Part shown: piece after piece, positions 1-64,000 of the stretch
Position numbering within the stretch: position 1 is the stretch's first letter
Layout of the letters: each line of letters begins with the position of its first letter
Assembly: GCF_025526975.1 (NCBI RefSeq)
Contig: NW_026515685.1
Location: 186,001-250,000 of the forward strand
Reading direction: 5' to 3'
DNA length: 64,000 bases
Source: Fimicolochytrium jonesii
Taxonomy: Eukaryota
Position numbers and translations under genes: made by a program
The notes under the pieces: model-generated
The model's database searches: none
Seen by the model: the letters and a program-made list of their open reading frames with translations, nothing else
Told to the model about the DNA's origin: nothing

Positions 1-80
1 CAAGCTCTCAACCACTCCCTGCACCGGTACCGGTCCTGCGTTTACGCCGTTGTGGTGTCCCAGTCAACCGTGGTTTCGCT

Positions 81-3000
81 CTACTCAAACAACGCCACGA
101 GATCCTTCACATGCTTGGCAATCTCATAACTAACCTCCGCACACCCCTGGCGGTCGGCCTCCCTCGCGCGGCGCTCCAACCCCTCCACCGCGCTGCCCAT
201 GATCGTCAGCAAGATCTCCGCCTGCGGTCTGACATCCTCGTCGATCATGTCCATGCTTTTGGTGGTCTGTGTGGTGATGTGGGTCACGGTGGATGTGATG
301 AGCGGGATGGCGGCGGGGATGTGGGTGGAGGCCGAGCGGAGTTGGGTGAGCAGCGATGTGATGTGGGTGACCAGGGCGTCGGTTTGGTCTTCCAGGTAGA
401 GTTTCAGACTCAGCGGGTCCAACGGCGCGGAAGTGTTTGAAACGGTGGGGCGGGCGAGGGAGGGTGCCGAGGTCGAGGTGTACATCAGTCCCGAGTTCGA
501 GGGCGAGGTCACCGTGGCTGTTGTTGTGGGGGAGTACGGCTGTTGGTGTTTGGGGTCCGGTGAGGTGTTATTGATCCGGAACGATCGGGTGTCGAGCGGG
601 GAGAGCGGTGTGACGGGCGGGGAGGTATCGGTCCCCATATCCATTCGTCTTCCGTTCATGTTGTTGTTCCGCGCGGGCCCGCCCTCGGTGTTTAACCTTC
701 GTATACACTCCAACATATCCACGACGGCGCTTTCCAATTCCTCCACACCCTCCTCAAACGCGTTCATGAGCTCAACCCCCTTCCGTCGTCGTCGTCCGCC
801 CCCATTGGCGTGTTCCTTGGACACGTTCATCAGATTGGTTAAGCGGTCCGTGAGGGTGTCCCGCGCGTTGGCGACGGCGCGGAGAGTGGGGTGGGGAGCG
901 CGGGAGAGTGTGCCGCCGATCTCGAACGCGGTGGAGCCATACAGGCTGTCGACGGTCGTGTCAGCGGACTCGGTGATGGCTTTTACGGAGATGATGAGGT
1001 TGCGTAACGGTCCCAGTACCGCTGTGGGTGGTTGTGATTCCGTGTTGTTGTCGGGTCGTACTGTGTCTAGCAATATTGCCGCGGCGGACTTGTAGGATTG
1101 GAACAACGGGTCGGCGGTTATTGGCGGTGGTTTGGTGTTGGAGGTGGTGGAACGACTCGCATCCTGGGAGAATTTCCGGCCGGAGAGGGCCGTGGAGATT
1201 TTGGAGAGTGGGGAGGAGGAAGGTGTTGGCGAAGGTGAGGGTGGGGCGGCGGAGGATTGGGAGAAGAGGTCGCCTTTTGCAGAGTCCATGCGGCTGCGGG
1301 CGGCGGATTCGGCTTTGAGGGCGTTTGCTAGGTCGGCTTTTAGTCGCTGGACCTGTGTGAGAAGAACGACATAAGGTCAATTCGATGCTTTCTCAATCGT
1401 GGTTTCTCGGAATAGATTGTGTAACCCCTTCCTACCTCCTCCTTCAGTCCCCGCATGGTATCAGCATCCCGATCCCTCTGCTCCAGCAAACTCTGGTTCT
1501 TTTCCGTCAACAGCTTCACATCCTCTAATAACTGCAACTTCTCCTCCTCAGCCGCTGCGGCCTGCTCTTTCGACGAGCTCGCTTCCAATCTCGCTTGCAG
1601 GTCCTGCCAAAACAAAAGGGTGAGAACACGCTTCTGGGAGGTTTCATCACAACAACGCCCCGCGAAAGCCTACCTCCTTCTCCCTCCCGACAACCTTAAC
1701 CTCCTCCCTCACGGCATCATAGTCCTCAATTAGCTCATCATATTTCTTTTTCCACTCCCGCGCATCTTTCTTTTCCGCCTCCAGCTCTTTTTCCAGTTTC
1801 AGCACGTCGTCCTCGAGCCGGTCGTAGTCTTCTTTGAGGGGGCGGGCGTCGAGTTCGAGACGGAGGGAAGCGATTTGGGACTCGAGGGGGCGGATGCGCG
1901 GGTCGTCCTGTGGAAGAGAGAGGTGAGCATGCCTGGAAAAACAACACGAGGCGCAACGAGACATAAGAATGTAATCCCGGAAAAACTTACGAAAGAAGAA
2001 CTAGTAACGCTAACATTCCTCGGCGGCGGCACACTCAGATTCGCTTTACTCCCCCCTCGGTCACCATACTCACTCCCCCCAAACTCACTCCTCGACTTGC
2101 CCCCACCAGCCCCCACCCCGGGAGGCGGCGGCGACATCATCGCCCTCGTCAGAGACCCCTCACTCCTCACCGTCATCGCATCCCCCCTCTGCGGTCGTCC
2201 GCCCTCACCGCCCGTCATCTCCCGTTCCGCGTTCCGCGATGCGCCGCGGCTAGGTACCGTCCGCGTCGTGCTGGGGAGGGGGACGGGAATGGAGCGGGTT
2301 TCGTACTGTTGTTGGGTGGGTGGGGGGATGGATTGGAGGGGGAGTTGTTGGGGGCGCGGTTGGTAGGGGGAGATGCGGGGTGGGGCTGAGGGTTCCATTT
2401 GGGTGAGGGTGGGTTGGGAGGGGCGGCGGTAGGATTGTTGGGGTGGGGGCCGGCCGATGGGTTGGGGGTAGCCTTGGGGTGGGCTCATGACGCGGTTGTC
2501 GGGGGGATACCGTGGTTGTTGTTGTTGTTGCCCGCGGTAATCGCTGGTGGATGTCATGTTTCGTGCGAGTGGTTGTTGGGGTTGTGATGGTGGTGGGCCG
2601 TTTGATGGTGGTTGCCGGCTCTTGTATCGTTCTACGATCATCGGGAACCGCCGCTCTAGTTCGAACAGGACCTCTGCGGCTAGCTCTTTGAATCGGAAAC
2701 TAGGGAGGGATGCTAGCTTTTGTCGTGCCTGGTTGCGTTTCTCTGTAAACTCTGATCGAAATGGCAGGAAGGGGACTGTAAACCGCGAGAACCGCAAGAG
2801 GGAGGTGGTTAGTATACTTTCGACATGAGTCCGGAGCGAAGGCTGCTTCGCTCGCAAAAAGATGCAACGCTCGCCGCTTCGCTTCGCTGATGTTGGTCGC
2901 CGATGTGTAATAAAAACGATTGTTCGCTGTCGCTCACAGTTAAAGACAGGGGCTCGCTACGCTCGCCTAGAAGGAACGATTGTTCGCTGTCGCTCACAGT

Positions 3001-3478
3001 TAAAGACAGGGGCTCGCTACGCTCGCCTAGAAGGAACGATTGTTCGCTGTCGCTCACGGTTAAAGACGGGGGCTCGCAACGCTCGCCCAGAATTGCGCCT
3101 GCGGCGCGGAACTCGCTAGCGCTCGGTATGACAGTGGACTCGCTTTCGCTCGTCGTAGACCTAAGTAAACCCTCAGCAACCCTGCTGCTCCTCGCTTCGC
3201 TCGCCGCAGAACATTCCCTCTATCCCTGTTCTCTGTCCACTTCCTATTCTCGCCCCCCCCCAATACATACCATCACCGTCGCCCCCAACCCTCCTAACAC
3301 ACTCGTCATAGACGTCGGTCGAGAGTTCCCCAAACTGGCCACTGGATAGTTTTGCGAGTTTATCCTTTGCGCGTGTGCGTGCTCCTCCTCCGTTATTATT
3401 GCGTTGCTGGTCTATTAGAAAAGAGTCGAGGTAGCGCTTCACAAGACTGTAGTGGGTAGTGAACGGTTCGAGTGACAT
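81..3478 (-). CDS. SPA2: Spa2/GIT-like polarisome scaffold, 5 exons: 3478-3271, 2775-1991, 1907-1674, 1603-1436, 1352-81 (~888 aa)
   Basis: Two Spa2-homology repeats (ARTRAKDKLAKLSSGQFGELSTDVYDECVRR; RNQARQKLASLPSFRFKELAAEVLFELERRFP), a coiled coil, and a C-terminal helical domain (LKLYLEDQTDALV...YEIAKHVKDLV). All four introns are GT..AG and splice in frame; TACTAAC branch point in intron 1. Confidence 0.88.
2915..3092. repeat. 3 x 60-bp tandem repeat inside Spa2 intron 1
   Basis: Unit aacgattgttcgctgtcgctcacagttaaagacaggggctcgctacgctcgcctagaagg, repeated with period 60. Confidence 0.95.
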
Positions 3479-3784
3479 GGCGGTGGAGGAGGACTACTTG
3501 GGAGAGGAGTTTTGCTGGTGGGGTATATGGGGGGTGGTAGTAGTAGTAGTAGTGGGGACCAGCCACTGTTGCGCAGTGGGAAGTCCGTTCGAGCAAGTCG
3601 GTTATTCTTGTTGTTGTTGTTGTTGATGCTTGTGTGTGGTTGGGTGACTTTGGACAGCGGCAATGGCAGGGGGGAGTAGTTGCGCTGCGCCTAGAGCGAT
3701 AATAGCTGCAGCAGCGTTGTTGCAGTTGTTGTCTGGTTGTTGTCTGTTGTTGGGTGTTAGCTAGCGAGGGAGGGTTGTGGCCGT

Positions 3785-3785
<1 letters not shown>

Positions 3786-3855
<70 letters not shown>
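3786..3855. repeat. (CT)n microsatellite upstream of SPA2
   Basis: Direct reading of the sequence. Confidence 0.95.
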
Positions 3856-4581
3856 TTCCGTGCCTGCCGAAAGCCTCCTCGCTTGCAGTGCGAATCATAT
3901 GGAGTTGCCCCCTCCGAACGGGCCGATATACATACATAGGGGTACTGCGTTGAAACGGGCACGGAGGGAGCGGCTTTTCCCCTATATAGACTGTACTTTA
4001 TTCCCAGAGAAAGAACGCGCGAAGGCAAGGCTGTGCGCGAGGGATCCTGTATTATATCAGTGAAGGGGAGGCGTATGTAACAGGCACGCACCGGTATTCC
4101 CACTGCTGGATTGCAATACGGCCCTGTTGCGAATGATTCTCGCACACGCAGATCAATCAAACAGGATTCCGTCACTCCTTGGCAGAACTGAAGTTGAAGT
4201 CCGCGCGCTGTCGAAAAAGACGATTTCGTACAAAAGACTATGATAATTTCAACAGCAAATAACCCAAACATACTCTATGCAGAAAAACCAGAATAGGAAT
4301 GGGAGTATTTTGCGGAAAAAGGGAATAGGAATGGGAGTGGGGGGTTTGATGCCGGCCCTGTACAACCAGCGGTGCTCGGAGAGACAGTGTAAACGGCCCA
4401 ACCTACTCGGCACAGAGCTCGATGCCCTTCCCTTCTCAGCTATTCCACGTGTGGCTGCGGTATGTCCGCATTGTCGGGTGTTTCCAAAGGCCTGCAAATT
4501 CAAGATCGGAAAGTCCTTCTCCTTCCTTTCGCGTGTATAACACAACTGTGAAAAAAAAAGTCCAACGTACCTGCCCACACT

Positions 4582-7536
4582 TTATCCCTGTCTTCTTATC
4601 CGCCAGTCCCTCACCAAATCCTCCTCAGTCATCCCACCACCACCACCACCACCACCACCTCCCATGGCATCGCCCCACTGATTTCCTCCCGGTCTCCCAT
4701 CTCCCTCGTCAATCCGTTCATCCACCTCATTCAACGACCTCACCCCACTCATCCACGCATCCACACCCCCCTCCACGTCACGGTCGCGGATACGCTGACT
4801 TTCCTTACTCTCACCGTTCTGCGATGAACAGAGGGAGGACGAGCCGCCGCCTCCGCCCCCGCCGACGCCGCCGCAGCCGGGGATGTCTTGTGAGTGTGAA
4901 TGATGCGAGTGTGATTGCTGCGAATACTCCGAAAAAGGGTGATACGGTTGCGATTGCGATTGCGACTGCAACTGCGAGTACGGTTGCGAGTCAGCGCGTT
5001 GATGCTGATGTTGATGTTGATGATGGTGGTCATGAATCTCCTGCGAATACTCATACGCCGCCCCCGGCGTCGGCGTCCCGCTTCGTTGACTCACTGGCCT
5101 GCCCCTCTCACCCTCTCCACCTCCCGCGTCTTCCTCATCGCCCTCCCGCTCACCTCGGACTGCCGAGTTGGGGAAGCCGTACACCCCGTCGCCGCCATCA
5201 CCGTCCCTCAGCGCCGACCATGCAGGAAACGTATACGCCCCAACATGGTGCGTGTCGTGTCCCGACGCGTACGCGTGCTCCCCACCACCCACCTCCCGCC
5301 CATCAAACACGGGCACCGCGACGCTAAACCGGGTCTGCACACTCCCACCGGGCGTGGCTGGCCTCGACGCGAACGGCGCAATGGGATTGATGCCCGTGGT
5401 CGCCGTCCCGCCCGCGCCCGACGGCCCCACAGGTGTCGGCGAATACGCCCGCTGTGGCGTGGGGTTCAGATGCCGCGCTGGCGGGGTGGGTGAATACGTC
5501 TCGTAACTGGGCTGCTGCGATGGATTCAGGTACTGCTTTGGCGTGAGGTCACTGTACATGGGCGAGGAATGCGTTGTCTGGGAGGCGTACGAAGGGGACG
5601 AATCCCCATGCTCGGTTTTGAAGAAACTCGCCGGCGGCGTTTGGCTGTAGACAGTCGACGACTGTTGCTGTTGTTGTTGTTGGGAATGCGTAAAGATGGG
5701 CGTAAGGTATTCCGTCGGTGTAGTGGGAAAGTAAGCCCCGCCGCTCGGTATCTTCCTCTCAGGTGTGTCGTACTCCCCAAACCCAGCCTGGCCATGCTCA
5801 TACTCATACTCATACTCCCGCTTGGCAACTCTCACATCCGGTCGCATCCCAGCCGTACCCGGTCGCCACGCCCCACCACCGCCACCGCCATCGGACGTCT
5901 CACCGCCCCGGTATACCCCAGCATACGGGACCGGCCAGGGTAACCTCCCCGCCGCCGGCTCGCTTTGCATGTTGTGCATGGTCTGCATGCTGGGTATCCC
6001 ACCACCGTCTCGCCGGGTATAATCGCCCATCGGCCCGGAGGTCGATGTAAAGCCCAGTTGATTCGACACAGGGTTGGAGTGTTGTTGCTGCTGAACCGGA
6101 ACATTCGAGTTCAAACCACCACCACCCCCACCGATCCTAAACGGGTCCTGCCCTCCCCATCGTCCTAACGGACTGCTCACTCCCACAGTCTGCTGCTGCG
6201 GCTGCTGCATCTGATAACCCCCGGGCAATAGCGAAACCGACACATGCGGCCCCACCAGCGTCCGCTGGCCCTGTCCCTGCACACCCACCCCCCTCGACGA
6301 CAACGGAAACCCCACCAGCTGACCCACGGGGTTCGGCAACACCCTCGTCTGCGCCAACGACCCGGCCTGCCCGCCCCGCAGCTGCGGGAACGCCACCGGC
6401 GTCGCCGTCCCTGCCTGCGGGATCAACGGCACGATCCGCGGGACGTTGGCAAAGATGGGGAGGGACCCCGCGTTGGTTGTGATGCCGGCGGAGGGTTGTC
6501 CGGCGCGCATATGTGCGTATCTCACATACTACCCTCCCGGAAAGCCAAACCCATATCAGTTACCCCTCCCCCAGCGCATGGACTGAAAGAACCCCGCCCT
6601 TACCTTATCCACCGCCACCCGACTGAACCCCTCGACGCGCCCCCCGGGCCACCTCACCTGCACGGAGTAGAACACGTGCGGGGTGAGTCCCACGATGGTG
6701 CCCCCAGCCGCGATGCAGTCCTCCAACGCCGGGTTGGGCGGTCGGTGTGTGGTTGGAGCGTGGGATTTGGGCGGCGAGGGCGGCGTGAAGGTGGGGGAGA
6801 GACGGATGGAGGCGCGGGATGCGTCGAGGCGGTCCTGGAAGTGTCACAGCATCCAGATTAGACGATGCGCAGGAATGGGAAGGGAAAGATGGGGGGGATG
6901 GCATACCTGGGAGATATTCCAACAATGCACGACGCGGCCCTGCACACCCACCGCGGGGGGCGGGAAGCGGATGTAGACGCCGTAGGTGACGCATTCCTTG
7001 ACGTGGATGATCCGGGCGCCGTTCCGGATCGCTGATTCAAAGTCCGTGCCGTAAGTTGGCGCGGTGGCGGATGTGTCCGAGGCGAGGGTAGGTGGGAGTG
7101 GTAGAAATAGGTTCGTTGTCGGGGCTGGGGCGTGGACTTCTGCGGCGGGTGGGAGTGCCGATGGGGCGGCGGCGGAGACACTGGACGATGCCGTCGCAGT
7201 CGTAGTCTTCCCCCTCTTGGCCGGCTTCTCCTTCCCCTCCGTGTTCGTCGCCGCCCTCCTAGTGCGTTTCCTCTTCCCGCCGCTCTCCTCACCCTCCTTC
7301 TTCTTACTCGCATGATGACTCGGGCGTTCCGGCTCCCGGGGCACCATACTGACCGGCTCGCTCATGAACGGCTGCAGCCGCTGTCGTGATATGTTGGTGT
7401 AGATAAACACATCGTTGCAGTCGGGGAGCTTGACGTGCACGGAGTAGTTGTCGTTGCGGGTGTGCAGCCGGTGCGAGAGGATGATCCCGTGGTGCTCTTC
7501 CATGCATTCTTCGAAGGCTACTTTGGGGAGGGGCAT
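4582..7536 (-). CDS. Hypothetical protein, 3 exons: 7536-6907, 6834-6604, 6528-4582 (~935 aa); three N-terminal ~50-aa repeats and a long low-complexity tail
   Basis: GTATGC..CAG and GTAAGG..TAG introns join the 6844-7536 and 4582-6525 ORFs in frame; basic NLS-like stretch KRKRTRR. Confidence 0.7.
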
Positions 7537-8511
7537 GGCTTTGGTTTGGCTAGTGGGGGGGGTTCCAGGTGGGGGTTGGGGTGAAGGGGTCGGCGAAAAG
7601 GGGGGAAAGGGGGTTGAAGGGGGAGAAGGGGTATGTAACGCAGGGAACGACGGAGGACGGAGGGATAAGGACAGGGGGAGATAGACGGGAGGGGTTCGTC
7701 TGGCTTCTGTGTACGTAGGAATGGAGAAGCTTTGTTTTGGCGTAAGTTTTTTTTGCTGGATCTGCTTTGTTCGTTGTTCGTTGGACCATGCGGTGGCTTT
7801 GGGAAGTTATGGAGAATCTGCTTTCCTTGTGAAACCTGCAACGCACATGCCTTGACCTAGTGCCCACTGGCCCTCTCGTTGGAGTAGCGATGGCTCTCCA
7901 CAAAATCGCCCCAATATTCGCAGTCTGGCGCCATTTTCTCTTCCCCCGTTCATTAATGACTTGGGAGCGGGACAGGGGGGAATCCGACAGCGCGACACCT
8001 GTCAAATGCTGTGCCACTCGGCTACAGATTCGAAAGACGGTTTCTTTCCAGACAAGGGCTTCCATGCACTGCACGAAGAATGAACCAGAGCTACAATCGG
8101 ATTACACGAATAGCAATTAGCGGCAGAGGTCCAGGAATCAACTGCAAGGCTTTCCTCGCATGTACACGTACGTCAGGCTCTGCTGCAGCATCAATATGCG
8201 CACGGCCGGCAAACGATTTCTGCTCTGAGAAAATACTACAATGCACGATTTCCAAATGCGAGCTGGCGCGTCGCAGCAGGACCAATGCCAGGCAACAAAG
8301 ATCATGTAGGGAAGATGTGATGGTACTGTATATACGGAGATACGGTGCTGCCCATGGACACCGATGCGAAGAAGTGGTATTTCTATGTATAATGATGTGA
8401 TGTGATGGCTAACGTCCGTCGCAGGATTAAGGGTGAGACGGGACAAGCAGCTTTTTATAATGCAGTAGGGATGCTGTCTATATCGTATGCTGAAAGGGCT
8501 GCAGACCGGCC

Positions 8512-9645
8512 TCAGCGATAGTGACAGTAATATGGACCCGGGTCCGGTTCGTCGTCCGTGTATTCGACATCGAGCACAGGCAATGGTTCCATTTCCAGCA
8601 ATGTGTATTTGTCGGCAGGCATTTGCACACGGCGGACTTCTTCGAATTTCCCGCTCTCGGTGGCGAGCTGGACGTACATATCGATGCTTTTCGGATAATT
8701 ATTCCATCTGACCGCCTGGTAGACCATGATCTCCAACGCGCCCCCGCCATTGTAGGAGTCTAGTTCGGCACGCCAATCGCTTATCATTCGGTCGAAGGAG
8801 AATCGCCAAGGCTCCACACGAGGCGGGGCGTACCTGAGCACGCGTGAGTGAATCCGAGTACTCGCGTCCCATGGTGGGAGCTTCATGGGATGCCTGTTGA
8901 ATTCGATGTCAAGCGAGCGGGTCCATCGCGGCGTACGGTCCACGAAGCTCCGGCTTTCATCGGTATCGAGGAGCATGCGGAGAGTGTGGACGGTTCGTGG
9001 ACCCCACTGCCGCCCGGCTTTGTTTTCGCTGTAGCCGATGAGTCGGTCGCAAACGAGTGTGACGATTCGCAAGGCTTTGAAAGGCGGTAGGTTGCGGAAT
9101 GTACCGCCCAAGCTCTTGAGACTCGTGGTCTGGTCCGCGTAGATCCAGCAGACCGCTTGAGCGAGCTGCAGCACCTCCTCTTGGAAGCGATCCGGTTGAC
9201 CAAGCGAGCTCAAGACCAATTCTCCATTATTCCATCCAAAAGTGTATACGTAGTCGTCGCGATCAATCGCAGTAGCCAGAGAATGGAAGTTGAGATCAAG
9301 TTCATCTGGTCGCGACATGGTAACTAGAGTGGTAATCTTTGCAAACGCTGGAGGGGTCCAGGCTTCGAACGAATAGACACCCCGAAATGGAATGACATTA
9401 AAACTCTTGATCCATCGAAATCGCTCCATGTCGGTTGTGAGAGTGGTGAAGAGCAAATGAACCTGGCGCTCGGACCGGATGACGATCGTAGAATAGAGGC
9501 ATTTGAGAAGGCAGTCATGCCAGTCCCGGCATACGAAGATCATCTTGTGGAGCTCGGCTGTCTTCGAGAAGCGCAATATTTCTGGGATGAGTTCCAAAGG
9601 CAGCTTGGAATTGGGGGCACATTGCGCTCCCAACTTTGGCCCCAT
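8512..9645 (-). CDS. F-box domain protein
   Basis: N-terminal LPLELIPEILRF...LHKMIFVCRDWHDCLLKCLYSTIVI; first in-frame ATG at 9645. Confidence 0.7.
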   Translation of the reverse strand: MGPKLGAQCAPNSKLPLELIPEILRFSKTAELHKMIFVCRDWHDCLLKCLYSTIVIRSERQVHLLFTTLTTDMERFRWIKSFNVIPFRGVYSFEAWTPPAFAKITTLVTMSRPDELDLNFHSLATAIDRDDYVYTFGWNNGELVLSSLGQPDRFQEEVLQLAQAVCWIYADQTTSLKSLGGTFRNLPPFKALRIVTLVCDRLIGYSENKAGRQWGPRTVHTLRMLLDTDESRSFVDRTPRWTRSLDIEFNRHPMKLPPWDASTRIHSRVLRYAPPRVEPWRFSFDRMISDWRAELDSYNGGGALEIMVYQAVRWNNYPKSIDMYVQLATESGKFEEVRRVQMPADKYTLLEMEPLPVLDVEYTDDEPDPGPYYCHYR

Positions 9646-10243
9646 CGCTAACGTCTGACGATGTTGCCAGATGGGATCTTCGGCTGGTACGCACAGGAGA
9701 GCCCCTAGTCCGAACAAGGCTCTTCTCAGCGAGAGGCTGGGTGCGCGGGGCTTCAGGGGGGAAGCATGGGAACTTCAGCTCCAAGATGGGGTCCAGGGGC
9801 GACCGACTGGGCTTCAACCAACGTCCCAGCCGTTCGCTCCGACGTCCGTCTCGTCCCTCCTGCAGGTCCTGCCACTCTCCCTAGCTGAGCCAGCGTACTC
9901 GAGCCCGGTGCTGCTGTTGAGGGAGAGAGAGTGTGTACAGCAGTGATGTGCTCTGCCAGCGAGTTCTGGAGACGGTGATGCCGCTCGCCTGAACTTGAAC
10001 CTGACGGAAGTCCTCAGGAAGTCCTTCTGCCTGCCTGATTTTGGTGCCCACATCAAACCCACTCTGGCACCCACACTAACAGTCCGGCCAACCCTACCCT
10101 GCTATCTATATATAACGTCCGTCGAAAGCCCCTGCACGTTCTCGGGTGAGTTTACCACCGGCCGCTGTATATTTAGTGGGAGGTACTTCAAGAATACTAA
10201 TCAGATCTTCTAGCCGTCCATCTCTCCTCTCCCATCTCTTCCG

Positions 10244-10933
10244 ATGAAACACCTGTACGTTGTGGTCCACCCAGAGGCGACCCACCACATCACAAAGGTC
10301 GTAGGGGGCTGGTACGACACTACACTCACCGAGAAGGGCCTTAATCAAGCAGACCGCATCGGCTATCACCTCCGGAGCATCATTCCCCCCAACGCCCGAG
10401 TCCACATCCACTCCTCCGACCTCCAGCGTTGCGCCGTCGCCGCCAAGCATATTGCGCAGTCCCTCGGTGGCATTCCCGTGAATGAGACCACGGATCTGCG
10501 CGAGCTAGCCTACGGCGAGGCGGAAGGAAAGCCCGAGGCGTGGTTGGAGGGACGATACCGATTTCCGCCTGCATCGCCGGCTGTCCCAAGCCTGCGCGAC
10601 GAGGAAGCCATGCGAGTTAGGCTCGATCATGATTTTGGAATCAAAGGCGCGGAGACGAGACGCCAGTGTGGCGAAAGGGTCTACCGCGCGATGGAGAGGG
10701 ACGTGTTTCCGCTCTTCGGGGATGGTACGGGTGACGTTTACCAAGTGGTGGTTACCCACGGGTTTGCGATGGTCATGGTTGTTGCTGCGTGGATTGGGAT
10801 GCCGCTGGACGCTGCAGACGCGATTTCTATTGCTTCTCGGAAAGGAAGCATCACGGTGTTGCAGGAGGATGATGTGTATCATAACCGATGTATCGTGAGC
10901 GTCAACGAGATGGGTCATTTGACGGACGTTTGA
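10244..10933 (+). CDS. Histidine phosphatase (phosphoglycerate mutase superfamily) protein, intronless
   Basis: LYVVVHPEA (RHG variant), GWYDTTLTEKG, SSDLQR, LRELAYGEAEG, VVTHG motifs. Confidence 0.88.
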   Translation: MKHLYVVVHPEATHHITKVVGGWYDTTLTEKGLNQADRIGYHLRSIIPPNARVHIHSSDLQRCAVAAKHIAQSLGGIPVNETTDLRELAYGEAEGKPEAWLEGRYRFPPASPAVPSLRDEEAMRVRLDHDFGIKGAETRRQCGERVYRAMERDVFPLFGDGTGDVYQVVVTHGFAMVMVVAAWIGMPLDAADAISIASRKGSITVLQEDDVYHNRCIVSVNEMGHLTDV

Positions 10934-11199
10934 CTCGATTCTGTCGTACCGCACGGCCGAGAAGTATCGTTCGTCTCATTAAAAATGGGACGTCAACCGC
11001 GGTGACGGTTGCTGCCTACCCGGTTTGATGCTTGCGACGGCCGCCGGATAACCACAGGACTTCCAGAGATCTTAGACCATTACTCAAACTCATGTTGAGC
11101 ATCTTGCGCTTGTATTCCAATATGTGTACGTAGTGTATATAACAGAATGCCTATCAGACACTTTTATTCTAAGGTTCACCAAAGTTCGCAACCAACGAA

Positions 11200-12166
11200 T
11201 CAAGCACTAGGAAAGTCCGCCGGAAAGTACCTATTCCTCAAGAACCCTACAATTTTGTCGCCCCCATCCTCCACAAACTTCTTATCAACCAACTCCTTCA
11301 CGGTATGCGTCGCATAACGCACCTTCGGCCTCTCCGCCTCAATAATCGCCACCACATCCGCCGCACACTCCTCCGGCGTCTGCCGCGAGTTCGCAGCCTC
11401 CGGCAATGAATACCGCGCGGTCAAGTTCTTGACATACTCATCCAACACCGGCTTGTAGGCGTCCCCAACATCCTGCCCTGCAAGCGTCTTCATCGCCGTC
11501 CCAGCGAAAGCGGAGGTGATCGCACCGGGGCAGAAACTGGACACGTGGATGTTCCATTTCCAGAGCGTGCCGTTGAAGGATTCGGCGAGCGAGTCGAGGG
11601 CGCATTTGGCCGCGCAGTAGGTTTCGTTGAAGGGTTGGCCCACGAGACCGCCGATGGACGAGATGTTGATGATGCGGCCGCTGTTTTGGGCACGCATGTG
11701 CGGGATTGTCAGGCGGCACATACTGAGAGATGGGACAGGAGTGTTAGTGTTCGGAAATAACATGAGTGTATGAACAATGAGCTGTAATGACGTACCGGTA
11801 AGCGCTAAAGAAGTTAACATCAAAGCAGTTCTGGATCTGTTCCTCACTCGCGGACTCGATCGTCTGCACGAACCCCGCCCCGGCGTTATTTACCAACACA
11901 TCAATCCTCCCCTCCTTGTCCACAAGCTCCTGCACAGCCTTCTTACAACTCCCCGCATCTGTAACATCCAGCTCCAAGATTCCTACACTAGTCCCCTCAA
12001 CGCCCTTCTCCCGCGCCTCCTTGTAGAACTCCTCCGCTTTGGCGAGCGACCGGAGCGTGCCGTAGACTTTGTATTGGGTGGGGGTTTTGGCGAGCTGGAT
12101 GGCGAGCGAGGCGCCGAGGCCGCGGGCGGTGATGCCGGTGATGAGGACTACTGATGGGGTGGACAT
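11200..12166 (-). CDS. Short-chain dehydrogenase/reductase (RDH8/17beta-HSD1-like), exons 12166-11796 and 11722-11200
   Basis: VVLITGITARGLG, NNAG, catalytic YCAAK; a 73-nt GTACGT..CAG intron splices in frame. Confidence 0.9.
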
Positions 12167-13087
12167 CTTTTCTTTTTTTGTGAGGAAGTGAGGTGAGAGC
12201 CTATGTCTTAGTGGCAGCTGTAGATGGTGGTGAGTTTTGGGCCCTACAATCCTGCGGCGCCTTTTATATCCTTTCCCTGGGCACAGACAATTCCTTTCCC
12301 CCTTCTCCCCGTCGACCAGACCCATCTTTTACGTGGCCCATTTCCATGGGCAGCGGCAAGGTACCTCGATCGGTGTGGTCGTTGGTTACTACGCGACAAC
12401 TCCATATCAGCAGCCTCTCTAATTCACCACATGCCAATATGGAATTTGGAACTATACAACGGTAAAATCCGAAAAGGAAGGCAACCCGATTGTAGTCGGA
12501 CACGGAGGCGTTCCGCGACCATGCAGGGTGCTACGTGCTACCTCCTATATGGGACAACTTTTTGAACAATGGAGAGAAGGCGGTCGGCGGTGGGCAGAAT
12601 GGTCTGCATTGTGGCAAGAAAACGGAGAAGGAAGCATACAATTTGCATCTGGATATGGCCACGACACACCGGCCTATTTGCTTGCCAAGGTCTCCTCCTT
12701 TTCGCGTCGAGGCCTTCAGCCCCCAGCAGGTTTGCCACAAAGGCCAAGTCGCCACGTTTTGGTTCCAACTTTTTGCATGCAAGACGCGACGCGACGTTCT
12801 GATTACGCAAGCAAACGCGTGGGACAGGCCTCCTTGCTTCCTCCTTCCGCCTCCCTTCGCTCTCCTCACACGTAACCAACCCATCCCCCCTTTCTCTCTC
12901 CTCCCCTCGCTCCCTCCTTACCAGTATCCCTCCCTCTCTCGTTGTCCCCTCGTCCTCTCTCGTCTTTTCTGGACTGCAGCAGTGATTGTTGCGCCGCACA
13001 AATGGCGGATAGGATTGTAGGACACACGCGGCCAGACTCCACATCCTTAGAATTCCTCGTCAATACGCCCTTAGCAGAAGCAGCAAG

Positions 13088-13939
13088 ATGACAACCATTC
13101 TCGCACAGACCTACCACTCAACAATAGAAGCCTGCCTTTGGAACGGCACTACCAAGGCAGTCATAAAGCGCTGCAAAAATCAGAGCGACCCTCGCACACG
13201 GCGCCGCTTCCTCAGCGAAGTAGCCGCTCTTCGCCGGGTTGGGAACCATGGAAATATCACCCAGCTCTTGTCTTACGATCAGCACTACTTGACCCTCACC
13301 CTGCGGCACGAGCAGGGTCAAAGTCTCGACAAGTTCCTTGATTCTAGTCAAAGGTGTACAATACCACCATCCTCCGCTATCCTTGTCTGGAAACAGGTAA
13401 CCTCCGCGGTGTCGCATCTCCATTCTCTGAACCTGGTTCACGACGATATCAAACCCGACAACATCGTCTGGTCACCCGAGGACCATCACGCGGTGCTAAT
13501 CGATTTCGGTGCCGCGCTGGATCTCGATGTACTGCCCAAAGACTACTTCAACCCGTCGGGAACGCCGAGCTACGCACCGCCGGAATTCCTGTTGAAGAGG
13601 AAAGGACCTGAGGCCGATGTCTGGGAACTTGGGATTGTTATGCTTTTCGCTTTAAGGCTTGTACGTTTACCGGACGGGAACTGGCTCTTGCCGGCGGTGT
13701 GGGATGAAGGAGGGGATGTGGAAATGAGGAGGTGGTTAGCCAAAGTGGAGGAGTTGAGGAAGAAGTGTCTGTTGGATGCTAGCGGGACTGTTGGCAGAGA
13801 CACGAGCGGCGGCGGCGCTGACATTCCGCCTCTGACATATCCATTGCTTGCCAGGATGTTGGATGCGGATCCTGGTCAGCGAGTCAGTACTCCAGAGCTG
13901 CTCCGGGAACTTGAAGAAATCGCACACGGCATGAAATGA
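13088..13939 (+). CDS. Ser/Thr protein kinase (minimal, no clear Gly-rich loop)
   Basis: AVIK, alphaC Glu, HDDIKPDN, DFG, GTPSYAPPE, DVWELG. Confidence 0.85.
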   Translation: MTTILAQTYHSTIEACLWNGTTKAVIKRCKNQSDPRTRRRFLSEVAALRRVGNHGNITQLLSYDQHYLTLTLRHEQGQSLDKFLDSSQRCTIPPSSAILVWKQVTSAVSHLHSLNLVHDDIKPDNIVWSPEDHHAVLIDFGAALDLDVLPKDYFNPSGTPSYAPPEFLLKRKGPEADVWELGIVMLFALRLVRLPDGNWLLPAVWDEGGDVEMRRWLAKVEELRKKCLLDASGTVGRDTSGGGADIPPLTYPLLARMLDADPGQRVSTPELLRELEEIAHGMK

Positions 13940-14145
13940 TACCCTCGTATGGACATGGTATTATATCTCGCGTACAACTGAGAGTCCCACCAGCGGCGTT
14001 CCCGTCTTCCTCAGTGGTGCAACTTCATGTATATGTAACCTGGTCCGAATATGTTGATGCCATTCATTTATTTGGTACCCCGGTGTTTAAAAGTCTACGT
14101 ATTCGAAAGCACATACGCCCATGAACAAAAATATTCAACCATTCG

Positions 14146-15282
14146 TCACCGAATCATGAAAGATCGACGGACCGAAACACCGTCACTGTTCGTTTCCACT
14201 TGCAGACCGGAACTGGAGGTCGATAGCGTGGTTGTGCCAGGCAGGACTAGCTCTTGCAGGCTTGTTCCCGCTCGGAAAATGCCGTCCACAATGCCCGCAT
14301 CGATGACGCTGGCGACGCTCCTGTTGCGCAGACTCAACCGCGACAAACGCCCGAAGCCCGGTGTGTCCATCAGCGCTTTCAGAAGCCTGTGTTGCCTCAC
14401 GACCAGGCTTCTATGCGGCACGCGGTGTTGCTCCCAGAAATCTATCTCGGTAGACCGCGCTGTGAGGAAGAGCTCTTTCAGTTGCGGCAAGCATCGTTCT
14501 TGTAATGACCTGGGGGAAAGCATCAAAATCGGAGAAACGTCGAGAGTAGTGACCGCCGGGTGCCGCACCTCGACTTGCTGGAGGTCCGGCGGGGTCCATT
14601 CACCGCTGTATTTCAGCCGCAAGTGTCGCAGGCTAGAAAGCTTATGGAGGTCCGAAGCGAGCCAAGCTGAAGCCGAAATCGTCACGGGTGCCCCAAAGTC
14701 CCGTTCTTCCGACTGCCAGGAAGCAAGGTCTTCCGGAAATGCTATAGAGAGCTTTACCAGCGCCTGGAGATGGTGCGTCATGCTCTGCCACATCGGTTCT
14801 GTCAGGAACAAGCTTCTTCGCAATGAAAGAGTTTGCAGGGTGTTTGCCGCCGCGGGGAGGTACTCCTGCATGAACGCAACTTGCGCATCCCTACCAGGGG
14901 AGTAGTCGCCAAGGGACAGTGACCCGAGCCGAGACGCCAAAGGAATGAGGGCCGGCACGGTAAAGTTCTCCGAAGCAAAGTCGAAGTTATCCCAATCGAG
15001 CTGCAGTCGATCCAAATTGGAGCATGCACCTGCAAAGACTTCAACATCCTCAGGTGTGATGAGCAAATCGTCCTCTTCGTCGTTGAACCAGCCCAACATG
15101 ACTCCTGTGTTGCCGTTGCGCTCTCTAAGGGTGATGCTGCGGACACCCCGCACGGACTCTGGGCGGGAGCGGCATCGCGCGAGAAAGGCATCCAGGCGGT
15201 GACGGGCGGTGAACTGCCAGTCTGCTTGCTGTGAAGTGGTCTCTACGGGGTGGTCCAGAGGTGCTGCTTCCTCGGGATCCAT
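14146..15282 (-). CDS. Leucine-rich (RNI-like) repeat protein; gene boundaries uncertain
   Basis: Recurrent LxxLxL units (CSNLDRLQL, LQTLSL, LRHLRL, LPQLKELFL, LQELVL). Confidence 0.55.
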   Translation of the reverse strand: MDPEEAAPLDHPVETTSQQADWQFTARHRLDAFLARCRSRPESVRGVRSITLRERNGNTGVMLGWFNDEEDDLLITPEDVEVFAGACSNLDRLQLDWDNFDFASENFTVPALIPLASRLGSLSLGDYSPGRDAQVAFMQEYLPAAANTLQTLSLRRSLFLTEPMWQSMTHHLQALVKLSIAFPEDLASWQSEERDFGAPVTISASAWLASDLHKLSSLRHLRLKYSGEWTPPDLQQVEVRHPAVTTLDVSPILMLSPRSLQERCLPQLKELFLTARSTEIDFWEQHRVPHRSLVVRQHRLLKALMDTPGFGRLSRLSLRNRSVASVIDAGIVDGIFRAGTSLQELVLPGTTTLSTSSSGLQVETNSDGVSVRRSFMIR

Positions 15283-15663
15283 TGCTTGCGCTTGCTCCAG
15301 GCTTCATTGACGATGGCCACGGCCGCTTGCACTCTAGGAGTCAGCTTGGAGTCTTTGCTTTTTGTTGGGGTCGGCGCGCCTTGGGGGGAAGTTAGAACCA
15401 AGAGGGAGCACGCGTTACGTGAGCAGTCTCTGGCCACGCTTTCGACTTCCGACAGGTTGTGAAATCTCGCCCATTCCGTAGGAACTGTCAACGCCCGGTC
15501 GGACTCGCATAACTCAAACCAACAACCAACGGCCAATGCGGCAGAGTCATCACTTGCCAACGCTTCCGTGGAACTCGATAAGCGAGCAAATACATAAATA
15601 CACGTGTATATACATTCAGGTTGACGACCAGCGCCTCCTTTGGAAGTTTGTCTTCGACGCAGG

Positions 15664-18600
15664 TCAAGCAAGTCCCGCGACTACCCTCCGTAAGTCCGGG
15701 AGCATTCTATTATAGTCAGGGACTTTCCCATATCCCAGTTCTCCAACGGCCTTGACTTCCCACCGCGCCTCCGTTGCCCGTCTCCACAAGACGCACATTA
15801 TGATATTAGTCCGATCCCCCAACTCCTCAGGTGACGATTTGAAGTTGTACGAGCACAACTCCGTGGTCTCGGTCGTGCTTGTTTTGTTCCCCTCGACGAC
15901 AGGGGTTTCCAGGCGGACTGTGGGCGATTTGATGTCGGCGAGGGTGGAGCCTGCATAAGCTGACATGCAGAACACCAGCGCGCGAACGGTAGGGGGCAGC
16001 AGGCGGATGTTGACGGTGATGGTGTGGGTGCCGTGTCGGAGCCTATGGTCTACGATATCACCACTGTGTTTGATGGCGCCGGAGAGAGCAGTGGGCCTGC
16101 TGAAGTCAAGGTTCACAAGATGCTTTCCTAATGCGAGAATTAACATTAACGTTTTGGGGGGATCTTTGCAGGCCGTAGAGGAAAGAACTCCAGATGCCTA
16201 CCTTCAAAGTCGAAGGCCGAGCAGGTAGCATCGAGGAACCGCAAATCTTCCGCGTACCGCCATGTCTCCTTCATGAAAACCTTCCTTACGTCTGGGGGTG
16301 CACTATACGACTGCCCTTTGAGAAGGATCTTGGACACTCCTGATTTGTGAATCTTGGTGAAATCCATCCCCCGGGTGTGATACTTTTTGCGGAGGGAGTT
16401 GCGTATCGATTGGGACCATGCAGCGGTGAGTTGACCGGGCGAGGGGCACTGTTGTTGCATGATGGCGTAGTAGGCGGGCCATGTGGATACAGCGAGGATG
16501 TTTTTGGTGTGGCTCTGTAGGACGAACAGACTTAGCATGATGTACTCGCTCGAGTTCACGACCTAGTGTTTCCTCGATGTACCTGGAAAAGATCGACAAT
16601 CTTCTTGGGCGGCCTGCCGTAGAACTGGTCACTTGCATCCAAGAATCCGCTCGCCTTCGAGTCCGTGTCAAAGTAGCTCAAGAAGCAAACATGGAACATC
16701 ATCAGCCTCTTCGAGACGACCTGCGCGTCCCAGACCTTCTTCAGCAGCGCCATGTCGGGCTTGACGGAGCCCGACCCCTCCGTCGTCTCTGCGAGCTCCG
16801 GATACTTGTGACACACCCACAGTACCGCGCGGTCGGCCGACTCGGACAGAAATGCGTTGGCCACGCGCGGAGCTGCCCAGCGATGCCTGGATGAGAATGG
16901 AAGGACGGGGAGGAGGTTGCCGAGAGAAGGGGTGGCGCTCTTCATCCGAGCGGCTTCTGAATTGACAAACGCATCGATCCGGCTGTCTATTCGCTTCTGA
17001 AGGGACGGGTACCGTTCGATGAGGGCGGCCAGAAGGCGGTGAAGCAGGAAATAACCCTCAATGGCCCGGGCTGAAGCCGCGACGCCGTGATCGCAAAGCT
17101 GGACAATGAGCGTATTCATCATCTTGGGAAGGACGTCCAGTGCCATCGTCGCATCAAACACCCTGGTCCCGCGTTCCGGCGACATCTTGATGAGGAATGC
17201 TTGAATGTCCGGCAAGGCGCGCGTGAAGTGCTCGTGGGTAAGGTAGACGGGACACCACTCGGAGAAATCGGTGTTCCAAACGGATTTGCGGACCTTGTCT
17301 TCGTGGAATGCGCTCCGACTCAACATCTCGACTTCGCACGCGATGTAGTCGACGCATTTCGTTTTTGGATTGACGGTATAGGTTATTGGGAGACCCAGGA
17401 TGTCCTCTTCCCATGTCAGCTTGCTTGCGAAACATCTCATGCCGTCAGCAACACAGTTGACCTCCATTGCAAACGCGGATTTCCAGTCTGCCATCGTTGC
17501 GGCCGTGACGGATGCGTAGCGCGAACGCCCGGCGTATAGGGAAAACAAGTCCCGCCACACGCGCCCGTCCTCACAGACCAAATGCATGTGCCGGCATGTG
17601 GCGGAGAGGCTGAGCACATCGTTTCCCGTCAAACCGCATTGAGTCACGATGCGGAAGAGGAGCTCGTAAGGGAGCGTCGCGAACAGTCCTGCAGACAGCG
17701 GGTCTGAGGACGGGAAACAAACTGCGTGTTCCGCTTCTTGGTTTGCTAAAGATGTGACTGACGCAGGGCGGGCGGTGGACGGGGTGGAGACCACCAGCTG
17801 GCGAAGCTCAGTAAGCGACTGAGGGGGAGGTGCGATGGGGTCTGCCCTCTTCTTCTCCCTGATGACGAGGGTCCCCGGAGAGGCCTTGTGAATCTGCTTT
17901 GGTAATTGTGTTTTCTCCGCGGCGGCCGCTAGGACAGCCCACGAGCTAACGCCAGCATAAGTAGGCTTCGGCGCTTGAACACCCCGCGCTTTTGCAACAA
18001 ATCCGGTTCCACTGGCCTTGACCAAGGTCTTGGGGGACCCGTAGACCTTCTCCGCCATTCCGACACGCTTGGCACGACGAGACTGCACAACAGTCCATTC
18101 GTCCTCTTCCTGCTGATTTTCGGATGCCGGGGTGGAATGGGCAGAAGAAACAATTCGCGGACGACGAGAAACAGGTGCGCGGCGAACAACAAGCTTGGTG
18201 ACCTTGCTCATTTCCTCTTTCGTAGGGAAAGCTGGCCAGACCGCTCTCTTCCCATTTCCTTGACCGTGGCCGCAACGGGTGCATTCAAACATCCTCGCCG
18301 TCCGCACAGCATCACCTATTGTGCCGTGGTCGGTGGAATACATCAACGCAGTATCGAAAATGAACGCTTGCAGCTGCCTGAGGAGGCTGGCGACGGTGTA
18401 CGACCTGGACCAGCCTTCGTACGGATTGTTCTTGTTGACGTCGAGCATGTCAAGGCAAATTCTGTATCCTCCGAGGGACTGAACGACGTTGGCGTGCGGG
18501 ACCGGAGTGCAGAGGGTGACGCTAGGCGGGTCAAGGGGATACTGCTTGGGGAAGACAAGCACGAGGTGAAGGGTGAGGGACATGATGCCATCAGCGTCAC

Positions 18601-18778
18601 TGCCGTCGTCGGTCGAAACTACGGTGCTACGCAAGTTGACGTGCCATTCGTAGATGTTGTCTTCGAGTGGGGCGGCAGTGATGTTGGCGTCGACAGGAGA
18701 GGCGTTGATCTCGGCCAGATCGCGGAGCAGACGACGGGTGGCACTGGGGAGAGCAATTGCGTTGGTGGCAGACATCAC
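15664..18778 (-). CDS. E2/UBC + F-box + TerD-like fusion protein, exons 18778-16583, 16514-16202, 16127-15664 (~990 aa)
   Basis: UBC fold (RRLLRDL, EWHV, FPKQYPLDPP, HANV..RICLDML); F-box (LPYELLFRI..LSATCRHMHLVCEDGRVW); TerD-like end (LDATC, AIKHSGD, HTITVNIRLLP..LVFCMSAY). Two short in-frame GT-AG introns. Confidence 0.82.
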
Positions 18779-19587
18779 TGAACAGCGCCTGAGTGCTATA
18801 AGCTGGAGAAGCAGTAATGGGGGGCAGCGGATGAAATCCCGACTTGAATAGTAGAGAAGATGTCACACTGGAGCGACTGGAAGACCACGGTAGCGGGCGA
18901 CAGCCGGGGGGTCGGCCCGCGGCATGGTTTTATAAGCGACCCACTAATAATCTGCCTCAGTCTCTTCGACGAGCTATCTGGGCCAGGACGTCAGGAGTGC
19001 GAGGGGAAGCCGTGGAGAGTGGGGCAGGACGCATGGGGAAGCCGGATCGCACAGCTGTCGACTGCGCAGACGAACAGCGAGAGAGCGGGGAAGTGACAGA
19101 TCCACGCGTACTGTCGAAATCCGTCAGTTGGAAACGCCTTAACCCTCTATGGACTTTAATATAGACAATGGAATCCTTCTTTGCCGAGCTTCTGGCGGCG
19201 TTAATGTTAAATGGTACACAGTCAGCGATCCATCTCCGGGGCAGTTCCGTAGAATGCTAGGGGTTCGACTTCTCCAGGAGTTGACTTTTGCCGTGGTCGT
19301 ACCGTATTAGATCGTGCAGATGTGGGGCGGAGGGGGTCATTCTCTACCGGAGCGAACGACAGCAACGATGCCAACAGCGGTGAGGAGGTAACGTAGGTCG
19401 CTTGTATGCTGAATGGAATGCTTGCCAGATCCGGTATGCACACCAAGCCCAATGATGACCTGGGACACGGGTGCGGTGACGGGTGCGGTGCGGTGACGGG
19501 TAACTCCACCCACTGAAAAAGGAAGACTGGTTGACACTTGGAAAGGAGAACAAGCGGACACAAAACGCCTCCATTCTTCTATCCCTA

Positions 19588-19772
19588 AACTACACTCTCC
19601 AGTCCGCATCCCAGACTACTCCCTTCTACGCCAACTATGGTCTCCACCCCCGTTTCAGTCTTGCTGCCTCTGCTACCTCTGAATCCGTCAATCCGGCTGC
19701 CAAAGCTCGTGCTAAAGAAATCAAGGAAATCTATGGGCAGCTTGCCCTTGAGCTCAAGGAAGCCCGAGATCA
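19588..19772 (+). pseudogene. Ty3/Gypsy integrase fragment (A/B-like), in opposite orientation to the nest
   Basis: QSASQTTPFYANYGLHPRFSLAASATSESVNPAA matches the A and B integrases in this window. Confidence 0.8.
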
Positions 19773-19860
19773 AGAGGAGCATTACACCGAAGAGATTACT
19801 GTGATTGAAAAACCACAGCGGCTTGACGCTAGCTACCGGTGTCAACGATGCCAATCTTGA

Positions 19861-20764
19861 TTTTATAATCTCGACGACCTTGACGACGGAGACGGAAGCG
19901 AGGAAGAGAAGACAGAGCGAGAGCGATAGGAGGCAGGAGATTGTATTGGCAACACAAGGAACAAGAACTAAAACAGGAGTTGAAAAGAACTGGTGTTGAT
20001 CTGCTGGGGAATCAGGAGAGGGGAGATGAGGGGAGGCGGCTACTTCTGCTTTTCTGGGAAGACAGGGGGAAGCATGGGCAAGCAGGGGCATGAAAGAAGA
20101 GAGAAGGCAGGAGAAGCGCCGAGGGTGGGGAAGGTTTGTAAGCACCAAGTGTGGGCGGGTGAGGCTACATGCGGCTGTGTCCAGCTGCGTGGAGAACATA
20201 GGTGTGGAGGGGTGCGGCTGCATCCAGGTGTCAGGTTTGACAGGCAATTGACATTGACGGCTGTCAGCGTGCTGTCATGAAGTAAGCTTATGGTATGGAC
20301 GCGTCATCCATAACATCACCCCCTCCTTTTGCCGCGTCCTCCCGATGTTGTTTTGATGTTGGGTTTGGGAACCTGGGGGTTTGGTCGTGATTTGCTGGGG
20401 TACTTGTGGTGGAACTGCTGACAAGCTCTTGACATCGGACCAGGTGTTTCACTGGCTCCCATGTCTTCTCCAAGATTGGCTAACCCTGCCATTTGATAAG
20501 GTACCGGAGGCGGTGGCGCTGGATGCGGGAGTCCGGAACGTCTTCTACAATTCATTCCTCCTGGCCTTCGGCTTCTTCTGGTGGAGCTGACTCGGGTTCA
20601 TGGTGCTCGGGAATGGTGTAGCGGGTTTCGAGGAAGGTGAGATGGAAGACATCGTGGATTTTGTAGGTAGGCGGAAGTTTGAGACGGTAGGCAACTGGTT
20701 TGATTTTTTCGATGATTGTGAATGGCCCAATCTTACGGTTGTTGAGTTTTGGAGAGGGTGTGGC
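19861..20764 (-). mobile_element. Degenerate Ty3/Gypsy chromovirus 'F' (A/B-related): 3' LTR 19861-20315, PPT, chromodomain/integrase remnant; interrupted by element C
   Basis: LTR ends in ...gcgtcatccataaca like A and B; PPT aaaaggagggggtga; remnant KTWEPVKHL. Confidence 0.8.
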
Positions 20765-21279
20765 GTAACGTCAGGGGAAGCGTAGACGATATTGGGCCCT
20801 TCTGAGAGGGCTGAGAGCAGTGTATTGTAGTGAAGAAAAAAGTAAGAAGCTCTTCGCAGCGGCCGCTCGACTGACAGCTTTATATATGGGCTGCCAGTGG
20901 GGCTTGCGTGGCTTCAGTGAGGCTTGGCGCCTTATGTAATGTATCACAGAGAGCTCGGGTGGCCAGCCCGGGTCTCGGATCAAGTAGAAGTAAAGAGATA
21001 AAATATGAAATACAAGTGAATATGAGATATCCCCGACGCCTCCCTCAGATCCTGAGGAGGGCGCCAAATATATAAGAGGTGAACTACGAGGGATATGTGA
21101 AGAAAGGGAGAGCTCATGTTCATTTTAAAGTGTTGACACACTTGTTCATTTTATAGTGTTGACGCACTGTGTGATGTGTGTGTTTGAGGCAAAGGCGTCC
21201 CTAAGCCGACGTCATGTGTGATATGTGTGTGTAAGGTCGGTTCTTGCGTCGCCGCGCGTGTGATGTGATATGAGATGCT

Positions 21280-23731
21280 CTATGCTGTTTGTCTCCGTAT
21301 CCACAAAGATTGTGGGTGAGCTTTTTGCCATCGTTTGTAGGCAGGCGTGTAGCGAAGTGCGGATTCAGGTTCCCAAGTAGGGTCAGGATAACCGAGCCAT
21401 TTGACTAGAAGATTTCGTACGGCGGGTTGCTCGTCGATGATGTCTTCTACAACCCATTCGGGTTGTCCGCGTTCTTGGATTGGTGGAGGAGGTTGTGGAA
21501 CTGCACGTTGTGGGTATTGCTCTTCGTGATGTGGTCGTAAAATATCGACGTAAAAGATGGGCCAGATGCCGCTGATCTTCGATGGTGATAAATCAAGTTC
21601 GTAGGTATCAGGAAGTGCTCCCAGTGCGATGATTTTGAATGGTCCGATCCACGTAGCTGAGTATCGAAGTCCTCTTCGAGCGTCTCCTTCTAGGTTGATT
21701 CCTTGTCGATTCAGATCGACGAGGTCGCCAATTTTGTATGCGATTGGCGTTCGACCTTTGTCGTGTTGACGTGCGAGTTGATCTCGTGATCTCTGAAGGT
21801 TTTCGCGTACGATACGGGCGATGTCCTCCTGCCCTTTCTTGAAGAGTTCAATTTCGTTTCGATCTACAGCTTGAAGTTTGAGTTCTTGTCCTTCGAGTGT
21901 TGGATTCCAACCTGGGAGGATTGGAGAACGTCCGAGATCTACTTCGAATTGTGATAAACCTGCATATTCCTCCCTCGGAGCGGTGTTGTATGCGAATTCG
22001 ATTAAAGGCAATAGTTTCTTCCAATTGCTTTTGTCGTAGTTGAGATATTGCTTCCAAAGCCTTTCCAGGGTTTGGATGGCTCGCTCAACTTTGCCGTCGG
22101 TTTGCTGGTGACAAGCCGTAGTGAATTCGTGTTTTACGCTGAGGAGAATATCAAATGCGAGGAAGAAGTCGGAAAGTGCGCGAGGTTCGCGATCCGTAAC
22201 GAAGACTTTTGGCGTACCGACATGTTTCCAAACATGATCTAGAAAGACTTGGGCTAGTTTGCGTCCAGTAATTGTTTTCCTGATCGGTGTCAGAATCACA
22301 CGTCCGGAAAGGTAATCAGAGCAGACGAGACAAGAGTTTGTTTCATCTACTTTGAAAATGTCGAATCCGATTGTGTGCCATCTTCCAAAAGGTATAGGAA
22401 GAGGTTGAGAAATCCGTATCGACGATGACCAGGTTTGAATTGTCAACAGGATTTGCAAGTTCCAACGTATTTGATGACGTCGGAGCGTACGGTAGGCCAG
22501 TAATAGTCCGCAAGAATTCTCGCAAGAGTCTTCGTAACACCGAGATGTCCTCCGGTGGCGAGTTCGTCATGGAATTTCCGCAAAATCTTCGGGCGAATGT
22601 CTTCAGGAACGTATAGACGTCCTTCGTGTCGTACTAATCCATTTTCGAACGTATAACGGAGTTCTTTTGAAGTTTTCTCGTGTTGAGGCTTTCGAGAGAT
22701 TCCATTGAGATAATCCGAATATGGATCTTCGCATAGCGCTTTTTTCCATCCTTCTTCTGAGCAGGTAGGTGAGTTTTGTGGAACGTGTGTTGTGGCATTG
22801 GAGGAAGGTTCGTTGACAAGCATGTTGCTGATCTGCGTATGCATGTCGAGGCGTCGTTGACAATCTACACACCGAGGCGCATAGATTGGCTTGCGGGAGA
22901 GCATGTCGGCGATATGATTCCATTGTCCAGGTAAATACTGGATGTCGAAATCATACTCTTGTAGCTTCTCCACCCAATTGGCTTGTCTTCTGCTCAAATG
23001 GGGTTGCGTTTGGATGATTTCGAGTCCCTTGGCATCGCTAAAACATCGGAAGTAATGACCGATGAGATATGGTCGATTGGCGACCAACATCTTGACAAGA
23101 GCTAATAACTCCTGTTCGTGCGTAGGATATCGAGTTTCTGCATCCTTCATCTTTCTAGAAAAGAAGACCATAGGCCGGAGCCGAGGTCACTTCTTCCATT
23201 GTCCGACGAGAGTAGGCAGATTCGTAGGGATCGTTTCATCGCCAGATGGTTGTCCAATCCAGCCAGCGATAGCGTAGCCTGATGAGTCGGTATAGATGTA
23301 AATTGGCTTGGTTTCATCGATTGTTGCTAGCGTAGGCACATTGATCAACGCTTCTTTCAACTTTTGAAATGCCTCTTGATGCTCAGGACCCCATCGAAAT
23401 TTGACTTTTAAAGATTGAATACTTGATAGGGGCAGACCGATGTCCGAATAACCTTGTACGAAGTCGAGGAAATAGTTCGTGAACCCGAGAAAGCTTTGAA
23501 CTCCTTTTGTTGACTTTGGAGTAGCCCAATCCTTGATAGCTTGGATTTTCGAGGGCGCGATGCGAACTCCATGTCTTCCGACAATATGTCCACACCATTC
23601 GAGTTCTTCTTTAGCCCATACGCACTTTGAAGGCTTGATGAAAAGGGCATGTTCTTCAAGTTTTTTCAGGATACGATCGACGTGTCCCTGATGTTCGGCT
23701 AAGGTCTTCGAGAAAATGAAAATGTTGTCCA
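21280..23731 (-). pseudogene. Element C pol (RT C-terminus, RNase H, integrase, chromodomain), with frameshifts
   Basis: YTDSSGYAI, EQELLAL, GHLGVTKT..YYWP..C..C, QTDGKVER, EWVVEDII..LLVKWLGYPDPTWEP. Confidence 0.9.
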
Positions 23732-26700
23732 TGTTATGAATGGGCGGAGCCGATGGAAATAGAGGCGACTTGTGGTGCAGGTTGTTGACAGGTAATGGTA
23801 TTCAGACCGAAACAAGAACTAGAACAAGACTCGGAAGAACTGGTGTTGATGTGCTGGGGGATCAGGAAGTGGGGAGCTCAGGGGAGGCGGCTATTCATGT
23901 TTTTCTGGGAAGGCTGGGGAAGCGTGGGGAAGCAGAAGGGTACGGAATGAGAGGGAAGCCAAGAGAAGCGCCAAGGGTGGGGAAGTATGGAAACAGAAGA
24001 CTGGGGATGGGGTGGCTACGCTGAGGCTGTGGGCGGGTACGTGGGGAAGTATGGAGAAGGGTTTGTAAGCGCCGAGTGTTGGAAGGTGTGGCTACGTGCG
24101 GCTGCGTGGAGAAAATGAAGGCAGTGGCAGGTGTGGGGTAGCGCGGCTGCGTGCGGCTGCGAGTTTTGGCAGATGTCAGGTTTTGACAGGGAATTGACAT
24201 TGACTGACTGTTGGGATGCTGTCATGAGGTAAGCGCATGGTATGGACGCGTCGTCCATAACATCACCCCCTCCTTTAGCCACGGCGTCCGGATGTTGTTT
24301 TGATGTTGGCAGGCTTTGGTCGGGGTTTGTCGGGGTACTTTTGGTGGAACTGGGCGACAAGCTCTTGACATCGGGCAAGGTGTTCCACTGGCTCCCATGT
24401 GTTCTCCGAGCTTGGCCAACCCTGCCACTTGATGAGGTACTGAAGGTGCGTGCGTCGAATACGGGAGTCAAGAATGTCTTCCACAATCCATTCCTCCTGT
24501 CCTTCGACTTCTTCTGGTGGGGTGGGTTCTGGCTCAGTTCGCTCCGGAATGGTGAAACGTGGTTCAAGAAGGGAGACATGGAAGACGTTGTGAATTTTGT
24601 AGGATGGGGGAAGCTTGAGGCGATATGTGACCGAGTTGATCTTCTCCGTGATTGTGAAGGGGCCAATCTTACGGTGATCAAGTTTCTGGGAAGGTCGGAG
24701 AGTCTTGAGATTCCGCTGTAAGAGCCAGACACTGTCCCCGGGTTTCATGTCTGGGCCAGGTGCCCTCTTAGCATCGGCAAAGCGCTTCATGCGTCCTTGG
24801 GCCTCCTTGAGCTCAGTGGCAAGCTGTTCATGGATTTCCTTGAGATGGTTGGCACGAGCTTCGGCTGCAGGATTAAGGGATTCGGTTGTGGTGGCGGAAG
24901 CCAGACTGAATCGAGGATGGAACTCTAGTTGGCGTAGAAGGGGGTTGTCTGGGTGGCGGAGTGGATGGTGTTATTGTAAGAGAACTCAGCAGAAGACAAG
25001 AGTTCCTTCCAGTTATCTTGTTGATAGTTGCAAAAGCAGCGAAGATATTGCTCAAGAATCTGATTGGTCCGCTCGGTTTGTCCATCGCTCTGGGGATGGA
25101 ACGCCGATGAGAGGTTGACCTTGGTTCCCAGGATAGCAAAGAGACGTTTCCAGAAGTGGGAGTTGAACTGTGGGCCACGGTCAGATACAATATCGTCGGG
25201 GAGTCCATGGAGCCGGATGACATGGTGCCAGATCAGATCTGCAGTTGACTCAGCGGTGGCAGTTTTCCTGCACGGTACAAAGTGCGCCATCTTGGTGAAC
25301 CGGCAGATGACAACGAGCACAGAATCAACCCCATCACTGGCGGGTAGATCCGTGATGAAGTCCATGGAAATTGACCCCCAGGGGCGGTCAGGGACCTGCA
25401 GGGGTTGGAGGAGACCGTAGGGCTTGTGTCTGCTGGTCTTGTCTTGAGCACATACGTCGCAGGACCTGATGTAGGACTTGACAAAACGCCACTGGCTAGG
25501 CCACCAGTAGTTGCGTGAGATGAGCTCCAGGGTCTTTGACATGCCGTAGTGTCCTGCCAAACGCGTGTCATGCATGTCCCGGCAGATCTCAGCACGGAGC
25601 TTGTTGGTGGGGACGTAGACAAGGTTGTCGTACAGCAGAACCCCATTTTCCTCGGAGAATCGCTTTATCCGTTCTTGGTCTTCTTGAGATTGCTGGGCAA
25701 TGGGGGCCCTAAGCTGTCGCCGGATGGTTTGCGCAAACACATCGGATGCCAGGGCAGCTTTGATTTGGTCAAGGAGCGAGGAGTCTAGTGGGGTCAGATA
25801 AGTGGCGGCCAGGCGGAGATGGTCAGGGGTGAGGATCGTGGTTTCCTGGGAGCGGAATGCTTCTTCCCCCTCCCTTAGCTCGTATTCAGAGCGACGAGAG
25901 AGGGCGTCAGCTTGGTGTTGCTGGGTACCAGGGCGGTATGTGATGACAAAGTCAAAATCAGCAAAGAAGATTGACCAGCGGGATTGGCGGCGGTTGAGGG
26001 TACGGGTAGTCATGAAGTACTGGAGGTTCTTGTGGTCACAGTAAACGATGACCTTGTGGCGGGCACCAATGAGGTGGTGTCGCCATTGAGCAAATGAGTC
26101 TTGGATAGCCAGGAGTTCCTTGTCGTAGATCTCATAGTTGATTTCCTCAGGAGTAAATTTGCGGGAGTGAAAGGCCACGGGGTGGAGTTGATCTGTGTCA
26201 TCGGGTTGAAGGAGGACGGCGCCAAGGGCAAAGTCTGAGGCATCGGATTCGACAATGAAGGGCTTGTCAGGGTCGGAGTGAGTCAGGATAGGTGCGGAGG
26301 TGAAGGCTTTCTTGAGGGTTTCAAAAGCTAGGTGTGCAGCGTGGGTCCATTTGAATGGCAAGTCTTTGCGAGTGAGCGTGGCCAGGGGTGCAACGATCGC
26401 AGAGTACCCTTTGATGAATCGCCGGTAGAAGTTGGCAAAACCAAGGAAGCGCTGGATGCCTTTGACATTCGTCGGGGGTTCCCATTCGGTAATGGCAGCC
26501 GTCTTCTTTGGGTCCATGGAAATGCCTTGCTGGGAGATGATAAACCCCAGGAACTCAACAGAGTCACGGTTGAATTCGCATTTTTCCGGTTTTGCATACA
26601 GCCCGTGCTGGCGGAGTCGTGAGAGCACCTCTCGGACGTGGTTGGGGTGGTCTTCTGGGTTTTTTGAGAAGATCAGAATGTCGTCAAGGTAGACCACAAC

Positions 26701-29610
26701 AAAAACGTCGAGAATGTCACGGAATATGTCGTTCATGAGGTGTTGGAATACTCCAGGGGCATTGGTGAGCCCAAACGGCATGACATTATACTCGAATAGG
26801 CCGTAGCGACATCGGAACGCTGTCTTCCATTCATCCCCTGGCCGGATCCGAAGAAGGTTGTAGGCTCCCCGGAGGTCAATCTTGGTGAGCCGGCGTGCCC
26901 CTTGAAGACGATCCATGATGCTGTTAATCAAGGGCAAGGGATAGCGATTCTTGATGGTGATATTGTTGAGTCCACGATAGTCGACGCACAGACGGAGGGA
27001 ACCGTCCTTTTTCTTGACAAAGAGGACTGGGGCACCGGCGGGAGACTTGGAGTGCTTGATGAACCCCTTAGCTAGGTTCTCTTCAAGGTAGTCACAGAGT
27101 GCCTGCATTTCAGGCTCACTGAGACTATAGATCGGGCCGAACGGTGGCTGTTTGCCCTCTTCTAAGTCGATGGGACAGTCGTAGGGTCGGTGCTCTGGGA
27201 GGGTATCCGCGTTCTTCTTGGCGAAGACGTCCGCAAAATCTTGGTATTCTTCAGGAATGATGGCCTTCGGATCTTTTGGAGGAGTGGTCGCCAGGGCTTG
27301 GGAATCTGACTTGGTCGGATTGGCGTAGGCAATGAATGCCTGGTCATGCCTTGCCGCCACACGGAAAGCTGGGGCGCTGATAAACGATACGTGGATCGGT
27401 GTGGGTGCTGGGTCCAGTGTGTTGGGTGTCTGGGCTAGGGAGACTGAAATCTCGTCTTGATGGATACGGATCAGAGGTTCAGGGGTTCTTGAGGGCTTCG
27501 GGCTAGGTTCTGTTGGCAGGGCATCCCAGGAGGCGTATTGTCCAAAACCGCAATGGCGGCGGACGCAAAGAGTGCGAGTCTTCCAATGTAGCTCCACATC
27601 ATGGAGCTCAAACCAGGGAAGCCCCAGGATGATTGGCGCATGCGGGGAACATGTCACATGGAATACCACTTCCTCAAAATGGTCGTTGACCCACATGCCC
27701 AAAGGTTGGGTGGGATGGGTAATGGAGCCCGCATGGCTGGGACGTCCGTCAACCAGTTCAAGCGCAATGGGGTCCTCCTTCTTGACAAGTGGGATGCGGT
27801 GCTTGCGGGCATAACTTTCGTCGATGAAGCACGACATCGCACCGGTGTCGAGTAGTGCTGAAAGCTGAACTGGAGCTCGCTGGGCCGATATCTGCAGGGT
27901 AACAGGGTACTCGAATGGTGAGGATGGGCCCAAAGTCCGCATGGGTGAGGGTATCTCAGATAGGAGATTGACATTGTTGGTGGTCAGGAGAAGGGTGTTG
28001 CTGGAGATGCCAGGATCGGAGCAAGGTTTTGTGGCTTCTCCCTTGGCAGTACTTGCGTGGTGAGAAGGCCCAGGACAGGTGTTGCCCAGCTGCTCGGCCT
28101 TTACTGCAGCTGGACTTCGGCAAAATCCTGGATAGGGTGCAGGTTCCTTAACCGCGACATTCGCCGTGCGTATCTTGTTCAGGGCAGAGTTTGGCTATGT
28201 GGCCGGGTTTACCACAGTAGAGGCAAAGTTTGTTTGTGATGCGGTGTTGGCGCTCTAGCGGTGTGAGGGGTCCTCGCGGACGAGCAGCGTCAATGATCAT
28301 AGGGTCGTCTGGGCGGTTGTCGGGGCTCATGAGGGTGGGGCTAGTGGTAACTGGCACATATGGCTGTCGGTTCCTGCTTCGCTCTAGACGGCGCTCAAAC
28401 AATCGGTTGTCACATTGGATGGCCTGTTCCATCACGGTGTCGATTGAGGCGGTAGGGGGCATCGTGAGCATTAAGTCCTTGACGTCTTCTTTGAGGCCGC
28501 GACGGAAGGTGGCAATCAATGCCTGGTCATTCCACGACACATCGCATTGCAGCTGTCAGAATTCAGCTACATACTCTGTTGCTGCACGGGTTTGTCGAAG
28601 GTTCTGGAGCTTGTTTTCGGACGTACGGATCCTGTCGCTGTCTCCAAAGACTGCTTGCATTTGCTGGATGAAATCATCCAGGTTCATAAGGGAATGATGG
28701 TCTTGTTCGACAAGGGGTGCCAGCCAGGCCTGGGCGGTGCCAGTGAGGTAGGTGCCAATAGTTCGTATCTTGGTCTGATCGTTGGGGTAGCGCCTGGGTT
28801 GGAGGGCGAACATGAGCCGGATCTGGTTGAGGAACCCACGGAACTTGCTTCGGGTGCCATCAAATTTGTCTGGGAGACTGATTTTGGGTTCGGGGGCGTG
28901 GGTGGCAGGGGCAGTGGTCTGGGTTTGCGCTAGTTCGGCTTGTAGGGTGGTATTCTGCGCTCGAAGTTCGTCAATCGCATTGCACATGGCTTGCCAGGCT
29001 TCGGCCGTGAGGGGAAGGGCGTCGGACATGGTGATTTGGCGTGGAGGTACAGCGGCTGGGGGTTGTTGAGCAGATCAAACTGTTATGAATGGGCGGAGCC
29101 GATGGAAATAGAGGCGACTTGTGGTGCAGGTTGTTGACAGGTAATGGTATTCAGCCCGAAACAAGAACTAGAACAAGACTAGGAAGAACTGGTGTTGATC
29201 TGCTGGGGGATCAGGAAGTGGGGAGCTCAGGGGAGGCGGCTATTTATGTTTTTCTGGGAAGGCTGGGGAAGCGTGGGGAAGCAGAAGGGTACGGAATGAG
29301 AGGGAAGCCAAGAGAAGCGCCAAGGGTGGGGAAGTATGGAAACAGAAGACTGGGGATGGGGTGGCTACGCTGAGGCTGTGGGCGGGTACGTGGGGAAGTA
29401 TGGAGAAGGGTTTGTAAGCGCCGAGTGTTGGAAGGTGTGGCTACGTGCGGCTGCGTGGAGAAATGAAGGCAGTGGCAGGTGTGGGGTAGCGCGGCTGCGT
29501 GCGGCTGCGAGTTTTGGCAGATGTCAGGTTTTGACAGGGAATTGACATTGACTGACTGTTGGGATGCTGTCATGAGGTAAGCGCATGGTATGGACGCGTC
29601 GTCCATAACA
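23732..29610 (-). mobile_element. Near full-length Ty3/Gypsy chromovirus 'A'; LTRs 23732-24262 and 29081-29610
   Basis: Near-identical ~530-bp LTRs with TGTTATG..CATAACA ends; PPT from 24263; gag 29029-28148 (internal TGA, CCHC knuckle); pol with LDTGA, YLDD, RNase H, integrase and chromodomain. Confidence 0.95.
24275..27942 (-). pseudogene. Element A pol (PR-RT-RH-IN-chromodomain), 1-nt frameshift near 24925
   Basis: The 1005-aa ORF continues in another frame into ORF 24275-24790, which has EEWIVEDILDSR..YLIKWQGW..NTWEP. Confidence 0.92.
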
Positions 29611-30639
29611 ATGAGCGGCTTCGAGCTCATTATTGGTGTCTTGAAACTCCTTGATATATTTCTCAAGAGAGTCACCAAGCTTGAGATTGGATTACTTGAG
29701 CTCAATAGTATTACGCAAGTTGCGAGGATAAAAGGGAGCGACAAGAGCCGTTTCAAAAGCTGCCCGATTTGCGGGAGGTCCAGTGGCGTAAGTTGTATTG
29801 TACCACTCGAGAGCAGTACCGTTGAGGTAGGTAGTGAGCGTAGAGGCGTACTCTGCCATAGTAAAGGCTATGGCGTTGGCAGCTCCAGTGCTGTCTGTTC
29901 CAGCTGTTGCAGCCGGGACAGTGAGAGAGTCGAGAAAGTTGTGGTGAGACGTAACGAACTCTTCGATCTTTTTGGCAGCTTTGGCGCCATTGTATTCCAC
30001 AGGCTTGTTCTTGCGAGCGTCCATAAGAAGTTTGAAACGTTCGGCTCGTTGGCCGTCTTGCGTAACAGCACGCTGCTGACTAGCGAAAGCAGCTGCGACA
30101 GCTGCAACGAGAGCTTGAGTCTGTGCGTCCATTCTTGCTTGTGAACGAGGGTAAGGGCGACGTCCGATAGAGGGACGACGTTGACGAGGAATGTCTTGGT
30201 GATGCTAGCGGTAGGTGGTGCTACCATGTAATGTCAGGGGAACTTAGCAGTAGTCGGCAGAGGAAGCAGATGACGGAGCGAACTCTATGTTGTGTGAGAT
30301 GAAGTACTGACGAGTCTGTATTGTCTTATTGTAGGAAAGAGGACGCTAGGTCCGAAAGGAGAAGAAAAGAGTGAAGTCCCGCACGCGGAAGCGTGGCGTA
30401 AGCGGGAGGGGAGTCACGTGAGGAAATAAACTACAGGAACCCTAACCGGGGACTCGGGAGGATGAAACCTCCAACACCCCCACCCAAACTCACGAGTCTA
30501 TCTAAGTGAAAGATAAATCTAAACAATGAGTACAATGGTGCGGCCGTACGCAAAAAGCGGGCGGACGTCGGGTGAATAGCTATGACTAAAAATAAAAGAA
30601 ATGAAAGAGTAAAATGAAAGAAGAGGGAAACGCCGCGAG

Positions 30640-30646
30640 TATAAAA
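30640..30646 (+). promoter_or_regulatory. Putative TATA box (TATAAAA) for the antisense ORF of K
   Basis: Lies ~93 nt upstream of ATG 30739 and is conserved in all three K copies. Confidence 0.5.
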
Positions 30647-30738
30647 CAAGAGACAGCTGTCAGTCGCCCCAGAGAGATAAGATCAACGTTGACATACTCA
30701 ACTACCGTATCCCAGATGACCACACGATACGCGAAACA

Positions 30739-31392
30739 ATGGCGAACGGAGGCAAGAACGGCGGGAGTGGCAAGAAGAGCGGCGACGGCAAGAAGAAGCA
30801 AACAGCCCGTAAGTCGGGGACGCCAGCAGCCCCTCCAGCTGCACCCCCGCTGGGACCCTCATGACCGACGACGCGCTCTACGCGCGCATCGTCCGCAGCG
30901 TCTGCAAGCGACTCTTCGATGTCAAAAGCCCAAGTGAGAGAAGCTCTTCGATTGGCGACGGAGGTGGCGACGTTGAGGTACCGGAAGGATAACTATGAGA
31001 ACCTCGCGAAGCACCTGGCGTTTACGAAGGCGAAGCTGGATCGATCGAAGCGAAAGAAGGGGTCGTTCGAGGCATTGACGGAGGAGGCAGACTACGTTGG
31101 GTGTAAGGCAGTCTCGGAGTTGCAATATAAAGGAAAAGGCGGCATATCGAAAGAAAAGATGAAAGAGGCGAAGCGCCGCAGTGATGCGGCCGAGGGACGG
31201 GAGCGAGACAAGTTGATGAAGCGACTCATGTACTTGCGAAAGCACATGGATGATTTGTCTTCGAGTGATGATGGAGACGGTGACGGAAACCGCGGGGGAG
31301 GTGGTCCAGGGGGTCCGCCTGGTGAAGGCGGAGCCGGAGCCGGTGGAGCCTCCAGTGCCGGGGCAGCGGCGGCTATCACAGTGGCGGGTTAA
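30739..31392 (+). pseudogene. Antisense accessory ORF of Copia K (217 codons) with histone H3-tail motif KQTARKS; premature TGA at 30862
   Basis: MANGGKNGGSGKKSGDGKKKQTARKSGTPAAP... is in frame with ORF 30919-31392; the TGA codon is CGA in copy 2. Confidence 0.8.
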
Positions 31393-31450
31393 GGTGCCGA
31401 AGTCGTATATAGTGCCCAGAAGCCGTCCCGGTATGGGTGTTCCGTATGTC

Positions 31451-34400
31451 TCATTCGGACGTAGTCGTTGCCGGCCGTATATTGCTAGCGACACGCCCTT
31501 CTTGAATTGCTTGAATACTTTTTGTATGTGTCTCGGGAGGAAAGGGCTTTGTGAAGTAATCATCCAGTTGTTCCTGGGTTGCGGTGTCGAGGAGTACGAC
31601 GTCTTTCTTCGCCACGCCGTCACGTAGCTTGTGGTAGCGTATGTCGATGTGTTTGGAGCGTTGAGTAATAGCCGTGGAGTTGGCAATCTCGCGGGCGCTC
31701 TGATTGTCGATGTGGAGTGGCGTGGGGTCCTTGATGTTGCCGTATTCGTCGCCGAAGACCTCCGCGATGATCGAGCGGAGGCAGATGACCTCGTTGTAAC
31801 CGAGGGCTGCGGCAATATACTCAGCTTCCGTGGAGCTGAGAGCTACGCACTTCTGCTTGGTGCTTTTCCAGTAGATAAGCTGGCCGTTGAAGAAGCTGGT
31901 GATGCCCGCGGTAGATTTGCGGTCGTTGACATCGTCTGCGTAGGATGCGTCTGTATAGACGCGAAGTCCAGCTTGATCTGAATGCCCGGACTTGTAGGTA
32001 AGCTCGAAGGTGCGGGTACCTTTAAGGTAGCCGTGATGCGAAGTACATCATTCCAGTGGGCTTGAATAGGAGCTGAGACTTGACGTGCGACGAAGCCAAC
32101 GGCAGTTGAAATATCCCAGCGCCAGGTAATGGATGCCCACGTGAGGGCCCCCACTGCTTCCTGGTAGAGAAGCTTGTTAGGAAAAGGGGGGCTTGCGGAG
32201 GTTGGTCGGTTACGCGCAGAGACGGCACACGGCGTAAAGACCCGGGTAGCATTTTGTTGTCCAAATTGTTTGAGTAAACCGTCGATATGGGTAGCATTGC
32301 TGATTTTAAGTTGGTTCCCTGACGGCGAGAGCTGGTAATCGAAGACCAGACCCAGGCAGTTCTTGATGGGACCGAGATCCGTACAGTTGAAATGAGAACA
32401 TAGTTCACCTTTCACTTGTTTGGCGTGTACGGGAAAGCAGCAGGCGATGAAGTCGTCCACATAAATAAGGAGCATCTGGAGGGCGTCCAGAGTGCGCGTC
32501 GTGCTTGCGTAGCGATAGAAGACGCAAGGGCAGTTCTTTAACGGAGTAAAGCCGAGAGAACTGAGGGTTTCGCAAAGAGTACGGTACCAGAGAAGCGGAG
32601 ACTGCTTCAGACCGTATAGAGCCTTGTGTAAGAGGTATACCCAGTCTGCGCGCGGCTTTTGCGGATCTTTGTAGCCTTGAAATTGTTCAACATAGACGGG
32701 TCCGTCGATATCGCTGCGTTTGAACGCATTGAGGACGTCTAGTTGATGGATATCCATACCGAGAGAGATGGCAATGGAGAGGAAAAGGCTAAGAACTGAC
32801 ATGGGTAGGGTTGGAGCGTAGGTGTCGTGATAATCAATACCCTTGGAATGACGAAAACCTTGAACTACACCGCGGCCCTTGAATTTCTTGAAAGTACCGT
32901 TTGGATTGAAGATTTGACAAAGTACCCAAGTACTACCGAGTATGCGCTGATTGCGCGGACGGGGTACGAGCTCCCAAGTCCCGTTATCAACTAGAGCCTG
33001 GAACTCTTTATCAGCTGCGAGCTTGAAGTCAGCTGATTGAGGGGAGGCCATCGCTTGTCGCCAGGTCATAGTGACGGATTGAGGCGTGTCTTCAGTACGC
33101 GCGTTGAAGGCGTTCGAGAAGGCTTCAATGGTTCGGGCGTTGAAAGCGGCTGGATGAGACTCCCAGATATCCAACTCTTCAGTCTCAATGAGATCAGAGC
33201 GTGGTTGCCAGGTAGGGGTAGTAAAACCAACCCACTTGACGAGGTATTCCTTTCGGACGTTCTTGCCGCGGCGCTGATGTTCAGAAAGGATGTGTTCCAA
33301 AGGGAACTCCTCTTGCGAGGTGGGAGCATCTTCTAGAAGATCTAGGAGAGCAGGATCTTGACGAAGGTGCTCAGGGAGTCCAGTAGATTCGTCGAAACAA
33401 ACATCACGTGAAACGGCGACAGTGTCGCGAACTGGATCCCAGACATAGTAACCTTTGGTGCCTTGTTGGTGAGCATAGCCCACTAGGTACGTCTTGGTAG
33501 TACGATTTGCCATCTTGTCCCAGCCCTTGGGTGGAACGACAGTGTACGTGAGACATCCGAGCTTGCGCCGATGCGCGATGCTCGGGCGGCGACCGGTAAG
33601 GAATTCGGAGCAAGATTTAGCATCCGGGGATGCAATTGAATGCGGGTAGAGGTTGTGCAGGTAAAAGACAGCTTCCAGGATGTATGGCCAGAGCTTGCGG
33701 GGTAGGTGAGTGTCCGCGAAGATGGCGCGTTGTAGTATTGCACTTTGAACTGCGCATGAAATTGATAATATTTCAACGCTGATTATACGCCTAGAATCTT
33801 TGGCAAGCGAATGAAATCACCTTTATATGACAACGTCAAAATACCGTCAAAACTTCCGACAATAAATCGACACACTCGCGTTCCCAACACTCTGACAATT
33901 ACCAAATACAACTACCTTTACCGAAACCTTGCTTCACAGCGACGTTTTGTCCTTGGATATGACTGACATGCGAAAAATGTAGGCGTAGGAGAGGATCACA
34001 CACATGAAAGCACCCCCGACCCGATCCTCAACCAACCAGAAGCTCCCACGCCGCCCGAAACGCTGAAGAAATCACCTGCGAAACGAGAAAACCAATTTTC
34101 GGTGGCCGTATACGCCAAACGTTGCAGAAAACCCCGAGAAAAGATTAGCGATAAGACCGTATCAGTGCCGAAATTGCGAATGGAAAAAGGAAAAACTACA
34201 TAGACGGCTGCAGGAAAAGAGAAAAAGACCCCAAAGTAGCTAATCCTCTAGACACGACTAGTAGAGAGTTTGGACTTCGACAAAATCCTGTAGCCTAGAA
34301 AAATCCATATAAAAACCCGCTTGTTTCCCCCAGACCTTTGTACGATACGCAGAACACAGATCCCGATCAACAACAGAGCTTTCAACTTCTCTACTCCCGA

Positions 34401-36829
34401 CGACTTCTTTCAGTTTCAGATAGACTTCAAGGCGCGCTCATAGCCCCGGAGAGCTTAGATAAGACGACCTCGAGTGTCGCGACTTGTACTTTGCTGACGT
34501 CGCCAAGGACTTGATAGTTCAGGAATCTTGTAAGAAGAGCTGAGAGTGAGATTGGATAACCCCATTGTTTTGTTTTGTAGTCAACCCCGCAGATATTCCC
34601 GAATTCGTATTTTGTACCCCTACCCGTAATTCCCGACCCCGTATTAGAAGAGGATCCTTTCAAAGCACCTGGATTTTAAGGTGGCAAGACGACGCCCTCG
34701 CTCGAGATCTCTTCTTGTGCTATTGAGAGACCGGCAGCTTATTTTTCCCGACACCCAACCGTAACCCCGTTTTCGACAGACCCTTGCTTCTGCCGGCCAC
34801 CACCACAGCGTACGCGGTCCAGCAACGTCCGATCGAGGCGGTCTGCTTTTCCGTTTTGTTGACTAGAATACGCAACAGTAGACTCATGGGTAATCCCGTT
34901 GTCGTGTAGGTACGACGTGAGCTCGCCAGTGTATTCTCCTCCCCTATCCGTACATAGGATCTTGAGGGAGACGCCAGTTTGATTCTTGAGCCACTTATGA
35001 AAGATCATAAACCTTGCGGTGATGGTGGATGCCTCCTTGTCCTTGATGGAGTAGGTACGGGCGAAATCGCAGCCGTCGTCGAGGAACACGAGACCGTAGC
35101 GCTCTCCGTCGATGCCGTGGATCCGAAATGGACCTTGTAAATCGCTGTGAATCAGCTTGCCGGGTTTGTGTGGCGGGGATGTCAATTTAGGTTAGGTAAG
35201 GCGGGTAGCTTTGCCGAAAGCGCATGGATTGCAGCGTGCGCCAGAGTCTGGCGTAGCCCCCACTGAAGACCAATCCTCTCCTATCTTAGGCATAACCTGG
35301 AGAATGTGGTTTCCAGGGTGTCCAAGACGTTGATGCAGAAATTAGGGGGTTATGGAAGCGACCAGTGCATGTGCATTGGGCTTGTAGGTAGTAACCCGTC
35401 CTTCTAAGTAGTATGCGTCGCCTTCGCGCATCCTCATCGCGAGTAAGTGTCGGTCGGTATTGAACGTGACGACGTCGGTGGGGTGAAAGGAGACGGTAAC
35501 GCCGTTATCAGTGCATTTAGCAACAGATATAAGCGGCTGGGCAAGACTAGGAACCAATAACACGTCGCGAAGAGCGAGAACGTTGCCGCCGGACGTAGGT
35601 TGGATAAGTTCGGTACCCTTCTTTTGAGAGGTAATGGTAGTCGAATCCGCGAGTCCAATAAGGCGTTGGTAGTCTTGGAGAGAAGATTGATCTAGATCCT
35701 CGATATAAGGGGTCATATAATCTGTACAACCAGAATCCACGTTTGCCTTGAAGAGGCGGACGTCGTGGTTGGCTGGTTGGACTTGAACGTGCATGGCATA
35801 AGCCATGGAGGCTGCAGCGGGTGCGTCCTGCTTAGTTTGCGCGTTCTTGTCCATGATATCCTTGACAGCTTTGTAAGTAAAGCAGTTTTCTGACTTGTGG
35901 CCTTCCCGTTGGCAGTATTTTGACTGGGGAGGTTTCTTGGGTGCGTCAGAAGACGAGGATTGGGTAGAGGAGGAGCCTCTAGAGCCGCCAGTCTTGGATT
36001 TGTTCTTCTTCGTCTGAGGTAGAGGGGAAGTAACGTGGGCAGCGGATGCGCCCGACTGAGGCGTACTCGGGGTCTTCTCGTTGAACTGGGCGGCTATACG
36101 AATCGCGGCTTCTTGAGAAGGACTAAGTCTATCATTGTACTGAGCATGAGCAGTGATCAGGGTACTGTGATTATTAGGAAGGGCTTGAAGGAAGTCGGCA
36201 CAGACCACGTATTCCGGGAGCCCGGGGAGTTGTCCAGCAAAAGGTTGAACTGGGCGACGAATTCGGTTAAACCTTGATGGTTAATTGACTTGGGCTTCGG
36301 AGCGCGCAGTCTGTGAAGAACTTGCGGCGGATGAGTCCGGGGAATGAAGCGCCGTAACATCGCGGAGCGTAATCCGAGTTGCGGGCGCAGTCCATAGGTG
36401 TCTTGAATATCGTGCCATGAAATTATGCAGAAGCGCTCGTTTTCAGGAAAGCTTTTTTACATATGGCGTGGTTGCGTCTTTCCACTCTGCAATAGTAGCA
36501 GAAAGTTCCTCCTTCCTCTTCTTCTCATCCACAAATCCACCAGGCATTTTGTAAGGCGGGGTAGGTGTTGGTTCACTGCGTAAGTCGGCATGACGGGCTA
36601 CGCCTTGATTGAGCGGAGTAGGTGAGTCAATGCTGGAGCGCTGATTAATAGATTCAGAACTCTTAACAGCTTGTTGTTGAACTTTCTTTCCTCCTCCTCT
36701 AGTAGCCGCAGGTAGGGGTCCCAGGAAAGCTCCTCCTTGGGACCGCATGTGGTGAGCGGAGGGCTTGCCGGCTGTCACTGCAGCTGCGGAGCCCTTCTGA
36801 GGTTGGGTTGTTGAATCCTTAGGTGGCAT
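31451..36829 (-). pseudogene. Copia K1 gag-pol with an integrase-associated chromodomain (~33160-33312); stops, frameshifts and an insertion in integrase
   Basis: YCQREGHKSENC, LHQRLGHP, HSDLQGP, TDRGGEY, YVDD, YTDASYA, EAEYIA motifs. Confidence 0.9.
33731..34807. mobile_element. Probable solo LTR (~1.08 kb, unknown family) inserted in K1 integrase
   Basis: TGTAGT..ACCACA termini, 4-bp duplication GCGT; splits RTLLDRVR|AIFADTHLP. Confidence 0.75.
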
Positions 36830-37411
36830 GGTGCTTTCTAAGAGAGCGGTGGCTGGAGCGAGTTCTTTATCCTGGAACGTCCGCTAGTTGCGGGCAAAGC
36901 CAGGGCTCATAACCTCTTAGCAGTAGTTGGCAGAGGATGCAGATGACTGAGCGAACTCTATGTTGTGTGAGCTGTAGTACTGTGAAGTATGTATTGTCTT
37001 ATTGTAGAAAAGAGGACGCTAGGTCCGAAAGGAGAAGAAAAGAGTGAAGTCCCGCACGCGGAAGCGTGGCGTAAGCGGGAGGGGAGTTACGTGAGGAAAT
37101 AAACTACAGGAACCCTAACCGGGGACTCGGGAGGATGATACCTCCAACACCCCCACCCAAACTCACGAGTCTATCTAAGTGAAAGATAAATCTAAACAAT
37201 GAGTACAAGGGTGCGGCCGTACGCAAAAAGCGGGCGGACGTCGGGTGAATAGCTATGACTAAAAATAAAAGAAATGAAAGAGTAAAATGAAAGAAGAGGG
37301 GAACGCCGCGAGTATAAAACAAGAGACAGCTGTCAGTCGCCCCAGAGAGGTAATACCAACGTTGACATACTCAATTACCGTATCCCAGACGACCACACGA
37401 TACGCAAAACA

Positions 37412-40400
37412 ATGGCCAACGGAGGCAAGAACGGCGGGAGTGGCAAGAAGAGCGGCGACGGCAAGAAGAAGCAAACGGCCCGTAAGTCGGGGACGCCAGC
37501 AGCCCCTCCAGCTGCACCCCCGCCGGGACCCTCACGACCGACGACGCGCTCTACGCGCGCATCGTCCGCAGCGTCTGCAAGCGACTCTTCGATGTCGAAA
37601 GCCCGAGTGAGAGAAGCTCGTCGATAGGCGATGGAGGTGGTGTTATGATCTCGACGACGGGGGCGGAAGCGAAGTAGAGAAGACAGGGCGAGTGTGATAG
37701 GCGACAAGAGACTGTATTGGCGAAACAAGAAACAAGGACTAGAACAGGAGATGAGAAGAACTGGTGTTGATCTGCTGGGGAGGAAGGGAATGGACGAAGA
37801 GTGGCCGGCTATTTATAGATAGGCAACCCAGCAGATCAGAGAACAACAACAACAAGAGGGGACTGGAGGGCGACAGCTATGCTCCTAGAGCGTGCGTGGC
37901 GAGCGTAGAGAGCATTGCTACAGCTGCTGGCTATGGGGAAGCAGTGGGGGGTGTGGAGAAGCCGAGGAGGGTTTGGCGAAATGAGAGGAGAGAGGAGGAG
38001 TGGCGATATTGCAAGAGGATTGGCGAAATGAGAGGAGAGAGGGGGAGTGGCATTGACATTGACATTGACACTGACATTGACACTGACATTGACATTGACA
38101 TTGGCGTTTGACATTTGGCGGTTGACATTGGCGGCTGTCAGTAGGTAAGCTTATGGTATGGGCGCGTTGTCCATTGGCAGCTGTCAGTAGGTAAGCTTAT
38201 GGTATGGGCGCGTCGTCCATAACATCACCCCTCTCTTTAGCGGCCGTGGCGGCGGCGTCGAGTTTGGTGTGGCCGCAGAGGAGGCGCTACGGGGACAGAG
38301 GAAGGCTTGTTGGGGTACGCGCTGTGGAAGTCCTGGAGGAGTGTGTCGGTATGGGTGAGGTGTTCCACGGGCTCCCAGGTGTTCTCGGAGTCAGGCCAGC
38401 CCTGCCATTTGACCAAGTACTAAAGGCGACGACAATGGATGCGAGAGTCAAGGATGGCTTCGACAACCCACTCTTCTTGACCCTCAACGGTCTCTGGGGG
38501 CGCAGGTTCGGGTTCGGGTCGTTCGGGGATGGTGAAGCGGGGTTCGAGGAGCGAGACATGGAAGACATCCTGGATTTTGTACGTAGGCGGCAGCTTGAGC
38601 CGGTAGGCAACGGGATTGATTTTTTCAACGATGGGGAATGGCCCAATCTTGCGATGGTCGAGTTTCTGAGAGGGCCGGGTTGTCTGGAGGTTTTTGCAGA
38701 GGAGCCAGACGTGGTCGCCAGGCTTGAAGTCCGGTCCAGGAATTCGTTTAGCGTCGGCGTAGCGCTTCATTTGATCTTGGGCTTCCTTGAGCTCGAGGGC
38801 GAGCTGTTTATGGCCTTCCCTGATTTGTTTAGCGTGGGCTTCAGCGGCGGGGTTGACGGATTCGGAGCTAGCAGAGGCCGCGAAACTGAAGCGGGGGTGG
38901 AGACCCTTGTTGGCGTAGAAGGGGGTGGTCTGGGAGGCGGACTGGTGGGTGTTGTTGTAGGCGAACTCGGCAGACGACAGAAGCTGTTTCCAGTTGTCCT
39001 GTTGGTGGTTGCAAAAGCATCGGAGATACTGCTCCAGGATCTGGTTGGTGCGTTCCGTCTGGCCATCGCTCTGGGGGTGGAAGGCCGAGGAGAGGTTGGC
39101 TTTTGCCCCAAGGAGTTCGAGAAGTCGACGCCAGAACCGGGACTTAAACTGGGGTCCTCGGTCAGAGATGACGTCGTCGGGGAGGCCGTGGAGACGGATA
39201 ATGTTGTGGAAGACTAGGTCGGCGGTGGATTCGGCGGATTCTGACTCGCTGCAGGCGATGAAGTGGGCCATCTTGGTGAGGCGACAGTTGACGTTCAGGA
39301 TGGAGTCGTACCCGTCCACGGGAGGCAGACCGGTGATAAAGTCCAGGGACCAAGATCCCCAAGGGCGGGTAGGGATACTGTTGGGCTGAAGTAGGCCATA
39401 TGGTTTTTGTCAACTGGATTTCGCTTGGCTACAAGTATCGCAGGACTTGACGTAGGCCTTGACGAAGCGCCACTGGTTGGGCCACCAGTAGTTGCGGGAG
39501 GCAAGTTCGAGCGTCTTGGACATCCCAAAGTGGCCAGCCAGGGATGTATTGTGCATGTCGTGGCAGACTTCAGCTCGGAGCTCGTTGGTGGGGACATAGA
39601 CCAGGTTATCGTGCAGCAGGATCCCATCTTCATCTGAGAACCGCTTGATACGATCTTGGGTTTCCTCGGTCCATTGGGCGAGGGGTATCTTGAGCTTTTC
39701 GCGAAGGGTCTTAGCGAGGGGATCAGAGGCCTGGGCGGCCTTAATCTTGTCAAGCAGCGTGGTATCCATGGGTGTGAGGTAGGCCGCGGCGAGTCGAAGG
39801 CGTTTGGGAGTCAAAATTGTGGTTGCCTGGGAGCGGAACGCTTCTTCCCCCTTTTTTAGCTCATGTTCGGAGCGTCGGGAGAGGGCATCGGCTTGGTGCT
39901 GCTGGGAACCGGGGCGATAGGTAATGACAAAGTCAAAATCCGAGAAGAATATCGACCAGCGGGCTTGGCGGCGGTTCAGGGTGCAGGTGGTCATGAAGTA
40001 CTGAAGGTTTTTATGGTCGGAGTAAACGGTGATCTTGTGACGGGCGCCAATGAGATGGTGTCGCCACTGGGCAAAGGAGTCTTGGATGGCCAGAAGTTCC
40101 TTGTCGTAGAGCTCGTAGTTGATCTCTTCGGCCGTGAATTTGCGAGAGTGGAAGGACCACGGGGTGGAGCTGATTGTCCTGGTCAGGTTGGAGGAGAACT
40201 GCGCCAAGAGCGAAGTCGGAGGTGTCAGTTTCGACGACGAAGGGCTTCTCTGGGTCAGGGTGAGCAAGGATGGGGGCGGTGGTGAATGCTTTCTTCAGGT
40301 TCTCGAAGGCGGTGTTTGCGGCGGGTGTCCAGGCGTACGGGATGTCTTTCCGGGTCAGGGCTGTGAGCGGGGTAGCGATCTTGGAATAACCTTGGATGAA

Positions 40401-43400
40401 TCGGCGATAGAAGTTGGCAAAGCCGAGGAAGCGCTGGACGCCTTTGACATTCTTGGGAGGTTCCCAATCCTGTGATGGCAGCGATCTTCTTGGGGTCCAT
40501 CTGGATGCCTTTCTCGGAGATGATGAAGCTAGGAACTCGACAGATTCGCGGTTGAATTCGCACTTCTCGGGTTTGGCGTACAACCCATGCTGGCGGAGGC
40601 GGGACAAGACTTCGTGGACGTGCTTGGGGTGATCTTAGGGGTTCTTGGAGAATATCAGGATACCATCAAGGTAGACGACAACAAACACATCGAGAATGTC
40701 GCGGAAGATGTCGTTCATCAGGTACTGGAAAACGCCAGGAGCATTGCTGAGTCCAAAGGGCATGACATTGTATTCGAATAGGCCGTAGCGGCAGCGGAAG
40801 GCGGTCTTCCATTCATCGCCCAGGCGCATGCGTAAGAGGTTGTAAGCGCCGCACAGGTCGATCTTGGTGAGACGGCGGGCACCGCGCAAAGGATCCATGA
40901 TACCGTTGATCAGGGGCAGGGGGTAGCGATTCTTCACCGTGATGCTGTTCAGGCCTCAATAATCCACGCAGAGGCGGAGAGAACCGTCCTTTTTCTTCAC
41001 GAATAAGACTGGCGCACCGGCAGGGGACTTTGAGGGTTTGATGAATCCTTTGGCGAGGTTTTCTTCGAGGTATTCGCAGAGTGCCTTCATATCTGGTTCG
41101 CTGAGGCTGTAGATCGGGCTGAAAGGTGGCTGCTTGCCTTCCTCCAGATCGATTGGACAGTCGTAGGGCCGGTGCTCGGGGAGAGTGTCAGCATTTCTCT
41201 TTTTGAAAACGTCGGCGAAGTCTTGATACTCGGGGGGCAGGAAGTCTTTGATGTCTTTCTCGGGTGTCGGGGGGTTACTAGGGCTAGGCAAGGCCGGGAG
41301 ATCGGGTTTCGCAGGGTTGGCGTAGGCGACAAAGACCTGGTCATGCCTTGCTGCGACCCGGAAGGCTGGGGCGGAGATGAACGAGACTCGGAGCGGCGTG
41401 GGAGCCGGTTCTGGGGTGCTGGAGCGAGATACCTTGGGTACTGGAATCGACCATGTTTTGTCGACGGGGACTTCATCCTGGGGGATGCGGATCAAGGGCT
41501 CGGGGGTTCTGGCAGGTGCTGGGCTCGGGGGTGCTGGGTAGTAGTCCCAATTCGCGAATTCATGGTACTGACAGTCGCAACGGAAACCGACCGAAAGGTT
41601 CTTGAACTCAAGGTTAATGTCGTGGAGGCGGAGCCAGGGGAGACCAAGGAGGATTGGAGCATGGGGTGATTTGGTGACATGGAAGACGAGTTCTTCGAAG
41701 TGGTCGTCAACCCACATGCCTACTGGTTGGGTGTGATGGGTGATTGGCCCAGCAGAGCTGGGTTGACCGTCAACGAGTTCGATCGTCAGTGGACGCTGAT
41801 GCGGGACTAGGGCGATGCGGTGTTTGCGGGCAAAGTCTCTGTCGATGAAGCAGGACAGGGCACCGTTGCCGATCATGGCTGAGGTAGGTATCGGGGCGCG
41901 GCTGGATGATACCATGATGGTAACGGGGTAGTTGAAGGGTTCGACGGGACCCAGCGCAAGCATGGCGCGGGGGTTAATTTCGGAGTTTTCGACATGGGCA
42001 GCGGCTAGGAGGGTTGTGTCGGCTATAACGGAGTCGGGAACCAGGGGGGTGGCCTCTCCTGTTGCAGGAGCTGCGAGGTTAGGAGGCCCGGGGCGGTGTG
42101 TGTTGTCCAGTCGCTGGGGCTTTACTGCGGCTGGACTTTGGGAAAACCCTGTTCGGTGGAGGGTTCTTTGATGTCGACGTTGGCGGCACGGGTGGTGGTC
42201 TTGTTCTTGACGGGGCAGACTTTTGCAATGTGCCCCGCGCCACCCCAGTAAAGGCCAGAGGTTGTTGGAAATGCGGCGTTGGCGTTCCTGAAGGGCTCAG
42301 AGGGCCGCGGGGACGAGCGGCGTCAATCTGCATAGGCTCGCTGTGGTCGACAGTGGTGGTAGTAGTAAACGAGGTGTGGGGAACCGGGAAGGTCTGGCGG
42401 CTTCTGTTTCGCTGCAGGCGGCGCTCAAACAGCCGGTTATCGCACTGGATAGCCTGCTCCATCACCACATCAATGGTGGCCGCAGGGGGCATTGTGAGCA
42501 TCAGGTCTTTGACGTCTTCTTTGAGGCCACGGCGGAAGGTAGCAATCAGGGCCTGGTCGTTCCAGGAGACATCGCATTGTAGCTGGCGGAACTCAGCGAC
42601 GTACTCGGTTGCTGCACGGGTTTGGCGAAGGTTCTGGAGCTTGTTTTCAGAGGTGCGGACCCTGTCGCTGTCTCCGAAGACCGATTGCATCTGACTGATG
42701 AAGATATTGAAGTCCTGAAGGCTGTGATCTTAACGTTCGACTAGGGGCGCCATCCGGGCTTGCGCAGTGCCGGTGAGGTAGGTGCCAATAGTTTGGATCT
42801 TGATGATGTCGCTGGGGTAGCGGTCGGGCTGGAGAGCAAACATCAACCGGATGTTGTTCAACCACCCACGGAATTTGCTGCGGGTACCATCAAACTTCTC
42901 GGGCGAGCTGATTCTTGGCTCCAGAGCAGGGTTGGCGACTTGGGGACGGGTGAACGTATCAGCTTGAACCTGGGCGGCGATGCTCTGGGCAGCTTGTGCG
43001 TCGGCTTGGGCTTGCGCTAGGTTGGCCTGCAAGTTGGCGTTTTGGCTTTGCAAGGCGGCGATGGCTTGGCACATATCGTTCCATTGCTTCGCAGTGAAAG
43101 GTACGGATTCGGGTTGGGACATGGCGAAAAAGGTTTGTCGGATGCAGGGCTGGACAGGTTCTGAACTTCGCAGTGTTAGAGCAGATCAAACTGTTATGAT
43201 CTCGACGACGGGGGCGGAAGCGAAGTAGAGAAAACAGGGCGAGTGTGACAGGCGACAAGAGATTGTATTGGCGAAACAAGAAACAAGGACTAGAACAGGA
43301 GATGAGAAGAACTGGTGTTGATCTGCTGGGGAGGAAGGGAATGGACGAAGAGAGGCCGGCTATTTATAGATAGGCAACCCAGCACATCAGAGAACAACAA

Positions 43401-44159
43401 CAACAAGAGGGGACTGGAGGGCGACAGCTATGCTCCTAGAGCGTGCGTGGCGAGCGTAGAGAGCATTGCTACAGCTGCTGGCTATGGGGAAGCAGTGGGG
43501 GGTGTGGAGAAGCCGAGGGGGGATTGGCGAAATGAGAGGAGAGAGGAGGAGTGGCGATATTGCAAGAGGATTGGCAAAATGAGAGGAGAGAGGGGGAGTG
43601 GAATTGACATTGACATTGACACTGACATTGACACTGACATTGACATTGACATTGGTGTTTGACGTTTGGCGGTTGACATTGGCGGCTGTCAGTAGGTAAG
43701 CTTATGGTATGGGCGCGTCGTCCATAACAGGTGGCAACGTTGAGGTACCGGAAGGATAACCATGAGAACCTCGCGAAGCACCTGGCGTTTACGAAGGCGA
43801 AGCTGGATCGATCGAAGCGAAAGAAGGGGTCATTCGAGGCATTGACGGAGGAGGCAGACTACGTTGGGAGTAAGGCAGTCTCGGAGTTGCGATATAAAGG
43901 AAAAGGCGGCATATCAAAAAAAAAGATGAAAGAGGCGAAGCGCCGCAGTGATGCGGCCGAGAGACGGGAGCGAGACAAGTTGATGAAGCGACTCATGTAC
44001 TTGCGAAAGCACATGGATGATTCGTCTTCGAGTGATGATGGAGACGGTGACAGAACTGGCAGGGGAGGTGGTCCAGGGGGTCCGCCTGGTGAAGGCGGAG
44101 CCGGAGCCGGTGGAGCCTCCAGTGCCGGGGCAGCGGCGGCTATCACAGTGGCGGGTTAA
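37412..44159 (+). pseudogene. Antisense H3-mimic ORF of K2 (37412-37640 + 43735-44159), split by B1
   Basis: KQTARKS at 37469-37489; TTG>TAG at 37625; the frame resumes after the GGTGG TSD. Confidence 0.8.
37641..43729 (-). mobile_element. Full-length defective Ty3/Gypsy chromovirus B1; LTRs 37641-38224 and 43192-43729
   Basis: TSD GGTGG on both sides; gag-PR-RT-RH-IN-chromodomain remnants; (GACATT)n tract in the LTR. Confidence 0.95.
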
Positions 44160-45886
44160 GGTGCCGAAGTCGTATATAGTGCCCAGAAGCCGTCCCGGTA
44201 TGGGTGTTCCGTATGTCTCATTCGGACGTAGTCGTCGCCGGCCGTATATTGCTAGCGACACGCCCTTCTTGAATTGCTTGAATACTTTTTGTATGTGTCT
44301 CGGGAGGAAAGGGCTTTGTGAAGTAATCAGTGAGTTGTTCCTGGGTCGCGGTGTCGAGGAGTACGACGTCTTTCTTCGCCACGCCGTCACGTAGCTTGTG
44401 GTAGCGTACGTCGATGTGTTTGGAGCGTTGAGTAATAGCCGTGGAGTTGGCAATCTCGCGGGCGCTCTGATTGTCGATGTGGATTGGCGTGGGGTCCTTG
44501 ATGTTGCCGTATTTGTCGCCAAAGACCTCCGCGATGATCGAGCGGAGCCAGATGACCTCGTTGTAACCGAGGGCTGCGGCAATATACTCAGCTTCCGTGG
44601 AGCTGAGAGCTACGCACTTCTGCTTGGTGCTTTTCCAGTAGATAAGCTGGCCGTTGAAGAAGCTGGCGATGCTCGCGGTAGATTTGCGGTCGTTGACATT
44701 GTCTGCGTAGGATGCGTCTGTATAGACGCGAAGTCCAGCTTGATCTGAATGACCGGACTTGTAGGTAAGCTCGAAGGTGCGGGTACCTTTAAGGTAGCGC
44801 ATGATGCGAAGTACATCATTCCAGTGGGCTTGAATAGGAGCTGAGACTTGACGTGCGACGAAGCCGACGGCAGTTGAAATATCCCAGCGCCAGGTACTGG
44901 ATGCCCACGTGAGGGCCCTCACTGCTTCCTGGTAGAGAAGCTTGTTAGGAAAAGGGGGGCTTGCGGAGGCTGGTCGGGTACGCGCAGAGACGGCGCACGG
45001 CGTAGAGAGCGGGGTGGCATTTTGTTGTCCAAATCGTTCGAGTAAACCGTCGATATAGTTAACATTGCTGATTTTGAGTTGGTTCCCTGACGGCGAGAGC
45101 TGGTAATCGAAGACCAGACCCAGGCAGTTCTTGATGGGATCGAGATCCGTACAGTTGAAATGAGAACATAGTTCACCTTTCACTTGTTTGACGTGTACGG
45201 GAAAGCTGCAGGCAATGAAGTCGTCCACATAAATAAGGAGCATCTGGAGAGCGTCCAGAGTGCGCGTCGTTGTCGCGTAGCCATAGAAGACGCAAGGGCA
45301 GTTCTTTAACGGAGTATAGCCAAGAGAACTGAGGGTTTCGCAAAGAGTACGGTACCAGAGAAGCGGAGACTGCTTCAGACCGTATAGAGCCTTGCGTAAG
45401 AGGTATACCCAGTCTGCGCGCGGCTTGTGCGGATCTTTGTAGCCTTGAAATTGTTCAACATAGACGGGTCCGTCGATATCGCTGCGTTAGAACGCATTGA
45501 GGACGTTGAGTTGATGGATATCCATACCGAGAGAGACGGCAATGGAGAGGAAAAGGCGAAGAACTGACATGGGTAGGGTTGGAGCGTAGGTGTCGTGATA
45601 ATCAATACCCTTGGATTGACGAAAACCTTGAACTACACTGCGGCCCTTGAATTTCTTGAAAGTACCGTTTGGATTGAAGATCTGACGAATCACCCAAGTA
45701 CTACCGAGTACGCGCTGATTGCGCCGATGCGCGATGCTTGGGCGGCAACCGGTAAGGCATTCGGAGCGAGATTTAGCATCCGGGGATTCAATTGAATGCG
45801 GGTAGAGGTTGTGCAGGTAAAAGACAGCTTCCAGGATGTATGGCCAGAGCTTGCGGGGTAGGTGAGTGTCCGCGAAGATGGCGCGG

Positions 45887-46965
45887 TGTAGTATTGCACT
45901 TCGAACTGCGCATGAAATCGATAATATTTCAACGCCAAATATACGCCTAGAATCTTCGGCAAGCGAATGAAATCACCTTTAGATGACAACGTCAAAATGC
46001 CGTCAAAACTTCCGACAATAAATCGACACACTCGCGTTCCCAACACTCCGACAATTACCAAATACAAGTACCTTTACCAAAACCTTGCTTCACAGCGACA
46101 TTTTGTCCTCGGATATGACTGACATGCGAAAAATGTAGGCGTAGGAGAGGATCTCACACATGAAAGCACCCCCGACCCGATTCTCAACCAACCAGAAGCT
46201 CCCACGCCGCCCGAAACGCTGAAGAAATCACCTGCGAAACGAGAAAACCAATTTCCGGTGGCCGTATACGCCAAACGTTGCAGAAAACCCCAAGAAAAGA
46301 TTAGCAATAAGACCGTATCAGTGCCAAAATTGCGAATGGAAAAAGGAAAAACTACATAGACGGCTGAGGAAAAGAGAAAAAGACCCCGAAGTAGCTAATC
46401 CTCTAGAGACGACTAGTAGAGAGTTTGGACTTCCACAAAATCCCGTAGCCTAGAAAAATCCATATAAAAACCCGCTTGTTTCCCCCAGACCTTTGTACGA
46501 TACGCAGAACACAGATCCCGATCAACAACAGAGCTTTCTACTTCTCTACTCCCGACGACTTCTTTCAGTTTCAGATAGACTTTCAAGGCGCGCTCATAGC
46601 CCCGGAGAGCTTAGATAAGACGACCTCGAGTGTCGCGACTTGTACTTTGCTGACGTCGCCAAGGACTTGATAGTTCAGGAATCTTGTAAGAAGAGCTGAG
46701 AGTGAGATTGGATAACCCCATTGTTTTGTTTTGTAGTCAACCCCGCAGATATTCCCGAATTCGTATTTTGTACCCCTACCCGTAATTCCCGATCCCGTAT
46801 TAGAAGAAGGACTCCTTTCAAAGCACCTGGATTTTAAGGTGGCAAGACGACGCCCTCGCTCGAGATCTCTTCTTGTGCTATTGAGAGACCGGCAGCTTAT
46901 TTTTCCCGACACCCAACCGTAACCCCGTGTTCGACAGACCCTCGCTTCTGCCGGCCACCACCACA
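45887..46965. mobile_element. Second copy of the ~1.08-kb probable solo LTR, at the same site in K2 integrase
   Basis: Near-identical to 33731-34807, with the same junctions. Confidence 0.75.
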
Positions 46966-48283
46966 GCGTACGCGGTCCAGCAACGTCCGATTGAGGCGCT
47001 CTGCTTTTCCGTTTTGTTGACTAGAATACGCAACAGTAGACTCATGGGTAATCCTGTTGTCGTGTAGGTACGACGTGAGCTCGCCAGTGTATTCTCCTCC
47101 CCTATCCGTACGTAGGATCTTGAGGGAGACGCCAGTTTGATTCTTGAGCCACTTATGAAAGATCATAAACCTTGCGGTAATGGTGGATGCCTCCTTGTCC
47201 TTGACGGAGTAGGTACGGGCGAAATCGCAGCCGTCGTCGAGGAACACGAGACCGTAGCGCTCTCCGTCGATGCCGTGGATCCAAAATGGACCTTGTAAAT
47301 CGCTGTGAATCAGCTTGCCGGGTTTGTGTGGCGGGGATGTCGATTTAGGTAAGGTAAGGCGGGTAGCTTTGCCGAAAGCGCATGGATTGCAGCGTGCGCC
47401 GGAGTCTGGCGTAGCCCCCACTGAAGACCAATCCTCTCCTATCTTAGGCATAACCGGGAGAATGTGGTTTCCAGGGTGTCCAAGACGTTGATGCAGAAAT
47501 TAGGGGGTTATGGAAGCGACCAGTGCATGTGCATTGGGCTTGTAGGTAGTAACCCGTCCTTCTAAGTAGTATGCGTCGCCTTCACGCATCCTCATCGCGA
47601 GTAAGTGTCGGTCGGTATTGAACGTGACGACGTCGGTGGGGTGAAAGGAGACGGTAACGCCGTTATCAGTGCATTTAGCAACAGATATAAGCGGCTGGGC
47701 AAGACTAGGAACCAATAACACGTCGCGAAGAGCGAGAACGTTGCCGCCGGACGTAGGTTGGATAAGTTCGGTACCCTTCTTTTGAGAGGTAATGGTAGTC
47801 GAATCCGCGAGTCCAATAAGGCGTTGGTAGTCTTGGAGAGAAGATTGATCTAGATCCTCGATATAGGGGGTCATATAATCTGTACAACCAGAATCCACGT
47901 TCGCCTTGAAGAGGCGGACGTCGTGGTTGGCTGGTTGGACTTGAACGTGCATGGCATAAGCCATGGAGGCTGCAGCGGGTGCGTCCTGCTTAGTTTGCGC
48001 GTTCTTGTCCATGATATCCTTGACAGCTTTGTAAGTAAAGCAGTTTTCTGACTTGTGGCCTTCCCGTTGGCAGTATTTGGACTGGGGAGGTTTCTTGGGT
48101 GCGTCAGAAGACGAGGATTGGGTAGAGGAGGAGCCTCTAGAGCCGCCAGTCTTGGATTTGTTCTTCTTCTTCTGAGGTAGAGGGGAAGTAACGTGGGCAG
48201 CGGATGCGCCCAACTGAGGCGTACTCGGGGTCTTCTCGTTGAACTGGGCGGCTATACGAATCGCGGCTTCTTGAGAAGGACTA

Positions 48284-48804
48284 TGTTATGAATGGGCGGA
48301 GCCGATGGAAATAGAGGCGACTTGTGGTGCAGGTTGTTGACAGGTAATGGTATTCAGACCGAAACAAGAACTAGAACAAGACTAGGAAGAACTGGTGTTG
48401 ATCTGCTGGGGGATCAGGAAGTGGGGAGCTCAGGGGAGGCGGCTATTTATGTTTTTCTGGGAAGGCTGGGGAAGCAGAAGGGTACGGAATGAGAGGGAAG
48501 CCAAGAGAAGCGCCAAGGGTGGGGAAGTATGGAAACAGAAGACTGGGGATGGGGTGGCTACGCTGAGGCTGTGGGCGGGTACGTGGGGAAGTATGGAGAA
48601 GGGTTTGTAAGCGCCCGAGTGTTGGGAGGTGTGGCTACGTGCGGCTGCGTGGAGAAATGAAGGCAGTGGCAGGTGTGGGGTAGCGCGGCTGCGTGCGGCT
48701 GCGAGTTTTGGCAGATGTCAGGTTTTGACAGGGAATTGACATTGACTGACTGTTGGGATGCTGTCATGAGGTAAGCGCATGGTATGGACGCGTCGTCCAT
48801 AACA
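48284..48804 (-). mobile_element. Solo LTR of family A in K2 gag
   Basis: Matches the A LTRs; TSD GACTA. Confidence 0.95.
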
Positions 48805-49602
48805 GACTAAGTCTATCATTGTACTGAGCATGAGCAGTGATCAGGGTACTGTGATTATTAGGAAGGGCTTGAAGGAAGTCGGCACAGACCACGTATTCCG
48901 GGAGCCCGGGGAGTTGTCCAGCAAAAGGTTGAACTGGGCGACGAATTCGGTTAAACCTTGATGGTTAATTGACTTGGGCTTCGGAGCGCGCAGTCTGTGA
49001 AGAACTTGCGGCGGATGAGTCCGGGGAATGAAGCGCCGTAACATCGCGGAGCGTAATCCGAGTTGCGGGCGCAGTCCATAGGTGTCTTGAATATCGTGCC
49101 ATGAAATTATGCAGAAGCGCTCGTTTTCAGGAAAGCTTTTTTACATATGGCGTGGTTGCGTCTTTCCACTCTGCAATAGTAGCAGAAAGTTCCTCCTTCC
49201 TCTTCTTCTCATCCACAAATCCACCAGGCATTTTGTAAGGCGGGGTAGGTGTTGGTTCACTGCGTAAGTCGGCATGACGGGCTACGCCTTGATTAAGCGG
49301 AGTAGGTGAGTCAATGCCAGAGCGCTGATTAATAGATTCAGAACTCTTAACAGCGTGTTGTTGAACTTTCTTTCCTCCTCCTCTAGTAGCCGCAGGTAGG
49401 GGTCCCAGGAGAGCTCCTCCTTGGGACCGCATGTGGTGAGCGGAGGGCTTGCCGGCTGTCACTGCAGCTGCGGAGCCCTTCTGAGGTTGGGTTGTTGAAT
49501 CCTTAGGTGGCATGGTGCTTTCTAAGAGAGCGGTGGCTGGAGACCGTGAGTTCTTTATCCTGGAACGTCCGCTAGTTGCGGGCGAAGCCAGGGCTCATAA
49601 CC

Positions 49603-50271
49603 TCTTAGCAGTAGTCGGCAGAGGAAGCAGATGACTGAGCGAACTCTATGTTGTGTGAGATGTACTACTGTGAAGTATGTATTGTCTTATTGTAGAAAAG
49701 AGGACGCTAGGTCCGAAAGGAGAAGAAAAGAGTGAAGTCCCGCACGCGGAAGCGTGGCGTAAGCGGGAGGGGAGTCACGTGAGGAAATAAACTACAGGAA
49801 CCCTAAGCGGGGACTCAGGAGGATGATACCTCCAACACCCCCACCCAAACTCACAAGTCTATCTAAGTGAAAGATAAATCTAAACAATGAGTACAATGGT
49901 GCGGCCGTACGCAAAAAGCGGGCGGACGTCGGGTGAATAGCTATGACTAAAAATAAAAGAAATGAAAGAGTAAAATGAAAGAAGAGGCCGTGAGTTCTTT
50001 ATCCTGGAACGTCCGCTAGTTGCGGGCAAAGCCAGGGCTCATAACCTCTTAGCAGTAGTCGGCAGAGGAAGCAGATGACTGAGCGAACTCTATGTTGTGT
50101 GAGATGTAGTACTGTGAAGTATGTATTGTCTTGTTGTAGAAAAGAGGATGCTAGGTCCAAAAGGGGAAGAAAAGAGTGAAGTCCCGCACGCGGAAAAGCG
50201 GGAGGGAGTCACGTGAGGAAATAAACTACGGGAACCCTAAGCGGGGACTCAGGAGGATGATACCTCCAACA
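49603..50271 (-). mobile_element. TRIM-like mini K unit (LTR-PBS-short leader/3'UTR-PPT-LTR)
   Basis: LTRs 49603-49837 and 50047-50271 flank only ~210 bp, which retain PBS and PPT. Confidence 0.85.
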
Positions 50272-52371
50272 CCCCCACCCAAACTCACGAGTCTATCTAA
50301 GTGAAAGATAAATCTAAAAATAAAGGAATGAAAGAGTAAAATGAAAGAAGAGGGAAACGCCGCGAGTATAAAACAAGAGACAGCTGTCAGTCGCCCCAGA
50401 GAGGTAAGACCAACGTTGAAATACTCAACTACCGTATCCCAGACGACCACACGATACGCGAAACAATGGCGAACGGAGGCAAGAACAGCGGGAGTGGCGA
50501 GAAGAGCGGCGACGGCAAGAAGAAGCAAACGGCCCGTAAGTCGGGGACGCCAGCAGCCCCTCCAGCTGCACCCCCGCTGGGACCCTCATGACCGACGACG
50601 CGCTCTACGCGCGCATCGTCCGCAGCGTCTGCAAGCGACTCTTCGATGTCAAAAGCCCAAGTGAGAGAAGCTCTTCGATTGGCGACGGAGGTGGCGACGT
50701 TGAGGTACCGGAAGGATAACCATGAGAACCTCGCGAAGCACCTGGCGTTTACGAAGGCGAAGCTGGATCGATCGAAGCGAAAGAAGGGGTCGTTTGAGGC
50801 ATTGACGGAGGAGGCAGACTACGTTGGGTGTGAGGCAGTCTCGGAGTTGCGATATAAAGGAACAGGCGGCATATCAAAAGAAAAAATGAAAGAGGCGAAG
50901 CGCCGCAGTGATGCGGCCGTGAGACGGGAGCGAGACAAGTTGATGAAGCGACTCATGTACTTGCGAAAGCCATGGATGATTCGTCTTTGAGTGATGATGG
51001 AGACGGTGACGGAAACGGCGGGGGAGGTGGTCCAGGGGGTCCGCCTGGTGAAGGCGGAGCCGGAGCCGGTGGAGCCTCCGGTGCCGGGGCAGCGGCGGCT
51101 ATCACAGTGGCGGGTTAAGGTGCCGAAGTCGTATATAGTGCCCAGAAACCGTCCCGGTATGGGTGTTCCGTATGTATCATTCGGACGTAGTCGTCGCCGG
51201 CCGTATATTGCTAGCGACACGCCCTTCTTGAATTGCTTGAATACTTCTTGTATGTGTCTTGGGAGGAAAGGGCTTTGTGAAGTAATCAGCGAGTTGTTCC
51301 TGGGTCGCGGTGTCGAGGAGTACGACGTCTTTCTTCGCCACGCCATCACGTAGCTTGTGGTAGCGTACGTCGATGTGTTTGGAGCGTTGAGTAATAGCCG
51401 TGGAGTTGGCAATCTCGCGGGCGCTCTGATTGTCGATGTGGATTGGCGTGGGGTCCTTGATGTTGCCGTATTTGTCGCCAAAGACCTCCGCGATGATCGA
51501 GCGGAGCCAGATGACCTTGTTGTAACCGAGGGCTGCGGCGATATACTCAGCTTCCGTGGAGCTGAGAGCTACGCACTTCTGCTTGGTGCTTTTCCAGTAG
51601 ATAAGCTGGCCGTTGAAGAAGCTGGCGATGCCCGCGGTAGATTTGCGGTCGTTGACATTGTCTGCGTAGGATGCGTCTGTATAGACGCGAAGTCCAGCTT
51701 GATCTGAATGACCGGACTTGTAGGTAAGCTCGAAGGTGCGGGTACCTTTAAGGTAGCGCATGATGCGAAGTACATCATTCCAGTGGGCTTGAATAGGAGC
51801 TGAGACTTGACGTGCGACGAAGCCGACGGCAGTTGAAATATCCCAGCGCCAGGTACTGGATGCCCACGTGAGGGCCCCCACTGCTTCCTGGTAGAGAAGC
51901 TTGTTAGGAAAAGGGGGGCTTGCGGAGGCTGGTCGGGTACGCGCAGAGACGGCGCACGGCGTAGAGACCGGGGTAGCATTTTGTTGTCCAAATCGTTCGA
52001 GTAAACCGTCGATATAGGTAACATTGCCGATTTTGAGTTGGTTCCCTGACGGCGAGAGCTGGTAATCGAAGACCAGACTCAGGCAGTTCTTGATGGGACC
52101 GAGATCCGTACAGTTGAAATGAGAACATAGTTCACCTTTCACTTGTTTGGCGTGTACGGGAAAGCAGCAGGCGATGAAGTCGTCCACATAAATAAGGAGC
52201 ATCTGGAGGGCGTCCAGAGTGCGCGTCGTGCTTGCGTAGCGATAGAAGACGCAAGGGCAGTTCTTTAACGGAGTAAAGCCGAGAGAACTGAGGGTTTCGC
52301 GAAGAGTACGGTACCAGAGAAGCGGAGACTGCTTCAGACCGTATAGAGCCTTGCGTAGGAGGTATACCCAG
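50047..52371 (-). mobile_element. Copia K copy 3 (LTR, antisense ORF from 50466, RNase H/RT), interrupted by element E
   Basis: Colinear with K1 30243-~32644; KQTARKS at 50523-50543. Confidence 0.92.
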
Positions 52372-52667
52372 TGTGAAAGTGGTCGATTATTCCCTGAGGT
52401 AGGTCCTAAATCGGGTCGTTCGCGGGTGGAGATGATCTACTCGTGGAGAGTGCAAGGTAAAATGTGATGTGGACTACCTTCCACACGGGTTGTATAACTG
52501 ATCTTTGTATACAATCACTACTTTGCTGTAGGGTATTGTAGACGGACTGGGTGTTCGCCGGCGCTGCTATTCGGTATGTAGTAAAAGAACTACTTGTTGT
52601 GAATAGGAACTCGCGACAAGCACTGTTATAGTACCCATGTGGTCGGGGTCCACTGGAGAACACTGTC

Positions 52668-52833
52668 TGAGCGTGAAGGGCGTAAGCCTGAGCGTGAAGG
52701 GCGTAAGCCCGAGTGCTTAGGGCGTAAGGCCTTTCACTGACAGGTCGGAAGGCCTTTCACTGACGGGTCAGAAGGCCTTAGCCTGACAGGTCGGAAGGCC
52801 TTCCACCTAGACAGCGATAGGTCTTTCACTGAC
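52668..52833. repeat. Tandem 21-bp (ctgagcgtgaagggcgtaagc x3) and ~23-bp (gcctttcactgacaggtcggaag x4-5) repeats in the E LTR
   Basis: Direct reading of the sequence. Confidence 0.85.
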
Positions 52834-54981
52834 ACGTTGTTCTTCAATAAGACCGGACAACCCAACACACATTACACCCCCCCCCAGATTCTACGATGCG
52901 AAGCTGCCCAGCAAGCTCGAGCAGAGTAGAATTTGTATCTGAAAGTGTCCGGGATCGCACCCAGCGCAATCCTTAATGGTCCTCTTGCGTCGTCGGTCAA
53001 ATAACCATATCTCTTGGTTATTGGACGTCGGGCTCGTGTGTCATTTAGGAAAGCTTTCCCAACGACCGTCGTGGGTATCGACGCTTGCAACCATTCCAAT
53101 TTAATGGTATGGCCATCCACGCTGCCTGCTACCGGCAGCGGATATCCCCAGCTGTGAATGCAACGGGTGTGCTTCGTATCGCACGTTGCCTAATACAAGG
53201 TGTCGGGCAATGGATGTACGCATCCACTGAGCCAACGGAGCTCTGGTATTCAGAGTCAACGCCTATGTGTACCTCCGGGCATACACACCACCGAGTCCCC
53301 AGGAGTGATCAGTTCCTGCTTACTCATTACGGACGGCGGCCGTAAACGCATTTACCCAATGCGGATGTCGTTTACCATCAAGGGGTCGTGTTAACACTCG
53401 TTTTGTGTAGCACGTTGCAATCCCTTTCACAGCTTTGACTTATGTCCAAACGATGTTTTATTGGACAGAAGGTCCCATCTGGCTACAGATCATTCATGGC
53501 TTCCAGCCAACCGTGCACCTTTGGGTCGCAGAGCCTCAGTTTCCTTGAACCGCTTCCGCTTTCGCTTATCTGTAGTGGATTCTACTTCACCATGGACCAA
53601 GATGAAGTCGTCTAATGCAGCGCAGTCTTTCACTCGCTCATGCGTCTCCCATGTCGTCTGTTCGGGTGGATAACCAACCCACTGGACGAGATATTCAGGT
53701 TTTCCACGGACCAACGTACGTCCAATAATCTTATCGACATAGTATTCTTTCTTGCCTTCGACCGTGAAGGGCTCTGGATTAGAGTCCTCTATGTTGTCGA
53801 TGCGCAACGGGTTTGAAGTCGGCTCGTGCCACGGCTTCAAAATATCCGTATGGAAGACCGGGTATAGAGCGCCCATTAAAGCTGGCAGCTCTAGCTCGTA
53901 CGTTTCCGGGTGTGGTCCTTCCTTCTTCACAATGAAGGGTCCTAGCCAGGTCTGTCTAAACTTGAGCGGTTTTTTATTGAAAGCAGGGATCGTTATCCCG
54001 TCGCTGTTCAACAGGACTTTATCTGCTGGACGAAGGCTCTGTACACGACGTCCACGAACGTGATACTTTGCTTGTTTGTCCTGGGCTGCCCGCAGTTTCC
54101 GCTGCACTATGAGTTCAATGGATCGGTATGCCTCAGCACGCTTCTCCATCTGTTTGATGAGCTCATGTCGTGACTTATGCAAGAATGTGATCGACGTATC
54201 GTCCATACGTTGCAACACCTTTGCGTCAACTTGCCAATGCATCGGCGCCTGCGGAATTCTACCCAAATCAACCTCAAAAGGGCAGTATCCGGTGCTGTTC
54301 TGCGTACGGTTGTAGGCAAACTCCAACATTGGCAGTTTGTCAACCCAATCGTCCCCTGTTACATTAAGGTACGGTTTAATCATCTTCTTCAAGATAGAGA
54401 TACACCGTTCAACCTTTCCGTCCGTCTGCTGGTGTCGTGCCGTGCTCAAGCTCTGCCTAGAGCCCAACAACGATTGAAACACCTTCCAGAAATCTGCCAG
54501 GTAGCGGGGATCTCGATCTCCGACGATCACAGCTACAGTACCTGTATGGCGCCATACCTCACGGAAGTAAAGCTCGGCCAACTCCTCGGCAGTTATCGTG
54601 GATGCCGCAGGTATAAAGTATGCGCGCCCTGACAGATAGTCGATGAAGACAATAATACTGTCGTAAAACGCATCACTATGCACCTTCCCCCCCCACGACC
54701 GTGTTATTGGCATCGAGACAGGGTCCATACCCATTGTGTGCCAACGTCGGTCGGGAACTGGGAGCGAACGAAGTAAGCCAACACGCTTATTCTTCGGCGA
54801 CTTGAACCTTTGGCAAGACCCACAAGTCTTGATGTACCCCCTCACGTCAGCGTCCATATCGGGCCAGTAAAACTCACTTAGGAGCTTGCCCAATGTACCC
54901 TGTACCCCCGTATGCGAGTCAGATAGCAACGAGTCGTGGTACGCCTGCAATACAGTCCCTCGTAAAGCAGCTGGCACATAG

Positions 54982-57900
54982 TGTTATGATCTTGACGACT
55001 GAGGTGGAAGCGAAGTAGAGAAGACTAGGCGAGAGTGATAGGCGACAAGAGATTGTATTGGCGAAACAAGAGACCAGGACTAGAACAGGAGATGAGAAGA
55101 ACTGGTGTTGATCTGCTGGGGAGGAAGGGAATGGACGAAGAGAGGCCGGCTATTTATAGATAGGCAACCCAGCAGGCCAGAGAACAACAACAACAAGAGG
55201 GGACTGGGGGGGGCGCCAGCTATGCCCCTAGAGCGTGCGTGGCGAGCGTAGAGAGCATTGCTACAGCTGCTGGCTATGGAGAAGTAGTGGGGGGTGTGGA
55301 GAAGCCGAGGGGGGATTGGCAAAATGAGAGGAGAGAGGAGGAGTGGCCTGGCTATGGAGAAGTAGTGGGGGGATGTGGAGAAGCCGAGGGGGGATTGGCG
55401 AAATGAGAGGAGAGAGGAGGAGTGGCGATATCGCGGGAGGATTGGCGAAATGAGAGGAGAGAGCGGGAGTGGCATTGACATTGACATTGACACTGACATT
55501 GACACTGACATTGACATTGACATTGGCGTTTGACATTGGCGGTTGACATTGGCGGCTGTCAGTCGGTAAGCTTATGGTATGGACGCGTCGTCCATAACAT
55601 CACCCCTCTCTTTAGTGGCGGCGGCGGCGGCGTCGAGTTTGGTGTGGTCGCGGAGGAGGTGCACCGGGGACAGAGGAAGGCTTGTTGGGGTACGGGCTGT
55701 GGAAGTCCTGGAGGAGTGCGTCGGTATGGGTGAGGTGTTCCACGGGCTCCCAGGTGTTCTCGGAGTCAGGCCAGCCCTGCCATTTGACCAAGTACTAAAG
55801 GCGACGACAATGGATGCGAGAGTCAAGGATGGCTTCGACAACCCACTCTTCTTGACCCTCAACGGTCTCTGGGGGCGCAGGTTCGGGTTCGGGTCGTTCG
55901 GGGATGGTGAAGCGGGGTTCGAGGAGCGAGACATGGAAGACATCCTGGATTTTGTACGTAGGCGGCAGCTTGAGCCGGTAGGCAACGGGATTGATTTTTT
56001 CAACGATGGGGAATGGCCCAATCTTGCGATGGTCGAGTTTCTGAGAGGGCCGGGTTGTCTGGAGGTTTTTGCAGAGGAGTCAGACGTGGTTGCCAGGCTT
56101 GAAGTCCGGTCCAGGAATTCGTTTAGCGTCGGCGTAGCGCTTCATTTGATCTTGGGCTTCCTTGAGCTCGAGGGCGAGCTGTTTATGGCCTTCCCTGATT
56201 TGTTTAGCGCGGGCTTCAGCGGCGGGGTTGACGGATTCGGAGGTAGCAGAGGCCGCGAAACTGAAGCGGGGGTGGAGACCCTTGTTGGCGTAGAAGGGGG
56301 TGGTCTGGGCGGCGGACTGGTGGGTGTCGTTGTAGGCGAACTTGGCGGACGACAGAAGCCGTTTCCAGTTGTCCTGTTGGTGGTTGCAAAAGCATCGGAG
56401 ATACTGCTCCAGGATCTGGTTGGTGCGTTCCGTGTGGCCGTCGCTCTGGGGGTGGAAGGCCGAGGAGAGGTTGGCTTTTGCCCCAAGGAGTTCGAGAAGT
56501 TGACGCCAGAAACGGGACTTGAACTGGGGTCCTCGGTCAGAGATGATGTCGTCGGGGAGGCCGTGGAGAGGGATGATATTCTGGAAGACTAGGTCGGCAG
56601 TGGATTCGGCGGATTCTGACTCGCTGCAGGCGATGAAGTGGGCCATCTTGGTGAGGCGACAGTTGACGTTCAGGATGGAGTTGTACCCATCAACGGGAGG
56701 CAGACCGGTGATAAAGTCCAGGGACCAAGATCCCCAAGGGCGGGTAGGGATACTGTTGGGCTGGAGTAGGCCATATGGTTTGTGTCAACTGGATTTCGCT
56801 TGGCTACAGGTATCGCAGGACTTGACGTAGGCCTTGACGAGGCGCCACTGGCTGGGCCACCAGTAGTTGCGGGAGGCGAGTTCGAGCGTCTTGGACATCC
56901 CAAAGTGGCCGGCTAGGGGTGTATCGTGCATGTTGTGGCAGACTTCAGCTGGGAGCTCATTGGTGGGGACATAGACAAGGTTATCGTGCAGCAGGATCCC
57001 ATCTTCATCTGAAAACCGCTTGATACGATCTTGGGTTTTCTCGGTCCGTTGGGCAAGGGGTATCTTGAGCTCTTTGGGGATGGTCTTAGCAAGGGGGTTA
57101 GAGGCCTGGGCGGCCTTATCCTTGTCAAGCAGCGTCGTATCCATGGGTGTGAGGTAGGCCGCGGCGAGTCGAAGGCGTTCGGGAGTCAAAATTGTGGTTG
57201 CCTGGGAGCGGAACGCTTCTTCCCCCTTTTTTAGCTCATGTTCGGAGCGTCGGGAGAGGGCATCGGCTTGGTGCTGCTGGGAACCGGGGCGATAGGTAAT
57301 GACAAAGTCAAAATCCGAGAAGAATATCGACCAGCGGGCTTGGCGGCGGTTCAGGGTGCGGGTGGTCATGAAGTACTGAAGGTTTTTATGGTCGGAGTAA
57401 ACGGTGATCTTGTGACGGGCGCCAATGAGATGGTGTCGCCACTGGGCAAAGGAGTCTTGGATGGCCAGAAGTTCCTTGTCGTAGATCTCGTAGTTGATCT
57501 CTTCGGCCGTGAATTTGCGAGAGTGGAAGGCCACGGGGTGGAGCTGATTGTCCTGGTCAGGTTGGAGGAGAACTGCGCCAAGAGCGAAGTCGGAGGCGTC
57601 AGTTTCGACGACGAAGGGCTTCTCTGGGTCAGGGTGAGCAAGAATGGGGGCGGTGGTGAATGATTTCTTCAGGTTCTCAAAGGCGGTGTTTGCGGCGGGC
57701 GTCCAGGCGTACGGGATGTTTTTCCGGGTCAGGGCTGTGAGCGGGGTAGCGATCTTAGAATAACCTTGGATGAATCGGCAATAGAAGTTGGCAAAGCCGA
57801 GGAAGCGCTGGACGCCTTTGACGTTCTTGGGAGGTTCCCAATCCGTGATGGCAGCGATCTTCTTGTGGTCCATCTGGATGCCTTTCTCGGAGATGATGAA

Positions 57901-60900
57901 GCCTAGGAACTCGACGGATTCGCGGTTGAATTCGCACTTCTCGGGTTTGGCGTACAACCCATGCTGGCGGAGGCGGGACAAGACTTCGTGGACGTGCTTG
58001 GGGTGATTCTAGGGGTTCTTGGAGAATATCAGGATACCATCAAGGTAGACAACAACAAACACATCGACAATGTCGCGGAAGATGTCGTTCATCAGGTACT
58101 GGAAAACGCCAGGAGCATTGCTGAGTCCAAAGGGCATGACATTGTATTCGAATAGGCCGTAGCGGCAGCGGAAGGCGGTCTTCCATTCATCGCCCGGGCG
58201 CATGCGTAAGAGGTTGTAAGCGCCGCACAGGTCGATCTTCGTGAGACGGCGGGCACCGCGCAAACGATCCATGATACCGTTGATCAGGGGCAGGGGGTAG
58301 CGATTCTTCACCGTGATGCTGTTCAGACCTCAATAATCCACGCAGAGGCGGAGAGAACCGTCCTTTTTCTTCACGAATAAGACTGGCGCACCGGCAGGGG
58401 ACTTTGAGGGTTTGATGAATCCTTTGGCGAGGTTTTCTTCGAGGTATTCGCAGAGTGCCTTCATTTCTGGTTCGCTGAGGCTGTAGATCGGGCTGAAAGG
58501 TGGCTGCTTGCCTTCCTCCAGATCGATTGGACAGTCGTAGGGCCGGTGCTCGGGGAGAGTGTCAGCATTTCTCTTTTTGAAAACGTCGGCGAAGTCTTGA
58601 TACTCGGGGGGCAGGAAGTCTTTGATGTCTTTCTCGGGTGTCGGGGGGTTACTAGGGCTAGGCAAGGCCGGGAGATCGGGTTTCGCAGGGTTGGCGTAGG
58701 CGACAAAGACCTGGTCATGCCTTGCTGCGACCCGGAAGGCTGGGGCGGAGATGAACGAGACTCGGAGCGGCGTGGGAGCCGGTTCTGGGGTGCTGGAGCG
58801 AGATACCTTGGGTACTGGGATCGACCATGTTTCGTCGACGGGGACTTCATCCTGGGGGATGCGGATCAAGGGCTCGGGAGTTTTGGCGGGTGCTGGGCTC
58901 GGGTGTGCCAGGGAGCGGTCCCAATTTGCGAATTCATGGTACTGACAGTCGCAACGGAAACCGACCGAAAGTGTCTTGAAGTCAAGGGTAACGTCGTGGA
59001 GGCGGAGCCAGGGCAGACCAAGGAGGATTGGAGCGTGGGGTGATTTGGCGACATGGAAGACAAGTTCTTCGAAGTGGTCGTCGACCAACATGCCTACTGA
59101 TTGGGTGTGATGGGTGATTGGCCCAGCAGAGCTGGGTTGACCCTCAACGAGTTCGATCGTCAGGGGACGCTGATGTTGGACTAGGGGGATGCGGTGCTTG
59201 CGGGCAAAGTCCTCGTCAATGAAGCAGGACAGGGCCCCGTTGTCGATCATGGCTGAGGTAGGTATCGGGGCACGGCTGGATGATACCATGATGGTAACGG
59301 GGTAGTTGAAGGGTTCGGCAGGACCCAGCGCAAGCATGGCGCGTGGGTTAATTTCGGAGTTTTCGACATGGGCGGCGGCTAGGAGGGTTGTGTTGGCTAT
59401 AACGGAGTCGGGAACCGGGGGGGTGGCCTCTTCCGTTGCAGGAGCTGCGAGGTTAGGAGGCCCGGAGGAGTGTGGGTTGTCCAGTCGCTGGGGCTTTACT
59501 GCGGCTGGGCCTTGGGAAAACCCTGTTCCGTGGAGGTTTCTTTGATGTCGACGTTGGCGGCATGGGTGGTGGTCTTGTTCTTGGCTGGGCGGGCCTTTGC
59601 AATGTGCCCTGCGCCACCGCAGTAGAGGCAGAGGTTGTTGGAAATGCGGCGTTGGCGTTCCCGGGGGCCCAGAGGGCCGCGGGGACGAGCGGCGTCAATC
59701 TGCATGGGCTCGCTGTGGTCGACGGTGGTGGTAGTGGTAAACAAGGTATGGGGAACTGGGAAGGTCTGGCGGGTTCTGTTTCGTTCCAGGCGGCGCTCAA
59801 ACAGTCGGTTGTCGCACTGGATCGCCTGCTCCATTACCGTATCAATGGTGGCAGCAGGAGGCATCGTGAGCATCAGATCCTTGACGTCCTCTTTGAGGCC
59901 ACGGCGGAAGGTAGCAATCAGGGCCTGGTCATTCCAGGAGACATCGCATTGTAGCTGGCTGAACTCGGCGACGTACTCGGTGGCCGCACGGGTTTGGCGA
60001 AGGTTCTGGAGCTTGTTCTCGGAGGTGCGGACCCTGTCGCTGTCTCCGAAGACAGATTGCATCTGACCGATAAAACTATCGAAGTTCTGAAGGCTGTGAT
60101 CTTGGCGTTCGACTAGTGGTGCCATCCAGGCTTGGGCAGTGCCGGTGAGGTAGGTACCAATCGTTTGGATCTTGATGATGTCGCTGGGGTAGCGGTCGGG
60201 CTGGAGAGCAAACATCAACCGGATGTTGTTCAACCACCCACGGAATTTGCTGCGGGTACCATCAAACTTCTCAGGCGAGCTGATTCTTGGCTCCAGAGCT
60301 CCGGGAGCAGGGTTGGTGACTTGAGGACGGGTGTACGCATCGGCTTGGACCTGGGCAGCAATGTTCTGGGCAGCTTGTGCGTTGGCTTGGGCTTGCGCTA
60401 GGTTGGCCTGCAAGTTGGCGTTTTGGCTTTGCAAGGCGGCGATGGCTTGTCACATATCATTCCATTGCTCGGCGGTGAAAGGTACGGATTCGGATTGGGA
60501 CATGGTGAAAAGGTGTGGCAGATGCAGGGCTGGACGGGTTCTGGACTTCGCAGTGTTGGAGCAGATCAAACTGTTATGACCTCGACGACTGAGGCGGAAG
60601 CGAAGTAGAGAAGACTAGGCGAGAGTGATAGGCGACAAGCGATTGTATTGGCGAAACAAGAAACAAGGACTAGAACAGGAGATGAGAAGAAGGTGTTGAT
60701 CTGCTGGGGAGGAAGGGAATGGACGAAGAGAGGCCGGCTATTTATAGATAGGCAACCCAGCAGTCAGAGAACAACAACAACAAGAGGGGACTGGGGGGGG
60801 CGCCAGCTATGCTCCTAGAGCGTGCGTGTAGAGCGTGCGTGGCGAGCGTAGAGAGCATTGCTACAGCTGCTGGCTATGGAGAGGTAGTGGGGGGTGTGGA

Positions 60901-61120
60901 GAAGCCGAGGGGGGATTTGCGAAATTAGAGGAGAGAGGAGGAGTGGCAATATTGCGGGAGGATTGGCGAAATGAGAGGAGAGAGGGGGAGTGGCATTGAC
61001 ATTGACATTGACACTGACATTGACACTGATATTGACATTGACATTGGCGTTTGACATTGGCGGTTGACATTGGCGGCTGTCAGTTGGTAAGCTTATGGTA
61101 TGGGCGCGTCGTCCAGAACA
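54982..61120 (-). mobile_element. Full-length defective Ty3/Gypsy chromovirus B2; LTRs 54982-55599 and 60572-61120
   Basis: TSD CATAG on both sides; inserted in E pol. Confidence 0.95.
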
Positions 61121-62508
61121 CATAGAACTTATCGTGGTACAGTAAACGACCATAGTCATCGATCGAAAAACGGCGATCAAATGTAGACTGTCGTTCCTTG
61201 GGCTGTGACAACGCCTCTTTCCGCAAAGCGAAGTACTCATCAGCCTCCAAGGTTCGTATCCAATCCTCAAGCGTAACATTCCCCAAAGGAATATACTCGA
61301 CGGACATCCCCATGGCCGCAGCAATTTCCACTCGCTTGTTACACTCAGCGCAGCGAGGAGCGTAACAGAGGATTATGACTCAACAGATCTGCGACGGTGT
61401 TCCAACAACCAGGTTGATATTCAATATCAAATTTGAATTGTTGCAGGAATTCAACCCATCGTGCTTGGCGATGGCTCCGGAACGGCTGAGTCTGAAGCCA
61501 TACCAAACTGGCGTGATCGGTGAACGCGCGAAACGGGCGGTCATTCGTCCGATCCTGCAAGTAACGCCTATTAGCCTTGCAAATGCCGACCAGAGCTAAT
61601 AGCTCTTGTTCGTGCACGGGATAACGTGTCCCAGCTGGGTGCATCTTTCGCCCAAAGAAACCTATCGGCTTTAACGGTGGCAGATTTTTAAATCCCTTCA
61701 CTGAGGTAGGCAACGGTGTTGGGTAATGCTCTGATGGACCCGCCGGCTGGGCGAGCCATCCGCCTATTGCAAAACCTGATGCATCCGTGAACACATATAA
61801 ATCTCGCACCGGGTCGTAAGACGCGAGCGTAGGAGCTGTAATAATAGCTTCCTTCAGCTTAACAAACGACGTCTCTTCGACGTTGCCCCAGTGCCAAGGC
61901 CTTTTGCCCGACTGTAGCTCTGTCAATGGATACGCGATGTATGCATAACGATCGACTCATTGACCCAGGTAATTTGTCAACCCTAAGAAAGACTGAACCT
62001 CTTTCTGTTTCGTAGGACATGCAAAGTTCCGCACGGTGTCCAATTTCGAGGGTGCGATGGCCATCGTATCCTCTCCCAGGACATGGCTGCAGAATTCAAG
62101 CTCTTTCTGCATCCATTTGCACTTCGACGGCTTAACTTAAAGTTTGTGCTCGGCGAGAACAGCCAAAACGCTGTCCACATGAGCGATATGCTCCTCGGCC
62201 GTTTCCGAGAAGATTAAGATATCATCCAGGTAAGATATGACATACACAACGCACATCTTCCCCAATATCTTATTGGTTAACCGTTGGAACGTTGCTGGCG
62301 CATTCGTCAACCCAAATGGCATAACTTACTCAAAATGACCAAACCGTGTCCGAAACGCTGTTTTGTCCCTATCAGCCTTGCAAACCAAAAGGCGGTGATA
62401 CGCATCTTTGATATCCAACAAAGACTTGCACTTCTTTTCACGTAACCGATCCCGCATCTCTGCAAGATTTGGTAACGGCGTACAATCTTTTATCGTTGCT
62501 TTATTCAG

Positions 62509-62783
62509 TGTCGGGGATATCTCATCTTCACTTGTATTTCATATTCCATGTCTTTACTTCTACTTGATCCGAGACCCGGGCTGGCCACCCGAGCTCTCGG
62601 TGATACATTACATAAGGCGCCAAGCCTCACTGAAGCCACGCAAGCCCCACTGGCAGCCCATATATAAGGCTGTCAGTCAAGCGGCCGCTGCGAAGAGCTT
62701 CTTACTTTTTTCTTCACGACAATATACCGCTCTCAGCTCTCTCGGAAGGGCCCAATATCGTCTACGTTTCCTCTGACGTTACA
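62509..62783 (+). mobile_element. Solo LTR of family C, inverted, inside E RT
   Basis: Reverse complement of 20765-21038; TG..CA ends; TSD TTCAG. Confidence 0.93.
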
Positions 62784-64000
62784 TTCAGCCCACGATAGTC
62801 GATGCACATACGGAGACTGCCATCCTTTTTCTTAGCAAATAACACTGCCGCGCCCCACGGACTCTGCGAGTGCTGAATCCAACCGCGCTCGAGCATGAGG
62901 GTAACCTTCTCATTTAGCTCTTTGAGTTTGGCTTCGCTCATATGTCGTAAGGGATTAAAGACTGGTTTCGTACCAGGCTCCAGCTCGATACAAAAGTTAT
63001 CCTCTCCCCTATCGGGCGGCAACTCTCGTGCTCGACAAACAAACTATCCACGCACTTCTCCAACGTTGGATATAGAAGGTGATCCGATGGCACGCTTAAA
63101 TCAACCTTCTGGCCTGTAACTTCGCTCATTTGAACCTCTGGCTCTGGTTCGGCGCGATTGCGCTCATCTGCGGGGACATAAGCTGGTGACGCATTCACTG
63201 CAGCTTCTATGTCCATAGCGTACGCTATGTAACACTTCCCATACACCTTTTTTCGAGATAAGCGAGTGACCTTCTGATAAGTTACAACCCCTGCACTCGG
63301 GTCTTCTCGTTCAGGCATCGCCGCCTTGAATCGTTTAGACTTCTTTCTGGTGTCAAAGGACCGCAGATCGGCCGCATTACAGGACGACTGGGATTCCCAT
63401 TTCCTAGTTACTGGTCTGGCACCCAGGGTATGTTCAACTTCATTTGCACGGAATCGTAGAACAGGAATCTCATCCTCTATGTGCTCGAAACGATTATTGT
63501 CAAGCATATAGATCCATGGCAATCCGAGAATAACATCTACCCGCAGAGGAGCAACCACAAATGGAAGCTGTTCTCTGGAATAGTGTCGTCCATCTCCCCA
63601 CAACTGTAGATTGCCACAAAATACCTTGTTGGCGTTGAATGTATGGCCGTCGTCGCCCCAGGCGACATCAATGGGCATTTTAGGGTTATAGGTTTGGAAA
63701 GCATGTTTCGACACCCATCCCTGATGTACCATCAGTGTTGTACATCCCGTATCGATCAGAATACGACAAAACTTGCCATTCAACTTGCCATGAACTACAA
63801 ATGCACATCGTGCGATCAACGCATCGGGTTGAAATTGCAGTGCTTCAGGCCTAGTCTTCAAAACGGTTTCAGTGTCATCTGGCCGGCACAGACGCGCCCC
63901 CGCAGCAGACGTATTGCCACAATCAACCAGTATACCATCAGCGGACTCAGGGCGTATAGCCTCAAATTCCTCTTCGATGGACACCATTGCACAATGAGAC

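Follow-up and report, generated by a model that had tools for sequence, protein, structure and literature searches.

Antisense to and behind pol in the K element – a Copia-type LTR retrotransposon of the fungus Fimicolochytrium jonesii – lies a frame of 217 codons whose predicted product bears, close to its N-terminus, seven residues (KQTARKS) identical to K4–S10 of histone H3. The frame is very probably a real accessory gene; that its tail is a mimic of H3K9 is plausible, the odds being about even. On the reading that we tentatively prefer, and to which we give a little less than an even chance, the tail of this antisense protein, which is predicted to be disordered, would stand in for H3K9 as a decoy and so blunt silencing by the host. 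A broader proposal, that a Copia lineage pairs an integrase chromodomain that reads H3K9me with a separate antisense mimic of the H3K9 tail, thereby escaping silencing in the heterochromatin that it targets, is more doubtful and stands clearly below even.

The K element and its antisense frame

The stretch of DNA analysed (hereafter the window, 64,000 nucleotides) falls into two parts: fungal host genes, with Spa2/GIT domains, an F-box and a kinase, occupy 1–19 kb, and nested LTR elements fill 19500–64000. For a host UBC protein the two best Atlas clusters consist mainly of Ascomycota (score 0.93). One host frame (16556–18862, minus strand) joins a ubiquitin-conjugating domain to a following F-box-like domain, and the Gypsy elements of the nest include two with chromodomain integrases (21283–22566 and 53493–54983).

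The domains of the K element, read along the minus strand, run rve integrase core, SH3_retrovirus, chromodomain and RVT_2 (E 6e-42), which is the Copia order; RVT_2, an integrase placed before the reverse transcriptase (RT), LTRs, a primer site and a polypurine tract together mark it as Ty1/Copia. In copy 1 the 3′ part of pol (31451–33816, minus strand) comprises the integrase SH3-like domain, the chromodomain, the RT and the RNase H region, with a 1-bp frameshift near 32032, while the gag, protease-region and integrase-core pieces (34739–36883, minus strand) are broken. The chromodomain (33127–33324, minus strand) scores below the Pfam cut-off (18.6 bits against 25.1; E 0.0018). In the PDB it finds 50 sequences at E≤0.1; almost all belong to chromodomain proteins, CBX/CDY/HP1 among them, and CBX8 is the best at 4.3e-5. 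At the positions of the aromatic cage, as given for HP1 in PMC8303541, it has F, W and F.

The 3′ LTR of copy 1 (30243–30476, minus strand) is 234 bp long, has the form TG...AAG and is preceded by the polypurine tract. A second LTR (36916–37149, minus strand), common to copies 1 and 2, is followed by the primer site GGTTATGAGCCC, and a third (49604–49837, minus strand) lies between copies 2 and 3, together with a shorter one at 50048–50271. The K LTRs terminate in AAG rather than CA before GGTTATGAGCCC (36903–36916, 49590–49604), a primer site that resembles the internal initiator-tRNA site of Ty5/copia. It differs from the primer sites given for FunCo1 and GalEa.

The three copies are arranged head-to-tail, with neighbours sharing 234-bp LTRs. 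Moreover, the 1,079-bp insertion that splits the integrase of copy 1 (33729–34807) recurs in copy 2 (45887–46965, 97.1% identical). With LTRs and an insertion in common, the copies are a damaged element repeated in tandem at one place and not three independent insertions. The earlier note had reported the frame from all three copies: they do carry it, but as members of one array they are not independent witnesses. They diverge by 2.6–3.6% in the 3′ region and by 0.9–2.0% in the 5′ region. The insertion itself has TG...CA ends with a short ACGC repeat, and may be a solo LTR whose family is otherwise absent from the window. Several further rearrangements can be seen: copy 2 lacks some 600 bp, the chromodomain region among them (junction near 45720), and has a solo LTR in its gag (48284–48804, target duplication GACTA); an LTR plus primer-site segment (49540–50318) is duplicated between copies 2 and 3; and copy 3 is truncated at about 52375.

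The antisense frame sits on the plus strand between pol and the 3′ LTR, and in copy 1 extends over 217 codons from 30739 to 31392, as the earlier note had described. The signals reported with it are likewise present in all three copies: a TATAAAA box (30640–30646 in copy 1, and at 37313 and 50367), an ATG in the context aaacaATGG (30739, 37412 and 50466) and KQTARKS (30796–30816, with the other copies starting at 37469 and 50523), the copies of the motif differing by ACA/ACG only. TATAAAA occurs ten times in the window, and three of these heptamers are the ones that stand 99 nt upstream of an antisense ATG; the ORF would be transcribed from this candidate promoter. A 39-nt intron may interrupt the leader (30677–30715; CAG acceptor), although this is a prediction only, and the donor is GT in copies 2 and 3 and AT in copy 1. 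Candidate introns of host genes, picked by pattern, are as short as 41–45 nt.

Every antisense ORF is broken, leaving an intact frame in none of the three copies. Copy 1 has an internal stop at codon 42, and the protein was therefore read from it with X at that position. In copy 2 the 5′ part (37412–37640, motif 37469–37489) has a stop at codon 72 and is parted from the 3′ part (43730–44159) by a Gypsy insertion (37641–43729, target duplication GGTGG). Copy 3 (50466 to approximately 51118, motif 50523–50543) shares the stop at codon 42. These lesions were already on record; what had been overlooked is a 1-bp deletion near 50971 that puts the C-terminal third of copy 3 out of frame.

Likeness of the tail to histone H3

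The tail was compared with H3 as encoded at genomic loci. Identity is complete over K4–S10 (7/7) and reaches 9/13 over K4–P16; A15 and P16 are also matched, and A1–T3 and T11–K14 are not, the ORF reading G, T, P and A after S10 where H3 has T11, G12, G13 and K14. When the ORF was shuffled 200,000 times, 76 of the resulting sequences held an exact match of at least seven residues to H3 1–36 (3.8e-4 per shuffled ORF), and the analytic chance of a match covering the R-K-S of K9 or K27 is 2e-4. Across six frames the motif is expected at a rate of 1–1.5e-9 per position.

Scanning prokaryote genomes for the motif (two codon families) returned at least 121 matches. Of the 121 matches listed, 13 fall in H3 genes and the other 108 in unrelated sequences. 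Nine of these 108 agree with H3 1–16 at two or more further residues, so the identities at A15 and P16 add little. The 13 H3 loci (L041, L077, L079, L087, L094, L098, L105, L106, L111, L132, L143, L154 and L156) are eukaryote-type genes in prokaryote assemblies, and are probably contaminating contigs. ARKSG is also present in a ribosomal L15 tail, and a phmmer search of the N-terminal tail against the PDB did not retrieve H3. A seven-residue match to H3 is, in sum, unlikely for any one gene and occasionally expected across a very large scan. Capture of the tail from an H3 gene was considered and set aside: the sole hint, one CGT among 16 Arg codons, is too weak. Residues 1–21 may also resemble fungal H2A.Z-type tails.

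These figures bear directly upon the most serious competitor to the decoy, which is that the gene is real and, as with other extra ORFs in antisense on LTR elements, encodes a small, basic, nuclear protein in whose Lys/Gly-rich tail – a tail for nucleic acid or for import – KQTARKS is a coincidence. We put this somewhat short of even. The net charge over residues 1–41 is +7, as such a tail would have it; H3 identity is wanting on both sides of the motif, at A1–T3 and T11–K14; non-H3 matches to the motif are common in large collections; and a chance of 2–4e-4 per ORF has to be multiplied by the many orphan ORFs met when some 250,000 windows are scanned. Nor is the motif conserved better than its surroundings. 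Specific conservation of KQTARKS had been proposed as a check, and in the three copies a single change was seen in its 21 nt where about one was predicted. Coincidence is harder to reconcile with the placement of the match: seven contiguous residues, centred on K9, at the N-terminus, in a segment predicted to be disordered, and in an element that has a chromodomain of its own. It is this placement that raises the odds of a mimic; they stay near even because evidence of conservation is absent.

The antisense frame as a probable gene

Both the decoy and the coincidence presuppose a gene. The alternative, that there is none – that a G-rich, T-poor strand is open by virtue of its composition and that the apparent homologues are low-complexity look-alikes – we consider improbable. 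It gains from the fact that the opposite strand is open as well: a stop-free frame of 306 codons (30922–31842, minus strand), without a Pfam match, overlies the RNase H region and most of the antisense ORF, and is probably a shadow frame. Against an explanation by composition, however, stand Markov simulations of the same DNA, which yielded an ATG frame of 217 codons in 0–0.3% of 3,000 runs under each of six settings (P≤0.003), as do the clean TATA/ATG start and the modular layout of the protein.

The pattern of substitution is neutral, as it would be if there were no gene. Copies of the frame vary at 32 sites in about 645 nt, 9 of them synonymous and 23 non-synonymous or stop. The dN/dS<1 that was to be looked for did not emerge from the three K copies, where selection was not detectable (pN/pS 0.85, p=0.40), three decayed copies being a test without power. 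Control regions of the same copies behave alike: pN/pS is 0.78 for RT and 0.48 for RNase H, both non-significant, and 0.55 for the +1 frame.

The predicted protein has a disordered N-terminal segment, a helical core and an acidic/Gly C-terminal part. AlphaFold2, given an alignment of three sequences, returned a model of mean pLDDT 63 and pTM 0.45, with low-confidence tails and helices at residues 63–81, 86–103, 110–129 and 138–175; pLDDT is about 76–91 in most of the helix blocks and 60 in one. Residues 1–60, at pLDDT below 55 and devoid of secondary structure, are predicted to be disordered. An import-type motif, KRKK, occupies residues 104–107. Only one of the 217 residues is Cys, and no cysteine-cluster family (DUF3716-like, Zn2Cys6) was found in Pfam at E≤10. 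Searches of Pfam, PDB sequences and the Atlas gave no informative match, and fold searches gave generic helical bundles only (none at E≤0.001 by Foldseek; best Z 6.9, rmsd 3.6 over 116 aligned residues), results that are also those to be expected were there no gene.

Candidate homologues bear upon the same issue. A search of 1.84 billion representatives produced two proteins at E≤0.001, of which P0001, a low-complexity repeat, was dropped as a homologue; the other, P0002, was matched at E 2e-6, and a profile search then recovered P0003. Profile searches, each scoring some 8,000 candidates, found P0002 and P0003 alone, and a single-protein search of 4,837 candidates 119–380 aa long found nothing at E≤1. 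The ORF, P0002 and P0003 have the same parts in the same order, namely the block A.L.[YH]RKD..E.L..H, a helix of charged residues, an acidic stretch and a tail of Gly/Pro, and P0002 modelled with P0003 alone has helices at corresponding places (pTM 0.24). Stripped of the low-complexity tails the match to P0002 falls to 23.4 bits (E 6.6), so that homology of the core is non-significant at database size, a point on the side of there being no gene. Identities, furthermore, are not significantly concentrated in the columns that P0002 and P0003 conserve (13/34 versus 13/47, p=0.22). On the other side, pairwise shuffling against the P0002 core gives z 9.4, and a P0002+P0003 profile run on the window's 1,313 frames places the three K copies at the top, at E 3e-5 to 1.4e-4 (the frame after them is at 1.9), although the way in which P0002 was discovered makes this ranking a non-independent one. 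We treat both proteins, which are metagenomic singletons encoded on contigs of 2,249 bp (P0002) and 1,303 bp (P0003), as weak candidate homologues.

The two proteins begin at about query residue 60, past the region of the motif, and show nothing of the N-terminus, either as truncated calls or because they have no such tail. DNA of homologues was sought in viral and prokaryote scans and not found. A pattern scan of metagenomes gave 36 loci and no relative: 22 of them are accounted for in the main by a dehydrogenase-like motif or by shadow frames, and the remaining 14 have a stop or an ambiguity inside the match. These loci gave no tblastn match to K pol, and no relative of K pol was found in viral contigs.

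The proposed decoy and its parallels

Were the tail a decoy, the antisense mRNA would be transcribed from the TATA box, the protein would enter the nucleus by way of KRKK, and the helical core would oligomerise or bind nucleic acid so as to present the tail. The tail would then decoy HP1-type readers or act as a slow pseudo-substrate, both of which we consider likelier than an efficient titration of the writer, and an element inserting into heterochromatin would be relieved from silencing. HP1-type chromodomains bind about Q5–S10, reading the N-terminal side of K9, and require the lysine to be methylated. It is that side of K9 that the ORF matches, and the T11/G12 side that it misses; a decoy aimed at readers is favoured on this account.

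The writers differ in what they demand. Neurospora DIM-5 requires H3 R8–G12 (PMC3248561); in the ORF R8, K9 and S10 are matched and T11 and G12 are replaced by G and T, substitutions outside the assays of that study. With two of five required residues missed, and with its match on the half that DIM-5 disregards, it is doubtful that the tail would be an efficient substrate of DIM-5. According to PMC8303541, SUV39H2 likewise reads R8–G12, and SUV39H1 favours what precedes the lysine (K4, T6 and R8); the ORF has what is listed there for SUV39H1, namely R at −1, K/R at −5, T/S/A/Y at −3 and R/K/S/T at +1. The anti-silencing role envisaged in the earlier note keeps its footing in the identity to H3 and in a likely gene, and its version in which the writer is titrated is weakened by the mismatch at T11 and G12. 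The same mismatch, which a methylating enzyme would have to tolerate, tells against the idea that the methylated tail masks or tethers the element's own integrase chromodomain and so regulates integration into heterochromatin, an idea that we hold to be very unlikely even though one element encodes both partners and the cage residues are intact, since no like frame of 100 codons shows up on the plus strand behind the pol of the window's chromovirus-type elements.

Bench-tested precedent for mimicry of H3K9 comes from the ARKSAP of SARS-CoV-2 ORF8, which raised H3K9me3 (bioRxiv 10.1101/2021.11.10.468057). The K ORF has the ARKS core in common with it, has seven contiguous identities as against six in ARKSAP, and is transposon-borne. 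By analogy with ORF8, the effect of a decoy on silencing may go in either direction. Among cellular proteins CDC73, with ARKT, is an H3K9 mimic (PMC11703355, in extract), and G9a and SETDB1 are named with it. Accessory proteins proposed to counter silencing include the VANC of Arabidopsis VANDAL transposons (PMC10398659, in extract); VANC proteins are sequence-specific and belong to DNA transposons, whereas the K ORF, known from sequence alone, is proposed to work by histone mimicry.

As to the position of the gene, additional ORFs placed in antisense behind pol and ahead of the 3′ LTR (aORF-3R) are described from maize Grande (gene23), rice RIRE2, Silene Retand and bean PvRetro13, and the function of such antisense extra genes is given as unknown (PMC7264820, in extract). 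The K ORF is like them in position, orientation, presence in every copy (three of three, all broken and not independent), a candidate promoter of its own and an orphan product; GENE23 of Grande is, in addition, nuclear. It is unlike them in residing in a fungal Copia, in giving no Pfam match to SMC or Transposase_28, and in its histone-like motif, which the extracts of PMC7264820 do not mention for any aORF-3R. Fungal LTR elements offer a parallel in brtn, an antisense gene behind pol of the Boty-like elements of Botrytis and Sclerotinia (Zhao 2011, cited in the extracts of PMC7264820 and PMC8365987); Boty is Gypsy, and it is by description that we set it apart. The earlier note knew of no Copia element with such a gene. 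Full-text searches of a literature from which subscription journals are largely missing showed no transposon-encoded histone mimic in the titles and abstract openings of the papers listed; the antisense layout itself is known. What is possibly new is the function.

A few viruses and cellular proteins are established histone mimics, and anti-silencing proteins have been established in some DNA transposons of plants. An H3K9 mimic in a retrotransposon, if true, would give antisense extra genes a concrete mechanism, testable with a peptide of 15 residues, and would help to explain how elements that target heterochromatin remain active. Should the motif be a chance match, what is left would be modest: a fungal Copia that has a chromodomain and, in antisense, an orphan gene. 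As of 2009 chromodomain Copia elements were described from diatom CoDi-A alone (PMC2774666, in extract), with which K shares the Copia domain order and a chromodomain at the C-terminus of the integrase; the hosts are a diatom and a fungus, and the two are likened by domain layout alone. One survey of fungi ties chromodomains to Gypsy (PMC3248453, in extract), and the word does not appear in the extracts of a second (PMC5445492).

A last observation concerns the silencing that a decoy would counter. When C>T changes were polarised by the majority of the three copies (2,052 sites), they fell at 29 of 360 CpG sites and at 2 of 227 CpA, 8 of 269 CpC and 6 of 272 CpT. This bias suggests CpG methylation rather than RIP and, being expected of a methylated and silenced element, counts in favour of the decoy.

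Follow-up and report, generated by a model that had tools for sequence, protein, structure and literature searches.

Does the Ty1/Copia retrotransposon at this locus encode a genuine chromodomain within its polyprotein and, if it does, from where was the domain acquired and what would it have done for the element? The window, i.e., the whole stretch of 64,000 nucleotides of Fimicolochytrium jonesii DNA that was analysed, contains a cluster of LTR retrotransposons nested in one another. The Copia element in this cluster is present as an array of three tandem units, the first of which (unit 1) harbours the domain in question. The features of cluster and array are as follows (positions in the window):

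19600..62800, minus strand: nested LTR retrotransposon cluster of 43 kb with seven chromodomains, six of Gypsy type and that of the Copia element, each encoded on the minus strand
30243..30478, minus strand: 3' LTR of unit 1, 236 bases, beginning with TGTTG and ending with CTAAG instead of CA
30479-30487: polypurine tract, adjoining the 3' LTR of unit 1
30739..31392, plus strand: antisense open reading frame (ORF), 217 codons long and situated between pol and the 3' LTR/polypurine tract
31522..32026, minus strand: RNase H, out of the reverse transcriptase (RT) frame in unit 1 only, with a one-base loss near 32031
32227..32985, minus strand: Copia-type RT core (RVT_2, PF07727, E 6e-42), with the chromodomain in the same frame
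33156..33312, minus strand: chromodomain of group I type, with cage residues F, W, F, a three-residue short loop and TWQ replacing TWE
33382..33597, minus strand: SH3-like domain of the integrase C-terminus (SH3_retrovirus, PF25597, E 2e-17), with the chromodomain in the same frame
33731..34807, no strand assigned: non-coding, solo-LTR-like insert of about 1,077 bases that splits the integrase and is common to unit 2
34849..35164, minus strand: first part of the integrase core (Pfam rve, E 1.5e-6), upstream of RT as in the Copia order
35501..35740, minus strand: protease region (Pol_BBD, E 4e-11)
36040..36620, minus strand: gag, broken by frameshifts, with the same breaks in unit 2
36903-36914: primer-binding site GGTTATGAGCCC, the same site occurring in relatives L003 and L007
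36916..37151, minus strand: LTR common to units 1 and 2
37152..49603, minus strand: unit 2, with a deletion of about 600 bases comprising SH3, chromodomain and RT start
49604..52375, minus strand: third LTR, with a partial duplication, and unit 3, truncated inside RT, short of the chromodomain

The affiliation of the element with Ty1/Copia is indicated by the order protease, integrase, RT, RNase H, by an RT of the RVT_2 type, and by LTRs accompanied by a primer-binding site and a polypurine tract. The arrangement of Ty3/Gypsy chromoviruses, a Gypsy RT and an integrase behind RNase H, was not found, as the RT matches RVT_2 and the integrase precedes it. All three LTR copies end with CTAAG rather than CA, and no target-site duplication of the Copia array was readable. 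A repeat of 725 bases was also considered as the LTR but rejected, since it consists of the 236-base LTR and internal sequence common to the tandem units. The primer-binding site GGTTATGAGCCC is, we assume, a match to an internal part of initiator tRNA-Met. Together with the motif YVDD it sets the element apart from the fungal GalEa and FunCo1 elements, of which GalEa is described as having no primer-binding site, a hairpin site and the motif QTDD, and FunCo1 as having the primer-binding site ATTAAGAGTCT (available sections of PMC5445492).

The polyprotein is not intact: the integrase is split by the insert, gag is broken, and RNase H is frameshifted. The insert has TGT...ACA ends and a 4-base flanking repeat, and has no further match within the window besides the copy in unit 2. 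The broken gag matched a capsid profile of chromodomain-bearing relatives weakly (E 0.06). The three units are arranged head to tail with common LTRs (30243-52375) and are 96–98% identical. All of them are dead. Units 1 and 2 have the gag frameshifts and the 1,077-base integrase insert in common, the RT differences between units are near neutral (29 at 697 replacement sites and 11 at 209 silent sites), and the array was amplified after inactivation. Only unit 1 retained the chromodomain; the deletion in unit 2 shows a 6-base microhomology. Unit 2 was further interrupted by a Gypsy element (37641-43728), inserted within its antisense ORF, and contains a Gypsy solo LTR at 48287-48804. On the other side of unit 1, positions 29611-30242 comprise a gag-like frame that is present in a single copy and belongs to another element, together with the primer-site-like motif TGGTAGCA, and the Copia array seems to sit inside the LTR of that element, 16 bases from its end.

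The peptide quoted in the preliminary description of this DNA is the translation of 33160-33312 on the minus strand, and its location between the integrase SH3-like domain and RT was confirmed, as a single stop-free frame (31846-33816) holds all three. Of the checks that had been proposed, the search with the Pfam model gave a match to Chromo (22 bits, E 1.6e-4), but with a score under the curated cut-off of 25.1. Another, structure prediction, agreed with the proposal: AlphaFold2, run with a nine-row alignment, returned three strands and a helix with a pLDDT of about 75–82. When this model was compared with known structures by Foldseek, chromodomains mostly ranked at the top (probability 1.0, rmsd about 2 Å over 52–56 columns), at E values of 2e-3 to 6e-2 and thus with no match at E 0.001. 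A profile of 46 Copia chromodomains, from which the window's own was excluded, scored the domain at 42 bits (E 1.9e-14), its members having been recovered with queries that contained the window, and 57 of the 58 PDB sequence matches at E<=1 were chromodomain proteins (best E 5e-5). In the definition of group I chromodomains the cage consists of Y24, W45 and Y48 (available text of PMC3350952). All three cage aromatics claimed for the window domain are present, F, W and F falling on the cage positions of CDYL in HMMER alignments to PDB sequences. The alignment to solved chromodomains also revealed the chromo-box motif, YLVKWVG, and the group I fold of three strands capped by a helix is seen in the predicted model, for which Foldseek E values exceed 0.001. 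The TWE motif of retrotransposon chromodomains, described as extremely conserved (PMC3350952, as far as its available text goes), reads TWQ in the window copy. This Q (E in 40 of the 46 relatives) is one of four departures outside the cage, the others being L (V or I in 42), D (N or H in 35) and E (A in 35). They may be decay or family traits, and because of them binding by the window copy may be weak or lacking altogether. The chromodomain in this Copia element is real.

A one-off insertion, which the preliminary description had named as a finding that would speak against it, was not found, since a chromodomain occupies the same place in 46 divergent Copia proteins (the set after removal of two near-duplicates). 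Among the 120 best long homologues, Pfam Chromo was detected between SH3 and RT in eight, all of them Copia polyproteins. When a profile of the SH3-chromodomain-RT region was searched against 1.84 billion proteins, a chromodomain was located beside Copia SH3 or the RT start in 41 of the 152 proteins examined, 38 of these 41 being new clusters; Pfam Chromo was verified in 16 of 18 relatives tested. F, Y or W occupies all three cage sites in 38 of the 46 relatives, and eight are without a full cage. The chytrid Powellomyces hirtus is the source of two chromodomain-bearing Copia proteins, P0226 and P0208. A region search that started from P0004 gave four matches. Scans at the locus level covered two viral, the best 80 of 109 metagenome and five genome loci, and among the loci listed only in L003, L004, L007 and the distant L014 and L027 does a chromodomain precede a Copia-type RT. 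In L014 and L027 (positions 1-9700), which are distant Copia-like elements arranged in tandem, about 300 residues separate the chromodomain from the RT behind it, and pol is followed by a 199-codon ORF on the sense strand. In L007 (936-2984), gag runs almost directly into chromodomain and RT, protease and integrase apparently being missing.

Pol trees were calculated from the INT, SH3, RT and RH columns, the chromodomain columns being left out. In a tree of 72 rows (30 with chromodomain, 41 without, and the window; short fragments and most matches without chromodomain excluded), the window was sister to P0171 (47% identity) within a clade of 18 chromodomain-bearing rows with a support of 100. 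IQ-TREE analysis of 38 rows resulted in the same placement and needed three trait changes, at least two of which are forced by strong branches. P0171 is the carrier of the nearest chromodomain by tree path, too, and has the short loop as well. Since the pol trees nest the window among bearers, the chromodomain was inherited in this Copia lineage, and since they need repeated trait changes, Copia gained or lost the domain more than once. As the rows were picked by a chromodomain-containing profile, clade members without the domain would be missed and losses are under-counted.

The preliminary description had also stated that chromodomains are not a standard feature of Copia. None is mentioned in the available parts of reports on fungal or plant Copia (PMC3248453, PMC5445492, PMC6317226), but the combination is not unprecedented, because a putative chromodomain was described for the CoDi-A/CoDi-I Copia elements of the diatom Phaeodactylum tricornutum (PMC2774666, PMC5348765). 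By their published description, as far as available, these elements resemble the present one in their Copia domain order and in the chromodomain at the integrase C-terminus; they differ in having a diatom rather than a fungal host and were placed by their authors on a branch with GalEA. A report of a chromodomain in fungal Copia was not found in the literature searched, which lies mostly outside the subscription journals, and the combination is probably unreported in fungi. MAGGY and Tcn1, which are group I chromoviruses, share with the window element the chromo-box, the three cage aromatics and the position behind an SH3-like integrase domain, but in chromoviruses the chromodomain ends the polyprotein, whereas in the window element it lies within the polyprotein and is followed by a Copia RT of the RVT_2 type (available sections of PMC3350952, PMC6317226). 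Comparable gains of chromatin-reading domains by LTR elements are the arthropod CopiaMBD (PMC6673714) and the oomycete Chronos (PMC5348765), although, according to the accessible text, the former has a methyl-CpG domain and the latter a Gypsy backbone.

How the domain came to be in this element can be weighed against these data. A one-off insertion or a chance resemblance in a dead element would fit the Pfam Chromo score under the cut-off and the presence of the domain in one of three units. However, the deletion in unit 2 also took SH3 and the RT start, unit 3 ends before the domain, and the 46 relatives with a chromodomain at the same place already refute this reading, to which we assign next to no probability. 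Convergent capture, as had been put forward in the preliminary description, was not borne out: the closest chromodomains by identity are from the Gypsy-type loci L006 (48%) and L005 (45%), and the chromodomain tree is poorly supported, with 4 strong branches of 61. Given these identities and the weakly supported tree, acquisition through recombination with a fungal Gypsy chromovirus, perhaps along with a Ty3-type capsid, instead of capture from a host gene, is an alternative for which we see an even chance. L006 and L005 have the short loop and a C-terminal LDxWE motif like the window domain, but they were fetched with patterns from a window-containing alignment and are hence a biased sample. 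Of the 120 best long homologues, all eight chromodomain bearers contain PF03732 and none PF14223, PF03732 being found in only two of the 112 others; P0233 and P0272, however, have a Copia-type gag. More generally, chromodomain-bearing Copia proteins mostly match the Ty3-type capsid (PF03732, PF19259) and are without the Copia gag PF14223, a pattern seen in P0004, P0006, P0009, P0012, P0014, P0020, P0052, P0071 and others, P0233 and P0272 as the exceptions being members of a separate group. This capsid pattern suggests that chromodomain-bearing Copia may be of chimeric origin. A recent local transfer is excluded by the low identity (25–39%) of the Gypsy chromodomains within the window. Transfer from a chromovirus and capture from the host are equally likely.

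The genomic setting bears on what the chromodomain may have done. Between units, 27 of 46, 26 of 36 and 29 of 45 transitions lie in CpG, in comparisons that have unit 1 in common, vs. about 29% expected; this share, about twice the expected one, is as for methylated DNA. Nearly all elements of the cluster are on one strand, with a strong GC skew, and the cluster is possibly a centromere or another heterochromatin block. One of its Gypsy integrases (21283-22566, minus strand) has a short-loop chromodomain that resembles the Copia one but is only 36% identical. Adjoining the cluster is a frame of 768 codons with ubiquitin-conjugating (E2-like) and F-box-like domains (16559-18862, minus strand), and the genic part of the window contains a Spa2-like gene with VBS_C3G9, GIT_SHD and GIT1_C domains.

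The MAGGY chromodomain binds H3K9me2/3 and its loss reduces transposition (available text of PMC3350952). On account of this precedent and of the surrounding CpG-mutated chromovirus cluster, we infer targeting to H3K9-methylated chromatin. Protease cleavage would leave the chromodomain on the integrase, the F/W/F cage would bind H3K9me2/3 as in MAGGY and HP1, and the pre-integration complex would be tethered to silent, repeat-rich chromatin. The locus holds a decayed fungal Copia element of a deep lineage, and its integrase-borne chromodomain probably bound methylated H3K9 and so steered insertions into heterochromatin. The setting in a chromovirus cluster fits such targeting, but selection alone can explain it, because dead repeats also accumulate in heterochromatin by selection, and the tandem array, being a single insertion, counts as one locus only in this regard.

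The preliminary description had coupled the chromodomain with a second component, the antisense ORF, as a reader and a mimic of H3K9 encoded by one element. The motif KQTARKS, which corresponds to histone H3 residues 4-10, is indeed present at residues 20-26 of the predicted protein (30796-30816, plus strand) and in both other units, so that an ARKS-type motif occurs in a non-histone ORF. It is expected 3e-5 times in the six frames of the element and 2e-6 times in the ORF's own composition, values that take no account of its after-the-fact choice across a very large scan. A TATA-like sequence is located at 30640, ahead of the ORF. In units 1 and 3 the frame is interrupted by a stop at codon 42. 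Unit 2 reads through at this codon, but its frame is broken by a stop elsewhere and by the Gypsy insertion. The length of the ORF by itself does not reach significance (96 of 1000 simulations), the frame was not singled out by a codon-usage score, and a single-sequence model of the protein consists of long helices with low confidence (pLDDT 56). No homologues were found in JGI metagenome contigs, the ESM Atlas and Pfam, nor in a set of 5.8 billion proteins at 119–380 residues. Differences between units amount to 16 replacement and 5 silent ones, and there is no selection signal because the units diverged after death. A co-occurrence of chromodomain and antisense ORF was not seen in the readable relatives: the stretch from pol to the LTR measures about 970 bases here vs. 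about 285 in L003 and 25 in L007, and neither of these two distant relatives, the only ones read from the end of pol to the LTR, has such an ORF. The pairing is therefore not lineage-wide, and the antisense ORF most likely represents an accessory gene that is specific to this family and does not belong to the design of the whole lineage. Opposite-strand ORFs between pol and the 3' LTR, of unknown function, are also described for Retand, Grande and RIRE2. Unlike the present element, these are Gypsy elements of plants and have a TRP28 domain, and the main text of the report as available does not contain the word 'histone' (PMC11963269).

Two further roles have to be weighed against targeting. 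The chromodomain may serve another job, such as recognition of a different mark (e.g., H3K27me), binding of nucleic acid or tuning of the integrase, and not target choice. Besides HP1, Polycomb CBX and CDYL domains are among the best matches to PDB sequences, the Tf1 chromodomain modulates integrase activity instead (available sections of PMC3350952), and a full cage is lacking in eight of 46 relatives; brown-algal elements outside centromeres also have intact chromodomains (10.64898/2025.12.07.692804, as far as available). Retention of the cage in the other 38 relatives and the location of the element among chromoviruses in CpG-mutated DNA argue against another job, which we consider rather unlikely; heterochromatin targeting is the likeliest role of the domain. 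Alternatively, the antisense protein might have been made and the KQTARKS lysine methylated by the host H3K9 methyltransferase, so that it acted as a decoy for this enzyme or for HP1, or bound to the chromodomain of the element itself and thereby timed or regulated integration. Such a function would be consistent with the exact seven-residue H3 match, rarely expected by chance, near the start of the sole long ATG frame in the 970-base 3' region, and with the TATA-like sequence ahead of the ORF in all three units. It would also have parallels in the antisense 3' ORFs of Retand, Grande and RIRE2 (PMC11963269, in part) and in ARKS-type mimics methylated in host proteins (available text of PMC10611923). 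However, the ORF is broken in all three units, its length is non-significant, homologues and a selection signal were not found, and neither the two readable relatives nor any of the loci and proteins retrieved contain it. Moreover, the motif was singled out post hoc in a very large scan, and ARKS arises by chance in tails rich in K and G, as in ribosomal L15; for a viral protein, the ARKS mimic claim has been disputed (PMC10833455). A methylated mimic of this kind is unlikely. Similarly doubtful is the full scenario of one Copia family that combined an H3K9me reader on its integrase with an antisense protein carrying an H3K9 site, obtained capsid and chromodomain from chromoviruses, and homed to heterochromatin while soaking up or redirecting silencing enzymes. 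A report of an H3-tail mimic in an LTR element was not found in the literature searched, again mostly outside subscription journals, and if the antisense protein were a working H3K9 mimic, it would represent a counter-silencing mechanism of a retrotransposon, none such having been found there.

For the Copia superfamily, the chromodomain itself is of wider relevance. It serves as a marker of Gypsy chromoviruses, and the diatom CoDi-A was the sole Copia exception found in the literature searched. Dozens of divergent chromodomain-bearing Copia elements in two or three groups, with members in chytrids and other fungi, indicate that the design is old and widespread, and they provide a natural set for asking if a reader domain determines insertion sites.
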